A stretch of 60,933 nucleotides of DNA, taken from NCBI GenBank assembly GCA_903830625.1, contig CAIKUK010000024.1, forward strand, positions 1 through 60,933, read 5' to 3'. A program made the translations under genes and the position numbers. Below are positions 1 to 60,933 of the stretch, piece after piece (the stretch's first letter is position 1; the number at the start of each line of letters is the position of its first letter). Origin of the DNA: Candidatus Yanofskybacteria bacterium (lineage in GTDB: Bacteria > Patescibacteriota > Minisyncoccia > 2-02-FULL-40-12 > GWA2-44-9). A model generated the notes under the pieces. The model saw nothing but the letters and a program-made list of their open reading frames with translations, had not been told where the DNA came from and did no database searches.

Positions 1-116
1 AGTGCGCGCAAGCGCGCCAAAAATTCTGAATTCGTTGGGGGAATTCGGCGGGAATCCTTGGGACGCGCTTCGCGCGTCCCGCATTTCAGCTTCAAAAAAA
101 CCTTTGAGTTCCTTAT

Positions 117-203
117 TGGTGCCGAGGGTGGGACTTGAACCCACAAGCCCGTGAGGGCACACGATTTTGAGTCGTGCATGGTTGCCAATTTCATCACCCC
201 GGC
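117..203 (-). tRNA. tRNA-Leu(CAA), CCA encoded
   Basis: Reverse complement GCCGGGGTGATGAAATTGGCAACC...CACGA-CTCAAAA-TCGTG...GTGGGTTCAAGTCCCACCCTCGGCACCA; long variable arm; anticodon CAA. Confidence 0.95.
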
Positions 204-289
204 AATACTTTATTTTAGCATTTTTGACGCAGGTTTTCAACTGTTTTAAGGGGTTGTTTATTAGGTTAGAAATGATATGATTTTCTAAT

Positions 290-1054
290 ATGGCTCGAGT
301 CATCGCAATTTGCAACGCCAAAGGTGGGGTTGGCAAAACTACCACAGCAATAAATTTGAGTGGCTATTTGGCGGCCATGGGTAAATACGTTCTTTTGGTT
401 GATATGGATTCTCAAGCCAATGCGACAGCGGGCATAGGCACCACTATGAGTGAACAAGACGGGAGTATTTATCATGCCCTTGTGAACGATTACAATCCTC
501 ACCATCTCATCAAAAAAACGTCTCTATTTGGTTTTGATATTTTGCCTGCGGCCCAAGAACTTGCGGGTGCGACTGTGGAACTTGTGACCATGGAAGAGCG
601 GGAGTTTCGTTTAAAGAAAGCCCTTAATTCAATAAGGACAAATTACGACTATATTCTTATTGACTGTCCGCCATCTCTTGGTTTACTCACTGTTAATGCC
701 CTTGCCGCAAGTGAAAGGATAATTATACCTGTGCAATGTGAGTATTATGCTTTGGAAGGGCTTACTCAACTATTAAAAACCATTGAATTGGTCCGCCAAG
801 GATTGAACCCGGATTTGCAGGTCTTGGGCGTATTGCTTACAATGTATGATAGACGGAATCAATTGGCGAATCAGGTCGTGAACGAAGTTTACAGAAATTT
901 TCCGGGACGCGTTTTCGATGCTGTGATTCCACGAATGGTTTCATTGGCCGAGGCGCCAAGTTTTGGCAAGACCATCCTGCAATTTGATCCTAATTCCAAA
1001 GCCGCCCGCGCTTATCGCCAGCTGGCAGAAGAAGTGATAAAATACTCGAACTAA
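290..1054 (+). CDS. parA: ParA/Soj chromosome partitioning ATPase
   Basis: Deviant Walker A KGGVGKTTT, DMDSQAN, YILIDCPPSLG, PVQCEYYALEG; directly upstream of parB. Confidence 0.96.
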   Translation: MARVIAICNAKGGVGKTTTAINLSGYLAAMGKYVLLVDMDSQANATAGIGTTMSEQDGSIYHALVNDYNPHHLIKKTSLFGFDILPAAQELAGATVELVTMEEREFRLKKALNSIRTNYDYILIDCPPSLGLLTVNALAASERIIIPVQCEYYALEGLTQLLKTIELVRQGLNPDLQVLGVLLTMYDRRNQLANQVVNEVYRNFPGRVFDAVIPRMVSLAEAPSFGKTILQFDPNSKAARAYRQLAEEVIKYSN

Positions 1055-1073
1055 ATTCTAAATATGAACATGA

Positions 1074-1180
1074 ATCCCGTTAGACATTGTAGCTGGCGGA
1101 ATATGACGATTAATCAAGATATGTGCAGAATAAAAACTATTTTAAAAATTATAAATATACAATCCAATGTCTAACGGGAT
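1074..1180. mobile_element. MITE-like element, CCCGTTAGA family (copy a)
   Basis: Perfect 16-bp inverted repeat ATCCCGTTAGACATTG (1074-1089) / CAATGTCTAACGGGAT (1165-1180) around an AT-rich core; right end fused to the parB ATG. Confidence 0.7.
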
Positions 1181-2063
1181 GAACAAAAAATTCTTCGGAC
1201 TAGGCAAGGGACTGGGTTCTTTAATTCCCGAAGGCGCTAAGGCCTTGCATCCAACGACTCAAAAAGAGAATGTTTTTTATGTGGAAATTGCCAAAATTGA
1301 AGCTAATCCCAATCAGCCTCGCCATGATTTTGATGAAGAAGCGCTCAAAGAATTATCCGGCTCTATCCGCAAATATGGCGTCCTCCAGCCGTTATTGGTT
1401 TCCAAAATGGAAACCTTGTCGCCGAAGGGGATAGACGTTTCTTATAGTTTAATCGCCGGCGAACGCCGTCTGCGCGCCGCCAAGATGGCCGGCTTGCCTC
1501 ATGTGCCGGTTATCATCCGTGATGATTTTAAAGAGGATAAGGAGCGTTTGGAAGTGGCGTTAATCGAAAATGTCCAGCGTGAAGATTTAAATCCATTGGA
1601 AGAAGCCGAAGCTTACCAGAAGCTTTCAAAAGATTTCAGCCTGACCCAAAAAGAGATCGCCGATAAAGTCGGCAAGTCCCGTGAAGTCGTGGCCAACACC
1701 ATCCGGTTGCTTAATTTGCCTCAAGACATTCAGAACTCTCTCCGAGCCGGCAAGATCGCTCGCGCCAGCGCCCGCGCGCTTCTGGCTTTCAGTGATCCGG
1801 CCAAACAGCGCCAAGTTTATGAAAGTATTTTGGCTGGCGGAGTTTCTTCCCGCGATGTGGAAACGGCGGCCGCGGTCAACAAACCCAGCGTCAAAAAGCC
1901 CCGCGTTACCGACCGAAAATTTATTGAACTTGAAAAAAATCTGGCCGATACACTCGGTACTCACGTCCAAATCCACGGTGCCGCTTCTTCTGGCGGAAAA
2001 ATCGTCATCAAATTCGCCTCGTTAGAAGACCTCAACAAGATTGCGAAGAACATCATCGACTAA
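1179..2063 (+). CDS. parB: ParB/Spo0J partition protein (start ATG 1179; ORF-track start 1167 lies inside the repeat)
   Basis: GLGKGLGSLI N-terminal motif, NPNQPRHDF, GVLQPLLV, LIAGERRLRAA, ALIENVQREDLNPLEEA, HTH. Confidence 0.95.
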   Translation: MNKKFFGLGKGLGSLIPEGAKALHPTTQKENVFYVEIAKIEANPNQPRHDFDEEALKELSGSIRKYGVLQPLLVSKMETLSPKGIDVSYSLIAGERRLRAAKMAGLPHVPVIIRDDFKEDKERLEVALIENVQREDLNPLEEAEAYQKLSKDFSLTQKEIADKVGKSREVVANTIRLLNLPQDIQNSLRAGKIARASARALLAFSDPAKQRQVYESILAGGVSSRDVETAAAVNKPSVKKPRVTDRKFIELEKNLADTLGTHVQIHGAASSGGKIVIKFASLEDLNKIAKNIID

Positions 2064-2094
2064 TAGTCGCTCCGTCTTGCGCCCCTCTCGGACC

Positions 2095-2127
2095 GATAAA
2101 AACCTGCCCCAGTGGCAGGTTTTTATC
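2095..2127. terminator. Bidirectional intrinsic terminator
   Basis: 14-bp perfect stem GATAAAAACCTGCC/GGCAGGTTTTTATC between convergent genes. Confidence 0.8.
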
Positions 2128-2144
2128 TAGATGCTCGCCTTAGG

Positions 2145-2345
2145 TCAGGGTTTCAGGGGCTGTCGCCATGCGGTCCAAATAACAATAAGTGAGGCGATAA
2201 GGCCGATGCCAGTCCTTCCAAGTCGCGCTGCGGACGCTCCCTGTGCTAGCTCGGTCAGAATTCCAATTGCAAAAAGGATGGACATCAACGCGAATACTAC
2301 ACGAACGGTCCACAGAGAGATATTGCGAAATGATGTGACTTGCAT
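2145..2345 (-). CDS. Small two-TM membrane protein, unknown function
   Basis: 66 aa with two hydrophobic stretches; minus-strand promoter TTGTCA-N17-TATAAT upstream (about 2397-2369). Confidence 0.6.
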   Translation of the reverse strand: MQVTSFRNISLWTVRVVFALMSILFAIGILTELAQGASAARLGRTGIGLIASLIVIWTAWRQPLKP

Positions 2346-2400
2346 ATGGAAGTGAATGTTACACTCACATTATAAACGCCTAAGTCAAAGCTGACAACAT

Positions 2401-2676
2401 TTATAGCTGAGCAGTCTTCTTCGTGTTCTTGCACTGCGGGAAACCTGAGCAGGCGAGGAAGGGGCCAAACTGGCCATTGCGTTTCAGGAGTGGTTTGCCG
2501 CACTTATCGCATAATTGGTCTGTTATTTCGGCGGGTTGTTGGGCTTTCTTTTCAATATATTTACAGTTCGGATAATTCGAACAGGCCGTGAAGTTTCCGT
2601 AACGGCCCGATTTAACGACTAGATTGCCGGAGTTACACTCGGGGCAAGTTTTGCCTACGTTAGATTGCTGGTTCAT
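2401..2676 (-). CDS. Stand-alone topoisomerase-type C4 zinc-ribbon protein (2 repeats)
   Basis: CPEC...GRYGNFTACSNYPNC and CDKC...GQFGPFLACSGFPQC; overlaps the topA stop by 17 nt. Confidence 0.85.
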   Translation of the reverse strand: MNQQSNVGKTCPECNSGNLVVKSGRYGNFTACSNYPNCKYIEKKAQQPAEITDQLCDKCGKPLLKRNGQFGPFLACSGFPQCKNTKKTAQL

Positions 2677-4987
2677 TTAATTTTGGTTCCTCGCTAGTAG
2701 AATTTTCAATTGCCTTCGGCTCGGCAGAATTTGAAAATTCACTACCCGACTTACGCTTTCCGTATTTCTTCGCAGGTTTAACTGGTTTTTCTTTCCAAGT
2801 TTTCAGGGCCTCTTGAAGTTCGGCCTCGCTTTCGGGCTTCTTGCTCATCAAGAAGGTGCAGTCGGGCCAGCGGGAACAGGCGTAGAATAATTTGCCTCGG
2901 CCGCGTGATTTCTTTTCCACCACATCACCGACGACCCATCCTTCGTCAAGACTTCGGAGGGCAAGGCAATTCGGACATTTAAATCCGGTTTTGTTGAAGA
3001 TCTTGGAGATGCCTTTACAAGTTGGATAATCCACACAGCCAAGGAAGTAACCGAAGCGTCCGCGCTTCACTTCCATGGGTTTTGAACAGATGGGGCAAAG
3101 TTCGCCTTTGGTTTGTTCCTGAAGCTGTTTGATTTTGGCCGCTTCTTCGGGCAGGGGGAGCGAGACTTTGCTGCCTGGTTCTGGGCAGGCCAGGAATTTG
3201 CCCATCCGCCCGAATTTAACCAGCATCATTTTACCGCAGTGCGGGCAGGGGGTGGTGGATTCCACAATTAATTTATCAACGCTTTCCGTTTTTTCTTTGA
3301 GATTTTTGCTGAATGGTGTGTAGAATTCTTCCACCACCGGGACCCATTTGATTTTGCCTTCGGCGATTTCGTCGAATTCTTCTTCAATGTGAGAAGTGAA
3401 ATTGATATCAATGACTTCGGGAAAATTCTCCACGAGCATGTCATTGACCGAGAAACCGATTTCGGTGGGTTTATATTTCTTGTCTTCTTTTTCTACGTAG
3501 CCTCGGTCCTGAATGGTGGTCAAAGTGGGCGCGTAAGTGGATGGCCGGCCGACACCGGCGGCTTCCAAAGTCTTGATAAGCGAAGCATCAGTATATCGCG
3601 GAGGCGGTTCGGTGAAATGCTGGTCTTTGGACAGGTCAATGAGATTCAATAATTCTTTTTCGGATAATTCCGGAAGCTGGCCTTCTTCATAGGAATCTTC
3701 TTCGCTTTTTTCATCTTCTTCTTTAGTTTCGGTGTAAGCGCGGATGAAACCATCAAATTTAATGGCTTGGCCGTTGGCGCGGAATGTGTATTTTGGACCG
3801 GCGGATATGTCAGCGGCGGTTTGATCAAGAACGGCGACCTGCATTTGGCAAGCAATGGTCCGTTTCCAGATTAAATCGTAAAGCCGTAGCTGGCCGGAAT
3901 CCAAATCCTTATCGAGACTCTCGGGCAGACGGGATAGATCGGTCGGTCGGACGGCTTCATGGGCTTCCTGAGCGCCTTTGGATTTATTAATAAATGAACG
4001 GGGTGCATCAAGGCAATACTTGGCGCCGAATTCTTTTTTGATGACTTCTTGAGCTTGGGCCAAAGCGATTTCAGAAATATTCAAACTGTCGGTACGCATG
4101 TAGGTAATCATGCCGGTCTCGTATAATCGCTGGGCCAAGGTCATGGTCTGTTTGGCGGAGAAGCCGAGTTTCTTGGCCGCTTCCTGTTGGAGAGTGGAAG
4201 TGGTGAACGGTGCCGGCGGGGTGCGGCGGACTTCTTTTTTGACGACTTCAATGACTTTATATTCGGCGCCGGCCAAAGCGTCGGTTATTTTTTGGGCTTC
4301 GGCCGAGTTTTTGACGCCCAAGCGGTCAATTGATTCTTCGCCGACTTTAACCAGCCGGGCTTTAAAAGTTTTATCTTCGTCTTTTTTGGAGAGTGAAGCT
4401 TCGACGGACCAGTATTCTTGAGGCCTGAATTTTTGGATTTCTCGTTCGCGTTCCACCACTAAACGCACAGCCACGCTTTGAACGCGCCCGGCGGAAAGGC
4501 CGGAACGGATTTTCTTCCAAAGAAACGGCGATAATTTGTAACCGACGAGACGGTCGATAATCCGCCGAGCCTGCTGGGCATCAACCAGATTCTGGTCAAT
4601 CTCCCGCGGATGGGCGATAGCTTTTTCAATAGCCTGTTTGGTGATTTCATGAAAGACCACACGGTCTGTTTTCTTGGTGTTTGATTTTTTATCCAGACCA
4701 AGGGCGTGGGCTAAATGCCAAGCAATGGCTTCGCCTTCGCGGTCAGGGTCGGTGGCTAGGATTACCGTATCGGCTTTGGCGGTGTCGCTTTTGAGTTCGC
4801 TGACAATCTTCTTAGCTTTGGCGGGGATGATATATTCAGGTTTGAAATCGTGAGCAATATCAATACCAATGCCTTTTTTAGGCAGATCACGGATATGGCC
4901 GAAAGATGATTTAACAATAAAATCGCCGCCGAGGAAGCGGGAGATAGTTTTAGCTTTGGTTGGACTCTCAACGATTATTAATTGCAT
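2660..4987 (-). CDS. topA: DNA topoisomerase I (type IA); true start ATG 4987
   Basis: LIIVESPTKAKTI, ATDPDREGEAIAW, SAGRVQS, LITYMRTDS-like catalytic motif, AQEAHEAVRPT, GRPSTYA, C-terminal Zn ribbons. Confidence 0.97.
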   Translation of the reverse strand: MQLIIVESPTKAKTISRFLGGDFIVKSSFGHIRDLPKKGIGIDIAHDFKPEYIIPAKAKKIVSELKSDTAKADTVILATDPDREGEAIAWHLAHALGLDKKSNTKKTDRVVFHEITKQAIEKAIAHPREIDQNLVDAQQARRIIDRLVGYKLSPFLWKKIRSGLSAGRVQSVAVRLVVEREREIQKFRPQEYWSVEASLSKKDEDKTFKARLVKVGEESIDRLGVKNSAEAQKITDALAGAEYKVIEVVKKEVRRTPPAPFTTSTLQQEAAKKLGFSAKQTMTLAQRLYETGMITYMRTDSLNISEIALAQAQEVIKKEFGAKYCLDAPRSFINKSKGAQEAHEAVRPTDLSRLPESLDKDLDSGQLRLYDLIWKRTIACQMQVAVLDQTAADISAGPKYTFRANGQAIKFDGFIRAYTETKEEDEKSEEDSYEEGQLPELSEKELLNLIDLSKDQHFTEPPPRYTDASLIKTLEAAGVGRPSTYAPTLTTIQDRGYVEKEDKKYKPTEIGFSVNDMLVENFPEVIDINFTSHIEEEFDEIAEGKIKWVPVVEEFYTPFSKNLKEKTESVDKLIVESTTPCPHCGKMMLVKFGRMGKFLACPEPGSKVSLPLPEEAAKIKQLQEQTKGELCPICSKPMEVKRGRFGYFLGCVDYPTCKGISKIFNKTGFKCPNCLALRSLDEGWVVGDVVEKKSRGRGKLFYACSRWPDCTFLMSKKPESEAELQEALKTWKEKPVKPAKKYGKRKSGSEFSNSAEPKAIENSTSEEPKLNEPAI
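2935..2962 (-). repeat. REP-like palindrome inserted in frame in topA
   Basis: GCCCTCCGAAGTCTTGACGAAGGATGGG resembles intergenic CCCTCCGAAGCCTTGGCGAAGGAGGG at 40074-40099, with a compensatory change in the inner stem. Confidence 0.6.
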
Positions 4988-4997
4988 GTACGATAAT

Positions 4998-5864
4998 TTA
5001 TTCAGTTTTGCGGAATATTCCGCTGGCCATTTGGGTAACCAATCCTTGGATTTCCATGAGGGCCAGGGCACCCATTATTTTTGATGCGCCGAGCTTTGAA
5101 TGTTCAATAATACTGTCGATGTTCAACGGACCGTGCGTTTCCAGTATAGCAAGGATTACGGAATGGACAGGATCGGCTGTGGACAGACCGGGAGATTTTA
5201 TGAAGGGAAGCTTTGAATAATCATCCAGGACGTCGTGCGCGGAGGCGACTAGTTTTGCGCCGGTCCGAATAAGTTTATGCGGGCCCATCGATTTTGATGA
5301 AAAAATATTTCCTGGCACTGCAAAGACATCGCGATTCTGTTCGCCGGCGAGCCGAGCGGTAATAAGCGACCCGCTTTTTTCGTCCGCTTCGATAATCAAA
5401 ACCCCTTTCGACAAACCGCTGATGATGCGATTGCGTTCCGGGAACGAATCTTTGTAAGCCGGCTTCTTGCCGGGATGTTCCGAAATGATAAGGCCGTTAT
5501 TCTTTAAGATATCTTGTCCGAGCCGGAGATTTGTTTCGGGCGTTATCAAGCTGATACCGGAACCAAGAACAGCAATGGTCTTGCCGCTACAATCAAGCGT
5601 GGCGCGGTGGGCGGCGGCATCGATACCCAAGGCCAGACCGCTCACAATCGTAAAGTGGCGAGCCAGGCCGGGGACAATTTGCCGGGCGGCTTCTTGGCCA
5701 TAGGGTGTCATAGCCCGGGTACCCACAACGGCGAAGCATTCCGTATTTAACAGCGCGATATTGCCCCGGCAATATAAAACTTCGGGCGGATCCGAAATGT
5801 GTTTTAGAATCTTCGGATAGGTCCTATCTTTTCGCCCAATCTTAACAATGGGATAATCCATCAA
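4998..5864 (-). CDS. dprA: DNA-processing protein DprA/Smf
   Basis: AVVGTR, IVSGLALGIDAAAH, FPERNRIISGLS, EADEKSGSLITA, VFAVPG, C-terminal winged helix; typical topA neighbour. Confidence 0.95.
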   Translation of the reverse strand: MMDYPIVKIGRKDRTYPKILKHISDPPEVLYCRGNIALLNTECFAVVGTRAMTPYGQEAARQIVPGLARHFTIVSGLALGIDAAAHRATLDCSGKTIAVLGSGISLITPETNLRLGQDILKNNGLIISEHPGKKPAYKDSFPERNRIISGLSKGVLIIEADEKSGSLITARLAGEQNRDVFAVPGNIFSSKSMGPHKLIRTGAKLVASAHDVLDDYSKLPFIKSPGLSTADPVHSVILAILETHGPLNIDSIIEHSKLGASKIMGALALMEIQGLVTQMASGIFRKTE

Positions 5865-5930
5865 TAGTCTATATTACTCCCGGAAACTGGAAAAAAGCAA
5901 ATTAGTGTGTTAGATTGCAATACATATAAC

Positions 5931-6647
5931 ATGTATCTATCCGTTATCATTCCGGCCAAAAACGAAGAGAAGCATATTAAAGAAACCGTGCAGTCGGTTT
6001 TTGATTATTTAACTGCTCACAATATTGAACACGAAATTATAGTTGTTTCCAATAACAGCACCGATAAAACCAGCGAGATTGTGCGTCAATTGACGGCTTC
6101 AGTGCCGACACTGAAACTTATTGATTACAATGTCTCCGGCAAAGGCGGAGCGGTTAAAAAAGGCATGCTTGCCGCCACTGGTCAGTTCCGTTTGTTCACG
6201 GATGCCGATAATTCCACATCTATAGACCATATTGAAAAAATGATGCCGTATTTTGATCAGGGCTACGATGTGGTTATCGGTTCCATTGCCGTCAAAGGAA
6301 AGAAAGTTTCCAAGGAAAGCGAACCGATATGGCGGATCTTGCTGGGCAAGGTGGGTAATATTTTTATTCAAGTAATGGCTGTGCCGGGAATTCATGACAC
6401 TCAAAGAGGGTTTAAGATCGTTACCGCCCAAACAGCCAAAGATGTTTTCCCTCGTATTACCATCATGCACTGGGGCTTTGATGTGGAGATGCTGGCTTTG
6501 GCCAGAAAATACGGCCATAAAATAAAAGAAGTGCCGGTGGATTGGCACAATGATCCCAATTCTCGTGTAGGGTTCAAGACTTATTTGGAAGTATTATTAG
6601 AGACGGTAAAAGTACGCTGGAATCTCATGACTGGCGTTTATAAATAA
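5931..6647 (+). CDS. GT2 glycosyltransferase, dolichyl/polyprenyl-phosphate glycosyltransferase-like
   Basis: LSVIIPAKNEE, GKGGAVKKGML, LFTDAD, DTQRGFK, WGFDVEML, EVPVDW. Confidence 0.88.
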   Translation: MYLSVIIPAKNEEKHIKETVQSVFDYLTAHNIEHEIIVVSNNSTDKTSEIVRQLTASVPTLKLIDYNVSGKGGAVKKGMLAATGQFRLFTDADNSTSIDHIEKMMPYFDQGYDVVIGSIAVKGKKVSKESEPIWRILLGKVGNIFIQVMAVPGIHDTQRGFKIVTAQTAKDVFPRITIMHWGFDVEMLALARKYGHKIKEVPVDWHNDPNSRVGFKTYLEVLLETVKVRWNLMTGVYK

Positions 6648-6649
6648 AA

Positions 6650-7660
6650 GTGCTTAACGAATTAAGACAAGATCCGATTTCGGGCGAGTGGGTTTTATTC
6701 TCCACGGCCCGGGCCAAAAGACCTCATCCTGCCGGAGAGATGCCATTCTTTCAATCGAAAGGAGAATGTTTCTTTGAACCGGAACGGATGGCTCAACAAG
6801 AAGCCCCGACTGCGATATACAGCCATGGCCAGATGGTGAAAGATCTTTCGGCCGATTGGACAACAGTGGTCATCCCAAATAAATTTCCGGCTTTAAAACA
6901 CGGCGTGTGTGGTTCAACACATCATATTGGTCCGTTTACTACGGCCGATGCCAGCGGTTTCCACGAGCTGGTGATTACCCGCGACCATGATAAAAGTTTT
7001 GCTCAGTTCAGCGATGCCGAAACGGCCGAGGTCATTCAGGCTTATCGGGACCGGCATGCAGAAATGACCGAAGACAATTGCGGAGAATTTATTTCCATTA
7101 TTCATAATCATGGCCGGCTCGCTGGGGCATCTATTTATCATAATCACTCCCAAATAATTTCGCTGCCGATGGTGCCGACGACTATTATCCGCAACTTGGA
7201 GACGTCCAAGAAATATTTTGAAGCCACCGGCAAACGGATTCACGATGAACTTATGGCCTGGGAAATAGCTGAGAATAAAAGAATTGTTTATCAAAACGAG
7301 CAGTTTATAGTGGTTTGTCCTTATGTCAGCCAATCACCATATGAAATGAAAATCTTTCCCAAGATGGCCGGTTCAAATTTTGGCAATATTACCGATATGG
7401 AAATTCCGTTTCTGGCCAATGCTTTGAATGTCGCGTTGAAGAAACTTTCAACTGCGCTTAATGATATTGATTACGTTTTCTTTATTAATACCGCTCCACT
7501 AAAAAAAGAAAACCAGCCCGGATACGATTTTTATCAGTGGCACTTGGAAATTAACCCCCGGCTTTCCATTGATGCCGGCCTGGAATTAGAGACAAATGTT
7601 ATTGTGAATACCGTCGATCCCGATGAGGCGGCGATGATATTGCGTGATACGGCGATTTAA
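6650..7660 (+). CDS. galT: Galactose-1-phosphate uridylyltransferase-like (HIT fold)
   Basis: ELRQDPISGEWV...RAKRP, VIPNKFPAL, GFHELVI, HNHGRLAGASIYHNHSQII, WHLEINPR. Confidence 0.82.
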   Translation: MLNELRQDPISGEWVLFSTARAKRPHPAGEMPFFQSKGECFFEPERMAQQEAPTAIYSHGQMVKDLSADWTTVVIPNKFPALKHGVCGSTHHIGPFTTADASGFHELVITRDHDKSFAQFSDAETAEVIQAYRDRHAEMTEDNCGEFISIIHNHGRLAGASIYHNHSQIISLPMVPTTIIRNLETSKKYFEATGKRIHDELMAWEIAENKRIVYQNEQFIVVCPYVSQSPYEMKIFPKMAGSNFGNITDMEIPFLANALNVALKKLSTALNDIDYVFFINTAPLKKENQPGYDFYQWHLEINPRLSIDAGLELETNVIVNTVDPDEAAMILRDTAI

Positions 7661-8265
7661 TGATTACCGATTTTTTATCTTCAAACATAATCCATCTGAT
7701 GACCGTGTTCGGATACACGGGCCTTTTTTTGTTATCGCTTTTAGAAAGCGCGGGTATTCTGATTCCATCGGAAGTGGTTTTGCCGTTTGCGGGATTTTTG
7801 GTTGCCTCGGGGCAATTTGCGCTTTGGCCGGCAGTTTTATTGGCCACATTGGGCAATGTTTTAGGTTCGATGATTTTATTCTGGATAGGCATTTCCGGCG
7901 GCCGGTGGATTTTGGAACGGTACGGGAAATATGTCTTCATTCATCATTCTGAAATTGAAAAAGGCGAGCTGTGGTTTAGTCGCCATGGCGTCAAAGCCGT
8001 TTTTTGGGGCCGGTTGATGCCGATTGTCCGGACATTTATTTCTCTGCCGGCCGGAGTAAGCCGGATGGATTTTAAAAAATTCTCACTCTATACGGCTCTG
8101 GGCGCTTTGCCTTGGAATTTCGCCCTAGTTTATCTTGGGTTTAAAACCGGCCAAAATTGGAATTTATTTCGGCCTTATTTCCATATTTTTGATTACATTA
8201 TTGTTGCCCTCGTGGTCATTTTTATAATTCGTTATTTCTTGAAAAACAGAGACCATAAGCACTAA
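7660..8265 (+). CDS. DedA family membrane protein
   Basis: LESAGILIPSEVVLPFAGF, GRLMPIVRTFISLPAG. Confidence 0.92.
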   Translation: MITDFLSSNIIHLMTVFGYTGLFLLSLLESAGILIPSEVVLPFAGFLVASGQFALWPAVLLATLGNVLGSMILFWIGISGGRWILERYGKYVFIHHSEIEKGELWFSRHGVKAVFWGRLMPIVRTFISLPAGVSRMDFKKFSLYTALGALPWNFALVYLGFKTGQNWNLFRPYFHIFDYIIVALVVIFIIRYFLKNRDHKH

Positions 8266-8297
8266 TTTTCTGATAGAGTATAATTACCAAGAGGCCT

Positions 8298-9047
8298 ATG
8301 AAAAAATATATTGTCGCCAATTGGAAAATGAATCCACAGTCGGTCGCTGAAGCCGAAGATATTTTGGCTTACATTGACGAATATTTAAAAAATGAAACCG
8401 AAAAAAAAGAGCGGTCACTGATTATTTGTCCGCCGTTTGTTTTTTTGGACGACATCAGCAAAATACTGAGCACTTCCCAATTATCCCAGCAAGCCGAATT
8501 GGGCGCTCAAGATATTGCCTTAGCTGATTCCGGCGCTTGGACAGGCGAAGTTTCCGGTCCGATGTTAAAGCGTCTGGGCGTGTCATACGTCATTGTCGGC
8601 CATTCCGAACGACGCTGGAAAATGGGCGAGTCCGATGAATTGGTCAATAAAAAATTAAAAACCGTTTTGGCGAATGACCTCACGCCGATTGTCTGTGTGG
8701 GAGAAAAAGTTCGCGATAATAATTTTAAAGAATTTCTAAAAAACCAACTCTCGGCCACTTTGGCCGGATTATCAGACGATGAGAAAGGGAAATGCATTAT
8801 TGCCTACGAGCCGGTCTGGGCTATCTCATCCAATCCCGATTCTCATCCTGATAAACCCGAAGACACACTGAAAGCCGTGAACATAATCAAAGAAGTTCTT
8901 AGTCCGAACACCCTGGTTTTATATGGCGGTTCGGTGACGTCTAAGAATGCCAAAGATTTTCTTTTGCTTGAACAAATCGCCGGCGTTCTTGTTGGGGGAG
9001 TTAGTGTCCAAAAAGAAGAGTTCGTTCAAATACTCAAAAACTTGTAA
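8298..9047 (+). CDS. tpiA: Triosephosphate isomerase
   Basis: VANWKMN, IVGHSERR, IAYEPVWAI, LYGGSV. Confidence 0.96.
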   Translation: MKKYIVANWKMNPQSVAEAEDILAYIDEYLKNETEKKERSLIICPPFVFLDDISKILSTSQLSQQAELGAQDIALADSGAWTGEVSGPMLKRLGVSYVIVGHSERRWKMGESDELVNKKLKTVLANDLTPIVCVGEKVRDNNFKEFLKNQLSATLAGLSDDEKGKCIIAYEPVWAISSNPDSHPDKPEDTLKAVNIIKEVLSPNTLVLYGGSVTSKNAKDFLLLEQIAGVLVGGVSVQKEEFVQILKNL

Positions 9048-9048
9048 A

Positions 9049-9903
9049 TTGGAACAAACAATAACAAAAGATATCGTCGTTCTGTATCACGGCAATTGTA
9101 CTGACGGTTTTTCGGCCGCTTGGGCGGCTTGGAAAAAATTTGGCGATTCAGCCGACTATATTGCTATGAATTTTCGGTCATTGCCCCCGGATAACCTTGA
9201 GGGTAAAGAGATTTATATCATGGATTACTATTTTCCTGAGCCAATAACAAGAAAATTAATGGAGAATAATAAACGAGTGACAGGAATTGACCACCATGAA
9301 ACCGGCGAGGCCATCGTTAAAATGACTAAAGATTATTTGTTTGATATCAGCCGTTCCGGTTCTGTTTTGGTTTGGAAATATTTCCATCCCCAAGAACCGG
9401 TACCTAAATTACTGACCCATGTTGAAGATATGGATTTGTGGAAATTCAATTTACCTCAAACCAAAGAAGTCTTTGCTTATCTTGATGCGGTCGGCTACAG
9501 TTTTGACAATTGGGAAGAAGCGGCAAAGTTAGCCGAGAGCAGGGAAGGATTTGATAAAATCGTAGAGAGAGGAAAAGTTATTCTTAAATATCAGGATAGT
9601 GTTATTGATGCCATTGTCTCAACCAATACCATTGAAGTCGAATTTGAAGGTTATAAAGCGCTGGCTGTTAATTGTCCTGTATTTATTTCTCAAATCGGTG
9701 CTAAATTGGCAGAAAAAGCAGATATAGGTATTGTTTGGGTTCAGAATGAAAGAGGGACAAGGTATTCTTTGCGTTCCAAAGGCGAGCTGGATGTCTCGGT
9801 CATTGTCGTCCGATTTCCAGGCGGCGGCGGGCACAAAAATGCGGCTGGCTTTCTATTGGCGCCTGGTTCCAAACATCCCTGGAAAAATAAAAATGAAAAA
9901 TAA
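9049..9903 (+). CDS. DHH/DHHA1 family phosphoesterase (probable TTG start 9049)
   Basis: YHGNCTDGF, IDHH, DMDLW, GGGHKNAAG. Confidence 0.85.
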   Translation: MEQTITKDIVVLYHGNCTDGFSAAWAAWKKFGDSADYIAMNFRSLPPDNLEGKEIYIMDYYFPEPITRKLMENNKRVTGIDHHETGEAIVKMTKDYLFDISRSGSVLVWKYFHPQEPVPKLLTHVEDMDLWKFNLPQTKEVFAYLDAVGYSFDNWEEAAKLAESREGFDKIVERGKVILKYQDSVIDAIVSTNTIEVEFEGYKALAVNCPVFISQIGAKLAEKADIGIVWVQNERGTRYSLRSKGELDVSVIVVRFPGGGGHKNAAGFLLAPGSKHPWKNKNEK

Positions 9904-10336
9904 AATTACCATTTACACCGACGGGGGAGCGAGAGGGAATCCGGGTCCGGCCGGTATTGGCATTGTCATTGAAGGCTTGGCCAGTGGCAAGAAAACATTC
10001 AGCGAATATATCGGCGAGACGACCAATAACGAAGCCGAGTATCGAGCCTTGATTACGGCGCTGGCCAAATTAAAAAAACTTTCAAAGAAAGAAAAATTGG
10101 AACAGATTGATTGTTACGCCGACAGCGAGTTGATGGTTAAACAGCTGAACAGTGAGTATAAAGTTAAGGACCTTAATCTTCGGGGACTTTTTTTGGAAGT
10201 TTTAAAACTTAAATTGGAACTCAAAGTACCAATCTTGTTCCATCATATCAAACGGGCCAAAAACGCCGAAGCCGACGAATTACTTAATCAAATACTGGAC
10301 AAAAAGACCGGCAAACCAAAGGTTTTGTGGGAATAA
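9893..10336 (+). CDS. rnhA: Ribonuclease HI
   Basis: IYTDGGARGNPGPAGIG, TNNEAEYRAL, DSELMVKQL, NAEADEL. Confidence 0.93.
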   Translation: MKNKITIYTDGGARGNPGPAGIGIVIEGLASGKKTFSEYIGETTNNEAEYRALITALAKLKKLSKKEKLEQIDCYADSELMVKQLNSEYKVKDLNLRGLFLEVLKLKLELKVPILFHHIKRAKNAEADELLNQILDKKTGKPKVLWE

Positions 10337-10344
10337 GCCTTTTG

Positions 10345-10353
10345 TGGTATAAT
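10345..10353 (+). promoter_or_regulatory. Extended -10 promoter of rnpB
   Basis: TG-G-TATAAT ending 7 nt before the P1 helix start. Confidence 0.7.
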
Positions 10354-10359
10354 GACGTC

Positions 10360-10770
10360 AGTATGCAGACAATCGCTCGTCTTTAAGACGGGAGGAAAGT
10401 CCGGGCACTATCCTAACAGGTCGGAATCCTTCGACAGGCTCAGGATAAAACGGTAGTGGGTAATTCCCATCTGCGGCAACGCAAGAGGTGCGAACAGAAA
10501 CGTCCGTGCTCGAAAGAGCAGGAAGGCTAAACCCAGACCATTGATTTATCAAAGGTCACAGCTTAGCTCCGATCGGGGATACAAGATCGGAGGTGAAACG
10601 GCCAAATCCTTACTGGAGTGCAAGATCAAATCCCGACTTGTCGGGATAAAAGTAGATCGCTTGAGCTCGCGAGTAATCGCGAGCCTAGATAAATGATTGT
10701 CCATCCCGCCTTGGCGGGACACACAGAACCCGCCTTGGCGGGACACACAGAACCCGGCTTATCGCATACT
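10360..10770 (+). ncRNA. rnpB: RNase P RNA
   Basis: P1 AGTATGC/GCATACT; CR-I GAGGAAAGTCCGGGC; GGTGAAACGG; TAGATAAATGATTGTC; CR-V ACAGAACCCGGCTTA. Confidence 0.95.
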
Positions 10771-10771
10771 A

Positions 10772-10805
10772 AATCAAAATCCCGACAGCTGTCGGGATTT
10801 TGATT
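10772..10805. terminator. Intrinsic terminator after rnpB
   Basis: 15-bp stem AATCAAAATCCCGAC/GTCGGGATTTTGATT. Confidence 0.8.
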
Positions 10806-10853
10806 CCCTGGAATAGATTGAAAAATGTTGCTGGACATGTTACTATTTATGTT

Positions 10854-12248
10854 GTGAAAAAAGCTGACCTATTCTTCAATGTTATCCGTCTGCCCGTTGA
10901 TTTCGGGATGCTCATGCTGGCGGGACTGGCCGCTTATTTGCTTCGGACTCAAGTCTTAGCGAGCCTTCGACCTGTTTATTTCCAGCTTAACTTGCCTCTA
11001 ATTACATATCTCTCCCTCGTGGCTGTGGTGTCTTTGGTTTTTATTTGCACTTATGCCATTTCCGGGTTGTATTCAATGAAAATTCGGATTGGTAAAGCAG
11101 AAGAGTTTCTCAAAGTCATCATCGCTTCTTCAGCCGGAATCATGCTGGTCATTATTTTCATTTTCTTGCGGCAGGCATTGTTTAATTCCCGGTTCTTGGT
11201 TTTGGGCGCCTGGATTCTGGCTATCTTGTTTGTGGGGCTAGGTCGGTTGCTGGTCCGCTACTTTCAGCATGTCGCCGTCACTCGTTACGATTTTGGCGTT
11301 CAGCGTGTGGTTCTAATCGGCGATGACGCCGTGGCTCAAGGTTTAATAGAGCAGCTGACCCAGCGGCCATCTACGGGTTATCGCATTATCGCGCATTGGA
11401 ATACGCCTCAACTTGAAACTCTGGCCGCGCTCGGCGATACCATCGACGAAGTCCTGCTGGTAACGCCTCATTATGCCGACTTAACAATTGTCGATTTAGT
11501 TGATTTCTGCCACGAACATCACATTGTTTTCAAATTCGTACCCAATCTATATCAGACATTAACCAAACATTTAGATGTGGATACTATCGGCACCGTGCCG
11601 GTAATTGAATTAAAACGCACGCCTCTGGATGGCTGGGGCAAAGTATTCAAGCGCGTGGTGGATATCGTAGTGGCAGGTTTGGGGCTGATCATCCTTTCCC
11701 CATTGTTTCTTATTGTGGCGATTTTAATTAAAAGTGAAACGTCTGGGCCAGTCTTTATCAGGCAAGAAAGAATCAGTGAGAAAAATAAATTTTTATTGCT
11801 TAAGTTTAGAAGTATGATTGCTGTCGATCCGGACGGGTCGGCCGATTCATTAAAAGATAGTTTGTTGAATCTGAACGAACGTCAGTCTGGCCCGCTCTTT
11901 AAAATAAAAAGCGACCCCAGAGTTACCAAAGTGGGCAGATTTATCCGAAGGACAAGGATTGATGAATTTCCTCAATTCTGGAACGTGCTCAAGGGCGATA
12001 TTAGTCTGGTTGGTCCGCGGCCCCATCTTCCCAATGAAATTAGTCATTACGAAAAACATCACAAAAAAGTCCTGGCTATTAAAGCCGGCGCAACAGGTTT
12101 GGCCCAAGTTTCCGGCAGTTCCGATTTGCCTTTTGATGAAGAAGTGACGCTGGACAGCTTCTATATTGAAAATTGGTCTATGGGCATGGATTTCAAAATC
12201 ATCTTTCGCACCATCTTTAAGATGTTGCACGACCACTCGGCAGTGTAG
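10854..12248 (+). CDS. Polyprenyl glycosyl-1-phosphate transferase (WcaJ/WbaP-like priming sugar transferase); probable GTG start 10854
   Basis: N-terminal TMs, KRVVDIV, FKFRSM-like KFRSM, DPRVTKVGRFIRRTRIDEFPQFWNVLKGDISLVGPRP; promoter TTGAAA-N17-TACTAT 7 nt upstream. Confidence 0.92.
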   Translation: MKKADLFFNVIRLPVDFGMLMLAGLAAYLLRTQVLASLRPVYFQLNLPLITYLSLVAVVSLVFICTYAISGLYSMKIRIGKAEEFLKVIIASSAGIMLVIIFIFLRQALFNSRFLVLGAWILAILFVGLGRLLVRYFQHVAVTRYDFGVQRVVLIGDDAVAQGLIEQLTQRPSTGYRIIAHWNTPQLETLAALGDTIDEVLLVTPHYADLTIVDLVDFCHEHHIVFKFVPNLYQTLTKHLDVDTIGTVPVIELKRTPLDGWGKVFKRVVDIVVAGLGLIILSPLFLIVAILIKSETSGPVFIRQERISEKNKFLLLKFRSMIAVDPDGSADSLKDSLLNLNERQSGPLFKIKSDPRVTKVGRFIRRTRIDEFPQFWNVLKGDISLVGPRPHLPNEISHYEKHHKKVLAIKAGATGLAQVSGSSDLPFDEEVTLDSFYIENWSMGMDFKIIFRTIFKMLHDHSAV

Positions 12249-12260
12249 TAGGCTTTCAGC

Positions 12261-13340
12261 ATGCGTATTGCCTTCGTTCACGAATACCTCAACCAGTTCG
12301 GCGGAGCCGAAAGGACTTTGGCTGTCTTGGCGGAAATGTTCCCATCAGCGCCGATTTACACTCTGCTTTACGATGAGAAAGCTACTCGGGGTCTATTTAA
12401 GGGCCGAACCATCAATACTTCCTTTCTTCAGAATTTCCCGGGGGCGGTGGGCCATCATGAATGGTATCCGCTTTTGATGCCCCTCGCTATCGAGCAATTT
12501 GATTTCTCGGCCTATGATGTCGTGATTTCTCTCTCGGCATCGTTTGCCAAAGGGATTATTACCAAGCCCCACGCCCGCCATATTTGCTATTGTCTGACGC
12601 CGCCCCGTTTCCTGTGGGACAATAGCCAGAAGTTTGGCAAAGATTTTGGATTTCCGCCGCTAATCAGATTTGCCAGCCAGCCCCTAATCTCATATCTGCG
12701 AATGTGGGACCATTCTGCCGCTGATCGTGTGGATAAATTTTGGCGGATATCTGATTTTGTCGGCAAAAGAATTCAAAAATATTACCATCAATCTTCGGCG
12801 CTGATTTATCCGCCGGTCGACACGGCGGTGTTTCCGTTGGCGACTGAACCGACCGAAGATTATTTTCTCATGGCCGGCCGGCTCGTTTCTTATAAAAAAT
12901 TCGATGTCGCCATTAAAGCGTTCAATGAATTAAATCTGCCGTTGAGAATTATCGGTACGGGACCGGAGATAGGGCGTCTAAAGAAACTGGCCCGCGTCAA
13001 TATAGAATTTCTGGGCCAAGTCAGCGATGACGAACTTAGCCGGCATTATCGCGGAGCCAAAGCTTTAATTTTCCCTCAAGAAGAAGACTTCGGTATTGTG
13101 CCCTTGGAGGCAATGGCTTCAGGCCGTCCCGTGATTGCTTATCGGGGCGGAGGAGCGGAAGAGACGATTATTGAGGACAAAACCGGGATATTTTTCGACA
13201 CTCAGACTCCCGAAGCTATTGTTAAGGCGGTCAACAAATTCAACGATTATAAATTTTCGCCGGCTCGTTGCCGAGCTCAGGCCGAAAAGTTTAGCGTAGT
13301 CCGTTTCAAGGAAGAAATTAAAAAGGCTATCAATCTATGA
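12261..13340 (+). CDS. GT4 glycosyltransferase
   Basis: HEYLNQFGGAER, GRLVSYKKFD, EDFGIVPLEAMASGRPVIA. Confidence 0.92.
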   Translation: MRIAFVHEYLNQFGGAERTLAVLAEMFPSAPIYTLLYDEKATRGLFKGRTINTSFLQNFPGAVGHHEWYPLLMPLAIEQFDFSAYDVVISLSASFAKGIITKPHARHICYCLTPPRFLWDNSQKFGKDFGFPPLIRFASQPLISYLRMWDHSAADRVDKFWRISDFVGKRIQKYYHQSSALIYPPVDTAVFPLATEPTEDYFLMAGRLVSYKKFDVAIKAFNELNLPLRIIGTGPEIGRLKKLARVNIEFLGQVSDDELSRHYRGAKALIFPQEEDFGIVPLEAMASGRPVIAYRGGGAEETIIEDKTGIFFDTQTPEAIVKAVNKFNDYKFSPARCRAQAEKFSVVRFKEEIKKAINL

Positions 13341-14464
13341 TTATCGGCGTTGATATTCGTCCCATGGCCGGCCTGAGAACTGGCGTACAGGAATATACCG
13401 AACAGATTTTGGCCTTTATGGTTAAACTTGCTCCTGAACATAAATTTAAATTATTTTTTTCTTCTTTCCGTGAGCCAGCGCCGGATCGGCCCTGGATGCA
13501 TGTACCCAATGTCCAGCTGATTGCCCGCCGAATTCCGAACAACCTTTTATTTTTTTTGGGGGGCGTGTTCGGGTACCCGTTTATCAATGATTTGATTGGC
13601 GGCGCGGATATATTTTTCTCGCCTCATTTTTTTATGGCTCCGCTTTCCGGGTCGTGCCGGCGGGTAACGACATTCCACGATCTCTCTTATCTCCGGTTCC
13701 CGGAATTCTTAACTTGGCGCAAACGCTGGTGGCATACCATCGAAATGAATCCGGCTAATCAAGCTCGATTTTCAAATCAAATTATTGCCGTTTCCGAATC
13801 AACCAAAACCGATCTCGTTCATTACTACAATATCGATCCGGCCAATATCTCCGTGGTTCATTCAGGTACGGTGCTGTCTCGTCCGGACAATGAAACACTA
13901 ATTCAATTCAAGCAAAGTCACGAACTGCCTGAACGGTTCGTCTTGCATGTCGGAACACTGGAACCTCGCAAAAATATTATCGGTCTCATTGGAGCTTTCA
14001 ATATTTTAAAAGACCAATTGGGATTTGAAGACGTTGAGCTGGTGCTTATCGGTAAGGAAGGTTGGCAATTTCAAAACATTCTAAAAGAGATTCAGAAATC
14101 CCCATATAAATCTTATATCCGGCATCTTGGCCACATTGACGGCGATTTAGCTCCTTATTATAGTCTGGCCACTGTCTGCGCCTGCCCGTCTTTTTTTGAA
14201 GGTTTTGGGTTCCCGGTTTTGGAAGCAATGGCTTGCGGTACGCCAGTTATTGTCTCGGCCAATTCTTCGTTGCCCGAAGTGGCCGGCGATGCCGCTCTTT
14301 ATATAAATCCATATAATGTTTCTGAAATTGCCGAAGCGATGGGAGTAATTTTATCCGAACCGGCCATCCGCAGTCTAATGATTAAAAAATCTCTGGTCCA
14401 AGCGTCAAAATTCACGTGGGAAAACGCGGCTCGACAAACACTCAATATCCTTACTCGGGAATAG
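13337..14464 (+). CDS. GT4 glycosyltransferase (mannosyltransferase-like)
   Basis: TFHDLS, VGTLEPRKN, EGFGFPVLEAMACGTPVI. Confidence 0.92.
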   Translation: MIIGVDIRPMAGLRTGVQEYTEQILAFMVKLAPEHKFKLFFSSFREPAPDRPWMHVPNVQLIARRIPNNLLFFLGGVFGYPFINDLIGGADIFFSPHFFMAPLSGSCRRVTTFHDLSYLRFPEFLTWRKRWWHTIEMNPANQARFSNQIIAVSESTKTDLVHYYNIDPANISVVHSGTVLSRPDNETLIQFKQSHELPERFVLHVGTLEPRKNIIGLIGAFNILKDQLGFEDVELVLIGKEGWQFQNILKEIQKSPYKSYIRHLGHIDGDLAPYYSLATVCACPSFFEGFGFPVLEAMACGTPVIVSANSSLPEVAGDAALYINPYNVSEIAEAMGVILSEPAIRSLMIKKSLVQASKFTWENAARQTLNILTRE

Positions 14465-14473
14465 GGAATTTTA

Positions 14474-14548
14474 TCCCGTTAGAAGTAAGACGCCATTTTA
14501 TGGCATCTGCCGGCCATGCCTTCTAGGCAGGCCGGACTTCTAACGGGA
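14474..14548. mobile_element. MITE-like element, CCCGTTAGA family (copy b)
   Basis: 13-bp inverted repeat TCCCGTTAGAAGT / ACTTCTAACGGGA with a GC-rich palindromic core. Confidence 0.7.
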
Positions 14549-14592
14549 CAAGTCCACAGAGGTTCGGAGCTCTTTAGGTGTACAATTAAGCC

Positions 14593-17172
14593 ATGCTCCC
14601 GACCATAAGAATGCCTTTTGGGGCAATGTTTGACGTTAAGCCGGTAGATGATTCTGGTTCGCTTGATGTTCAAAAAATAGACGCCGTTCAGCCGGTGGTT
14701 AATCTAGCTTCTTTCAGGCCTAAAAAATCCAGACATAAAAATGCTAGCGCTTCGATACCGACATTGAATTCAAGGCCGGCCGAAATATCGGGACAAGTTT
14801 CAAATCAAGTGTCGGAATCGCAGGTGCTTCCGCCGGCGATAGGTTTGCCGTCTCATCAGGACATCAAAGAACAATTTGACGAGCTGATGGGCCATGATCT
14901 TGATTTGGGTGTGGAATTGACCAAGATGGGCTTGTCGGTGCAGACGAATACTAATCAAAGCAAGCCTCGCTACCGGGTTATTAAAAACCGTTCCAGATTT
15001 GAATCTAGTCAATATGCGCCCCTTATTTCGGCGATTTATCATTCCGCCAATACGATTGCCAGAGAAGAATATGCCCCACCTGAATCAGTCGATAATTTTA
15101 AAGTTGAAACCGGGTCTATGCCGGCTTTTGTGCCTGGCGAGCTCTCTCAATCGGCCGAGACCGATGTGCGGTCGCTTTTTTACACTCCTTCAGTCGAACT
15201 TATCGCTAAAAAGAAATCTTTTTCGAGGACAACCAGAATTAGAAAATGGCCTAAACTTAAAATTTCTAGAACTTATGTTTTAATTGCCATCGCTTCTGTT
15301 GTGGCTTTGGCGCTTATCATTGTCTACGGTCTTCGTGTTAAAAAACAAGTTATTCAGGATAGTGCGGCGGCGGTAACCAATCTTCAAACTGCCCAGGATA
15401 GTTTGAAAACTTTGGATTTCAAAAATGCTTCCCAAGATTTCTTTTCGGCTTATGCCAATTTTTCTAAAGCGGGGAATAGTCTGAACGTATTCGGTGCGGC
15501 TCTAACCAGTATTATTGCTGATTTGCCCGGCGGTGGAACGCTTAAATCGGCCAAAAATCTTTTACAAGTCGGCCAATTGCTTTCGGCTGCCGGCACGTCC
15601 ATGACGACGGCTTTAAACGCGGTCGCCAAAACCGGTGCTGTCTCCGATCCGACCAATCCTCAAGTGCCAATCGGCCCGATTGTTACGGCTTTAAAAAAAG
15701 CCCTGCTCGCTTCCCAACAACAAGTCGCCCAAGCCAGCGCGCTCATGGCGGATATCGACAGCAGTGTCATTCCGGCCGACAAGCAAGCCGGTTTTGCCGA
15801 TTTGAAATCAAAAATGCCGGAGTTTGAAGCCGGCGTGAACATGAGCGCCGATTACGCCAAGTTTTTTGAAAACCTGATTAACAGCGGCAAGGCAAAATAT
15901 TTGGTGATGTTCCAGAACGGTTCCGAACTTCGGCCGACGGGCGGATTCCCCGGCACGTATGGCGTGGTTTCATTCACAAACGGCAAAATGGATAATCTTT
16001 TCGTAGATGACGTTTACAATCTGGATGGCCAGATTAAAGAAAATATTATTCCGCCACTTCAGATGCAGCACATTACGCCTACTTGGGGGATGCGTGATGC
16101 CAACTGGTATATTGATTTTCCGACCTCGGCCCGCAATATTGAAACCTTCTATAAAAAAGAATCGGGCCAAAGCGTAGATGGCGTCATTTTCATCAACCCC
16201 GAAATGATTACCAAGATTCTTGATATCGTCGGGCCGATTGAAATGCCTCAATATAAACTGACACTGACCGCCAATAATGTCTTGACCACTATTCAGAGTG
16301 AAGTAGAATACGGCGCCAATCGGACCCAGCCGAAGCAAATCTTAAAAGATTTCGCGCCATTGCTTTTGGCAAAAATGTATAATGCCGGCTCCGATAAATG
16401 GCTGACGATTTTTAACACCCTTATTTTAAGCATGAATCAGCGGGACGTACTGATGAGTTTTGATAATTTATCACTCGAAAGTTTTGTGACTGACAAAGGT
16501 TTTGGCGGGCAGGTCCATCAAGGCGATGCCGATTATTTAATGGCGACAATCACGAACATTAAAGGTTCCAAGACCGATGCCGTGACCGATACTTCACTGG
16601 CGGTGGATACGGTGTTTGATAACACCACGGCGGTCCACACGCTGACCATTACTCGCCAACACAATGGCGGGGGAGCGAAATATGGATTTTATAATAAACA
16701 AAATCCGGCCTATGTCCGCGTGCTGGTGCCGGATGGCGCGGAACTTGTTTCCGTTGACGGCAACGATAAACCCAATTTTGCCCCATTAGTAAATTACTCT
16801 AATTCTAATTTTGTCCGTGATGATAATCTGGTTAAATTTGAAACCAGTGGCAAGACCGACAATACCACTGGTGTCATTACTTATCGTGAAGCGGGCAAGA
16901 CCGAATTTGGTTTTTGGCTTATCACCGATCCTGGCAAAACAAAAACTGTGACGGTTAAATATCGTGTGTCTAAAGCTCTGACCGACAAATCATATTCACT
17001 CTATGTTCAGAAACAACCCGCCTTGAAAATAAAGAGTTTCAGTTTCTCAATGCAAAAGCCGGACGGTCTCACGCCCACCGAATCGTATCCGCTTCTGACG
17101 TCCAAAGATTCCGGCTACAGCTACTCCGGTCCGTTGGAAAACGACCTGACAGTCAAAGTGAATTTCCGCTAG
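14593..17172 (+). CDS. DUF4012-domain membrane-anchored protein
   Basis: Single TM; YLVMFQNGSELRPTGGF, RDANWYIDFPTSA, VDGVIFI motifs as recalled for DUF4012; in a glycan cluster. Confidence 0.8.
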   Translation: MLPTIRMPFGAMFDVKPVDDSGSLDVQKIDAVQPVVNLASFRPKKSRHKNASASIPTLNSRPAEISGQVSNQVSESQVLPPAIGLPSHQDIKEQFDELMGHDLDLGVELTKMGLSVQTNTNQSKPRYRVIKNRSRFESSQYAPLISAIYHSANTIAREEYAPPESVDNFKVETGSMPAFVPGELSQSAETDVRSLFYTPSVELIAKKKSFSRTTRIRKWPKLKISRTYVLIAIASVVALALIIVYGLRVKKQVIQDSAAAVTNLQTAQDSLKTLDFKNASQDFFSAYANFSKAGNSLNVFGAALTSIIADLPGGGTLKSAKNLLQVGQLLSAAGTSMTTALNAVAKTGAVSDPTNPQVPIGPIVTALKKALLASQQQVAQASALMADIDSSVIPADKQAGFADLKSKMPEFEAGVNMSADYAKFFENLINSGKAKYLVMFQNGSELRPTGGFPGTYGVVSFTNGKMDNLFVDDVYNLDGQIKENIIPPLQMQHITPTWGMRDANWYIDFPTSARNIETFYKKESGQSVDGVIFINPEMITKILDIVGPIEMPQYKLTLTANNVLTTIQSEVEYGANRTQPKQILKDFAPLLLAKMYNAGSDKWLTIFNTLILSMNQRDVLMSFDNLSLESFVTDKGFGGQVHQGDADYLMATITNIKGSKTDAVTDTSLAVDTVFDNTTAVHTLTITRQHNGGGAKYGFYNKQNPAYVRVLVPDGAELVSVDGNDKPNFAPLVNYSNSNFVRDDNLVKFETSGKTDNTTGVITYREAGKTEFGFWLITDPGKTKTVTVKYRVSKALTDKSYSLYVQKQPALKIKSFSFSMQKPDGLTPTESYPLLTSKDSGYSYSGPLENDLTVKVNFR

Positions 17173-17374
17173 GGTTCTCAGTTTTTCTCAGGCTTCCGCT
17201 CGGACTATTTCTAGTCGCTTCTCTTAATTTCTCTGGCCGTCCGAAGCAACTCCTGTCGGGCCATGCGGCCTTCGGCCGTTCCCGACATCCTCGGGCCGGC
17301 ACCCAGAGAAATAACATCGAAGCTCCTGAAATAGTAGCCGATTGTGCAGATTGAGAAAAACTGAGAATCCTAGC
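17168..17374. repeat. About 207-bp long-hairpin element overlapping a stop codon
   Basis: 23-bp inverted repeat GCTAGGGTTCTCAGTTTTTCTCA / TGAGAAAAACTGAGAATCCTAGC (1 mismatch) plus nested internal stems. Confidence 0.7.
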
Positions 17375-17406
17375 TTTTTATGTCTAAAACAGGTCTATTT
17401 TCGGCC

Positions 17407-17435
17407 TTGACTTTTTGGTTAAAAGAGCGTATAAT
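17407..17435 (+). promoter_or_regulatory. Near-consensus sigma70 promoter
   Basis: TTGACT-N17-TATAAT. Confidence 0.75.
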
Positions 17436-17482
17436 TAAAGTATGTTGAAGCTCTGAAATAGGGGCTTCCAGAGAGCAATTCC

Positions 17483-17501
17483 GCTCTTTGAAAACAAGGA
17501 G
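17483..17501 (+). promoter_or_regulatory. boxA-like motif abutting a Shine-Dalgarno sequence
   Basis: GCTCTTTGAAAAC followed by AAGGAG, 9 nt before ATG 17511. Confidence 0.45.
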
Positions 17502-17510
17502 AAGCTGACA

Positions 17511-18041
17511 ATGGATACGTCCAACAGCTCAACGGCAGGCAGATTCAAGCTGTCTGATCTCACCAGCAGTCATCATACCGAGGATCGCCAACTGGCCACG
17601 AAGGCCAGGGAAACAATCAACGCCGTCGTGGCCAGCCTCAAGCCGGTTTTGCGCTATCTCACCGTTCAGGTGGATTGCACTGACGCTGCCTTGGAGGTTT
17701 GCAATCATCCTGGTTCCTTTGCATCTGTTGCCGACACCCGGTTTGCGCTTCCGCTCATGGACATGCCTGATTCAAACCGTGACTACCCAAGACGTCTCTT
17801 CGTCGACAGAGAAGGCAATTTCTTCAGTGCTTCCTTCTGTCGTGGTTCCGGCGGGCATTACCATGGGGTGGCTTTTGCTGAGACATGTACGATTGGCGCG
17901 GTGTTCTTCGGTGACCTCATCAAGGCACTTCAGGAGGCGTTCATCCAAGCACAAGCCAAGAGGGAGGTTCATCTGGCGAGCATCGCGACACGGACGGCGA
18001 TGCTGGACCGGGTCATCGAGGCGATGAAGGGGTCGTCGTAA
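17511..18041 (+). CDS. Hypothetical protein (ORFan) in a self-contained expression cassette
   Basis: 176 aa; own promoter, SD and terminator; visibly GC-richer than its neighbours. Confidence 0.75.
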   Translation: MDTSNSSTAGRFKLSDLTSSHHTEDRQLATKARETINAVVASLKPVLRYLTVQVDCTDAALEVCNHPGSFASVADTRFALPLMDMPDSNRDYPRRLFVDREGNFFSASFCRGSGGHYHGVAFAETCTIGAVFFGDLIKALQEAFIQAQAKREVHLASIATRTAMLDRVIEAMKGSS

Positions 18042-18060
18042 CCCTCACGCATGCCAACGT

Positions 18061-18094
18061 GCCAGGTCTTCGCGAGAAATCGCGAGGACCTGGC
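18061..18094 (+). terminator. Intrinsic terminator
   Basis: GCCAGGTCTTCGCGA-GAAA-TCGCGAGGACCTGGC followed by T-rich run. Confidence 0.8.
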
Positions 18095-18132
18095 CGTTTT
18101 CTTTTTCTTTTTATCAAGATATACTTCAAATA

Positions 18133-19464
18133 ATGTTTAAATCGAAGATATTTAGATCCAGCGTCATTCTTGGCGTTTTTAGTTTTATGGCATCGGCGGT
18201 GGGATTATTGCGGGATCGGATATTTGCTTCGCAATTCGGGGCTTCGCGAACGCTGGATATTTATTACAGCGCTTTTAAGATTCCGGACCTGATTTTTAAT
18301 TTGTTTATTTTGGGGGCGGTCTCGGCGGCGTTTATTCCAGTCTTTATTCGGCAGTATCGGACAGATGAGAAAAAGGCCTGGGATGTCACGCGCAATTTTT
18401 TAAATATCGCCTTTACGGCCGTGATATTTTCTTGTGGTTTAATGATTGTTTTCATCCGGCCATTGGCGGCGCTAATCACACCCGGTTTTTCGGGAGCAGA
18501 CCGAGAAGCGGTGATTCAACTGATGCGGTTGATGCTTTTGAGCCCTATTATTTTTTCAGTGAGCACCATTATTGGTTCGGCTTTGCAGGCCTTGGAACGG
18601 TTCTGGGCGTTCGCGATTGCGCCGATTCTTTATAATGTGGGCATTATTATCGGGGCGATTTATTTCGTGCCCATCATGCGAGCGCATGGTTATCAGGAAG
18701 TGCTTGGTCTGGGCTTGGGCGTAATTCTCGGCGCGCTGATGCATCTGACGGTCCAGTTGATGGCCGCCTTTCGGGCCGGATTCAGATTTGGGCCAATATT
18801 TGATTGGTCGGACACAAACTTCCGTTCTATTTTGAAATTAATGATTCCGCGCACGATTGGTCTCGGCGCATTTAGTATCGATTCGACAATTATCAATGCT
18901 TTGGCCTCAATACTGGGAGCGGGGAGCATTGCCATGCTTAATTTTGCCAATAATCTTCAGTCTGTCCCGATTTCAGTGGTAGGTATTTCGGTTGCGATTG
19001 TGATATTTCCGCGACTATCATTTCATGCTTCTGGTAATGAAAAAGAAGAATTCAGACAGAAATTAAATATGGCGCTGAAAAACACAGCGATTATTGTGAC
19101 GACTGGTGCAGTGGCCCTATTTTTCTTGAGTGAATGGGTTGTCAGGATTTTGTTCGGTGTGGGTTTATTCCATGGCCAGAATATTGCCATTACCGCCGGC
19201 ATCTTGAGTTTGTATATGCTCGGAGTAACGGCTCAGAGTTTGATTCCAATTCTGTCGCGGGCTTTTTACGCGCTCCATAATACCAAAATCCCGGTCATTG
19301 TTTCTTTAATTTCAATCGCGGTTAATCTTTCGCTGGCATCATTTTTTACGTTTTATCTGCATTGGGATGTCCGGGGCCTGGCTTTGGCTTTTGCCATTGC
19401 CGGGAACGTGAATTTCTTCCTGCTCTGGATATTTTTCAAGCGATTTACAAAAACCAGTTTTTAA
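18133..19464 (+). CDS. murJ: Lipid II flippase MurJ/MviN
   Basis: GLLRDRIFASQFGA, DIYYSAFKIPDLIFNL, AFIPVF, RAFYALHNTKIPV. Confidence 0.9.
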   Translation: MFKSKIFRSSVILGVFSFMASAVGLLRDRIFASQFGASRTLDIYYSAFKIPDLIFNLFILGAVSAAFIPVFIRQYRTDEKKAWDVTRNFLNIAFTAVIFSCGLMIVFIRPLAALITPGFSGADREAVIQLMRLMLLSPIIFSVSTIIGSALQALERFWAFAIAPILYNVGIIIGAIYFVPIMRAHGYQEVLGLGLGVILGALMHLTVQLMAAFRAGFRFGPIFDWSDTNFRSILKLMIPRTIGLGAFSIDSTIINALASILGAGSIAMLNFANNLQSVPISVVGISVAIVIFPRLSFHASGNEKEEFRQKLNMALKNTAIIVTTGAVALFFLSEWVVRILFGVGLFHGQNIAITAGILSLYMLGVTAQSLIPILSRAFYALHNTKIPVIVSLISIAVNLSLASFFTFYLHWDVRGLALAFAIAGNVNFFLLWIFFKRFTKTSF

Positions 19465-19472
19465 CGTAGATT

Positions 19473-19736
19473 ATGGTCATGGAATATAGATTCAAACCAA
19501 AAAGAAGAGAAACGGAACCAGCAAAAGAAGTGTTTGAAACTCGTGAGGGTGTAAAACACCTAACAGGCTGGGCGATAAACACATTTGTTGAAGATGAATG
19601 GCGTATGAAGTCAAATGATAGAAGTGGAGTAAAGGAACACTTGTTAGAGTGTAAAGATTGCCAGGAAAAGGTAACCCAAAAAGCGGAAGAACCAGCAGAC
19701 GGTAAATCAAGAGCCATCCCGCCTGGAGATAAGTAG
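19473..19736 (+). CDS. Small protein with zf-HC2/ZAS-like zinc motif
   Basis: HLTGWAINTFVEDEW...VKEHLLECKDCQEKV (HxxxCxxC); fills the murJ-lepA gap in operon-like spacing. Confidence 0.6.
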   Translation: MVMEYRFKPKRRETEPAKEVFETREGVKHLTGWAINTFVEDEWRMKSNDRSGVKEHLLECKDCQEKVTQKAEEPADGKSRAIPPGDK

Positions 19737-19745
19737 TAACCACAA

Positions 19746-21539
19746 ATGAATATCAGGAATTTCGTCATCATCGCCCATATTGACCATGGAAAATCGACCC
19801 TCGCGGATCGATTTTTAGAATTGACCGGCACCGTGGAAAAAAGAAAAATGCATGAACAGTATTTGGATACGATGGAACTGGAGCAGGAACGGGGTATTAC
19901 CATCAAGCTTCAGCCGGTCCGGATGAATTACAACTACCAAGGCGAGGATTACATGCTCAATTTGATTGATACGCCGGGGCATGTAGATTTTACTTATGAA
20001 GTTTCCCGTTCTCTGGCGGCGGTGGAAGGAGCGATTCTTTTGGTGGATGCTTCCAAAGGTATTCAAGCCCAGACATTGGCTAATTTACACTTGGCTCAAC
20101 AGCAAAAATTGGTCATCATTCCGGTTTTAAATAAAATTGACTTACCCAATGCCCGCACGGCGCAAGTCAGGGAAGAGCTGTCTTATTTGCTGGGCGTGGA
20201 ACCGGAAGAGATTTTAGAAATATCGGCCAAAAGCGGCCAGGGTGTGGAAGAAGTTCTTAAAAAAGTAATTGCCAAAGTTCCGGCACCGGCCATGACCACT
20301 GATGGCGCCGAATTAAAAGCTTTAATCTTTGATTCCACGTTTGATACTTACAAAGGCGTCATTGCTTATGTCCGTGTTTTTAGTGGTTCATTTAAACAAA
20401 CCATGCCAATCGTGGCCTATGCTTCGCGGGCCAAAGCCGATGTTCTAGAAATTGGCTATTTTTCTCCTGGTTTGGTTGAGTCTAAGATTTTAGGTCCGGG
20501 CGAGATTGGGTACATTGCCACTGGCTTGAAAGATCCGGGTCTGATCCGTGTCGGCGATACTATTACCGGTCCGGCGATGCTGGAAAAACATTCTTTTAAG
20601 GCCTTGGCTGGATATAAAGAGCCTCGACCGATGGTCTTTGCCAGTTTTTTCCCGGTGGAAGGCGAAGCTTATGATTTACTCAAAGATGCGCTATCAAAGC
20701 TCAAACTGACCGACGCCTCGCTAATTTATGAACCAGAATCTTCCGCCGGCTTGGGCCGGGGATTTAGAGTTGGATTCTTGGGCATGCTTCACGTGGAAAT
20801 CATATCCGAGCGGTTACATCGGGAGTTCAATTTAAATCTGATCATCTCCACGCCTTCGGTGGAGTATTTGGTTGATTTAAAAAACGGCGAACAAGTTTCT
20901 ATCCGTTCGGCGGCGATGTTGCCCGATCCGTCCCGAGTGGAAGCCGTTTTGGAACCGATCGTGGCTTTGGAAATCTTAACCCCGATTACGTATTTGGGCG
21001 GAGTGATGGAATTAATCGCCACCTACCGCAATACTTATCAGGCGACGGAATATATCGGTAAAGAAACCGCGCTTCTTAAATATGACATGCCGTTATCCGA
21101 AATCGTGACCGATTTTTATGACCGACTGAAAAGCGTTTCTTCCGGTTATGCTTCCATGAGCTATGAACCGAAAGGCGTAACTAGAAATGATTTAATCCGA
21201 TTAGATGTGCTTATTGCCGGCGATTTGGTGGAACCATTTTCGCGCATCGTGCCGCGCGAAAAAGCCTATCTGGAAGGCCGGGCCATGGTCACGAAATTAA
21301 AAGAAGTTGTGCCGCCCCAAATGTTTGAAGTTTCCATTCAGGCCGCTATTGGAGGCAAGGTCATTGCCGCCGAATCTATCCGGGCCAAGAGAAAAGACGT
21401 CACTCAGCATATGTACGGCGGAGACATTACGCGGCGTCAAAAACTCTGGAAAAAACAAAAAGCAGGGAAAGAACGCATGAAAGAGACTGGCCGGGTAAAT
21501 CTTCCCCAAGAAGTTTTCTTAAAGATGCTAAAACGCTGA
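19746..21539 (+). CDS. lepA: Elongation factor 4 (LepA)
   Basis: IRNFVIIAHIDHGKSTLADR, RGITIK, DTPGHVDF, GFLGMLH, YGGDITRRQKL. Confidence 0.98.
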   Translation: MNIRNFVIIAHIDHGKSTLADRFLELTGTVEKRKMHEQYLDTMELEQERGITIKLQPVRMNYNYQGEDYMLNLIDTPGHVDFTYEVSRSLAAVEGAILLVDASKGIQAQTLANLHLAQQQKLVIIPVLNKIDLPNARTAQVREELSYLLGVEPEEILEISAKSGQGVEEVLKKVIAKVPAPAMTTDGAELKALIFDSTFDTYKGVIAYVRVFSGSFKQTMPIVAYASRAKADVLEIGYFSPGLVESKILGPGEIGYIATGLKDPGLIRVGDTITGPAMLEKHSFKALAGYKEPRPMVFASFFPVEGEAYDLLKDALSKLKLTDASLIYEPESSAGLGRGFRVGFLGMLHVEIISERLHREFNLNLIISTPSVEYLVDLKNGEQVSIRSAAMLPDPSRVEAVLEPIVALEILTPITYLGGVMELIATYRNTYQATEYIGKETALLKYDMPLSEIVTDFYDRLKSVSSGYASMSYEPKGVTRNDLIRLDVLIAGDLVEPFSRIVPREKAYLEGRAMVTKLKEVVPPQMFEVSIQAAIGGKVIAAESIRAKRKDVTQHMYGGDITRRQKLWKKQKAGKERMKETGRVNLPQEVFLKMLKR

Positions 21540-21803
21540 CCCTACCTCAGTAATACTTCCTAGCCGCGTTCTTTGCTATGTTATCCGATATGCTAGGCAC
21601 GACGAGGAAGAATACTGGTAGTATTCTGACGAGGAGTAACAAAGCAGATCGGGAACATAGCGAGAACCCTTCGGGATACGGCAAATTTTATCTATGTCTG
21701 CGTCGCTCGTCTTCGACATACTTCCGGTATGTCTTATCCTTGCTTCTTGACCTAGAAAAAATTTGCCAGTATCGCGGCATGAAAGTATTATTGAGGTAGG
21801 GTC
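21538..21803. repeat. 266-bp inverted-repeat/hairpin element at the lepA stop
   Basis: 31-bp imperfect inverted repeat (27/31) 21538-21568 / 21773-21803; internal hairpins GAATAC-TGGTA-GTATTC and GACATAC-TTCCG-GTATGTC. Confidence 0.65.
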
Positions 21804-21907
21804 TAGAATAGAGGGGCAGCCAGCATCACCATCATGCCCAAAATAACGATGACGGCGACGGCCATCCAAAAAATCCGAATTAGTCGGTGTTTCATCCACA
21901 TAGCCAT
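21803..21907 (-). CDS. Possible 34-aa single-TM peptide (not in ORF track)
   Basis: MAMWMKHRLIRIFWMAVAVIVILGMMVMLAAPLF*; positive N-terminus then hydrophobic helix. Confidence 0.3.
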   Translation of the reverse strand: MAMWMKHRLIRIFWMAVAVIVILGMMVMLAAPLF

Positions 21908-21921
21908 ATTTTAATATTTTT

Positions 21922-22293
21922 ATGCCTCTTCTGCAACGCAAAACCCTTGTTATTGTTCTCGCGGCACTTTTAGTGTGGCTGGGTTATGGGAGTTGGCAGG
22001 TTAGAGACCAGAGAACGGGTATGGATGTTCAAGTTAAAGATTTGGAATCCCGAGCCGCCGATTTGGAACAGAACAATAAATTTTTGGCGAGCTCCTCGGC
22101 TTATTTTGCCAGTGATGCTTATCTGGAACGACAAGCCCGTCTTAAGTTAAATTACAAACTGGCGGATGAACAGGTGGCGTTTGTTTATAAAGACACCAGC
22201 GTTAAAATTGCTTCGCCGTCCAAAGAATTCAAAGCCCAGCTGGCCGAGATGCCCAATTGGAAGAAGTGGTGGTATTATCTGCTCGGCTATTAA
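21922..22293 (+). CDS. FtsB/DivIC-like septum formation initiator
   Basis: N-terminal TM, coiled coil, YLERQARLKLNY...E.V motif. Confidence 0.75.
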   Translation: MPLLQRKTLVIVLAALLVWLGYGSWQVRDQRTGMDVQVKDLESRAADLEQNNKFLASSSAYFASDAYLERQARLKLNYKLADEQVAFVYKDTSVKIASPSKEFKAQLAEMPNWKKWWYYLLGY

Positions 22294-22330
22294 AATTAGA
22301 ATCTCGCCTTCGCGACTTCAGCGGACTGTG

Positions 22331-22364
22331 TCCGCCGTAGCTCGCTTCGGCGAGCGAAGGCGGA
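22331..22364. repeat. REP-like palindrome overlapping the tRNA-Gly 5' end
   Basis: TCCGCCGTAGCTCGC-TTCG-GCGAGCGAAGGCGGA; same architecture as 40074-40099. Confidence 0.55.
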
Positions 22365-22430
22365 ATTCGTATAGTGGTAATACGCGACCTTCCCAAGGTT
22401 GAGACACGAGTCCGATTCTCGTATTCCGCT
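22360..22430 (+). tRNA. tRNA-Gly(CCC), no encoded CCA
   Basis: Acceptor GCGGAAT/ATTCCGC; anticodon arm CGACC-TTCCCAA-GGTTG; T-loop TCCGATT. Confidence 0.9.
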
Positions 22431-22433
22431 CAA

Positions 22434-22772
22434 ATGAGAAAAATTTCTATCGCCCTTATTGTTGCTGTGCATCTGACCTGGCTTGTCATTCTTATCGTCA
22501 GCTTGCCATTGGTATTCTTGCGTCCTCATTACAACGTTGACGTTTTATATATCGTGGGCTTTACGCTTCTGATTCAGTTATTTTTCTGGAGCTGTCCGCT
22601 GACTTTGGCGGAAAATAAATTACGCGGCATCCAAGCCTATCCGGAAAAAACATTTATCGGCCATTACTTAAAAGTTTTATTTAACCTCCATATTCGCGAT
22701 CGGGTTATCAATGTTATTACCGCCTGTTACCTTATCGCTATCATTTTGGTCTCAGTTTTGAAATTCTTTTAG
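22434..22772 (+). CDS. DUF2784-like membrane protein (start ATG 22434)
   Basis: VHLTW, FFWSCPLTLAENKLRG, FIGHYL. Confidence 0.7.
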   Translation: MRKISIALIVAVHLTWLVILIVSLPLVFLRPHYNVDVLYIVGFTLLIQLFFWSCPLTLAENKLRGIQAYPEKTFIGHYLKVLFNLHIRDRVINVITACYLIAIILVSVLKFF

Positions 22773-22887
22773 TGATTTACTAAACGTCAAAATCTGGTAG
22801 AATACAAGCCAGATTCACTTAGTATTTTGACAACTGCTATCCACTTTTATATTTGGAAGTGGTCTGCAAATAGGATATACTTGATTT

Positions 22888-23337
22888 ATGTCGAATAGAA
22901 AACCAAGACCAAATTGTCCCATTTGTGGTAAAGAGCCATATCGTGCTTATTACAAATATTGTAGTAATAAATGTCAGATGGAGTATCAGTATCAGTGTTA
23001 TATAAAAAAATGGAAAAGTGGAGAGATAAACGGATTGCAGGGCATAGGGATTGTCTCGTCGCACGTTAAAAGATACTTGCGAAGAAAATTTGATAACAAA
23101 TGTTGTTTATGTGGCTGGGCAGAAGTTAATAAAAAAATCGGATATTCTCCACTAGTGGCGGACCACATTGATGGCAACTGGAGAAATAATGTCGAAAGTA
23201 ATCTTCGTTTAATTTGCCCAAATTGTGATTCACTAACTTCCACATATGCAGGGTTAAACAGGGGAAATGGTAGAAAAAATAGGGTTTTGAGTAAAAGAGC
23301 TAAAGAGGGTAGGTTGTTAGCGAATATGCCGGAGTAG
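22888..23337 (+). CDS. HNH endonuclease with N-terminal Zn finger
   Basis: CPIC...YCSNKC; CCLCG; DHIDGNWRNNVESNLRLICPNCDS; stop codon lies inside tRNA-Thr. Confidence 0.85.
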   Translation: MSNRKPRPNCPICGKEPYRAYYKYCSNKCQMEYQYQCYIKKWKSGEINGLQGIGIVSSHVKRYLRRKFDNKCCLCGWAEVNKKIGYSPLVADHIDGNWRNNVESNLRLICPNCDSLTSTYAGLNRGNGRKNRVLSKRAKEGRLLANMPE

Positions 23338-23403
23338 CTCAGATGGTAGAGCAGCCGATTCGTAATCGGCAGGCCGTGAGTTCAACTCTCACCTCCGGCT
23401 CCA
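23328..23403 (+). tRNA. tRNA-Thr(CGT), CCA encoded
   Basis: GCCGGAG/CTCCGGC acceptor; GCCGA-TTCGTAA-TCGGC; T-loop TTCAACT. Confidence 0.95.
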
Positions 23404-23419
23404 AGACGTCGGTTCTCAA

Positions 23420-23447
23420 TTGAAAAAAATCGTCGGCAAGGTATAAT
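23420..23447 (+). promoter_or_regulatory. sigma70 promoter, probably leaderless prfB
   Basis: TTGAAA-N16-TATAAT, then 6 nt to GTG 23454. Confidence 0.6.
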
Positions 23448-23453
23448 GAAAGA

Positions 23454-24188
23454 GTGACGGAATATGAGCACAATAAGGCTCTTTTATATATCTTTTCAGG
23501 GGCCGGTGGCACAGATGCTCAAGACTGGGCGTCCATGTTGCTCACAATGTATCGCAAATACTCGGCCAAGCAGGGCTGGGGTTTTACGATTTTGAGCCAG
23601 TCGTTCGGCGAACAGGATGGCACCAAGAATGCCGTCATTGAAATATCGGGTCCGAACTGCTATGAGATGCTTCGGCGGGAAAACGGCGTCCATCGCTTAG
23701 TCCGCATTTCGCCTTATTCAGCCAAAGATTTGCGCCACACATCATTTGCGCTGGTGGAGTTTATGCCCGAGATTATTGTCAAGAATTTTAAGATCAATCC
23801 TAACGATTTGCGGATAGATACGTACAGATCGTCAGGGCCGGGCGGGCAGAACGTGAATAAACTGGAAACGGCGGTGCGCATTACCCATCTTCCGACAGGC
23901 CTGGCCGTTGCCGTTCAGTCGGAACGGTCCCAAGTCCAGAATAAAGAAAAAGCGATGCAAGTGCTGGTCTCACGCCTGGCCCAAAAGATGGAGGCTGAAA
24001 AAACCCAAGAACTTTCGCAGTTGAAACCCCAAGTCGCGATCGAGTGGGGCAGTCAAATCAGGTCATATGTTTTGAACCCGTATCAAATGGTTAAAGACCA
24101 CCGCACGGGAGTAAAATCTTCTCAACCCGATAAAGTGCTCGATGGCGAGCTCGATAAATTTATCGCCGGCGAGAAAGAATTATCATAA
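23454..24188 (+). CDS. prfB: Peptide chain release factor 2 lacking domain 1
   Basis: SGAGGTDAQDWASML, ENGVHRLVRISPY (SPF variant), HTSFA, SSGPGGQNVNK, WGSQIRSYVLNPY, DHRTG. Confidence 0.9.
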   Translation: MTEYEHNKALLYIFSGAGGTDAQDWASMLLTMYRKYSAKQGWGFTILSQSFGEQDGTKNAVIEISGPNCYEMLRRENGVHRLVRISPYSAKDLRHTSFALVEFMPEIIVKNFKINPNDLRIDTYRSSGPGGQNVNKLETAVRITHLPTGLAVAVQSERSQVQNKEKAMQVLVSRLAQKMEAEKTQELSQLKPQVAIEWGSQIRSYVLNPYQMVKDHRTGVKSSQPDKVLDGELDKFIAGEKELS

Positions 24189-24871
24189 TGATCGAACTCA
24201 AAGATATTTTTACGATTTACGATGACGACTTCATGGCGTTGGACAGTATTAATTTAGAAATTAAAGACGGCGAGTTTGTTTCACTCGTCGGTCCGTCCGG
24301 CGCCGGCAAGTCCACGCTTTTGCGTCTCATGACCCGCGAATTGAAACCGAGCCAGGGCGACGTTATGATTGATGGCATCAACATCGCTGAGCTGACCACT
24401 GCCCAAGTGCCATTGCTCCGCCGGAAGATCGGCACGATTTTCCAGGATTTTAAATTATTGTCCCGTAAGAGTGCTTTTGAAAATGTCGCCTTTGCGCTGG
24501 AAGTTTCCGGGGCTGAACCGGAAGAAATAAACGAAGACGTGCCCAAAGTTTTAAATATCGTCGGCCTGACCGATAAAGCCAAGAATTTTCCTCATCAGTT
24601 GTCCGGCGGGGAGAAACAGCGCCTGGCTATTGCTCGGGCGCTGATTCATCGTCCGCGCATTCTTTTGGCCGATGAGCCGACCGGCAACCTCGATATGGTC
24701 AACAGCTACGATGTGGTAAAATTACTGATGAAGATTAACGAATTCGGGACGACGGTGATTTTGGCGACGCATAACCGCGAAGTGGTGAATGCCGTCGGTC
24801 GTCGCGTAATCAGTATGGAAAAAGGCAAAATTGTCCGGGACCAAGTGGAGCAAGGCAAATATATCATATGA
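24188..24871 (+). CDS. ftsE: Cell division ABC ATPase FtsE
   Basis: GPSGAGKST, IGTIFQDFKLL, LSGGEKQRLAIARA, LADEPTGNLD; upstream of ftsX. Confidence 0.93.
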   Translation: MIELKDIFTIYDDDFMALDSINLEIKDGEFVSLVGPSGAGKSTLLRLMTRELKPSQGDVMIDGINIAELTTAQVPLLRRKIGTIFQDFKLLSRKSAFENVAFALEVSGAEPEEINEDVPKVLNIVGLTDKAKNFPHQLSGGEKQRLAIARALIHRPRILLADEPTGNLDMVNSYDVVKLLMKINEFGTTVILATHNREVVNAVGRRVISMEKGKIVRDQVEQGKYII

Positions 24872-25776
24872 AAAAAGCGTTCAAAAGAATTTTCCGAAGC
24901 GGCTGGATTAATTTTAAGCGCAACAGCTATCTAAGTTTTGGCACCACCGGCATTATGGCCCTGGTGTTGCTTTTATTTTCAGGCCTGATGGTTTTAAATT
25001 ATGTTTCCGGGCAGATTGTGACCGGTCTGGAAGATAAAGTGGACATCAGTGTCTATTTTAAAAATAACGCTTCGGAAGACCAGGTCATGGCGGTGGAGCA
25101 GGATTTGGAAGCTCAATCGGACGTGGCAAGTGTCACCTATATCTCCAAAGATAAAGCGCTGGCCGATTTCAAAACCAACCATGCCGGCGACGCTTTAATC
25201 CAGCAATCGCTGGCCGAACTGGCCGATAATCCGTTGCAGTCGTCACTCAATGTCAAAGCCAAAGATTCCACCCAGTACGCGTCAATCGTGACCTTCATCG
25301 AAGGTAACAAGCTCCGGTCCGTGATTGATAAGATAAATTTCTATGAAAATGAAGCGGTCATCAACCGCGTGGAGAGCATTTCTAATGGCGTGGGCAATTA
25401 CGGATTGGGGATTACTCTGGTTTTGGCCTTTATCGCTGTCCTAGTAACTTTTAACACTATCCGCCTGACCATTTACAACCAAAAGAATGAAATCGAAATT
25501 ATGCGTCTGGTCGGCGGTTCCAACTGGCACGTCAAAGCCCCATTCCTGGTTGAAGGAGGATTGTACGGCATTTTCGCGGCCACAATCGCCATTGTTATTT
25601 TTTATCCGACGCTCTGGTTCGTCTCATCCAAAGTGGGCGTTCTTATTCCCGGTCTTAGTCTCCTTGGCTACTTCGGCGCTAATTTCTTCCAGTTCGTGCC
25701 GTTAATCTTTGCCCTAGGTATTTCTCTGGGGGTTATCTCCAGTTTCATCGCCATCAGAAGATTTCTAAAAGTTTAA
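24868..25776 (+). CDS. ftsX: Cell division permease FtsX
   Basis: 4-TM layout, NTIRLTIY..KNEIEIMRLVGGS, PFLVEG. Confidence 0.93.
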   Translation: MKKAFKRIFRSGWINFKRNSYLSFGTTGIMALVLLLFSGLMVLNYVSGQIVTGLEDKVDISVYFKNNASEDQVMAVEQDLEAQSDVASVTYISKDKALADFKTNHAGDALIQQSLAELADNPLQSSLNVKAKDSTQYASIVTFIEGNKLRSVIDKINFYENEAVINRVESISNGVGNYGLGITLVLAFIAVLVTFNTIRLTIYNQKNEIEIMRLVGGSNWHVKAPFLVEGGLYGIFAATIAIVIFYPTLWFVSSKVGVLIPGLSLLGYFGANFFQFVPLIFALGISLGVISSFIAIRRFLKV

Positions 25777-25938
25777 TTTTGGCGATCTGCTTTGTTGCGG
25801 GTTGCAGCCATTTTTCTCTTATGGCTGGCTACGCACAGCCAAGAAAAATGGCCTGCGGTACTCATTCGCCGTATCCCTAATACGGCTCATTCCGTTCCTC
25901 GCCCGCGCCTCGCATCTCATCCAAAATTAAACTTTTAG
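25765..25938. repeat. 174-bp inverted-repeat/hairpin element at the ftsX stop
   Basis: Perfect 18-bp inverted repeat CTAAAAGTTTAATTTTGG / CCAAAATTAAACTTTTAG; internal stems GCCATTTTTCT/AGAAAAATGGC and GCCGTAT/ATACGGC. Confidence 0.7.
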
Positions 25939-25998
25939 CCTGAACAGAGGTTGAAAAGCCTCGTTTTGTGTTGTATAATTGCGAAGTTAGAAATTTTT

Positions 25999-26069
25999 TG
26001 CCGGGTCTGCTAATGGTAGGCATCGTGACTCTGAATCACGCAATCTTGGTCCGAATCCAAGCCCGGCAG
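25999..26069 (+). tRNA. tRNA-Gln(CTG), no encoded CCA
   Basis: TGCCGGG/CCCGGCA acceptor; CGTGA-CTCTGAA-TCACG; T-loop TCCGAAT. Confidence 0.9.
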
Positions 26070-26072
26070 CAT

Positions 26073-26519
26073 ATGCCCCTCGCCGAAAAAGACACATATT
26101 TTGTAGCGGTAAAATTATTCCTGGAGAAAGAGGGGAAGCTTTTTATTTTGAAAGACATGTGGGGCGACTGGGATTTGCCGGGCGGAAGGATAAGAAAGGA
26201 TGAATTCGATACACCGTTGGAACAAATCATCCAGCGCAAGATGTTGGAAGAATTAGGGGATAACGTTAAATATACCGTCGGACGGCCGGTTGTTTTTATG
26301 CGCCATCAGCGCGAAGAAGCCACGGCCGACAAACAAGTCATCAGAATTTTCGCCATCGGTTATGAAGGGACTTTAATCAGCGGGGAACCGCGTCTCGGCG
26401 ACCACCACGTGGAAATGAAATGGGTAGATATCGCCACTTTCAAACCCGAAGATTATTTCACCGGCGGTTGGCTCCAAGGAGTCCAGGATTACTTAAAGAT
26501 CCGTCGGGCAAAAAAATAA
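26073..26519 (+). CDS. NUDIX hydrolase (start ATG 26073)
   Basis: WDLPGGRI...QRKMLEELG nudix-like box; H.EMKWV. Confidence 0.8.
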   Translation: MPLAEKDTYFVAVKLFLEKEGKLFILKDMWGDWDLPGGRIRKDEFDTPLEQIIQRKMLEELGDNVKYTVGRPVVFMRHQREEATADKQVIRIFAIGYEGTLISGEPRLGDHHVEMKWVDIATFKPEDYFTGGWLQGVQDYLKIRRAKK

Positions 26520-26550
26520 CTCCGATACATTTTTTTAGTTATTCAAACTC

Positions 26551-27504
26551 ATGCTTATTAACGACCGTATTTATGGGAAAGCTAAAATTACTTTACCAGT
26601 AATTGTTGAGCTCATTAAATCAAAACCAATCCAACGGTTAAAAGGTATTTGCCAATTCGGGGTTCCAGACGAGCTTTATAATCAAAAGAATTATAATCGA
26701 TTTGAACATAGTATTGGAGTGATGATTTTGTTAAAAAAACTGGGCGCTTCGGAAGAGGAACAAATCGCCGGCCTTACCCACGACGCTTCTCATACTGCTT
26801 TTTCCCATGTCATAGACTGGGTTGTCAGCGACGGGGGAGCAGAAGAAGAACAGGATAGGCAACACGAGAAATTTATTTATTCTTCTAAGATTAGCCCCAT
26901 TCTTATTAAATACGGGTATAGTTCGAAAAGAATCGCTAATTGTCACAATTTCAAATTACTTGAAGATAAAATACCGAATATTTGCGCCGATAGATTGGAT
27001 TATGCTTTTCGGGAATTTCCCAAAAGCATCGCTGATAAATGCTTGCAGTCGTTATTAATAAAAAAAGGCCGGCTTGTTTTTAAAGGCAGCGTGCCGGCAT
27101 TATTATTCGCGAATAACTATCTGGGAAAACAGAAAAATCATTGGGGAAGCTTTGAAGCCGCTTCCCGGTATCGTTTATTGGCCGATGTTATTCGGGAGGC
27201 TATGACCGATAAAATTTTATCGCTCTCCGATTTCTGGCAGGATGATAAATACATACTGAGAAAAATTAAAAAATCTAAAAATCCTAAAATTAAAAAATTA
27301 TTGGGAGTGCTTAGAAAGAAATCACTTTCCAGTTTGCCTAAGAGTAATCTCGTTGTCTATAAAAAATTCCGCTATGTGGATCCAATATTTTTGTCCAATA
27401 ACAAATTAGTGCGTCTCAGTAAGGTAAATAATAATTTTAAACACAGACTGGAAAGCAACCGAAATTATAATAAACGAGGGATTATAATTCCTTCCATTAT
27501 ATAA
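26551..27504 (+). CDS. HD-domain phosphohydrolase (dNTP triphosphohydrolase-like)
   Basis: QRLKGICQFG, RFEHSIGV, AGLTHDASHTAFSHV, ADRLDY. Confidence 0.85.
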   Translation: MLINDRIYGKAKITLPVIVELIKSKPIQRLKGICQFGVPDELYNQKNYNRFEHSIGVMILLKKLGASEEEQIAGLTHDASHTAFSHVIDWVVSDGGAEEEQDRQHEKFIYSSKISPILIKYGYSSKRIANCHNFKLLEDKIPNICADRLDYAFREFPKSIADKCLQSLLIKKGRLVFKGSVPALLFANNYLGKQKNHWGSFEAASRYRLLADVIREAMTDKILSLSDFWQDDKYILRKIKKSKNPKIKKLLGVLRKKSLSSLPKSNLVVYKKFRYVDPIFLSNNKLVRLSKVNNNFKHRLESNRNYNKRGIIIPSII

Positions 27505-27520
27505 ATTCTAATAAAATACG

Positions 27521-27542
27521 AGAGCGCCCTAAGGGGCGCTCT
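27521..27542. terminator. Bidirectional hairpin terminator
   Basis: AGAGCGCCC-TAAG-GGGCGCTCT between convergent ORFs. Confidence 0.65.
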
Positions 27543-27948
27543 TTGAAACGACGGCGACGAAACAGGGTGGAGCCCAGCCGTCGCCGGAAAGTAAGGAACT
27601 GATGGTTCTCTGAATTCCCTCGATGGCGACCAAGGCGTCCCAGTGGGAGTTGTCATCTCGAAGCCAGAGGCAAACCCTGATACCCGTGATCTTCTCCATC
27701 TCGGAGACATCGGCGAGGTAGTCGAACCGGTTGGCCAGGACTTTGCCTTCTCTTTCGATCATCGCGAGGATGTCAGCGGTCAGGCAGTATCTTTCCACTG
27801 GCAGCCATTCGATCTTCGGCTTTTGTTGATTGAGCCGGAAGCCCTTGAGTATCCAACGCTCAACGGCTGAACACTGGAAACGCAGTCTTTGGAGCAATCT
27901 TCGGGATGCTTCCACTTCCTTGCTCACATAACGTCTTTTCACCGCCAC
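27529..27948 (-). CDS. Hypothetical protein (ORFan cassette); start GTG 27948 or 27942
   Basis: SD AAGGAGG and TTGACT-N18-TATCAT upstream on the minus strand; GC-richer than neighbours. Confidence 0.6.
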   Translation of the reverse strand: MAVKRRYVSKEVEASRRLLQRLRFQCSAVERWILKGFRLNQQKPKIEWLPVERYCLTADILAMIEREGKVLANRFDYLADVSEMEKITGIRVCLWLRDDNSHWDALVAIEGIQRTISSLLSGDGWAPPCFVAVVSKSAP

Positions 27949-28011
27949 CTCCTTGAGTTGAGACCAGAACCTGCAGGTATGATATTCTTAAACTAACCCC
28001 AAAGTCAATTT

Positions 28012-28926
28012 ATGCGCAAATCCACATCTATAAAAATACTGGTCGTGGTTGTCGGTATCGCTTTATTTGCGACGGCCGGTTATTTTGCCCGGCTGTATTT
28101 GAATAATCGGAACTCTTCAGTTGTTCAAGCTACTCCTACTCCAATTCCAGAAACGCCAACAGCCACGCCTATCCCGACTCCGACACCCCGGCCTTCGCCA
28201 ACAGCTTCGGCGGGCGCAACAACTCCAACCCCAAAGCTGGCCACGCGGATGGAGTATGTCTTACAACAACTGACCGATGCTGGATTTAATCCGGTTCAAG
28301 TGACGCAAGTCCTGACCGACCCCAGATTGAAACTATATCCAATAAAACAGGTGGCTTACAAAGAACCGGATTGGAACGCGATTAAATTAAAACTTTACGC
28401 TCCTGATTTTGTTCAAAAAGGCAAAGATTATATCGTAGCCAATCAAACTGTGTTTGATAATGCCGAAAGAGATTTTGGCGTGCCTAAAGAAGTCCTGGCC
28501 GGCGTGATTGCTATTGAAACAGAATTCGGCGCCAACTCCGGCTCCACGCTTACGTTCAACGCCTTATATTCGCGGATGCAACAATGGCCGGAAACAACAT
28601 GGCAATATCAAGCCGCCCAGCTCGTCGCGCTGGCCACTTATTGTTTAAATTCGCAGACGGATTGTTTTACGATTAAAGGCTCGTATGCCGGCGCGCTGGG
28701 TATTGTCCAGTTCATGCCCATTTCTTTATTAAATTACGGTATTGATGGCAATAAGGACGGCGTGATTGATTTGTATAATCCGGCTGATGCCATCCCCAGC
28801 GAGGCCAATTTCCTGGCGCGACACAACTGGCAAGGCGACCATATCGCCACTCTCACAGCCTATTATGGCCGTTCTGAGGGCTATCCGGAGATAGTTCTCG
28901 CTTACGCCGTTCTTTTGACCCAGTAG
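28012..28926 (+). CDS. MltB-like lytic murein transglycosylase (SLT_2)
   Basis: GVIAIETEFG, GSYAGALGIVQFMP, DGNKDGVIDL..PADAIPS.ANFL; N-terminal TM and Thr/Pro linker. Confidence 0.88.
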   Translation: MRKSTSIKILVVVVGIALFATAGYFARLYLNNRNSSVVQATPTPIPETPTATPIPTPTPRPSPTASAGATTPTPKLATRMEYVLQQLTDAGFNPVQVTQVLTDPRLKLYPIKQVAYKEPDWNAIKLKLYAPDFVQKGKDYIVANQTVFDNAERDFGVPKEVLAGVIAIETEFGANSGSTLTFNALYSRMQQWPETTWQYQAAQLVALATYCLNSQTDCFTIKGSYAGALGIVQFMPISLLNYGIDGNKDGVIDLYNPADAIPSEANFLARHNWQGDHIATLTAYYGRSEGYPEIVLAYAVLLTQ

Positions 28927-29619
28927 TTATTGGTAGTTCGGCGAATCTCGATAGACGAATTTTTTGAATTTTGACCAGGCGGTTTTAGGCTTTTTGATGA
29001 CTTGAATGACTTTGCCGTTCACTAAATAATTATCCATATCGTCGCGATGGATGAAAATAGGGGAGAAGCTGGCGCTGGATTCGGAAAGAAGAATGATGCG
29101 CTGATTGTCGCTGTCTTTGAAATAACGTTTGATGTTGGCCATGCCGTCAATGATAGAGAGAACATAATCGCCGTTACGGACGGAAGTGAAAGTCGGGTCC
29201 ACGAGAACATAATCACCGTCCTCAACCGAGAGACCGTTGATGTTGGCTCGGTTCATGGAATGACCTGAAGCCTTGATGGCGAAGATGCCCCTTTTCTTGC
29301 TTAATAGTTTACCTGAAACTCGGAGATAACCTTCGGCTTCCTGTTCCGCATACGCAGCTGCTGGGCCGCAATTGGCGGTGCCCAAGATCGGTACGGCAAA
29401 GAGCGAACTTTTACTGGCGAAGAGACCAGGCCGAGTTTTGACCATGATTTTGGAGAGGCGATCCATCTGAATGAGTCCATTTTTCTCAAGTTGAAGAAGG
29501 TGGTGTTTAATTTTTTGTGGGGAAGTTTCATTGACGAGTTTACCGATGTTACGAAGGCTCATATTCGCTAAGTCATTTTTCTCGGCTAGCTTCAAAATTT
29601 TTTCTTGAAGGATATGCAC
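28927..29619 (-). CDS. lexA: LexA-like repressor / S24 peptidase
   Basis: N-terminal wHTH (KIKHHLLQLEKNGLI), cleavage loop GTANCG, Ser in ASGHSMN, DGDYVLVD, Lys in ANIKRY. Confidence 0.8.
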   Translation of the reverse strand: MHILQEKILKLAEKNDLANMSLRNIGKLVNETSPQKIKHHLLQLEKNGLIQMDRLSKIMVKTRPGLFASKSSLFAVPILGTANCGPAAAYAEQEAEGYLRVSGKLLSKKRGIFAIKASGHSMNRANINGLSVEDGDYVLVDPTFTSVRNGDYVLSIIDGMANIKRYFKDSDNQRIILLSESSASFSPIFIHRDDMDNYLVNGKVIQVIKKPKTAWSKFKKFVYRDSPNYQ

Positions 29620-29650
29620 TAGTTGTTTGGGTTAGGTTGTTTATGTGTCA

Positions 29651-29680
29651 AGTATATCATGTGGAGTTGTCCACAGTCAA
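29651..29680 (-). promoter_or_regulatory. lexA promoter with palindromic candidate operator
   Basis: TTGACT-N18-(TG-A)TATACT; spacer contains TGTGGA-N4-TCCACA (29660-29675). Confidence 0.5.
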
Positions 29681-29759
29681 TTTGACACTCTTGACGGGAG
29701 AGAGTGGCTGTTAATACCGATATAGGCAGGCCTATTAAAAGACAGTATAATGGAAACAC

Positions 29760-32102
29760 ATGAGCGACATTGACTCAATCAAGAAATATGTGCGGGCGGC
29801 GAACTATCTTTCGGCGGCCCAGATTTATTTACAGAACAATTTTTTGTTAGAGCAAAAGCTGGCTTCGGACGATATCAAACCCCGACTGCTCGGCCACTGG
29901 GGCACTTGTCCGGGGATTAATTTTCTATACGCCAATCTCAATTTTCTTATCAAAAAACACGCGATTGATATGATGTTCGTGCTCGGTCCGGGCCACGGTT
30001 TTCCGGCTCTGCAAGCCAACTTATTCATGGAGGGCACACTTCAAAAATTTTATCCTGAAGCGACGCCAAATCTAGACGGGCTAGGTTATTTGATGAAAAA
30101 TTTCAGCTGGCCATACGGCTTTCCGAGTCACTCCAATCCGGGTACGCCGGGAGTTATTCTTGAGGGCGGAGAACTGGGTTATTCTCTTTCTACTTCCTAT
30201 GGCGCAGTACTGGATAATCCCGACTTGATTGTGACCTGCTTGGTGGGCGATGGCGAAGCGGAAACTGGCCCCACAGCCACGGCTTGGCATTTAAATAAAT
30301 TTGTTGATCCGGCTGTTAATGGCGCGGTCCTGCCGGTGCTGCATTTAAACGGTTATAAGATTTCCGGGCCAACTATCTTTGGCCGGATGTCCAACCGCGA
30401 ACTCAAATCCTTATTTTACGGTTATGGTTACGAGCCAATGATAGTGGAAGGCACCGACGCGGTCATCTATGAGCGGATGATGAAGACGCTGGAAGAGGCT
30501 TATCAGAAAATTCGGGCTATTCAAACCCAGGCGCGAAGCGGGCAGGCTGTCATATCGCCTAGATTCCCGATGATAATCATGCGCACACCCAAAGGCTGGA
30601 CAGGAATCAAGAAATTAAAAGGCGAAAAGATGGAAGGCAATGCTTTATCTCACCAAGTGGTGGCGCCGTTGGCCAAAACCGACAAGGTGGAATTGAAAGC
30701 GCTGGAAAAGTGGCTACACTCGTACAAGTTTGAAGAATTATTCAGTCCGACCGATGGCTTGAATGACGAAATCAAAACACTAGTGCCGGATGAAGGCTTA
30801 AAGATGGGTTCCAGTAAGCATGTTTTCGGCGGAGAAGCGACCAAGAATTTATTATTACCGAAAGTCCAAGAATTTATGGAAGACGCTTCCGTACCGGGCA
30901 CAATCGGTTCCAGCAGTATGGTCCGCACGGGTTTGTACCTGAACGAAGTTTTCAAACTCAATAAAGATAATTTCAGATTGTTCTCGCCGGACGAAACTTA
31001 TTCCAACAAACTGCAAGCGGTTTTCCAAACTACCTCGCGGGCCTTTACATGGCCAATAAAAGAATGGGACAAAGACATGACACCGTCAGGCCGGGTAATT
31101 GAAATGTTGAGCGAGCATTCGTTGCAGGGATTAATGCAAGGCTATGCGTTGACGGGCCGATATGGCATCTTCGCGACCTATGAGGCTTTTGTCCAAATCG
31201 TTTCCAGTATGGTGGACCAATATGCCAAGTTCTTGAAACAATCCCGAGAGCATTCTTGGCGCGGCGATGTGCCATCTATCAACTACATTTTAACCTCTTC
31301 CGGTTGGCGTCAGGAGCATAATGGCTTTTCTCACCAAAACCCAGGTTTTATCAGCGATATTCTGCAAAAACCAGGTTGCAACGCGCACGTGTATTTTCCG
31401 CCGGACGGCAACACCACACTGGCGGTTTTAGAACGATGTTTGTCTTCCAAAAACGGCATTAATTTGATTGTCGCCGGCAAGACTCTGGAACCCCGCTGGC
31501 TGACACCCGAACTGGCTGTTCGACAACTGGAACAGGGCATGATGACCTGGGATTTTGCCAGCGAAGAAAATCCGGATATTGTTTTTGGCGCGGCCGGAGA
31601 ATATTTAACCAAAGAAGCGCTGGCGGCGATTGATGCCATCAAAACGCATACGCCGGAGGTGCGAGCACGATTCGTGAGCGTGATGGAGTTAACATCTATG
31701 GGCTTAGGCAATTCGGAATGCAAAATGCCATTAAGCTTTGATGAGTTGTTTACTCATGACAAACCGGTCATCTTTAATTTCCATGGCTATCCGCAAGCGT
31801 TGAAACAAGCCTTGTTTAACACCGGCGAAAGAAGCGGACGTTTCTCGGTTCACGGCTATATCGAGAACGGTTCCACCACGACGCCTTTTGACATGCAAAT
31901 CCGCAACGAAACCAGCCGTTATCATTTGATAATTGAAGCTTATGAAAAATTAGCGAAGAGCCATGTGGTGGAACAGGGAAAAGCCGAAGAGCTTATCGCG
32001 CAATATAAAATAAAAATTCAGGAACACGGCGAATTCATCCGCAAGCACGGCGTTGATCCTGATGAAATAGAACAATGGCAATGGCCCGCCAAAATTTCCT
32101 GA
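29760..32102 (+). CDS. xfp: Xylulose-5-P/fructose-6-P phosphoketolase
   Basis: GHWGTCPG, GPGHG, EGGELGYSL, GDGEAETG TPP motif, LHLNGYKIS, SPDET.SN, LSEH, QEHNGFSHQNPG. Confidence 0.97.
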   Translation: MSDIDSIKKYVRAANYLSAAQIYLQNNFLLEQKLASDDIKPRLLGHWGTCPGINFLYANLNFLIKKHAIDMMFVLGPGHGFPALQANLFMEGTLQKFYPEATPNLDGLGYLMKNFSWPYGFPSHSNPGTPGVILEGGELGYSLSTSYGAVLDNPDLIVTCLVGDGEAETGPTATAWHLNKFVDPAVNGAVLPVLHLNGYKISGPTIFGRMSNRELKSLFYGYGYEPMIVEGTDAVIYERMMKTLEEAYQKIRAIQTQARSGQAVISPRFPMIIMRTPKGWTGIKKLKGEKMEGNALSHQVVAPLAKTDKVELKALEKWLHSYKFEELFSPTDGLNDEIKTLVPDEGLKMGSSKHVFGGEATKNLLLPKVQEFMEDASVPGTIGSSSMVRTGLYLNEVFKLNKDNFRLFSPDETYSNKLQAVFQTTSRAFTWPIKEWDKDMTPSGRVIEMLSEHSLQGLMQGYALTGRYGIFATYEAFVQIVSSMVDQYAKFLKQSREHSWRGDVPSINYILTSSGWRQEHNGFSHQNPGFISDILQKPGCNAHVYFPPDGNTTLAVLERCLSSKNGINLIVAGKTLEPRWLTPELAVRQLEQGMMTWDFASEENPDIVFGAAGEYLTKEALAAIDAIKTHTPEVRARFVSVMELTSMGLGNSECKMPLSFDELFTHDKPVIFNFHGYPQALKQALFNTGERSGRFSVHGYIENGSTTTPFDMQIRNETSRYHLIIEAYEKLAKSHVVEQGKAEELIAQYKIKIQEHGEFIRKHGVDPDEIEQWQWPAKIS

Positions 32103-32139
32103 TGGAAACTTAGGCGGGTGAACCCTATCCTAATAAAAA

Positions 32140-33300
32140 ATGAAAGATAAATACCTAGTCATTAATATCGGCAGCGCTTCCAAGAAATACGGTCTCTTTG
32201 GTGAGACTGAACTTTGCGGGGTGCACATGGAAAAAACCAGTGACGGCTACTTGGGTGCGGTTATTGTCGGCGAGGAACGGCAAGAAGTGGTTATCACGGC
32301 CGAAGATTATGATAATGCCGGCGCGTATTTAATGCGTCTGGCCGGAGAAAAAAATCTGGCCCAAATAAGCGACATTGCCAAGATTGGTATCCGCATTGTC
32401 GCGCCAGGAAAATTCTTCCAAGAAGATAAAACCATAAACGACAGTTATGTTGCTGCCCTGACCGCCGACCGAGAAATGGCCCCGCTTCATATTGGTCCGA
32501 TATTGGAAGAAATAGAAAAAATAAAAAACTGGGCTAATGGTATTCCACTTTGGGGGATTTCCGACAGCGCTTTTTATAAAGATATGCCGGCCGAAGCCAA
32601 GCTTTATGGCTTGTCAAAAGAACTGGCGGCAGAGTATGGAATTTACCGATATGGCTATCATGGAATTTCAATGAGCTCAGTGCTGGATATCATTCAAAAA
32701 ATGCAGGGTAACGTTCCGGACAGAATGATAATTTGCCATCTCGGCAGCGGTTCAACTATTACGGCTTTAAAAAATGGGAAGCCAATCGATACCTCAATGG
32801 GCTTTACTCCGTTGGAGGGCGTGCCGATGGGTTCGAGAGTGGGCAACATTGATGCGGCGGCGGTGCTATATCTTTTGAAAAAAGGCGGTTTTGATGCCAG
32901 CACGTTGGAGACCGTGCTGTACCGAAAATCAGGATTGCTCGGTTTGAGCGGAAAGACGCAATTTGTAAAAGAACTGATTGATTTGGAAAAAGCGGGAGAC
33001 GCTTCGGCGGGGGAGGCACTGGCGGTTTTTGCGCGCTCGGTCAGGAAATTTATCGGCGCTTATACCGCGCTTTTAGGTGGTCTGGATTGTCTGGTTTTTA
33101 CAGCCACTATCGGCGAGCGCTCCGATTATATGCGGGCAAAAATTTGCGCTGATTTTGAGTATCTGGGTGTGGTTCTTGATGATACCAAAAATACAGCGAC
33201 GATTAGCACCAACGGATTTATCCAATCGGACAATAGTCAAACTAAAATCGCAGTCGTGGTCACGGAGGAAATGGCCGAGATGGTCAAACGATGCGCCTAG
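32140..33300 (+). CDS. ackA: Acetate kinase
   Basis: VINIGSASKK, APLH, RYGYHGIS, CHLGSGS, DTSMGFTPLEG, FTATIGE. Confidence 0.93.
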   Translation: MKDKYLVINIGSASKKYGLFGETELCGVHMEKTSDGYLGAVIVGEERQEVVITAEDYDNAGAYLMRLAGEKNLAQISDIAKIGIRIVAPGKFFQEDKTINDSYVAALTADREMAPLHIGPILEEIEKIKNWANGIPLWGISDSAFYKDMPAEAKLYGLSKELAAEYGIYRYGYHGISMSSVLDIIQKMQGNVPDRMIICHLGSGSTITALKNGKPIDTSMGFTPLEGVPMGSRVGNIDAAAVLYLLKKGGFDASTLETVLYRKSGLLGLSGKTQFVKELIDLEKAGDASAGEALAVFARSVRKFIGAYTALLGGLDCLVFTATIGERSDYMRAKICADFEYLGVVLDDTKNTATISTNGFIQSDNSQTKIAVVVTEEMAEMVKRCA

Positions 33301-33493
33301 TGGCTATATACACCACAAGTGATTATACCCGCTCGTACTCTCGCAGGGCACTGCATCGCCTTCGCTCCTTGGTGCCATATACAACTTAATAGATTAATGA
33401 TATACTTCATTCAAGCAAAACACTTATTTCCAAAGAAGAGTTGTCGACTTCCTCAATACTTAAATTTGCGAAACAAACATTAACTATAAGACT

Positions 33494-33721
33494 ATGAAAC
33501 AAGGTACAATCAAGCGATTAGTGACAGACAAAGGTTTCGGCTTCATCACTCCTGATGACAAGGCGGATTTACCTCCAAACAAAGAAGATTTGTTCTTCCA
33601 CGCGACAGCTGTCGCTGGTGGCGGCACGATTGAATCTTTGAAAGAAGGCGATCGTGTATCCTACAATGTCACCGAAGGTGCAAAGGGACCACAAGCGTCT
33701 GACGTAGCGAAGAGCGAGTAA
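33494..33721 (+). CDS. Cold-shock domain protein
   Basis: KGFGFI (RNP1), LFFH (RNP2), KGPQASDV; extended -10 TG-A-TATACT at 33398-33406 implies a leader of about 80 nt. Confidence 0.93.
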   Translation: MKQGTIKRLVTDKGFGFITPDDKADLPPNKEDLFFHATAVAGGGTIESLKEGDRVSYNVTEGAKGPQASDVAKSE

Positions 33722-33725
33722 TGCC

Positions 33726-33765
33726 AATCAAAAACCGTCCCGGTTAACCGGGACGGTTTTTGATT
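33726..33765. terminator. Intrinsic terminator
   Basis: 18-bp perfect stem AATCAAAAACCGTCCCGG / CCGGGACGGTTTTTGATT. Confidence 0.85.
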
Positions 33766-33938
33766 CGACAGAGATTCTTAGGCCGGCTACAGAGATTCCA
33801 ATTATCGGCAACGGGCTTACACCCGGCCGATCGGAACCTTCTCCGAACAAAGCACGGCCAAGAAACTTCTCCGAGAGTGGACAACAATATGTACAGATTT
33901 AATTCGAAGTTCTACTATTAAAGTAGTAAATACTGAAC

Positions 33939-34613
33939 ATGGTTCAATATGGAGTCAATCAACGCAAAAATTTGGCCATGTCCCTCCGTCGGGGCGGGTA
34001 TTCATATTCAGAAATCCAAAAATTCGTAGCCGTACCCAAAGCGACGTTGTCTTATTGGTTCAAGGACATAAAATTATCAGAAGCTCAACTGTCCCGACTT
34101 CAAAAAAAGAGAAACGAAGCTATTCAGCAGGGGACATTAGTCAGATCAAAGCGAGTCAACGAAGCTATCGAAAAAATTGAAAAGACTTCAGCCAAAGATA
34201 TCAAAGACATATCAAAAAGGGAGTTGTGGCTGATGGGGGTTATGCTCTATTGGCGGGAACGAGTCAGTGATCGGGATGTAAAAAAAGGGGTAAAATTCAC
34301 CAGTTCGGACCCATATCTTATCAGGCTGTTTTTGAAGTGGTTGATGGAGGTTGGCCAGCTCGGGGAAGCAGATGTTTTATGCGATATTTTTGTCGACGAC
34401 GATAAGAAAAAAATCGTCGCTTACTGGTCGGAAGTAACCGGTTTTCCACAGGCCATATTTACCCGGATTTATGTCCAGAAAGCTAAGAAAAAGAGGAAAA
34501 AAAGGAAGGTTAAAAAAGCCGAATTTGGTCTCCTAAGAATCAGGGTCAAAGCCAGCTCCATGCTGGCCCGGCAGTTATCAGGCTGGATTAAGGCTATCCA
34601 GAGTAAAATCTAG
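33939..34613 (+). CDS. HTH plus degenerate LAGLIDADG-like protein (CPR-type hypothetical)
   Basis: LRRGGYSYSEI...VPKATLSYW HTH; GVMLYWRER, VKFTSSDP.LIRLFLKWL, YWSEVTG, GLLRIRV. Confidence 0.55.
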   Translation: MVQYGVNQRKNLAMSLRRGGYSYSEIQKFVAVPKATLSYWFKDIKLSEAQLSRLQKKRNEAIQQGTLVRSKRVNEAIEKIEKTSAKDIKDISKRELWLMGVMLYWRERVSDRDVKKGVKFTSSDPYLIRLFLKWLMEVGQLGEADVLCDIFVDDDKKKIVAYWSEVTGFPQAIFTRIYVQKAKKKRKKRKVKKAEFGLLRIRVKASSMLARQLSGWIKAIQSKI

Positions 34614-34712
34614 TAAACATTACTAATAATTTTATAAGTCTTATCAAGGTTTTATCAGAAACACATAGCAATCTTGATTCGTACTTATAAGAGAGATATA
34701 ATTCATTTAAAC

Positions 34713-34841
34713 ATGAAAAAAGTCCTAATATCTATTGTGATTATTTTGGTGGTTGTAGTCACCGCGGTTTTAGTGATGACTAAATATGCTACGGCTCCGG
34801 AAAACACTTCGGTTTCGCCCTCGTCATCAGCTCAACAATAA
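34713..34841 (+). CDS. 42-aa membrane-anchored/secreted peptide (not in ORF track)
   Basis: MKKVLISIVIILVVVVTAVLVMTKYATAPENTSVSPSSSAQQ*; promoter TTGATT-N17-TATAAT at 34674-34702; next ATG 1 nt after the stop. Confidence 0.6.
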   Translation: MKKVLISIVIILVVVVTAVLVMTKYATAPENTSVSPSSSAQQ

Positions 34842-34842
34842 A

Positions 34843-35436
34843 ATGAAACTACCCCTTCCACTCATTGCAAAATTATTCATTCCGCTGGCCTTCATTATGA
34901 CCGTGATGGCCGGGTTAGTTTACCTGACCGTTCAGCAAAATTTCAGAATGAACGGGAACGATCCCCAGATCCAAATTGCGGAAGACCTTGCGACTCAATT
35001 ATCGGCCGGGGCACCGGTTAATCCAAACAGTCTCACGGCCAGCGTCGACATCTCTAAGAGCCTTTCGACTTTCGTGCTTATTTATGACGATGCCGGGAAA
35101 ATCATCACTGGTTCGGGTAAACTTAACGATCAGTTTCCAGTCCTGCCGGCCGGGGTTTTAGACCATACCAGAACCATTGGCGAGAACAGAATTACCTGGC
35201 AACCCCAGACTGGCGTGAGGGTCGCGCTGGTTATTACCAAGTACGGCGGAGCCAATCCGGGATTCGTGGCCGTCGGCCGTTCTCTCCGAGAAGTTGAACA
35301 ACGAGAGTCAATACTAGGTCTGCAAGTATTAGTTGCGTGGCTAGTAGGTATGGTCGGGTTATTTATCTTGATTGTCGGCGGCGAATTTATGCTTTCCCGT
35401 TTTTCTTCTCGAGAAAATACCCCATCTAATTTATAA
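34843..35436 (+). CDS. Two-TM protein with Cache/PAS-like extracytoplasmic domain and no kinase (start ATG 34843)
   Basis: TM - FVLIYDDAGKIITGSG...GFVAVGRSLREVE - TM, ending about 15 aa after TM2. Confidence 0.65.
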   Translation: MKLPLPLIAKLFIPLAFIMTVMAGLVYLTVQQNFRMNGNDPQIQIAEDLATQLSAGAPVNPNSLTASVDISKSLSTFVLIYDDAGKIITGSGKLNDQFPVLPAGVLDHTRTIGENRITWQPQTGVRVALVITKYGGANPGFVAVGRSLREVEQRESILGLQVLVAWLVGMVGLFILIVGGEFMLSRFSSRENTPSNL

Positions 35437-35756
35437 TGATTACCATCGACGATTTTAAAAAAATAGAAATGAAAGTCGGCCGTGTTCTGACTGCGGAATC
35501 AATCGAAGGTTCGGATAAATTATTAAAATTACAAATTGATTTGGGTTCTGAACAGCGCCAGATATTGTCCGGTATCGCCAAACATTATCAGCCGAGCGAT
35601 TTGGTCGGCCGTCAGATTGTTGTTATCACTAATTTGGAACCGCGGGCAATGATGGGTCTGGAAAGCCAGGGCATGGTCCTGGCAGCAGGGGACGGGGAAG
35701 TTATTTCCCTGCTTGCGCCCGACAAAGATCTACCTGCGGGGTCGGAAGTCAGGTAG
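35436..35756 (+). CDS. Stand-alone tRNA-binding OB domain (MetRS C-terminal/Trbp111/CsaA-like)
   Basis: ITIDDFKKIEMKVG, GSDKLLKLQIDLG, NLEPRAMMGLESQGMVLAA. Confidence 0.9.
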   Translation: MITIDDFKKIEMKVGRVLTAESIEGSDKLLKLQIDLGSEQRQILSGIAKHYQPSDLVGRQIVVITNLEPRAMMGLESQGMVLAAGDGEVISLLAPDKDLPAGSEVR

Positions 35757-35795
35757 TAGTATTTTTATTCTAATTTGCTAAGCTTAAATAAATTG

Positions 35796-35868
35796 ATCCC
35801 GTTAGAAGTCTCGCTCGCGCCCTAGGCGCGAGTCCGGAGGACCTTGGCGGGGCTACTTCTAACGGGAT
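35796..35868. mobile_element. MITE-like element, CCCGTTAGA family (copy c)
   Basis: 14-bp inverted repeat ATCCCGTTAGAAGT / ACTTCTAACGGGAT; fused to ATG 35867. Confidence 0.75.
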
Positions 35869-36814
35869 GGATACTCATTCAGAAATTAGTAAGTCTACGC
35901 CCAGGGATGTGTTTTTGTACCTGTTGGGCCTAATAACGCTGGTTATGAGCGCGGTTAGTTTTGGGGCGCTGATTTATCAATACATTGACCTTAAATTCCC
36001 GGATATTCTTCAATATGGCTCAATTGCGCCAAGCATCAATTACAGTTTAATCCGGACTGCTCTCTCGGCATTGATAGTGGTGTTCCCGGTATTTTTCTGG
36101 GTTACCCGGACTTTGCACAAAGATGTGGTAATTGAACCGGCCAAACGTGACCTTCGTGTTCGCCGTTGGCTGCTTTACTTTACGGTTTTTGTGGCCGGGC
36201 TGGTGGTCATCGGTGACCTGATCACTTTGATTCAAAGTTTCTTAAATGGCGACTTGACCACGGCGTTTGTTTTGAAAGTTCTGACGATTTTCTTCATCGC
36301 TGGTTCAACACTGTTCTATTATCTTTCGGAATTACGTGACCGGGCCTATCCCCGCAAGGCTTTTCAAGTAGTCATAGCGAGTATAGTAGTGTTGTCGCTT
36401 GGATACGGGTTTTATCTGGCCGGTTCTCCTCAAAGTCAACGCTTGGTTCGATTTGACGACTTAAAAGCAAATAACCTCCAGACCATTCAGGACCGGCTGG
36501 TGTATTATTGGCAACAAAAAGGATCTCTGCCCGTGAATCTTACCGGTTTAAATGATCCTATTTCCGGATTTAATGTACCGGTTGATCCTCAGAACAATCA
36601 GCCGTTTGAGTATAAATTAACTGGTTTGCGAGCTTTTCAGTTGTGTGCAGTATTTAATCTCGACAATGTTAGTTCAACTACCGCGCCGACATTTGGTTAT
36701 GCTTCCAGTAATTGGCAGCATGGTGCTGGGAGAGTTTGTTTTGATAGAACTATTGACCAAGCGTTATATCCCGTAAATCCGAAAGGATTACCGGTACCCT
36801 CGCCAGTTAAATAA
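35867..36814 (+). CDS. DUF5671-like membrane protein with pilin-like C-terminal domain
   Basis: PRDVFLYLL, LIVVFPVF, GDLITLI..FLNGDLT..FVLKV; C-terminal LP..L..L..DP...FEY...FQLCA. Confidence 0.7.
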   Translation: MDTHSEISKSTPRDVFLYLLGLITLVMSAVSFGALIYQYIDLKFPDILQYGSIAPSINYSLIRTALSALIVVFPVFFWVTRTLHKDVVIEPAKRDLRVRRWLLYFTVFVAGLVVIGDLITLIQSFLNGDLTTAFVLKVLTIFFIAGSTLFYYLSELRDRAYPRKAFQVVIASIVVLSLGYGFYLAGSPQSQRLVRFDDLKANNLQTIQDRLVYYWQQKGSLPVNLTGLNDPISGFNVPVDPQNNQPFEYKLTGLRAFQLCAVFNLDNVSSTTAPTFGYASSNWQHGAGRVCFDRTIDQALYPVNPKGLPVPSPVK

Positions 36815-36836
36815 TTAGAGAATAATTATACAAACG

Positions 36837-37343
36837 ATGAAAAATATTTTCATGTATATCATTGTGATTGCCATAGTGGCCGTCGGTGTCTGGTTGTTTA
36901 TGCGCAAGGGGAGCGGTACCGCTGATTTATATGAAGCTTCTCCAACAACCTCACCCAACATTGTTTTAAGCGAATCACCAACAGCGACGGCCAGTCCGGC
37001 CGGAAAAATAATAACCACTGCTTCCGGTCTTCAGTATCAGGACCAAGTTGTAGGAACTGGCCCAGTGGCTAAAGCCGGGCAAACTGTCAGTGTTCAATAT
37101 ACCGGCACTTTGACCGATGGCACAAAATTTGATAGCTCGTACGACAGAGGAGAAGCATTTAGTTTTAAACTTGGTGCGGGGCAAGTTATCAAAGGTTGGG
37201 ATGAGGGCGTCGCCGGTATGAAAGTCGGCGGTAAACGCATATTGGCTATTCCACCGGCGCTTGGTTATGGAGCCCAAGCCAACGGTCCTATTCCAGCAAA
37301 TTCAACTTTGATTTTTGAAGTGGAATTGGTAGCCATAGAGTAG
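36837..37343 (+). CDS. FKBP-type peptidyl-prolyl isomerase, N-terminal TM
   Basis: [46 protein letters not shown]. Confidence 0.95.
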
Positions 37344-37370
37344 GGGTTTCACATTTCGGTATTCTCAAAA

Positions 37371-37400
37371 GGAAAAATCGCCCTGTGGGGCGATTTTTCC
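37371..37400. terminator. Intrinsic terminator
   Basis: 13-bp stem GGAAAAATCGCCC / GGGCGATTTTTCC. Confidence 0.75.
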
Positions 37401-37456
37401 TAGTCCGATCTCTCTAACAACTTTCTGTTTTGCGACATTGGTAAACCTTAATAAGC

Positions 37457-37465
37457 TGTGGATAA
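37457..37465 (-). promoter_or_regulatory. Isolated consensus DnaA box
   Basis: TGTGGATAA, reverse complement of TTATCCACA. Confidence 0.4.
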
Positions 37466-37674
37466 CTTTTTTTGAATGGGGCAGGGGAGTAGGGAGTAAA
37501 ATGTTCCGCAAGTTTTTGTTATGAGCTTATGTGGCGCCTAATAATCATATATAAATTAGGTTTATTTTTATTATTGGCCTAAATTTATTTTTGGCCGAAA
37601 GGCGATTACCACTCCCCTGTCTCCCCCATTGTCATCCATTTATTTTTTAGGTACAAAGAATCCATTCGCCTCAA

Positions 37675-38292
37675 ATGACTACTGAACAACAAAAGCTATT
37701 CGTACGGGTCATGACTTCCCTATTCCAGGTCCAGCAATCTGTGGCCGACTTGTTTTTTAAAAACCGATTGAACGAAGAGACTCAGAACATATTGGAGAAA
37801 CACATACAGTTTCAAACTCGCCCGCTTGAAGAAATTCGACCCGAATATATTAGAAGCTTAAAAAATCTGGTAAAAGTTCTTCAGGAGATAGCTTATCTGG
37901 AAAAAGGCGAAGCTGTTCAACTGGCCCTTTCCCAGGAACAGGTTCTTAGATATCTGCATAATATTATTAAGGGGATGCGGAATATAAAACAAATACCAGC
38001 TAAAACTGAAGCTACCATTAAACCAATTGGATTGGCACTCCAACCCCTAGTTGTCCAGCCGGCAGTGCAGATAGTTCAAAGACGTCATCGGAGCAGAAAA
38101 GAATTAAGCGAGACACAAGAAAAGATTTTGGAATTTGTTCGTCAAATCCCGGACCGCAGAACTAAAGATGTTGTAAATCAATTTAGCGCTCTATCCCCAA
38201 GAACCGTGAAGCGAGGATTGAAAGAATTGAGTGAGGATGGGAGGATTGTTAAAAGAATTGAAAGCGGGGCAGTATATTATTCAGTAGTATAG
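37675..38292 (+). CDS. Hypothetical protein with C-terminal winged HTH (DeoR/MarR-like)
   Basis: LSETQEKILEFV...TKDVVNQFSALSPRTVKRGLKELSEDGRI....GAVYY. Confidence 0.75.
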   Translation: MTTEQQKLFVRVMTSLFQVQQSVADLFFKNRLNEETQNILEKHIQFQTRPLEEIRPEYIRSLKNLVKVLQEIAYLEKGEAVQLALSQEQVLRYLHNIIKGMRNIKQIPAKTEATIKPIGLALQPLVVQPAVQIVQRRHRSRKELSETQEKILEFVRQIPDRRTKDVVNQFSALSPRTVKRGLKELSEDGRIVKRIESGAVYYSVV

Positions 38293-38302
38293 GGATAGTT
38301 TG

Positions 38303-38420
38303 AGGCTCCGAGCCTGCCATGAGTTGGGTTGTACGATCATTATCCCTCCTTGATTGGGCATAACCCTATTCAATAAAAGAGCATAATCTTTTATTATGAA
38401 TCATGGCAGGCTCGGAGCCT
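38303..38420. repeat. 118-bp inverted-repeat element
   Basis: Perfect 20-bp inverted repeat AGGCTCCGAGCCTGCCATGA / TCATGGCAGGCTCGGAGCCT. Confidence 0.7.
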
Positions 38421-38431
38421 TAACTCACTTG

Positions 38432-38503
38432 TCCCGTACGAAGTCTCGCTCGCGCCTCAGGCGCGAGTCCGAAGGACCTCGGCGAGGATACTTCGTTTGG
38501 GAT
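38432..38503. mobile_element. MITE-like element, CCCGTTAGA family (copy d, diverged)
   Basis: 45-nt core 39/45 identical to copy c; ends TCCCGTACGAAGT / ACTTCGTTTGGGA; fused to ATG 38502. Confidence 0.7.
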
Positions 38504-39530
38504 GAACGATTTTGGAAATAAATGGATACTTGTCGGATCTCTAGTAGTAGTTTTTACTATTACTTTAATTTTTAGTTACGGGCCGGGATATGGAGGCGGT
38601 CTCTATTCTTTTTTAAGTAGTAACGCTGGTATTTATCCTGAAATGTCACCTAGTGACATAGTGACACCAATGGTGACACTAAAAAAAGTGGTGACATCCA
38701 GGAGTGTCACCAATGTCACCACTGTGTCACCAGTTGTGTCATCATCAATATATAGTAATTACGGCGCTTCTATATATTCTTCATATTCCCCGTCACCAAT
38801 TACAAGTCTACATCCTTCCGTGTCACCTCGTATTTCAACCATGACACCAACTCCCAGAGTGTCACCAACTGTGTCACCAGCGACACCGATACCAGTGGTG
38901 ACACCTACGCCTTCACCAGAGACTTTAGTAGAAACAACATCACCTACTGTTATTCCGGAACCGGAAACTCCTACATCGACTCCAACCCCGACTCCAGTTG
39001 TTATTAGTGTTGGAGATATAGTTATTAATGAAATTGCCTGGATGGGTACTGGCAATACATCAAAATTGTCAAATGATGAATGGATGGAACTGTATAACAC
39101 TACTGACCAAACCATTGATTTGACTGGCTGGACTCTAAATTCTCTCACTGGCACTTCTCCTGACCCCCAAATTAACCTAGCTCATTCTATCCAGCCATTC
39201 GGGTTCTACATTCTTGAAAGAACCGATGATAATACTATTCCTGGCATTATAGCTAATCAAATATACACCGGTTCGCTTATAGATTCCGGTGAAAATCTAG
39301 AACTTAAGGATTCCTCTGGCCTTTTGATTGATTCTGTTCACAGCGAAGGCTCATGGTTTGGAGGAGATAAAGCCAGTAGGTCCTCAATGGAGCGTATAGA
39401 TCCTTATAAACCAGGCAATGATTTGACTAATTGGGGGACGAACAATGGTATAAATAAGAATGGTCTTAATGCTGAGGGGGGTCTGATTAATGGTACTCCC
39501 GGCCAGCCCAACAGTATTAGGGTCCCCTAA
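38502..39530 (+). CDS. Lamin-tail-domain (LTD) surface protein with Ser/Thr/Pro/Val-rich linker
   Basis: N-terminal TM; IVINEIAWMGT, DEWMELYN, IDLTGWTL, GTPGQPNS. Confidence 0.88.
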   Translation: MNDFGNKWILVGSLVVVFTITLIFSYGPGYGGGLYSFLSSNAGIYPEMSPSDIVTPMVTLKKVVTSRSVTNVTTVSPVVSSSIYSNYGASIYSSYSPSPITSLHPSVSPRISTMTPTPRVSPTVSPATPIPVVTPTPSPETLVETTSPTVIPEPETPTSTPTPTPVVISVGDIVINEIAWMGTGNTSKLSNDEWMELYNTTDQTIDLTGWTLNSLTGTSPDPQINLAHSIQPFGFYILERTDDNTIPGIIANQIYTGSLIDSGENLELKDSSGLLIDSVHSEGSWFGGDKASRSSMERIDPYKPGNDLTNWGTNNGINKNGLNAEGGLINGTPGQPNSIRVP

Positions 39531-39535
39531 TACCT

Positions 39536-39544
39536 TTATCCACA
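39536..39544 (+). promoter_or_regulatory. Isolated consensus DnaA box
   Basis: TTATCCACA. Confidence 0.4.
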
Positions 39545-39648
39545 ATTAGGCCCTTGCTTGCTTTTTTAAACGATATACAATTAGTTTCAAGAGTTATATT
39601 GGGACTGGTCCCAAATAGTGTTAGAACCAGCAAATATCCAGAGATACG

Positions 39649-39677
39649 TTGACTTTTAGGGATGGTTACGCTAGTAT
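39649..39677 (+). promoter_or_regulatory. Candidate promoter of the S-layer gene
   Basis: TTGACT-N17-TAGTAT about 470 bp upstream of the ATG. Confidence 0.5.
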
Positions 39678-40073
39678 TAATAGACATTGGACGAGGCAAT
39701 AATAAGCAAGCAAAACAGCCAAAATCTATGTAACATTACCCATAAATTTATTGAAAATAACCATTGTTGGTTATTTTTGGGTTGATTGAGCTTCCTACCT
39801 TTGAACGTCCCCTTCAGTCCGTGATGTCCAAAGGCAGAAAGCCCAGGAGTGAACATTGAAAACCAGGTGAAAAGAAACGGTTATCTCAGATGAGAAAGTT
39901 ATTAAATTTCCACTTTAAGATTGCACTTAGTTTGTATTAAGTCAGGTAAAGATTTCTTATACTGCTTGGTCGAGAAAAAGCATAAGAAGTTTTTACAATA
40001 ATAATGTAGTAGTGATTGTTTCCGTATAGTAATTAAAATCCTGTTCTGCGTTTAATAAAGTACCCTCGTATAA

Positions 40074-40099
40074 CCCTCCGAAGCCTTGGCGAAGGAGGG
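40074..40099. repeat. REP-like palindrome
   Basis: CCCTCCGAAGCC-TT-GGCGAAGGAGGG. Confidence 0.6.
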
Positions 40100-40146
40100 C
40101 GCGATCGGCACTGGAATCGCAAAACAGAAAAAATAGTAAAAATAAA

Positions 40147-43100
40147 ATGTCTAATTCTTTAAACAGGGTTCGACCGGTTTTTGTAAAAACCGTGTCAGCT
40201 CTAACTTCGATAGCGACTTTATTGACGCTGTCGGGAGCTGCCTATCTTGCGCCTTTGGCTGCAAGCGCGGCTGTTCCGTCAGATTATGGCCTTACGGAAG
40301 GCAACATGGTTAGCGCAGCCGGAACAAATGATCCGGATGTCTATATTGTCAACGCGTTGGGTTACAAGAGATTGTTCTTGAATCCAGCTATCTTTAACAT
40401 GTATGGCCAACTCACTGGTGGTTGGTCCTTGGTAAAGAATGTTACCCCAGCTGTTCGTGATGCGTTCCCATCTTCTGGCTTGTTCCGCAATTGCGAAACT
40501 AATGCCCAGCAAGTTTGGGCAGTTGAAGTTACTGGTGAAGACACCGGTGTCTTGCACAAAGTAACTATGTCTGGCAATCAGGCTGTTGCTGAAGATGCCA
40601 ATTTCTTTAAGAAAGTATTCTGCATCAACAACAACGAACAAAACTGGTATGCCAAGAGTTCAGTTGATTACACGTCATTGAGTCAGGTTCCGGTTTATTC
40701 CCGTGTTCCGGGAGCAACCCCGACCCCGAGCTACGGTCCAGTATCAGTAAGCTTGGCTTCGGATAACCCGGCTTCTAGCGTGTTAGTTCAAGGTCAGGCT
40801 ACCGCAGACCTTCTCCACATTACCTTTACCGGTACTGGTTCGGTTACAAGTGTTGTCTTGAACCGTTTGGGTGTTTCTGCTGATGCTACATTAGCCAGTG
40901 TTTATCTGTATGATGGCAATAAGCGTTTGACTGATTCCGCCACCGTCTCTTCCGGCAGAATTACTTTCAATGACTCAGTCGGGTTGTTCCAGGTAAGTGG
41001 TTCTAAGACCATCTCGGTTAAGTCAGATATTCTTAGCACGGCTACAGGCGAGACAATCGGAGTTCAGTTGACTGGTTTTACCCAGTCTGGTAGCGCTGCT
41101 GTCAGCACGTCGTTGATGGGTAACCTTTTCAACATTGCTACGGCAACGTTGGCAACCGTTACTCTGGCGACTGATACTTCTATTCTTCCGGCCACGAATA
41201 CGGCCCTTGACCCGGGCAGCGATGTCGTCGTTTGGCAGGACACTGCCACGATTGGCCAACGCTATGTCTGGCTCAAGAGTCTTCAGTTCCGCGTCATCGG
41301 TTCAGTTGCTGTCGGCGACTTACAGAACTTCCGTCTCTATGTTGATGGCGTTCGGGCCGGTTCAGCTCAGGCCCAGACCGATGCTCTCGGTTATGTTGTT
41401 TTTGACTTGACCAGTGGTCCGGTCAAACTTGAAACCGGCAGTCGAATCATAAAGGTCTTAGCGGATGTTATTGGTGGTTCTAACAAGAACTTCATCCTCT
41501 CAATTCGCCAAGCTCCGGATATTGCGACAACCGATTCACAGTATAACGTGCCGGTTCTGGCTACGCAGACAGGCAGCTTCCCAGCACAAGGACTTGTTGG
41601 TACCGCAGACAGCACCCAAACTATCAGCCAGGGTACTTTGACCATCACCAAAACAACGGATTCCCCGTCTGGTAATGTGGTCAAGGATGCCTCTGGTGTC
41701 GTGCTGGCTCGCTTTGAACTCAAAGCGAACGGTGAGCGATTGAAGGTGGAAAATCTCCGCGCCAACTTCTCGGGTAGTTCTACTCTCGCCGGCGATGAAT
41801 TGCGCAATGGCGCATTGTTCGCCAATGATGGTTTAGGAGGCCCGATGGTTCAGATTGGCTCGACGAAGGCTTTATTTGAGGATACTGCCAGCGGTAGTAT
41901 TAACACTCTCGGATACACGGAATACACTCTGGGCTCCTCGCTCATCGTTGAACCTGGTCATCCGCGCCTCGTTGAAATCCGCGCCGATATCTATGATGAT
42001 AGCGTTGGTAACAACGATGTTGTCGCTGATGCCACTATTGTCGGCAATATTGCTGTCGGTTCATCCAACGTCCAGCGTTTGGTTTCGCTGAACTATGCTA
42101 GTTACCCAGCTTCGGTCACTATCGGTAACTCATTGACAGTAAAGACCGGTTCGTTCAATGCCGCTAAGTACACGGGCTACGCGAACCAGTCGGTGGTGAC
42201 TCCGAGGACACAGTTCAAGCTCGGCCACTTCACGTTGACCGCCGCTTCCTCGGAAAACATCAATGTCAACACAATCATCGTTGACTATGACGGAACCAAT
42301 GATGGCTCGGTTGCCTCTAAGGCGGCCGATGTCTACATTGTGGTCAAGAACGATGTTGGTTCGACGGTTTATACCTCGCCGGCCAAACCCACAATCTCGT
42401 CTACTGCCAGCTCATCCTACTCGGTCAACTTCACTATTCCGGTGAACAAGACCTATCAGGTGGAAGTCTGGGGTAACTTGAATACGGTGGCCCTGACGTC
42501 TAAGACCTTGATTACTCACTTGCTTGCCTCTGGTGTAACAGCAAACTCCAGTACAGCTGTAACCACGACAGAAGTGGTTGGTCAAACTGTGACCACCCAA
42601 AGCGGTACTTTGAACGTCCAGGCCACCTCGTATCCCGCTGCCTCGCTCCGAGTCGGTGGTACCACGATGACCGGTTACGCGTTCGGACTCCAGCCGCAGT
42701 ATGATGACTTCACCCTTGACGAAGTCTATGTCGATATTGCCAGCGGTTCGCTGGGTGTCCGCATGGCTTCCTCTTCTGGCGCAGTGGCGCAGTTGATCCT
42801 CAAGGATGGCACTACCCCGATTAGTTATGCGACAGTTGACGGCACAACCGGTTCGGCCTCATTCACTGGCTTGAACTACCCACTCTCACAGCTTGGCGGT
42901 ACCAAGACCTTCTCGGTTGACGTGCAGCTTGCCAATGTGGGCGTAGGCGCCAACGACACCGGCGGTAATGTCACAGTGCGTTTGGATGGTCTTAAGTACC
43001 ATGGTTCTGGTGGCACTATCACCACGACCAATGGTCTAGTTCCGGCGACCAATACGGGTAATGTAAATCTTGTTCACAAGGCTTACCCAACCTTAGCCAA

Positions 43101-43647
43101 TGTGGCTCTACCAACGACAGCCATGACGGCTGGTGAGAACACTCTAGCCAAGGTAGCAGTCAGTAGCGTGGGAGGCACGGTCGGACTGTACCGCTTGGTA
43201 TGGACCGTCACAGTAGCCGCTGGTCCCCAGATCGCTTCTGCGTCCAACTTCAAGTTGTTAGAGGATGACGTCGACCAGACGTCGCTCGGTGCGTTCTCGA
43301 CAGCCAGCTACAACTTCAACAAGGCCACCGGTGGCACAGGATATGTCGCGTTCACCTTTACGGCTGAACGCCCAGTCTCTTCCACCAAGGTCTACTCGTT
43401 GTTAGGCACCGTCAGCGGAACGTTGACAGCAGGCAACACCATTATCTCGAAGATTTCTAACCCGAAAACCACGACTGCCAGTGCGGTCACGGATAATGCT
43501 GCTGATGTGGCCGGTACATTAGGAGCGACTTCAGCCAGTATCGTTTGGACAGATCAGTCGGCTGCCACCCACTCACTCCTTTCGGATGACTGGATGAACG
43601 ACTACCTGGTCAAGACGATTAACGTGTCGCAGGTTCTGACAAAGTAA
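40147..43647 (+). CDS. Large secreted S-layer-like surface protein
   Basis: 1166 aa; long signal peptide (...LAASA/AVP); Cys-pair N-terminal domain; tandem beta-rich Ig-like repeats; Thr/Ser/Gly/Val/Ala-rich. Confidence 0.75.
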   Translation: MSNSLNRVRPVFVKTVSALTSIATLLTLSGAAYLAPLAASAAVPSDYGLTEGNMVSAAGTNDPDVYIVNALGYKRLFLNPAIFNMYGQLTGGWSLVKNVTPAVRDAFPSSGLFRNCETNAQQVWAVEVTGEDTGVLHKVTMSGNQAVAEDANFFKKVFCINNNEQNWYAKSSVDYTSLSQVPVYSRVPGATPTPSYGPVSVSLASDNPASSVLVQGQATADLLHITFTGTGSVTSVVLNRLGVSADATLASVYLYDGNKRLTDSATVSSGRITFNDSVGLFQVSGSKTISVKSDILSTATGETIGVQLTGFTQSGSAAVSTSLMGNLFNIATATLATVTLATDTSILPATNTALDPGSDVVVWQDTATIGQRYVWLKSLQFRVIGSVAVGDLQNFRLYVDGVRAGSAQAQTDALGYVVFDLTSGPVKLETGSRIIKVLADVIGGSNKNFILSIRQAPDIATTDSQYNVPVLATQTGSFPAQGLVGTADSTQTISQGTLTITKTTDSPSGNVVKDASGVVLARFELKANGERLKVENLRANFSGSSTLAGDELRNGALFANDGLGGPMVQIGSTKALFEDTASGSINTLGYTEYTLGSSLIVEPGHPRLVEIRADIYDDSVGNNDVVADATIVGNIAVGSSNVQRLVSLNYASYPASVTIGNSLTVKTGSFNAAKYTGYANQSVVTPRTQFKLGHFTLTAASSENINVNTIIVDYDGTNDGSVASKAADVYIVVKNDVGSTVYTSPAKPTISSTASSSYSVNFTIPVNKTYQVEVWGNLNTVALTSKTLITHLLASGVTANSSTAVTTTEVVGQTVTTQSGTLNVQATSYPAASLRVGGTTMTGYAFGLQPQYDDFTLDEVYVDIASGSLGVRMASSSGAVAQLILKDGTTPISYATVDGTTGSASFTGLNYPLSQLGGTKTFSVDVQLANVGVGANDTGGNVTVRLDGLKYHGSGGTITTTNGLVPATNTGNVNLVHKAYPTLANVALPTTAMTAGENTLAKVAVSSVGGTVGLYRLVWTVTVAAGPQIASASNFKLLEDDVDQTSLGAFSTASYNFNKATGGTGYVAFTFTAERPVSSTKVYSLLGTVSGTLTAGNTIISKISNPKTTTASAVTDNAADVAGTLGATSASIVWTDQSAATHSLLSDDWMNDYLVKTINVSQVLTK

Positions 43648-43690
43648 CATCGTTACTTTGTAAATCTCGAGATTCGCGCGATGGCGTTTC

Positions 43691-43730
43691 TCGTAACCAA
43701 AAACCCCCTTTAGGGGGTTTTTGGTTACGA
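43691..43730. terminator. Intrinsic terminator
   Basis: Stem TCGTAACCAAAAACCCCC / GGGGGTTTTTGGTTACGA. Confidence 0.85.
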
Positions 43731-43783
43731 CGATGACAGACTTTTATATTGAAAGTTTATTAAATCAGGATTATACTAAGGGC

Positions 43784-44860
43784 ATGAATAAATTTGTGGC
43801 AGCACTGGTATTGTTGGTCAGCATTTTTTCAAGCGCGTTTTCTTTTACAAATGCCCAAGATGGGCCGATACTGACGGCGACATTGGACAGCCAAACACCG
43901 GTGGCGAGAAGTATATCAGCTGGCGCTCAAAATATCGATGTGGCCAGGATTACTTTAACCGCATCAGTGGGTGATGTAATAATAGAAGGTATCTACCCAG
44001 GAACAGATGTGCCGGGCGGTTTGAGTAATTTTACCAATATTTTTATATATGACGTAACCTCTGGTTCTGAACCTACTCTGGTTGGCACATATCCCAATGC
44101 AAGTGCCAATCCTAATCTGATTAAATTCACTAACTTCGTTACTGTTTATAATAATGGTACAAACAAGACATATTTGATACGAGCGAGTCTGTCGTCTTCA
44201 GCGGCTGGCAATGTCCGGGTTGGTTTCAGCGGGGTCACTTTTCCAGGTGTAAATACGCCAACCTTGATTAGTATTCCTATATACGGCAATGTCATGACCT
44301 TGCCTGGAGTGGTGGCGACACCGACCCCAACTCCGACACCGAGCCTCTCGCCTACACCGACCCCTTCTTTAAGTCCGGAGCCGACACCAACTCCCTCGCC
44401 ATTGATTACTCCCGGTTCACTTGGATTTACTAGTTTAGCTGCCCTTAATCTTCGTGAGGGAAATACTATCAGCGCCATTGGCTCAAATGACCCCGATATT
44501 TACATTATCAACGATTGGGGGTATAAAAGATTATTCCTAAATCCAATTATCTTCAGTTTTTACGGTCATTTAGGTGGATTTGCCAAAGTAAAAAATATCA
44601 CACCTCAAACAAATAGCTTACTGGTAACTTCTGGTCTTTTTAGGAATTGCGAAACTAACGACCCTAAAGTATATGGCGTGGAAGTGACCGGAGAGGATAC
44701 TGGTATATTGCACTGGATAAACACCTCAGGTGCTCAAGCCGTTCAGGATGATTCAGATTTCTTCAAAAAAGTTTTCTGTGTAAACTCAAATGAATTCAAC
44801 TGGTATACCAAAGGTTCCGATTACGCTTCAGTCAATCAAGTTTCCATATATACTCGCTAA
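43784..44860 (+). CDS. Secreted protein: Ig-like repeat, TP linker, S-layer-type Cys-pair domain (start ATG 43784)
   Basis: Signal peptide MNKFVAALVLL...; C-terminal domain paralogous to the S-layer N-terminus; promoter TTGAAA-N17-TATACT 6 nt upstream. Confidence 0.8.
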   Translation: MNKFVAALVLLVSIFSSAFSFTNAQDGPILTATLDSQTPVARSISAGAQNIDVARITLTASVGDVIIEGIYPGTDVPGGLSNFTNIFIYDVTSGSEPTLVGTYPNASANPNLIKFTNFVTVYNNGTNKTYLIRASLSSSAAGNVRVGFSGVTFPGVNTPTLISIPIYGNVMTLPGVVATPTPTPTPSLSPTPTPSLSPEPTPTPSPLITPGSLGFTSLAALNLREGNTISAIGSNDPDIYIINDWGYKRLFLNPIIFSFYGHLGGFAKVKNITPQTNSLLVTSGLFRNCETNDPKVYGVEVTGEDTGILHWINTSGAQAVQDDSDFFKKVFCVNSNEFNWYTKGSDYASVNQVSIYTR

Positions 44861-44904
44861 CAATTAATAAATAATTTTCCGATAGTTATATTGGGCTTAA
44901 ACCA

Positions 44905-45426
44905 ATGAAAATACCAAAAAATATCTACATTTATTCAATTATCGCCACAGTCATCGTTGGGGCGGTAATATTCTGGATTAGCCGGGCGGACAATAAAATT
45001 GATGATGTTGTGGATATGTCAACTCTCTTTGGTGCCAGCCCCAGTCCGGATCAGTCTCCTCTTCCATCTCAAACTCCCAGATTATCCAATAACACCCCCA
45101 AGCCGACACCAGGAATTATCGTTAGTGAGGTGGCCAGTTACCAGTCTTGGGTTAAGTGGCTTGATCCTCAAAATAGGCGCTTGGCTTTAGATGAGGACTG
45201 TACTAGTATTGTGCCATCGCAAGTTGATTATCCAAACAATGTTGAAGTAATGCTCGATAATTCAGCTTCGAATAAGCCTCGGATTTTAAAAATTGGCAGT
45301 CAAAATTATTCCCTTAACGCTCAAGGCTGGATAGTTACTACTCTTCACAGTGAAACACTTCCGGCAAAACTGACGATGTTTTGCGGAGATATGGAGTTAG
45401 GACAACTTGACCTGGTAGCCAAATAG
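44905..45426 (+). CDS. Membrane-anchored hypothetical protein (possible cupredoxin-like beta domain)
   Basis: N-terminal TM, Pro/Ser linker, C...C beta-rich domain. Confidence 0.7.
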   Translation: MKIPKNIYIYSIIATVIVGAVIFWISRADNKIDDVVDMSTLFGASPSPDQSPLPSQTPRLSNNTPKPTPGIIVSEVASYQSWVKWLDPQNRRLALDEDCTSIVPSQVDYPNNVEVMLDNSASNKPRILKIGSQNYSLNAQGWIVTTLHSETLPAKLTMFCGDMELGQLDLVAK

Positions 45427-45430
45427 AAAA

Positions 45431-45474
45431 TAAGAAACCTAAAACTCCCCTCGAGGGGAGTTTTAGGTTTCTTA
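45431..45474. terminator. Bidirectional terminator
   Basis: Perfect 44-bp palindrome TAAGAAACCTAAAACTCCCC-TCGA-GGGGAGTTTTAGGTTTCTTA between convergent genes. Confidence 0.85.
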
Positions 45475-46671
45475 AAGCAGTTTTTCTATTTGTTTAATTG
45501 TAGTTTCAATATTGAAGGCAAAGAGAACGCGTTGGTGAGCCTGGATGCCCATCTCTTGGGCTCGGGAATTGTTATCAATAAGTACGATGACCTTTTCTGA
45601 TATTTGGCCCGGATTTCTCGGTTCGACGATGTATCCACTTACGCCGTCCTCTATTATTTCGGGGATTGCTCCAACTCGGGTGGCAATGACCGGTAATTTG
45701 GCGGCCATGGCCTCCAAAATGGCCCAAGGGAAGCCTTCTTTTACCGAAGGCAGGACAAACAGGTCAAAAGCTTTTAGGTATCTGGCCGCTTGCTCTCTAT
45801 GGCCAGTAAGGATTACTTTTTCGTCTAACCCCTTGCTCTGGATTAGTTTTTTGAGGCCAGTTCGGCCTTCTCCATCTCCGATAATGCACCATATGACATC
45901 TTCCCGGCCCATTATTTGGGCGGCTCCAATTAGATACTCTAAACCTTTGGCTGGGTAAAAATTAGCAATAGTGCCGACAATTTTTTTCGACAAGGGGAGA
46001 CCTAGTTTGGAGCGAGCTTCATCTTTTTCTAGAAAATTAATTTTATAAGGGTCAAGGCCGTTATGAATTAAAACAAGACTCTGGCGGGGTTTAATGCCAA
46101 TTTCTTTGGCTTGGTCTAGATCACGAGCATTATTAACAATGATGACATCTTTCCAAGGAGCGCTTATCTTTTCGAGTGTTTGCCAGAGTCTCTTTTTCCA
46201 CACTGGCCAAGGATCATTGAACGTCCAACCACCAATACGATAAACTACTTTCGGTCGCGGGTGGCAAAATTTTGACGCTAGTGCTCCAATAAAACCAGCC
46301 TTAGAGCTGGCTAAGAAAAGAGTATCAGGTTTGAATTTTTGGATACATTTTTTAATTTGATCGATGGCTCTAAGATCGGAAAATGGACTAACATTCCGTT
46401 TAAGCGACGAAAGGGTGAGAGCAGGGATTCCGAGGTCGATTAAGGCATGAGTAAATGAACCATCGCCATCAGTTCCGACGGCCACGGTAATATCGTAAGC
46501 ATCTTTCTCTAGTTGTTTGATAAATTGAAGAATAAACTGCTGGGCGCCACCCAGTTCCGATTGGGTAATAACAAATAGAACCCGCTTTTTGGGAACTGGA
46601 GGTGTGCCACCAAAGGCATTGACCCCCACACCTAACGGGTAGTTACTGTTTTTATTTCCATGTTCAGGCAT
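45472..46671 (-). CDS. GT4 glycosyltransferase; N-terminus supplied by an inserted element
   Basis: VLFVITQSELGGAQ, GTIANFYPAKG, KEGFPWAILEAMAAKLPVIAT. Confidence 0.9.
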   Translation of the reverse strand: MPEHGNKNSNYPLGVGVNAFGGTPPVPKKRVLFVITQSELGGAQQFILQFIKQLEKDAYDITVAVGTDGDGSFTHALIDLGIPALTLSSLKRNVSPFSDLRAIDQIKKCIQKFKPDTLFLASSKAGFIGALASKFCHPRPKVVYRIGGWTFNDPWPVWKKRLWQTLEKISAPWKDVIIVNNARDLDQAKEIGIKPRQSLVLIHNGLDPYKINFLEKDEARSKLGLPLSKKIVGTIANFYPAKGLEYLIGAAQIMGREDVIWCIIGDGEGRTGLKKLIQSKGLDEKVILTGHREQAARYLKAFDLFVLPSVKEGFPWAILEAMAAKLPVIATRVGAIPEIIEDGVSGYIVEPRNPGQISEKVIVLIDNNSRAQEMGIQAHQRVLFAFNIETTIKQIEKLL

Positions 46672-46755
46672 ATATTATTTTTATTAAATATAATTCCAAG
46701 CAGTTCTTATCTAGACGACAGCTACTAAGGGATATCTACCCGTTAGGTGTGGGGG
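46623..46755. mobile_element. 133-bp TIR element with 4-bp target duplication (copy e)
   Basis: 20-bp perfect TIR CCCCCACACCTAACGGGTAG / CTACCCGTTAGGTGTGGGGG; TTGA on both flanks; excision restores an in-frame ATG at 46772. Confidence 0.85.
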
Positions 46756-46796
46756 TTGATAGGAGCGTCCATTTATGTTAAAATATTAGCACATTA

Positions 46797-47090
46797 CCCC
46801 CACACTCACAAGGTTTTATGCATTTCGTCTATATCATAAAAAGTAAGGTAAATAAGGACTTATATATGGGGTGTACGGGTGATTTAAAGAAGAGATTTAC
46901 TGAACATAATTCCAATCAGGTTCCATCAACGAAGAACAAAGGACCGTACGAATTAATATACTACGAAGCGTATAAATCAGAGAAGGATGCTTTCAAGCGA
47001 GAGAAAAATCTTAAGCTAAGAGCTAATGCTCTCACCGGGCTGAAGAGAAGACTTTTGGAAAGTCTTAACTAAACCTTGTGAGTGTGGGGG
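46797..47090 (+). mobile_element. 294-bp TIR cassette carrying a GIY-YIG nuclease (copy f)
   Basis: 20-bp perfect TIR CCCCCACACTCACAAGGTTT / AAACCTTGTGAGTGTGGGGG; TA on both flanks; gene fills the whole interior. Confidence 0.85.
46818..47072 (+). CDS. Small GIY-YIG nuclease (UPF0213-like)
   Basis: HFVYII...LYMGCTGDLKKRFTEHN, YELIYYEAY, AFKREKNLK. Confidence 0.9.
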   Translation: MHFVYIIKSKVNKDLYMGCTGDLKKRFTEHNSNQVPSTKNKGPYELIYYEAYKSEKDAFKREKNLKLRANALTGLKRRLLESLN

Positions 47091-47093
47091 TAT

Positions 47094-48260
47094 ATGCAGG
47101 AAAAATCAACAGAAATCCTCGGCCGGCTAAAGCACGGCCAGGAGACCATTCCGAGAAGAATTTTGATACTATCAACTGCCTACCTGCCTCAAGTGGGCGG
47201 TTCGGAACTGGCTATAAAAAACATTACCGACCGTTTGCCTGAATTTGATTTTGACCTGATTACCTCTAAATTTTCACCGGACATCCCCTCGTTTGAAAAG
47301 ATTGGCAATGTTAATGTTTGCCGTGTCGGCAATGCTTTGAGTCGGTTTTCTTTTTTGTTACCTAAGAACTTTTTGCCAATTGCTGTATTTTTAAAGGCGC
47401 GGCAATTAATATCTCAACATGGTGTCTATGGTTTTATTCATGCTTATCAAGCTTCGCAGGCTGCTGGCGGTGGCTGGTTACTTAAATTATTTTATCCACA
47501 AATCCCGTTTTTAGTTACAGTGCAGGAAGGAAAGAATTTAATAAACCAGCCGTGGCTTACTAAAACTTTTAGAGGTTTGATATTCAATAAAGCCAACCGG
47601 GCGACTGCAATCAGTAATTATCTGGCGGAATATATTGTCTCTCAAAACAAAAATTTGCCCGTGACGATAATCCCCAATGGTGTAGATTTGCAAAAATTCG
47701 CGATGTCCAGCCAAGAAATTTTAAATAATCGGACAATTATTACCGTCTCGCGATTAGTTGAAAAAAATGGGGTCAAAGATCTGGTTGAAGCTATGGCGAT
47801 TGTTGTAAAAAAGATTAACGATGCCAAATTGTTTATAGTGGGCGATGGTTATCAAAAAGAAGAATTGATCAAAAGAACAAAAACCCTGGAACTGGAAAGC
47901 AATGTTGAGTTTTTAGGTGAAATTTCAAATGAAGAACTGCCAAAGTATTTGATCAAAGCCACAGTGTTTGTCCGGCCATCCTTGTCGGAAGGGTTAGGGA
48001 TTGCCTTTTTGGAAGCGATGGCTTCAGGAATAGCCATAATTGGCACGCCAGTCGGGGGGATACCTGATTTTTTGAAAGACAGAGAAACGGGTTTGTTTTG
48101 CGAGCCTGAAAATCCACAAGATATTGCTAATAAAATAATAGAAATTATAGAAAATAAAGATCTAAGACAGAAACTAGTTAAAAATGCCAGGAAGTTGGTT
48201 GAAGAAAAATACGATTGGAATAACATTGCGCAAGAATTTAAGAAAATTTATGGCCAATAA
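47094..48260 (+). CDS. GT4 glycosyltransferase
   Basis: YLPQVGGSE, TVSRLVEKNG, SEGLGIAFLEAMASG. Confidence 0.92.
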   Translation: MQEKSTEILGRLKHGQETIPRRILILSTAYLPQVGGSELAIKNITDRLPEFDFDLITSKFSPDIPSFEKIGNVNVCRVGNALSRFSFLLPKNFLPIAVFLKARQLISQHGVYGFIHAYQASQAAGGGWLLKLFYPQIPFLVTVQEGKNLINQPWLTKTFRGLIFNKANRATAISNYLAEYIVSQNKNLPVTIIPNGVDLQKFAMSSQEILNNRTIITVSRLVEKNGVKDLVEAMAIVVKKINDAKLFIVGDGYQKEELIKRTKTLELESNVEFLGEISNEELPKYLIKATVFVRPSLSEGLGIAFLEAMASGIAIIGTPVGGIPDFLKDRETGLFCEPENPQDIANKIIEIIENKDLRQKLVKNARKLVEEKYDWNNIAQEFKKIYGQ

Positions 48261-49416
48261 AAGTATTATTATCGCCACCGGTATTTTTTCACCCGACATC
48301 GGCGGACCGGCTTCGTATGCTCGGACTATTGCCAGTCGGCTGGCGACATCTAGAAAAGTGACAGTGGTAACTTATTCTTCTGTTTGGAATTCGCTCGCCG
48401 ATTCGAAGTTGCCTTTTAGAGTGGTGAGAATCTGGGCCAAATGGCCGAAAGGGATTAAACACGGCATATATTTTATAAGAATGTTGTTTGAAGCGAGAAA
48501 GGGTAAAGTTGTTTTTGCTCTGAACGCCGTGAGTGCGGGGATACCGGCTCGTTTTGCAGCCCGGGCGTTCAAAAGAAAATTTATTGTCAAAATTGTCGGC
48601 GATTCAGCGTGGGAACGGGCGATTAGCAATAATAAAACTTCTCTACTACTCAATGATTTTCAGAAAACAAAACGTTCGGGTTGGGCGCGAATATTGCATG
48701 CGTTGCAATGCTCAGTTTGCAAAGGTGCTTACACGATTATTGTTCCGTCGGAGTATCTAAGCAAAATTGTTGAGGGGTGGGGCATTTCCAAAGAAAAGAT
48801 CAGGGTTGTTTATAATGGTTCCGATTTTGAAGCTTCTCCGTTATCCAAAGAAGAAGCCAAGAAAAAACTGGGTATTTCGGGAAATGTTTTATTTACTTGG
48901 GGTCGGCTCGTACCGTGGAAAGGTTTTCGGATGTTAGTTAAGATTATGCCCAAGCTTGCCGAGGTAAACCAGTTCTTTAAATTGGTAATCGTCGGTTCTG
49001 GGCCGGATAAGTCTATTCTTGAGGCCATGATTAAAAACATGAGACTGGAGCGAAAAGTAATTCTGGCGGGCCGAAAGAATCTGAAAGAAGTGGCCGAGTA
49101 TCTGGCCGCGGCCGATATCGCCATTTTGAATAGCGGCTATGAGGGATTTTCACATCAAATCATTGAGGCGATGATTGCGGGTGTGCCCTTGATTACGACG
49201 AACGCTGGCGGGAATAAAGAAATTATTCATCAGGGCCAGAATGGGATTATGGTTAAATACAACGACGAGTTTAATTTAATCGAAGTCATTAGGGCGCTCT
49301 GGAACAATCCGGAAATGCAGGAACATTTTATTGAAGAAGGCAAAAAAACCGCCGCCTATTTCAGTGTTGAAAAAATGTTTGATGAAACAATAGCCTTATT
49401 AATTTCGAATTTATAA
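48250..49416 (+). CDS. GT4 glycosyltransferase
   Basis: PDIGGPASY, GRLVPWKG, YEGFSHQIIEAM.AGVP. Confidence 0.9.
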   Translation: MANKSIIIATGIFSPDIGGPASYARTIASRLATSRKVTVVTYSSVWNSLADSKLPFRVVRIWAKWPKGIKHGIYFIRMLFEARKGKVVFALNAVSAGIPARFAARAFKRKFIVKIVGDSAWERAISNNKTSLLLNDFQKTKRSGWARILHALQCSVCKGAYTIIVPSEYLSKIVEGWGISKEKIRVVYNGSDFEASPLSKEEAKKKLGISGNVLFTWGRLVPWKGFRMLVKIMPKLAEVNQFFKLVIVGSGPDKSILEAMIKNMRLERKVILAGRKNLKEVAEYLAAADIAILNSGYEGFSHQIIEAMIAGVPLITTNAGGNKEIIHQGQNGIMVKYNDEFNLIEVIRALWNNPEMQEHFIEEGKKTAAYFSVEKMFDETIALLISNL

Positions 49417-49861
49417 TTATAAATTTTGAATAAAATTAGAATGACCGAAGATAAAAAACGAATTTATGATTTAGAAGAGAGAACGGCCATATTTGGGCAG
49501 AATATTATTAGTTTATGTAAGAGTGTGAAGGTAAATAATATTTCCAGTCCACTAATTAACCAAATTATTAGATCTGGTACTAGTATTGGGGCCAATTACA
49601 TGGAAGCGAATGCCGCATCTTCAAAGAAAGATTTTATTAACAAGATCTCTATATGCAAGAAAGAAGCCCAAGAGACTAAGCACTGGCTTAGGATGCTAGA
49701 CTTTTATGATAACCAGCTTACATTGATGCGAGATTTGAAACAGGAGTGTGGAGAGTTAGTTTTAATTTTTGGTAGAATTCTTAGTTCATCAAGATCGGAA
49801 AAGTTTGAAAATTGAAAATTCAGTTATTTATTCAAAATTCTAAATTCATCATTCAAAATTA
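49407..49861. repeat. Inverted heptamer-repeat arrays flanking a four-helix-bundle gene
   Basis: Upstream GAATTTA-TAATTAT-AAATTTT-GAATAAA; downstream heptamers including a 13-bp inverted match AATTTTGAATAAA (49422-49434) / TTTATTCAAAATT (49827-49839). Confidence 0.6.
49441..49815 (+). CDS. Four-helix-bundle protein (23S rRNA-IVS-like family)
   Basis: DLEERT, QIIRSGTSIGANYMEA, KKDFINKISICKKEAQETKHWL, EL..IF. Confidence 0.9.
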   Translation: MTEDKKRIYDLEERTAIFGQNIISLCKSVKVNNISSPLINQIIRSGTSIGANYMEANAASSKKDFINKISICKKEAQETKHWLRMLDFYDNQLTLMRDLKQECGELVLIFGRILSSSRSEKFEN

Positions 49862-49866
49862 ACACT

Positions 49867-50952
49867 ATGAATCTATTAATGGTTACAGGGCTTGGTTCGG
49901 CCACAGATTTGGCTCAAGGTAAAAAGGGCGCCTTTTATAATACCTTGGAAGAATTTCATAAATATTGGGAACGGATTGATATTATAATTCCCCGAGTCAG
50001 TAATCCTCAAGTTGCCGAGTTGTTTGGAAATGTTTTTCTCCACACATCCCCATGGCCTCTTATATTGCATCCATTATTTTTTATTAGAAAAGGAATTAGT
50101 CTGCATAAAAAATATCATTTCAATTTAATGACGGTTCAGGATTTTCCGCCTTTCTATAATGGTATCGGCGCATTTTTACTTTGGTGCGGAATTCGAGTCC
50201 CCTATATATTAGAGATTCACCATATTCCTGGTTATCCAAAGTCAGCAAACCTTAAAGAATGGTTGTACCGCATATATGCCAGACTTTTTCTAGGCTTGGA
50301 CGCATGGCCGGCCCGAGCAATCCGTGTAGTTAATAAGCACCAGACGAAAGAATTTTTGATTCGAGTGGGCGTATCGGCCTCTAAAATTATATATATCCCT
50401 TCTCTCTATATCGACCAGAGCATATTTCATCCGACCAACGATCCTAAAGAATACGACCTTATATTTGTAGGGCGCTTAGCCGAAAATAAAGGTATAGATC
50501 TCTTTATTGCTACGTCTAAAAAGCTTGGCATAAAAACTCTTATCATTGGAGATGGACCGGAACGAGAACGTATTCAAAAAGAGATATTTGGACAGAGTAA
50601 CATAACTTTTCATGGCTGGGCTAAAGATTCTCATGAGGTGGCAGATCTTTTAAATAAGTCACGATTACTTATTATGCCTTCTTTTAATGAGGGCGGGCCG
50701 AGGGTGGTGGTGGAAGCAATGGCCTGTGGAGTGCCGGTTTTAGCAACACCCGTCGGAATCGTTCCTGATATTAAAGATGCCTGTACGGTTATTGATTGGA
50801 AGGTGGACGATATTGTTAATAAAATTCGCCACCTTTTGAGCGACGAACAAACATATGAATCCAAAGTTAAGCTTGGACTGGAAGTAGTCAAACAATTCAA
50901 AAAAGAACTTGCCGTTAAAAATTATGCCGAAAAACTACAGAGTTTAATATGA
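49867..50952 (+). CDS. GT4 glycosyltransferase
   Basis: FVGRLAENKG, NEGGPRVVVEAMACGVPV. Confidence 0.88.
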   Translation: MNLLMVTGLGSATDLAQGKKGAFYNTLEEFHKYWERIDIIIPRVSNPQVAELFGNVFLHTSPWPLILHPLFFIRKGISLHKKYHFNLMTVQDFPPFYNGIGAFLLWCGIRVPYILEIHHIPGYPKSANLKEWLYRIYARLFLGLDAWPARAIRVVNKHQTKEFLIRVGVSASKIIYIPSLYIDQSIFHPTNDPKEYDLIFVGRLAENKGIDLFIATSKKLGIKTLIIGDGPERERIQKEIFGQSNITFHGWAKDSHEVADLLNKSRLLIMPSFNEGGPRVVVEAMACGVPVLATPVGIVPDIKDACTVIDWKVDDIVNKIRHLLSDEQTYESKVKLGLEVVKQFKKELAVKNYAEKLQSLI

Positions 50953-51998
50953 AGAATATACTTATAATCACACAGAAAGTTAACGCCAAAGATGATTTAC
51001 TTGGGTTTTTTGTCGGATGGTTACACGAATTTTCAAAAAACTTCGAAAAAGTCTTTGTTATTACTCTTGAAAAAGGCGCTTATGAGTTGCCCAAAAATGT
51101 TTTTGTATATTCGCTTGGAAAGGAAAATAGTAATTTAAAAATCGCTCGGGCTCTCACCTTCTATAAGTTATTATTTCAACTCGTCCCTAAGACGGACGGC
51201 GTATTTGCTCATATGTCTCCAGTTTTTGCTATTGCTTCATGGCCGGTGGCAGTGCTTTATAGGAAAAGAATAATTTTGTGGTATTTGCACCGTTCCGTAA
51301 CTGGTCGCCTAAAACTGGCTGAAAAATTATGCTATAAAATCGTGACCGCATCCAAAGAAAGCCTTAAGTTAATAAGTTCCAAAGTAATTGAAATCGGCCA
51401 CGGCATACAAGTAGAACAATTTAAGACAGTCAGAAATTGGCCGAACAAAAAATTAGAGATCTTAAGCGTCGGAAGAATATCCAGGATAAAGGATTATGAA
51501 ACCTTACTTGAAGCGGCAAAAATATTAAAAGATAAAGATCTTAATTTTCAAGTCAAAATAGTTGGCCAGCCAATCATGGTGCCAGATTTTAAATACCAAA
51601 AATTATTAGTCTCTCTGCAAGAAAAACTTGAGCTTAAAGATGTTGTTGAATTTGTAGGGTTTGTCCCATACAGCCAAATGGTTCGATATTATAAAGAAAC
51701 AGACTTAGTTATCGGCCTTACACCTTATGGAGGAATAGACAAGGTGATATTAGAAGGCATGGCTTCGGGTTGTTTGGTGCTGACTTCAAACGAAGCCAAT
51801 CGTAGATATTTTGGGCATTACGCTGATAATCTTATTTTTAATCATCATGATTCGGTCCATCTTGCCCACAAAATAGAATCATTAAATTGTATGCCGGCCG
51901 AACAAAAAAAAGAAATGAGCGAATTTTTAGTCCGGTCGGTTGAACAAAATCATAATCTAACAAATTTAATAAATAGAATCAGTAAATTATATGAATAA
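50949..51998 (+). CDS. GT4 glycosyltransferase
   Basis: VGRISRIKD, GGIDKVILEGMASG. Confidence 0.85.
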   Translation: MKNILIITQKVNAKDDLLGFFVGWLHEFSKNFEKVFVITLEKGAYELPKNVFVYSLGKENSNLKIARALTFYKLLFQLVPKTDGVFAHMSPVFAIASWPVAVLYRKRIILWYLHRSVTGRLKLAEKLCYKIVTASKESLKLISSKVIEIGHGIQVEQFKTVRNWPNKKLEILSVGRISRIKDYETLLEAAKILKDKDLNFQVKIVGQPIMVPDFKYQKLLVSLQEKLELKDVVEFVGFVPYSQMVRYYKETDLVIGLTPYGGIDKVILEGMASGCLVLTSNEANRRYFGHYADNLIFNHHDSVHLAHKIESLNCMPAEQKKEMSEFLVRSVEQNHNLTNLINRISKLYE

Positions 51999-53088
51999 GG
52001 ATAAACAGATTTCTGTTCTGTATTTTGGTTCCTATAGTCTCAATAATTCCAGGAATGCAATCTTAATGAGGGGGCTAAAGGAGAATGGCGTCAGGATTTT
52101 AGAATGCAACGACCATTCAAAGTTTTATATTTTGAAATATATTAAACTTCTTTTTAAATATTTAAAATATATTGGCAAATTTGATGTTATGGTGGTTGGG
52201 TTCGCCGGGCAAGAGATGATGCCACTGGCGAGGGTGTTAACGCGAAAACCGATTTTTTTTGATGTGTTCACTTCCCATTATATGGGCTATATTCTAGACC
52301 GTAAATATTTTTCTCCGCAAAGTCTACGTGCCAAGTATTACCATTTTATCGATAAATTTTCTTGTTGGTTGGCTGATATTGTCATTTTGGACACTCAAGC
52401 CCATATCGAATATTTTATTAAAGAATTCAATATCCCTAGGGGTAAATTAATAAAAGTGCCACTAGGCGCGAATTCAGAACTGTTTCGGCCCCATCCGCAT
52501 CTCAAAGGTCAAGACAAAGGTTTTAGGGTGGTTTTCTGGGGCACGTTTATTCCTCTCCAAGGAATAAAATACATAATCGAAGCAGCGAAACTACTTGATG
52601 GCGACGGAGTCGATATATTCATCATTGGCAACGGCGGACAGACATATGAACACGATAAAAAATATGCCGATGAATTGAAATTGAATAATTTACACTTTTT
52701 AGGTAGACTTCTACCGGGCAAGATGGAGGCAGGTGAACTAAATCGGCAGATCGCAATGGCTGATGTTTGTCTTGGGTGTTTTGGTGAGAGTATTAAGACT
52801 GATGTTACAATACAAAACAAAATTTTCGAGACACTGGCTTCCAGCAAGGCCCTACTAACAGCTAGAACGACTGCGCTTCAGGAGCTTTTGGTTGATGGCA
52901 AGCATTGTTTAATGTGTCGTGCGGCTGACACAAAGGACTTGGCCGACAAAATAACAATCCTGAAAAATGACACTATTCTTAGAAATAGTATATCCGAGGA
53001 AGGTTATAAGTTTTTTGTCGGTAACTTATTAGAACGAAAGTTGGGGAGCATCGTTCTTGGAGCAATTCAACAAATGATTAAAACGTAA
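51991..53088 (+). CDS. GT4 glycosyltransferase
   Basis: [21 protein letters not shown]. Confidence 0.82.
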
Positions 53089-53090
53089 AA

Positions 53091-54146
53091 ATGAAAAACG
53101 CTCTTATAACTGGTTCGTCTGGTCTTATCGGCTCTGAAGCTGTAAGATTTTTTAGTGACAAAGGTTATAAAATTGTAGGTATTGATAATAACATGCGGCA
53201 GTATTTTTTTGGTAAAGAGGCCAGTACCACATGGAACAGAAAACAGTTAGAGGACGAGTTAGGAAGTAAGTATCGTCACCATAACATTGATATTCGCAAT
53301 AATAAGAAGATTGAAGAATTATTTAAGCACAACAAGTTTGATATAATCATCCATACTGCCGCTCAACCCAGCCATGATTGGGCAGCCAAGGAACCCATTA
53401 CAGACTTTACTGTCAATGCACTTGGAACTTTGGTGCTCTTGGAAAACTATAGGAAATACTGCCCCGACGCAACATTTATATACACCTCAACTAACAAGGT
53501 TTATGGTGATACACCAAACCTACTACCCTTAGTTGAATTAAATAAGAGATATGAAATTGACAAGAAACACAAATATTTTAAAAATGGAATTGATGAATCA
53601 ATGAGTATGGATCAAAGTAAGCATAGTATTTTTGGAGCTTCAAAATTGGCTGCCGATATTATGGTGCAGGAGTACGGGAGGTATTTTAATTTACCAACCG
53701 CCGTTTTCCGTGGAGGTTGTTTGACCGGGCCGGCCCATAGCAGTACTCAATTGCATGGATTCTTAGCTTATTTGGCAAAGTGTATTATGACCGGCAAAAA
53801 ATATACCATTTTTGGCTATAAAGGTAAGCAAGTAAGAGACAATATTCATTCTTATGATCTAGTCAACATGTTTTGGCATTTTCATAAAAACCCTCGTTTC
53901 GGTGAAGTGTATAATGCGGGGGGTTCAAGACACTCAAACATTTCAATACTTGAGGCAATTGATAAAATTGAGCAGGTAACTGGCAAAAAATCTATTTACG
54001 AATATGTTGAGCAGAACAGATCGGGGGACCATATGTGGTATATTTCCGATGTTTCAAAATTCAAATCGCATTATCCCAAATGGAACTATACTTACAACAT
54101 AGATGATATTATTGTGGATCTCTGTCAATCAGGACATCTTGTATGA
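53091..54146 (+). CDS. NAD-dependent epimerase/dehydratase (CDP-paratose 2-epimerase-like)
   Basis: [38 protein letters not shown] (YxxxK variant), KGKQVRD. Confidence 0.85.
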
Positions 54147-54889
54147 TAAAAAAAATTATTAAACTTTTTTATTATTCTTTAGTTCGATATTTTCCGGCTC
54201 GAGGAGTTGTTGTCTTGATGTATCATTCGGTTGGTGATAACAGTGAATTTTTTACCGTTTCTGCCGCTGATTTTGAAAAACAGATGGCCTATCTGGCCGA
54301 GAATAATTACCACGTATTGTCTGTCTCCAAAGCAATTGAATTATTTGAGGGCGGTCGGGAGCTTCCGCCTAAAACTGTCATAATAACATTTGATGATGGC
54401 TATAAAGATAACTACGATTACGTTTTCCCGGTCCTCAAAAAATATGGGTTTTCGGCGGCTATTTTTATTGTGACTGGTTCCGTGGGCGGTGCCAGGACCA
54501 CAACTAAAGGTACGGCTCTGCCAACTTTAAATTGGCAACAGATAAAAGAGATGGCAGATAGCGGTCTTGTGGAATTCTTTCCACATTCTCACACTCATCC
54601 GAAGCTTGATCTTATCTCCGACGAGGATATACGATATGAAGTTCAGACTTCCAAAAATATCTTAGAGAAGGAACTTGGCAAGAAAATGACCAATTTTGCG
54701 TATCCTTATGGCCGAAGCAATCAAAAAGTCAGGGATATTCTTGACCAAGAATATTTTCGCTCCGCATTTACAGTTAAGACAGGGCGAATATCCAGCAAAA
54801 CCAATTTAATGTTGCTTAATAGAAATTCAATTGATTCTAAAGTAACGCCGGCCATGTTCAAGGGGATAGTTCATTATGGTAGGATTTAA
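54143..54889 (+). CDS. Polysaccharide deacetylase (NodB-like)
   Basis: [28 protein letters not shown]. Confidence 0.9.
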
Positions 54890-54890
54890 T

Positions 54891-56066
54891 ATGCGTAAAA
54901 TTTTTATAACCTCATATCCTTACGTTTATGAAAGATATTTCAAGGTTTTTGATTTTTTCCCAGAGAAAGAAAAGTTATTTTTTATTCTCCCGAATACTTG
55001 GGAGGCCAAGGGAGGTAAGATAAAAGTTAAGACTCCAGTTCGTCAAGATATTAAAATAATTAGTACCGAAGCATATTTTTTCCACTCCCATTACCCAATT
55101 ATCAGGGGGTTATTAAAAGGTTGGATGCCAAGAGCTAAAAATATAATTAAACAAAACGCAAAATTGGGCGATATCATATATACCGCAATTGAGCCTAATT
55201 TGCTGACCACTTACTTCAATGCTCGTCTTGCTAAAAAACTTGACCTGAAGCATGTGTTCTTTACCTGGCAAAACGTACCCTACAAGTCGCGGCTTCGGGG
55301 ACTAAAATTGAAATTTACGGAACATATCATTAAAAAAACAATTCAAAATTCGGCAGGCGCGATTTGTGGTAACCATAAGGCGGCAGAAATACTAAGAAGT
55401 TATGCTACCACAGATTTTAAAATTCTAGTTGCTCCTATTTCTGGTGTTGATACTGAAAAGTTCAGCCCTAGTATTAATTCTGATTTTAGGGTAAAAAATA
55501 ATCTAGATAATAAAATTATTATTACTTTTGCCGGCGTTTTTGATAAAAGAAAAGGAATTAATACGCTCCTTGATGCTTTTCTTTTATCATTAAATAAGAA
55601 TCCGGATTTACATTTGGTCATGATCGGTACTGGACCGCTTGAAGATTTTATACACGATTTTGTTAATCAGAATAAGCTACAAAATGAAATTACTGTAATT
55701 CCTTGGTTACCAAATGAACAGTTGCCCGGTGTTTTTGCGGGCTCTAATATTTTTGTTCATCCATCGGAACCAAGTGGAGGCTGGGAAGAACAGTTCGGTT
55801 ATTCTATGGCTGAAGCATCCGCTTCAGGTTTACCAATAATATCAACGAATACGGGGTCTATTAATGAAATTGTTATTGATGGAGAAACGGGTAAACTGGT
55901 TGAAGCGAAAAATCCGGAACAACTTAGTCAAGCAATAGAAATTTTATCCGCTAACCGTTCATTAAGACAGCAAATGGGAGTGAATGCTCGAAAGTACATC
56001 GAGAGCAATTTTAGCCATCGCGTTGTGGCCGATAAATTTAATAATTTTTTTAGAGAGCTAAATTAA
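54891..56066 (+). CDS. GT4 glycosyltransferase
   Basis: GVFDKRKG, WEEQFGYSMAEASASGLP. Confidence 0.88.
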   Translation: MRKIFITSYPYVYERYFKVFDFFPEKEKLFFILPNTWEAKGGKIKVKTPVRQDIKIISTEAYFFHSHYPIIRGLLKGWMPRAKNIIKQNAKLGDIIYTAIEPNLLTTYFNARLAKKLDLKHVFFTWQNVPYKSRLRGLKLKFTEHIIKKTIQNSAGAICGNHKAAEILRSYATTDFKILVAPISGVDTEKFSPSINSDFRVKNNLDNKIIITFAGVFDKRKGINTLLDAFLLSLNKNPDLHLVMIGTGPLEDFIHDFVNQNKLQNEITVIPWLPNEQLPGVFAGSNIFVHPSEPSGGWEEQFGYSMAEASASGLPIISTNTGSINEIVIDGETGKLVEAKNPEQLSQAIEILSANRSLRQQMGVNARKYIESNFSHRVVADKFNNFFRELN

Positions 56067-56067
56067 T

Positions 56068-57105
56068 ATGGATAATCAAGATAAAAAACGGGTCATTGTA
56101 ATCAGTCCGGCCGATTCATTCTTTACCATGCCTCATGTTAGGGCCTTTCAGACCTTGGGTTATGATTGTATTTCTTTTGACAATCGAAGTGGTAAATTAT
56201 ATTCCAGTTCAATCCTAAGGAAGTTGATGAGGGTTTTTCCGCGACTTCGGATTATTAAAAAAATCACTCTTGACCGAACGAACAGAAAGCTAATCTCTTT
56301 GGTTAATGATTATAAACCATTCTTAGTATTTGCAGTAAAGGCCGAGAATATTTATCCGGAAACCATTGAAGAGATTAAAAAGATGGGGGTGACAACCGCA
56401 TGTTTCTATATTGATCTAATGGACCATTGGCCGGTAATAAGCAAGATTGCACCGGTCTATGACCATTTTTTCAACCAATGTCATGTTGTGTTGCGTCGTC
56501 TTTGGAATGAGCTTAGGTTGAAGAATTGCCACTATATGGCCCATTCAACAGAACCTATTCCGGAGGATAAAATGCCTAGCGATAGAAAATATGATATTAC
56601 ATTCATTGGTACTCACAATAATGAGCTCTATCCTAATCGTGAAAAATATTTAATGGCCATCGCCGACCTTGGTCTGAATATCTGGGGGACCGACAGCTGG
56701 GCGGATACATCGTTAAAAAATTGTTTTCATGGCCGTTCATATGGCGATCAAAGGTTGGACATATATACCAATAGCAAGATTGTGATTGATATAAATTGGG
56801 ATGTCATGCCCGCTGAGGGTCTTAGTAATCGGCCGTTTGAAGTTACGGGTTGCGGGGCAATGTTCATGACCGATTATGTACGCGAGGATATAAAAAGGGC
56901 TTATGTTGAGGGCAAGGAAGTAGTATTATTTAGAGACGAGAACGAATTGAGACAAAAAGTTATTTACTACCTCGAGCACGAGAAAGAGAGAAAAGAGATT
57001 ATGAAAGCCGGATATGTAAAAACCGTAGCCCAACACACCTACATTGAACGAGTCAAGCAATTATTGGATACAATCGAAAATCCGGACAAATATTTATATA
57101 AATAA
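56068..57105 (+). CDS. CgeB-like glycosyltransferase
   Basis: ITFIGT, NRPFEVTGCGAMFMTD, G..KTVAQHTYIERV. Confidence 0.8.
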   Translation: MDNQDKKRVIVISPADSFFTMPHVRAFQTLGYDCISFDNRSGKLYSSSILRKLMRVFPRLRIIKKITLDRTNRKLISLVNDYKPFLVFAVKAENIYPETIEEIKKMGVTTACFYIDLMDHWPVISKIAPVYDHFFNQCHVVLRRLWNELRLKNCHYMAHSTEPIPEDKMPSDRKYDITFIGTHNNELYPNREKYLMAIADLGLNIWGTDSWADTSLKNCFHGRSYGDQRLDIYTNSKIVIDINWDVMPAEGLSNRPFEVTGCGAMFMTDYVREDIKRAYVEGKEVVLFRDENELRQKVIYYLEHEKERKEIMKAGYVKTVAQHTYIERVKQLLDTIENPDKYLYK

Positions 57106-57114
57106 TGTTAAAAT

Positions 57115-57579
57115 ATGGACACAATTAAACTTGCCGAAGAATTAAAAAAAATTACTCCATTCCCCAACATGCCCCGGGAAATTTTTGAATCTTTGAAAGG
57201 ATTATTGCCTATAACCGCGGTTGAATTATTGGTTATTCATCCGGATAATTCTTTTGTGTTGATTGAAAAGACCGGGCAGTTTAATGGTTGGGCATTGCCT
57301 AGTGGCTACATCGGTTTGAATGAAAGCCTTGAAGATGCTTGCCAGAGAGTAGCAGAAAGAGATCTTGGGGCTAAATTAAAATCTACTGACTTTATCACGG
57401 TCTTTAATTGGCCGAAAGGGGGCCAAAGATCAGGAGATGGCCATGCTATTTCACTCCTTTTTAAATGCGAAGTGCGCGGAAATATTAAAAATGGCAAATA
57501 TTTCAAAAAAATTCCTGAAGGAATTTTAGCGCATCATAAAATAATGATCGAGGCTTACTTTGAAAAATATGAAAAATAA
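57115..57579 (+). CDS. NUDIX hydrolase (NDP-sugar hydrolase-like)
   Basis: PITAVELL, WALPSGYIGLNESLEDACQRVAERDLG, H.ISL.F. Confidence 0.75.
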   Translation: MDTIKLAEELKKITPFPNMPREIFESLKGLLPITAVELLVIHPDNSFVLIEKTGQFNGWALPSGYIGLNESLEDACQRVAERDLGAKLKSTDFITVFNWPKGGQRSGDGHAISLLFKCEVRGNIKNGKYFKKIPEGILAHHKIMIEAYFEKYEK

Positions 57580-58270
57580 TGAAATTAGAGAATATTTTTC
57601 CAAATATCCCGAGCAAGCTTTCGCGCTGGTAAAACTCGAGACATTAATTTTTAATTCTGTTTCCGAGAAGTGCGAGCTAGTGTATCTATTTTCACAGACC
57701 CCCGATAATGAATCGTCAATCATAAACATCGGGGCCAAGATCTCAAAAGAAAATAGTTTGAATACCTCCGTGGAAACAAAAATAGGTATCTGTGGTTTGG
57801 AACATCCGGCTTGCAGTAAGCCCGAAGAAATAAAAAAGAGACTTATCAATAAGGGTGTCAGAAGCAAAGATATTATTGTAATTGATTATGATCATCCAGA
57901 TGTCGGAGTTGGCCGTAAATTCAGATTTTCTAACACTAAAATCGAAGCGGAAGCAGTTGTTAATTATTGTCTTCGCAATGGCATTGTGAAATTAGGCATT
58001 TGTTCTCCCCCTTTCCACCAAATCAGAGGTTATTTAACCGTGCTCGCCGCTCTGAAAAGAGCTGGGTTGGAAAATAAAATCGCAATTTACAATATTGTGG
58101 GAGAAACACTTGATTGGAATAAAAAAGCCGTTCACTCGCAAGGCACCACGATTGATTTGCGGAGCAATCTGATTGATAGCGAAATTTTGAGAATTTTCAA
58201 ATACTGGCAGGCAGGTGATTTAGCTTCTCCCGAGGAAGCAGTTAAATATTTCTTGGAACACTCTAAGTAA
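57569..58270 (+). CDS. Hypothetical protein, DUF218/YdcF-like fold (tentative)
   Basis: NTKIEAEA, SPPFHQIRGY motifs reminiscent of DUF218. Confidence 0.5.
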   Translation: MKNNEIREYFSKYPEQAFALVKLETLIFNSVSEKCELVYLFSQTPDNESSIINIGAKISKENSLNTSVETKIGICGLEHPACSKPEEIKKRLINKGVRSKDIIVIDYDHPDVGVGRKFRFSNTKIEAEAVVNYCLRNGIVKLGICSPPFHQIRGYLTVLAALKRAGLENKIAIYNIVGETLDWNKKAVHSQGTTIDLRSNLIDSEILRIFKYWQAGDLASPEEAVKYFLEHSK

Positions 58271-58335
58271 TTTTTTGCTTGATATTTGGCCCATTTTTTG
58301 GTATATTCCACCTAAAGTATAGGTTTTTGATTTAT

Positions 58336-59574
58336 ATGCCAATAATCAAGGAAATAACCAGTTGCCGGATTTGTCAAGGCAGAAAATTGTCAACGTTTTT
58401 GAGTTTGAGGCCAATGCCTAAGCCCAATGGTTTTCTTACAAAACCTATCGCCGAAAAACGCTATCCGCTCAATGTTCAGCGTTGTCATATTTGTGGCAAT
58501 ATTCAACTTCAGCACGTAATAGACGCGAGCGAGCTTTTCTCCCACTATTTATATATGTCGTCAATGTCTAAGACGATGCTTAAACATTTTACCGCGACTG
58601 CTGAACAAGTGATTAAAAAATTTAACCTAAAATCCAAATCTTTTGTCGTTGATATAGGAAGTAATGACGGCGCTTTTTTAGGAACCTTTAAGGGTTCCGG
58701 GATTAAGGTTTTAGGCATTGACCCAGCAAAAAATCTTAAATCGGTTGCAGCCAAAGCCGGCGTTGAGACTTACGTTGCTTTTTTCAATAAAGATACCGCT
58801 ACTAAAGTGGCGAAGAAATATGGCCGAGCCGACCTGATTAGCGGAATAAATGTCTTTGCTCACATTGATAACCTGGAAGGTGTTTTTCAAGGCATTAACG
58901 TTTTATTAAAAGAAAAAGGTGTTTTGATGATGGAGTTTCCTTATTTAGTCGACCTGATTGAAAAAAATGAGTTTGATACGATTTACCACGAACATCTTTC
59001 ATATTTTCTAGCTAAACCCTTGGAGGTTCTCCTGGCGCGTAATGGTTTTGAAATCTTTGATTTTCAAAGGTTCAGTACTCATGGTGGGTCAATCAGATTC
59101 TTTATTCAAAGAATTTCAGAGCGACCTTATGCCGTTTTATCCAAAGTTAACGATCTTTACAAATACGAACATGATATTGGTATGTACGATGATAAAACTT
59201 ATAGTCGTTTTGCCAATAATATCAAATCTATCCCAGCCGGGCTGGTTGCAACCGTTGCGAAATTAAAGAAGCAAGGTAAAAGAATAATCGGCTATGGAGC
59301 TTCAGCTAAGGCCAATGTTTTATTAAATATGTGTGGTTTTGGGCCTAACGACATAGAATACATAGTTGATTCGACGCCATATAAACAAGGTCTATATACT
59401 CCCGGTACGCATATTCCAATCGTGTCAGAGGAATATCTTGAGAAAGATAATCCTGATTACGCGATTATGTTTATTTGGAATTTTAAAGACGAAGTTCTAA
59501 AAAAGCAAAAAGACAAGTTTTTAAAACGTGGCGGTCATTTCATCATACCGGTTCCTAAAGTTGAGATAATTTAA
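58336..59574 (+). CDS. NDP-hexose C-methyltransferase-like protein
   Basis: Zn site CRIC...C..CG.IQL; DIGSNDG; NVFAH; FDTIYHEHLSYF; HGGSIR; GYGASAK; DSTPYKQG..TPGTHIPI. Confidence 0.88.
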   Translation: MPIIKEITSCRICQGRKLSTFLSLRPMPKPNGFLTKPIAEKRYPLNVQRCHICGNIQLQHVIDASELFSHYLYMSSMSKTMLKHFTATAEQVIKKFNLKSKSFVVDIGSNDGAFLGTFKGSGIKVLGIDPAKNLKSVAAKAGVETYVAFFNKDTATKVAKKYGRADLISGINVFAHIDNLEGVFQGINVLLKEKGVLMMEFPYLVDLIEKNEFDTIYHEHLSYFLAKPLEVLLARNGFEIFDFQRFSTHGGSIRFFIQRISERPYAVLSKVNDLYKYEHDIGMYDDKTYSRFANNIKSIPAGLVATVAKLKKQGKRIIGYGASAKANVLLNMCGFGPNDIEYIVDSTPYKQGLYTPGTHIPIVSEEYLEKDNPDYAIMFIWNFKDEVLKKQKDKFLKRGGHFIIPVPKVEII

Positions 59575-60302
59575 TGGGAAAATCAATAAAAAAACTTATC
59601 AAAAGTTTTTTTCGAGGTTTCGGTATAAAAATAGGCAGGATTAGTAAAAATGAACTTTCCGAAGAGAAGAAGATTGAATGGTTCAAAAATATTGACTTCA
59701 AGACCATAATTGATGTCGGGGCCAGTAAGGGTAATTTCTCGTTACAATTTCACGGGATATTTCTGCAAGCCCAAATATATGCCTTCGAACCACTGACCGA
59801 TTGTTTTGAGCTAACAAAAAATAAACTTGATGGCGTAGCTAATTTTAAAGCATTCAATATTGCTCTAAGCGATTTCAAGGGGCAAAGCAATTTTTTTCGT
59901 AGTTCTTATTCAGGAGCTTCGTCATTAATAAAGATGTCTTCTTTCCAGAAAGAAATATTTCCGGTCACGGCCGGCGAAGCAATGCAGGATATTAGCGTGG
60001 ATACTATGGACAATGTTCTCGGAGAGATACAATTGGATGAACCCATTTTGATTAAACTTGATGTTCAAGGTACCGAAGACAAAGTAATTAGGGGAGGTAA
60101 AATAATATTCAGCATGGCTAAAGCCGTCATTGCGGAAACTTCTTTTCGACGGCTTTACGACGGTCAGCCCTTGTTCAACGATATTTGTCGCTTGTTAGAG
60201 GATTTAGGGTTTAGGTACGCCGGAATTTGGGGTGAGGGCGATTTTAGAAGCCCAATAGACGGCCAACCTTTACAGCAAGACAGTATTTTTATCAGAGATT
60301 AG
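59574..60302 (+). CDS. FkbM family methyltransferase
   Basis: IIDVGASKG, AFEP, LIKLDVQG.E. Confidence 0.88.
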   Translation: MGKSIKKLIKSFFRGFGIKIGRISKNELSEEKKIEWFKNIDFKTIIDVGASKGNFSLQFHGIFLQAQIYAFEPLTDCFELTKNKLDGVANFKAFNIALSDFKGQSNFFRSSYSGASSLIKMSSFQKEIFPVTAGEAMQDISVDTMDNVLGEIQLDEPILIKLDVQGTEDKVIRGGKIIFSMAKAVIAETSFRRLYDGQPLFNDICRLLEDLGFRYAGIWGEGDFRSPIDGQPLQQDSIFIRD

Positions 60303-60317
60303 ATAGAATAATATCCA

Positions 60318-60933
60318 ATGGTTCTAAAAAAGATAGACAAAAATGAGTTGGGCAGTTATTTAGACAAGATTGATTATATTGCCTACTCCGATTCTTTTGC
60401 CGAATTTGCCGAGAGTGCTTATAAAAGTCAACGTTCATTTGTTGGAGTTTTTGAAGATGGGAAATTAAAGGCATTTTTCCCTGTTTTTGAGAAAAAACAA
60501 GGAAATCAGAGTATTATTGAATTACCGCTGTTTATTTATACGGAAATATTTTTTGTCGACCAAAAATTTATTATTAATGGCTTTGAGTTGGGTCGCGAAT
60601 TGATTAAAAAGTTTAGATGTGATGTTTTGAGATTAAATATCTATAAGCCGTATTTTGCGGATAATTTTACAACAGATGGATTCCAGGAAATATTCACAAC
60701 CATGATCATTTCTTTAGAGGGTGTTAATAGTTTTGAAGATTATTTGATGAATTCCATAAGTAAAAACGCGCGGAGTAAGATTTATAAAGGACAAAATTCC
60801 GGATTCGAATTTATAGAGTTAACCGAGAAAGACTTGCCGGAATTCTATAATCTTTACCAACGCCATGTAAAATTATTGGATTCGGCTCCGCATTCAATAG
60901 ATTATTTTCAGAAAATAATAAACGCTCATAAGA
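60318..60933 (+). CDS. GNAT/FemAB-like acyltransferase, truncated by the window edge
   Basis: Open frame from ATG 60318 to the end: MVLKKIDK...ISKNARSKIYKG...EFYNLYQRH...YFQKI. Confidence 0.6.
   Translation, partial: MVLKKIDKNELGSYLDKIDYIAYSDSFAEFAESAYKSQRSFVGVFEDGKLKAFFPVFEKKQGNQSIIELPLFIYTEIFFVDQKFIINGFELGRELIKKFRCDVLRLNIYKPYFADNFTTDGFQEIFTTMIISLEGVNSFEDYLMNSISKNARSKIYKGQNSGFEFIELTEKDLPEFYNLYQRHVKLLDSAPHSIDYFQKIINAHK

Follow-up and report, generated by a model that had tools for sequence, protein, structure and literature searches.

A small GIY-YIG nuclease cassette with marks of mobile DNA at a glycosyltransferase promoter of Candidatus Yanofskybacteria

A single-domain GIY-YIG nuclease gene, closely bracketed by perfect inverted repeats, separates the leading gene of a sugar-transferase operon from its promoter in the window, as we call the whole analysed stretch of 60,933 nucleotides from Candidatus Yanofskybacteria. 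Comparison with empty sites in relatives marks the unit as an insertion at this position, and we read it, with a confidence slightly better than even, as a mobile cassette of about 0.3 kb belonging to a family of Ssn-like GIY-YIG nucleases. To judge from the sequences compared, the cassettes that end in CCCCCACAC constitute a widespread family bearing the marks of mobile DNA. The architecture itself has already been published for the Ssn family; what is new here is a different repeat together with comparative evidence of mobility, namely relatives with a cleanly empty site, a 4-bp duplication that an empty site confirms, deletion derivatives, and flanks older than the cassette between them, all of it stemming from a clade whose repeat is new and easily searched. 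The relatives compared carry L numbers, and coordinates are collected in Table 1.

Table 1. Features of the cassette, its flanks and the neighbouring element e, in window positions
Feature	Position	Strand	Remarks
Cassette core	46797..47090	+	294 bp; ends CCCCCACAC...GTGTGGGGG; boundary from family statistics
Left arm, inverted repeat	46795..46816	+	TACCCCCACACTCACAAGGTTT
Right arm, inverted repeat	47071..47092	+	AAACCTTGTGAGTGTGGGGGTA; overlaps stop codon
Model ssDNA hairpin of the arms			TTTA-CCCCCACACC-loop-GGTGTGGGGG-TAAA
GIY-YIG nuclease gene, single-domain, 84 aa	46818..47072	+	Pfam PF01541
Segment missing from relatives' empty site	46795..47093	+	299 bp = TA + core + TAT
Empty-site duplex sequence			TTAGCACATATGCAGG
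Native rightward promoter	46756..46784	+	TTGATA (46756-46761), 17-nt spacer, TG-extended TAAAAT
GT4 glycosyltransferase, first gene of rightward operon	47094..48260	+	84% identical to L084 orthologue; downstream of cassette
Leftward GT4 glycosyltransferase	45472..46671	-	81% identical to L084 orthologue; ORF start ATG 46669-46671 inside element e
Ancestral start codon of leftward glycosyltransferase	46770..46772	-	reading-frame reconstruction from sequence
Element e	46623..46755	.	133 bp, ORF-less; same terminal motif as cassette
TTGA target duplication of element e, left copy	46619..46622	.	single TTGA in L084
TTGA target duplication of element e, right copy	46756..46759	.	also first four bases of -35 hexamer

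The cassette and the site it occupies

The 20-bp terminal inverted repeats that a preliminary description of this DNA had reported are present at 46797-46816 and 47071-47090, and they form part of arms that are 22 nt long and 100% complementary (46795-46816 and 47071-47092). The tight packing claimed there is likewise borne out: the ORF begins 1 nt past the left repeat (ATG at 46818), its stop codon (TAA, 47070-47072) overlaps the right one, TA stands at both ends (46795-96 and 47091-92), and the ATG of the first glycosyltransferase (GT) gene, at 47094, follows 3 nt past the 20-bp arm and 1 nt past the 22-nt arm. The left arm contains AAGG, which could serve as the ribosome-binding site of the GIY-YIG ORF, and a G-run in the right arm lies 4-8 nt upstream of the GT ATG. 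Folded as single-stranded DNA, the cassette is predicted to close via its arms (-47.9 kcal/mol, z = -6.3). No further match to the arm sequence was found in the whole window at up to 3 mismatches (0 expected), nor was a second GIY-YIG gene; CCCCCACAC occurs in these 61 kb in only four arms (0.19 expected), those of the cassette and of a short ORF-less neighbour, element e. One copy with the ORF and one without it thus give no sign of recent bursts, which counts against the cassette being mobile.

The assignment of the ORF to the GIY-YIG domain holds (Pfam PF01541, E=1e-16, residues 1-71), and the AF2 model of the 84-aa protein predicts the fold with high confidence (pLDDT 96.6), as one compact core followed by a 29-residue C-terminal helix. 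Its closest structures are UPF0213 BH0048, which is the best solved relative, Slx1 and the catalytic domain of I-TevI; neither Pfam nor the model gives the protein a separate DNA-binding domain or a linker. Residues Y5, Y16, G18, R26, H30, R61 and E62 are invariant across 49 homologues and dN/dS is about 0.06 in comparison with L081, a pattern of intact catalytic residues and purifying selection. This GIY-YIG hydrolase is the sole ORF of the cassette, which encodes no recombinase of the strand-transferring DDE, HUH, serine or tyrosine types. The GIY-YIG and GT proteins of the window had no identical entry in an exact-sequence look-up.

The cassette sits just downstream of a TG-extended -10 box and ahead of the GT start codon. 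The promoter is a 10/12 sigma-70-like site, with the extended -10 (TGTTAAAAT) at 46776-46784 as described earlier; it was rightly called native, since cassette-free relatives keep the same TTATGTTAAAATATTAGCACAT spacer, and the same promoter sequence is found in them. Five loci in three relatives (L084-L088) represent the empty site. In each of them the divergent GT pair of the window recurs with a spacing of only 22 bp; the GTs are 71-84% identical to those of the window, and neither the cassette nor the CCCCACAC motif is there. The empty site of L084 reads TTAGCACAT|ATGCAGG, its architecture recurs in L085-L088, and the window matches L084 without a difference for 39 bp to the left of the site and for the 51 bp compared to its right. 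L082-L088, L090 and L093 all retain CAT followed by TTATG, the evidence for the ancestral leftward start codon of Table 1. The junctions of the window cassette are ATTA on the left and TATA on the right, against CACATATG in the empty site, so there is no clean duplication. The terminal TA pairs were considered as a target-site duplication and rejected: the L084 empty site reads CACAT|ATG, which removal of the element and one TA cannot give.

Six loci are filled (the window, L081, L082, L083, L090 and L093), all with TCACAAGG-type arms and all at a homologous divergent GT promoter. The closest cassettes encode proteins 66-93% identical to that of the window, and in L081-L083 the adjoining GTs reach only 42-53% identity with their window counterparts. 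Compared between the window and L081, the GIY-YIG gene has a synonymous divergence of 0.69 and the neighbouring GT is saturated (pS 0.79, 53% amino acid identity); a host gene of the cassette-free L084 stands at dS 1.02. By these measures the cassette is younger than the divergence of the hosts and of its own flanks, and the distribution of the closest cassettes points to lateral, site-specific arrival. Because the five closest homologues all occupy the same locus type, this sub-lineage is site-specific rather than freely transposing; its confinement to one site fits homing or recombination as well as it fits transposition. A metagenome scan for CCCCACACTCACAAGGTT gave eight loci, of which only L090 and L093 are cassettes; the remaining six are chance single matches without a GIY-YIG gene.

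A repeat shared across the family

Outside this sub-lineage the picture is different. Homologues that lack terminal repeats and stay at a fixed locus, the pattern set against mobility in the preliminary description, are not what the family as a whole presents. Inverted repeats bracket 66 of 88 homologous gene copies from 80 other genomes (called at a score of at least 12; the best of 30 shuffles mostly scored 7-11 and at most 13), and nearly all of them share one outer motif, the invariant nine bases CCCCCACAC/GTGTGGGGG that we take as the family signature. Arm positions 10-20 vary between elements (entropy 0.6-1.8 bits), while the two arms of one element match there at 60-100%, against 30-79% after permutation. 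In the family statistics complementarity extends over positions 1-20 and falls below chance at positions -2 and -3, which lie outside the core. Gene contexts hardly ever recur: 78 of 84 flanking proteins are unique, and the neighbours include atpG/atpD, FemAB, transketolase and Rrf2. The earlier proposal of a minimal autonomous member of the family, or else nuclease cargo, is therefore borne out in part: repeat-flanked homologues and varied contexts favour it, and the single locus type of the five closest homologues speaks against it.

Exact 4-nt direct repeats flank 24 of 67 elements, where 5.2 were expected and 2000 permutations gave at most 11; they include the off-consensus CACG, CCAG, TGGA and CATG, and are absent at the other 43. 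The excess is significant both for elements with an ORF (13 of 46; 2.9 expected) and for those without (11 of 20; 2.8 expected), and is limited to this length, there being none for repeats of 2, 3, 5 or 6 nt. In L073 two paralogous copies share 84% identity, and their homology runs exactly from one repeat to the other, over 300 bp. The hosts of the CCCCCACAC clade are mainly Patescibacteria. A hairpin-gene-hairpin form also exists, for example in L014 and in the second copy of L024. Literature searches on GIY-YIG transposases, a link to MITEs, UPF0213/YhbQ/COG2827 and follow-ups of Ssn turned up neither an account of this clade nor one of its mobility.

ORF-less pairs with the same ends number 19 and span 28-141 bp. 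Element e, whose core ends at 46755 and thus lies 41 bp before 46797, as noted previously, is related to the cassette, to judge by the common terminal motif and by its interior, which aligns to the centre of the GIY-YIG ORF with a score of 20 (at most 17 in 1000 shuffles). Its arms (46622-46645 and 46733-46756) are 24 nt long and 96% complementary. The corresponding site in L084 has one TTGA, within ggcaTTGAtaggagcgtccat, and the duplication in the window is perfect; the element is absent from L082-L088. Because element e added 137 bp, the ancestral start codon of the leftward GT is now out of frame. Searches of Rfam with the whole window at gathering threshold, and with 46500-47200 at E<=1, gave nothing beyond miRNA-hairpin matches without significance, all on element e. 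L014 and L077, metagenome-assembled genomes labelled as different phyla, share a nearly identical ORF-less element of 109 bp; since its flanks are identical as well, it was not counted as cross-phylum transfer.

Relation to known systems

Among known systems the window cassette most resembles the Ssn family of single-domain GIY-YIG ssDNA nucleases, whose genes are flanked by hairpin repeats, NTS/SRM (Chenal et al., Nat Commun 2025, PMC11893778). Members are defined there by a length below 150 aa and either cd10448 as top CDD match or a blastp match to Neisseria meningitidis SsnA (CAX49033.1) at E<1e-10 and 75% coverage; SsnA cuts only ssDNA, next to the hairpin repeats that flank its own gene (PMC11893778). 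The authors remarked that the gene-plus-repeats layout resembles an insertion sequence, with mobility not shown there, and left as questions the purpose of nucleases and hairpins and whether the unit is mobile now or was so formerly (PMC11893778). Both systems have a single-domain GIY-YIG protein of fewer than 100 aa, a gene bracketed by inverted or hairpin repeats (20-50 nt by the Ssn criterion, 22 nt for the window arms) and copies without an ORF. Second GIY-YIG copies in L006, L030 and L051 share 37-42% identity with the window protein (E 1e-11 to 1e-14). Those in L006 and L030 have a hairpin matching the SRM pattern directly upstream, and a GTCATTGCGAGC-type repeat flanks the one in L051.

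The differences are nevertheless considerable. The repeat of the window clade is CCCCCACAC, not SRM, and the published SRM pattern, HGTCWYN0-2YYVSBRHN0-5WNVSBRGN0-2RNCYNB (PMC11893778), has 0 matches in the whole window. The window-clade gene usually lies inside one long-range repeat, the Ssn gene between two complete hairpins; the C-terminal half reads NLKLRANAL..LKRR in the window, against QLKNWRRDWK...NPxWxDL. The mainly patescibacterial hosts are unmentioned in PMC11893778, and the target duplications and empty sites shown here are not reported in it. The biochemical characterisation is that of Ssn; the window clade may add a new specificity to a family that has been proposed as a source of ssDNA tools.

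In REP/REPIN-RAYT systems, too, a short GC-rich repeat stands in inverted copies on either side of a small gene for a nuclease or transposase and occurs also as ORF-less hairpins and doublets; the gene is usually single-copy, with long-term vertical inheritance. RAYT, however, is an HUH-Y1 (IS200-like) transposase with a covalent intermediate, unlike the hydrolytic GIY-YIG fold of the window protein, and REPs reach hundreds of copies, against four arms in 61 kb. We know of no report that REPINs make 4-bp duplications. IS200/IS605 elements are also very small, with hairpin-forming ends, and action on single-stranded DNA is likely for the window cassette too if the Ssn analogy holds; their enzyme is of a different class, and their hairpins are subterminal rather than terminal inverted repeats. 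They make no target duplication (PMC11893778).

The terminal inverted repeats at the exact ends of the unit, the empty and filled sites and the multiple unrelated sites across the family recall TIR transposons and insertion sequences, although the window sub-lineage is confined to one site type and the 4-bp target duplication, found at 24 of 67 family elements and at element e, is lacking at the window cassette (ATTA/TATA). Element e and the 28-141-bp copies resemble bacterial MITEs in their terminal inverted repeats, short duplication and coding parent; unlike that of MITEs, the parent of element e does not belong to a known IS family and is itself only about 290 bp long.

Possible mechanism and competing explanations

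A hydrolytic GIY-YIG nuclease cannot join DNA, and to our knowledge no strand-transfer chemistry is associated with this fold. The insertion has parted the -10 box of a compact, near-leaderless GT promoter from the start codon behind it. The layout of the cassette, which leaves no room for a promoter of its own, suggests that it is read from the host promoter and leads the operon. If the cassette is mobile, as we favour, the arms would, by analogy with SsnA, pair when the DNA is single-stranded (in replication, repair or incoming transforming DNA), the 84-residue nuclease would recognise the invariant foot of the hairpin and nick beside it, and host replication, repair or ligation might carry out the remaining steps. 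The long-term outcome could be insertion at TNNA-like sites with a 4-bp duplication, along with ORF-less derivatives such as element e; for the window sub-lineage it would be repeated arrival at one conserved promoter sequence. The ssDNA specificity and cleavage site supposed here would be carried over from the distant relatives described above. Since ssDNA mechanisms of the IS200/IS605 kind leave no target duplication, simple peel-and-paste does not account for the 4-bp repeats.

A bolder reading, which we advance only tentatively and regard as rather doubtful, would make the cassettes of about 290 bp autonomous elements equipped with nothing but an 84-residue hydrolytic GIY-YIG nuclease and far smaller than known insertion sequences. 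Their 4-bp-duplicating insertion would proceed through hairpin recognition and host repair or ligation, they would form a new mechanistic class of prokaryotic transposon, and the Ssn/NTS systems would be their domesticated relatives.

Could the gene instead be a free-standing homing endonuclease gene? Its product would cut the cassette-free GT promoter as double-stranded DNA (TTAGCACAT|ATGCAGG), recombinational repair would copy the cassette in from a filled allele, and the inverted repeat would have a role in gene expression or be there incidentally. Such an origin would account for the shared GT promoter of all six TCACAAGG-type cassettes, for their occurrence beside GTs as divergent as those of L081-L083, and for a cassette younger than its hosts. 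The window junction letters, moreover, match the L081/L093 donors and not a fresh duplication, and about 20 bp on each side are conserved in filled and empty loci. GIY-YIG homing endonucleases (I-TevI, Seg proteins) also share the catalytic core and the alternation of presence and absence at a conserved site, here six filled and five empty, with a gene younger than its flanks. They depend for specificity on a DNA-binding domain, however, and the window protein is a catalytic domain with one helix and no linker. The cassette is not in a phage or intron, and the viral contigs scanned contained no relatives of the nuclease; homing genes, for their part, are characterised neither by inverted-repeat ends nor by target duplications. 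The same terminal motif also surrounds relatives in dozens of unrelated contexts with 4-bp duplications, and ORF-less elements lie at unrelated TNNA sites, element e in a coding region being an example. We consider homing unlikely on these grounds.

A role of the repeat mainly in RNA seems to us more improbable still. Once transcribed with the operon, the arms would pair into a long stem, perhaps one that RNase III cleaves, like the intervening sequences of rRNA. This stem would control translation of the nuclease and cut the cassette out of the mRNA, which would render the insertion harmless; the DNA would be moved by another enzyme or by recombination, with the nuclease as cargo. In 40 of 45 elements the ORF points the same way as the gene upstream of it, cassettes often lie a few nucleotides from neighbouring stop or start codons, and this one lacks its own promoter. 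Compensatory changes keep the arms paired even at the fixed locus: C>T with G>A at position 1 in L082/L083, and AAGGTT>AAGATT with AACCTT>AATCTT in L083. Arm mismatches, counted to tell strand-specific pairing from plain TIR conservation, are G-T in 19 cases and A-C in 7, an apparent excess that takes in positions past the true arm ends. A second cassette in the same operon is also bracketed by a repeat, and its ORF encodes a four-helix bundle of the kind that takes its name from the intervening sequences of 23S rRNA. Yet the ends are unchanged in element e and in the short ORF-less hairpins, where there is no ORF to regulate, and the invariance of the nine-base foot across phyla suggests recognition by a protein rather than mere pairing. 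The SsnA relatives do not bind RNA (PMC11893778), and Rfam contains no matching family. An RNA-level function can, in any case, coexist with a mobile cassette.

That the palindrome is a fixed host regulatory element, a glycan-operon operator or attenuator that happens to hold a small gene, is scarcely credible: its exact fit between the -10 box and the start codon of the first GT and the same arrangement in the close relatives L081-L083 would suit it, but the nearest relatives by host genes lack the cassette and keep the 22-bp spacer, these empty sites contradict it, and the same type of cassette occurs in unrelated operons. The locus as a whole displays tolerance to insertion, with the cassette accommodated between promoter and start codon, and with element e placed in a coding region to which it supplies a new start codon.

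Insertion at the divergent glycosyltransferase promoter

Taking the downstream glycosyltransferase (GT) as query, we identified its closest homologues. The cassette-free loci (GT identity to the window 84% in L084, 71% in L085 and 71% in the Yanofskybacteria loci L086-L088) have the same two divergent GT4 genes with start codons only 22 bp apart (TTATGTTAAAATATTAGCACAT), and neither the GIY-YIG gene nor the CCCCACAC motif is present in them. Flanking sequence agrees exactly between the window and L084 for 39 bp on the left and for 51 bp on the right, the latter being the stretch compared; the window therefore holds an additional 299 bp (46795-47093) between CACAT and ATG. These loci show that a unit delimited by inverted repeats has inserted at the window's GT promoter.

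The preliminary description had observed the layout correctly: a perfect inverted repeat encloses the GIY-YIG ORF, whose ATG lies 1 nt past the left arm and whose stop codon overlaps the right one, the GT ATG follows closely (at 47094, 1 nt past the 22-nt right arm), and element e, an ORF-less inverted-repeat unit, lies 41 bp to the left. Its interpretation is supported in part. The promoter is native, as the cassette-free relatives bear out, and the flanking TA letters are real but, by the empty site (CACATATG), are not a duplication; the window cassette has no clean target duplication (left ATTA, right TATA). Across the window the arm sequence has no further match at up to 3 mismatches (0 expected), and the motif CCCCCACAC is confined in the 61 kb to the four arms of the cassette and element e (0.19 expected).

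Coordinates of features in the window
Feature	Position	Strand	Remarks
Element e arms	46622-46645 / 46733-46756		24 nt, 96% complementary, 87 nt between
TTGA target duplication of element e	46619-22 and 46756-59		perfect, 4 bp
Present leftward-GT ATG	46669-46671	-	within element e
Promoter-like site TTGATA-17-TG-T-TAAAAT	46756-46784		10/12 match + TG extension
Ancestral leftward-GT start codon	46770-46772	-	now out of frame
Cassette inverted repeat	46795-46816 / 47071-47092		22 nt, perfect, TACCCCCACACTCACAAGGTTT
GIY-YIG ORF inside arms	46818-47072	+	84 residues, Pfam E=1e-16
Four-helix-bundle gene	49426-49815		129 aa, NCBIfam TIGR02436, E=6e-21
Inverted repeat around it	49399-49862		AT-rich, 36 nt, 78% complementary
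ORF-less inverted-repeat elements	1074-1180; 14471-14551		107 bp; 81 bp
Inverted-repeat-bounded segments	17168-17374; 21538-21803; 25765-25938; 38300-38423		124-266 bp; arms 18-31 nt, 87-100% complementary
Degenerate GTGACAC-containing repeats	38647-38877		clustered as overlapping inverted repeats
RNase P RNA	10357-10777		bacterial type A, 108 bits
tRNA genes (Leu, Gly, Thr, Gln)	117-203; 22360-22431; 23328-23403; 25999-26070		

Element e is, on the same comparison, a second insertion independent of the cassette: a single site in L084 (ggcaTTGAtaggagcgtccat) corresponds to the window's TTGA on either side of the 133-bp element. It landed at codon 5/6 of the leftward GT. The -35 hexamer begins with this TTGA and was kept intact by the duplication. 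The interior of the element aligns with the middle of the GIY-YIG ORF (score 20; mean 9.9 and maximum 17 in 1000 shuffles), and it therefore looks like a decayed cassette with an internal deletion. Its arm also contains CTAACGGG.

At the empty site some 10 nt separate the -10 box from the ATG, and the rightward operon mRNA would accordingly be near leaderless. The 22-bp spacer (46773-46794 in the window, and in L084-L088) carries a rightward TAAAAT and an opposite-strand TAATAT, each about 10 nt from its respective GT ATG in L084-L088, which may reflect a pair of overlapping promoters that yield near-leaderless mRNAs.

The proteins closest to the window's (loci L081-L083; 93, 82 and 79% identity) and the metagenome cassettes with its arm sequence (L090, 66% protein identity; L093, 93%) are every one encoded at the homologous divergent GT promoter, and the window's sub-lineage is, judged by these locations, site-specific. 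GT identity to the window is 42-53% beside L081-L083 and 71-84% at the cassette-free loci. Compared with L081, the window's GIY-YIG gene shows a dS of 0.69 (dN 0.043) and the neighbouring GT is saturated (pS 0.79); the host gene compared with the cassette-free L084 gives a dS of 1.02. The cassette is therefore younger than the host divergence, and must have reached the window's lineage laterally, by way of this one conserved sequence. In L082 and L083 the arms remain perfect despite saturated synonymous sites and include two compensatory double changes; nuclease gene and arms are evidently under strong constraint.

A family with conserved ends and 4-bp duplications

Many homologues of the window protein exist at 55-93% identity, mainly in Patescibacteria, and in a full HMMER scan 410 cluster representatives pass E<=1e-10 and 4,792 pass E<=1e-3. 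Our sample of 80 loci, each from a different genome, gave together with the window's own 88 gene copies for the repeat test, 4 being too near a contig end to test. Membership in a mobile family with terminal repeats, as first proposed, agrees with what these homologues display: a flanking inverted repeat scores at least 12 in 66 of the 88 copies (best of 30 shuffles mostly 7-11, at most 13), and the genes stand in varied surroundings, with 78 unique proteins among the 84 that flank them. These surroundings include atpG/atpD, a reverse transcriptase beside a GT4, an ABC-2 permease, FemAB, transketolase and Rrf2.

An outer motif is common to nearly all these repeats. Among 47 aligned elements, arm positions 1-9 show practically no variation (only 4 and 6 were free to differ in the search pattern); positions 10-20 differ among elements (0.6-1.8 bits), with 60-100% agreement between the two arms of one element (30-79% when permuted), and at positions -2 and -3 beyond the ends complementarity falls below chance. 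Of 67 elements, 24 have exact direct repeats of 4 nt at their ends (5.2 expected, at most 11 in 2000 permutations). This excess is seen in elements with the ORF (13/46 vs 2.9 expected) as well as in those without it (11/20 vs 2.8); other lengths are not in excess at the ends of the 67. The preferred insertion site looks like TNNA; off-consensus duplications include CACG, CCAG, TGGA and CATG. ORF-less pairs with family ends number 19 in the loci and the window, element e included, and comprise 28-38-nt hairpins, one 62-bp element and elements of 100-141 bp. In L073, two cassette copies 2.4 kb apart are 84% identical over exactly the 300 bp from repeat to repeat. The data thus show a family whose ends are conserved and whose members occupy many insertion sites, with 4-bp duplications and with deletion derivatives.

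The ORF and its upstream gene are co-oriented in 40 of 45 cases, and neighbours often lie within a few nucleotides, which is consistent with reliance on read-through transcription. No relative of the cassette was found in the viral contigs scanned. A short repeat, CCGCTCAAAAAGCGGAACAACCGTTC, stands upstream of both GIY-YIG copies in L073 (about 230-260 and 2690-2720), at differing offsets.

Resemblance to Ssn nucleases and possible mechanism

In a confident AF2 model (pLDDT 96.6) the GIY-YIG core is built from three strands and one helix, and a C-terminal helix of 29 residues comes after it; structurally the protein is closest to UPF0213 BH0048, Slx1 and the catalytic domains of I-TevI and UvrC. 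Across 49 homologues there is no variation at Y5, Y16, G18, R26, H30, R61 and E62. Ssn proteins likewise consist of a single GIY-YIG domain, in about 94 aa, and their genes lie between NTS/SRM hairpin repeats (Chenal et al. 2025, PMC11893778). SsnA cleaves only ssDNA, beside its own hairpin, and neither dsDNA nor RNA; the authors liken NTS-ssnA-NTS to an insertion sequence, possibly a domesticated one (PMC11893778). Patescibacteria and target-site duplications go unmentioned there, and "transposition" occurs only in a cited title.

The published SRM pattern has no match across the window; in L006 and L030 it is present next to other GIY-YIG copies. The window protein shares 37-42% identity (E 1e-11 to 1e-14) with these two and with a copy in L051 that a GTCATTGCGAGC-type repeat flanks; their C-terminal half is unlike its own. 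Other subfamilies in the loci have their own repeats, such as ATCCCGTTAG, and one cognate repeat per nuclease clade seems to be the general rule. The cassette is, by such resemblance, an Ssn-like nuclease-plus-repeat unit, of a known kind; a literature search of incomplete coverage found no description of its clade or repeat. The new point here is the comparative evidence for movement of such cassettes.

In L014 (1766-1874, 2159-2267) and L024 (2893-3156) the GIY-YIG gene stands between two complete hairpin elements, as in the hairpin-gene-hairpin layout of ssnA, and not inside one long repeat. L038 has two further GIY-YIG paralogues, of other subfamilies, next to tRNA genes, one (3722-3976) overlapping tRNA-Cys (3956-4028) with its 3' end, the other (1142-1381, minus strand) adjoining tRNA-Ser (1046-1135).

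By what mechanism could these units move? The nuclease, a hydrolytic enzyme, may recognise the ends of its own cassette, on single-stranded DNA with the arms paired, and host functions would complete the movement. As ssDNA the cassette is predicted to fold with closure through the arms (-47.9 kcal/mol, z = -6.3). A role of the stem at the RNA level is a live alternative, as is homing at the GT promoter; both are compatible with movement by end recognition.

Other repeats and genes of the window

Between the second and third GT genes lies a four-helix-bundle gene of the kind that takes its name from 23S rRNA intervening sequences, bracketed by an inverted repeat. The orthologous GTs are 12 bp apart in L084, so this unit is a third insertion in the GT operon. 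Two ORF-less elements have ends containing ATCCCGTTAG / CTAACGGGAT, a motif that brackets an other-subfamily GIY-YIG gene in L056 (151-411), whose product shares 47.5% identity with the window protein; no gene of that subfamily lies in the window. Four further segments bounded by inverted repeats have unrelated end sequences and match no Rfam family at the gathering threshold. The RNase P RNA and tRNA genes are ordinary housekeeping content.
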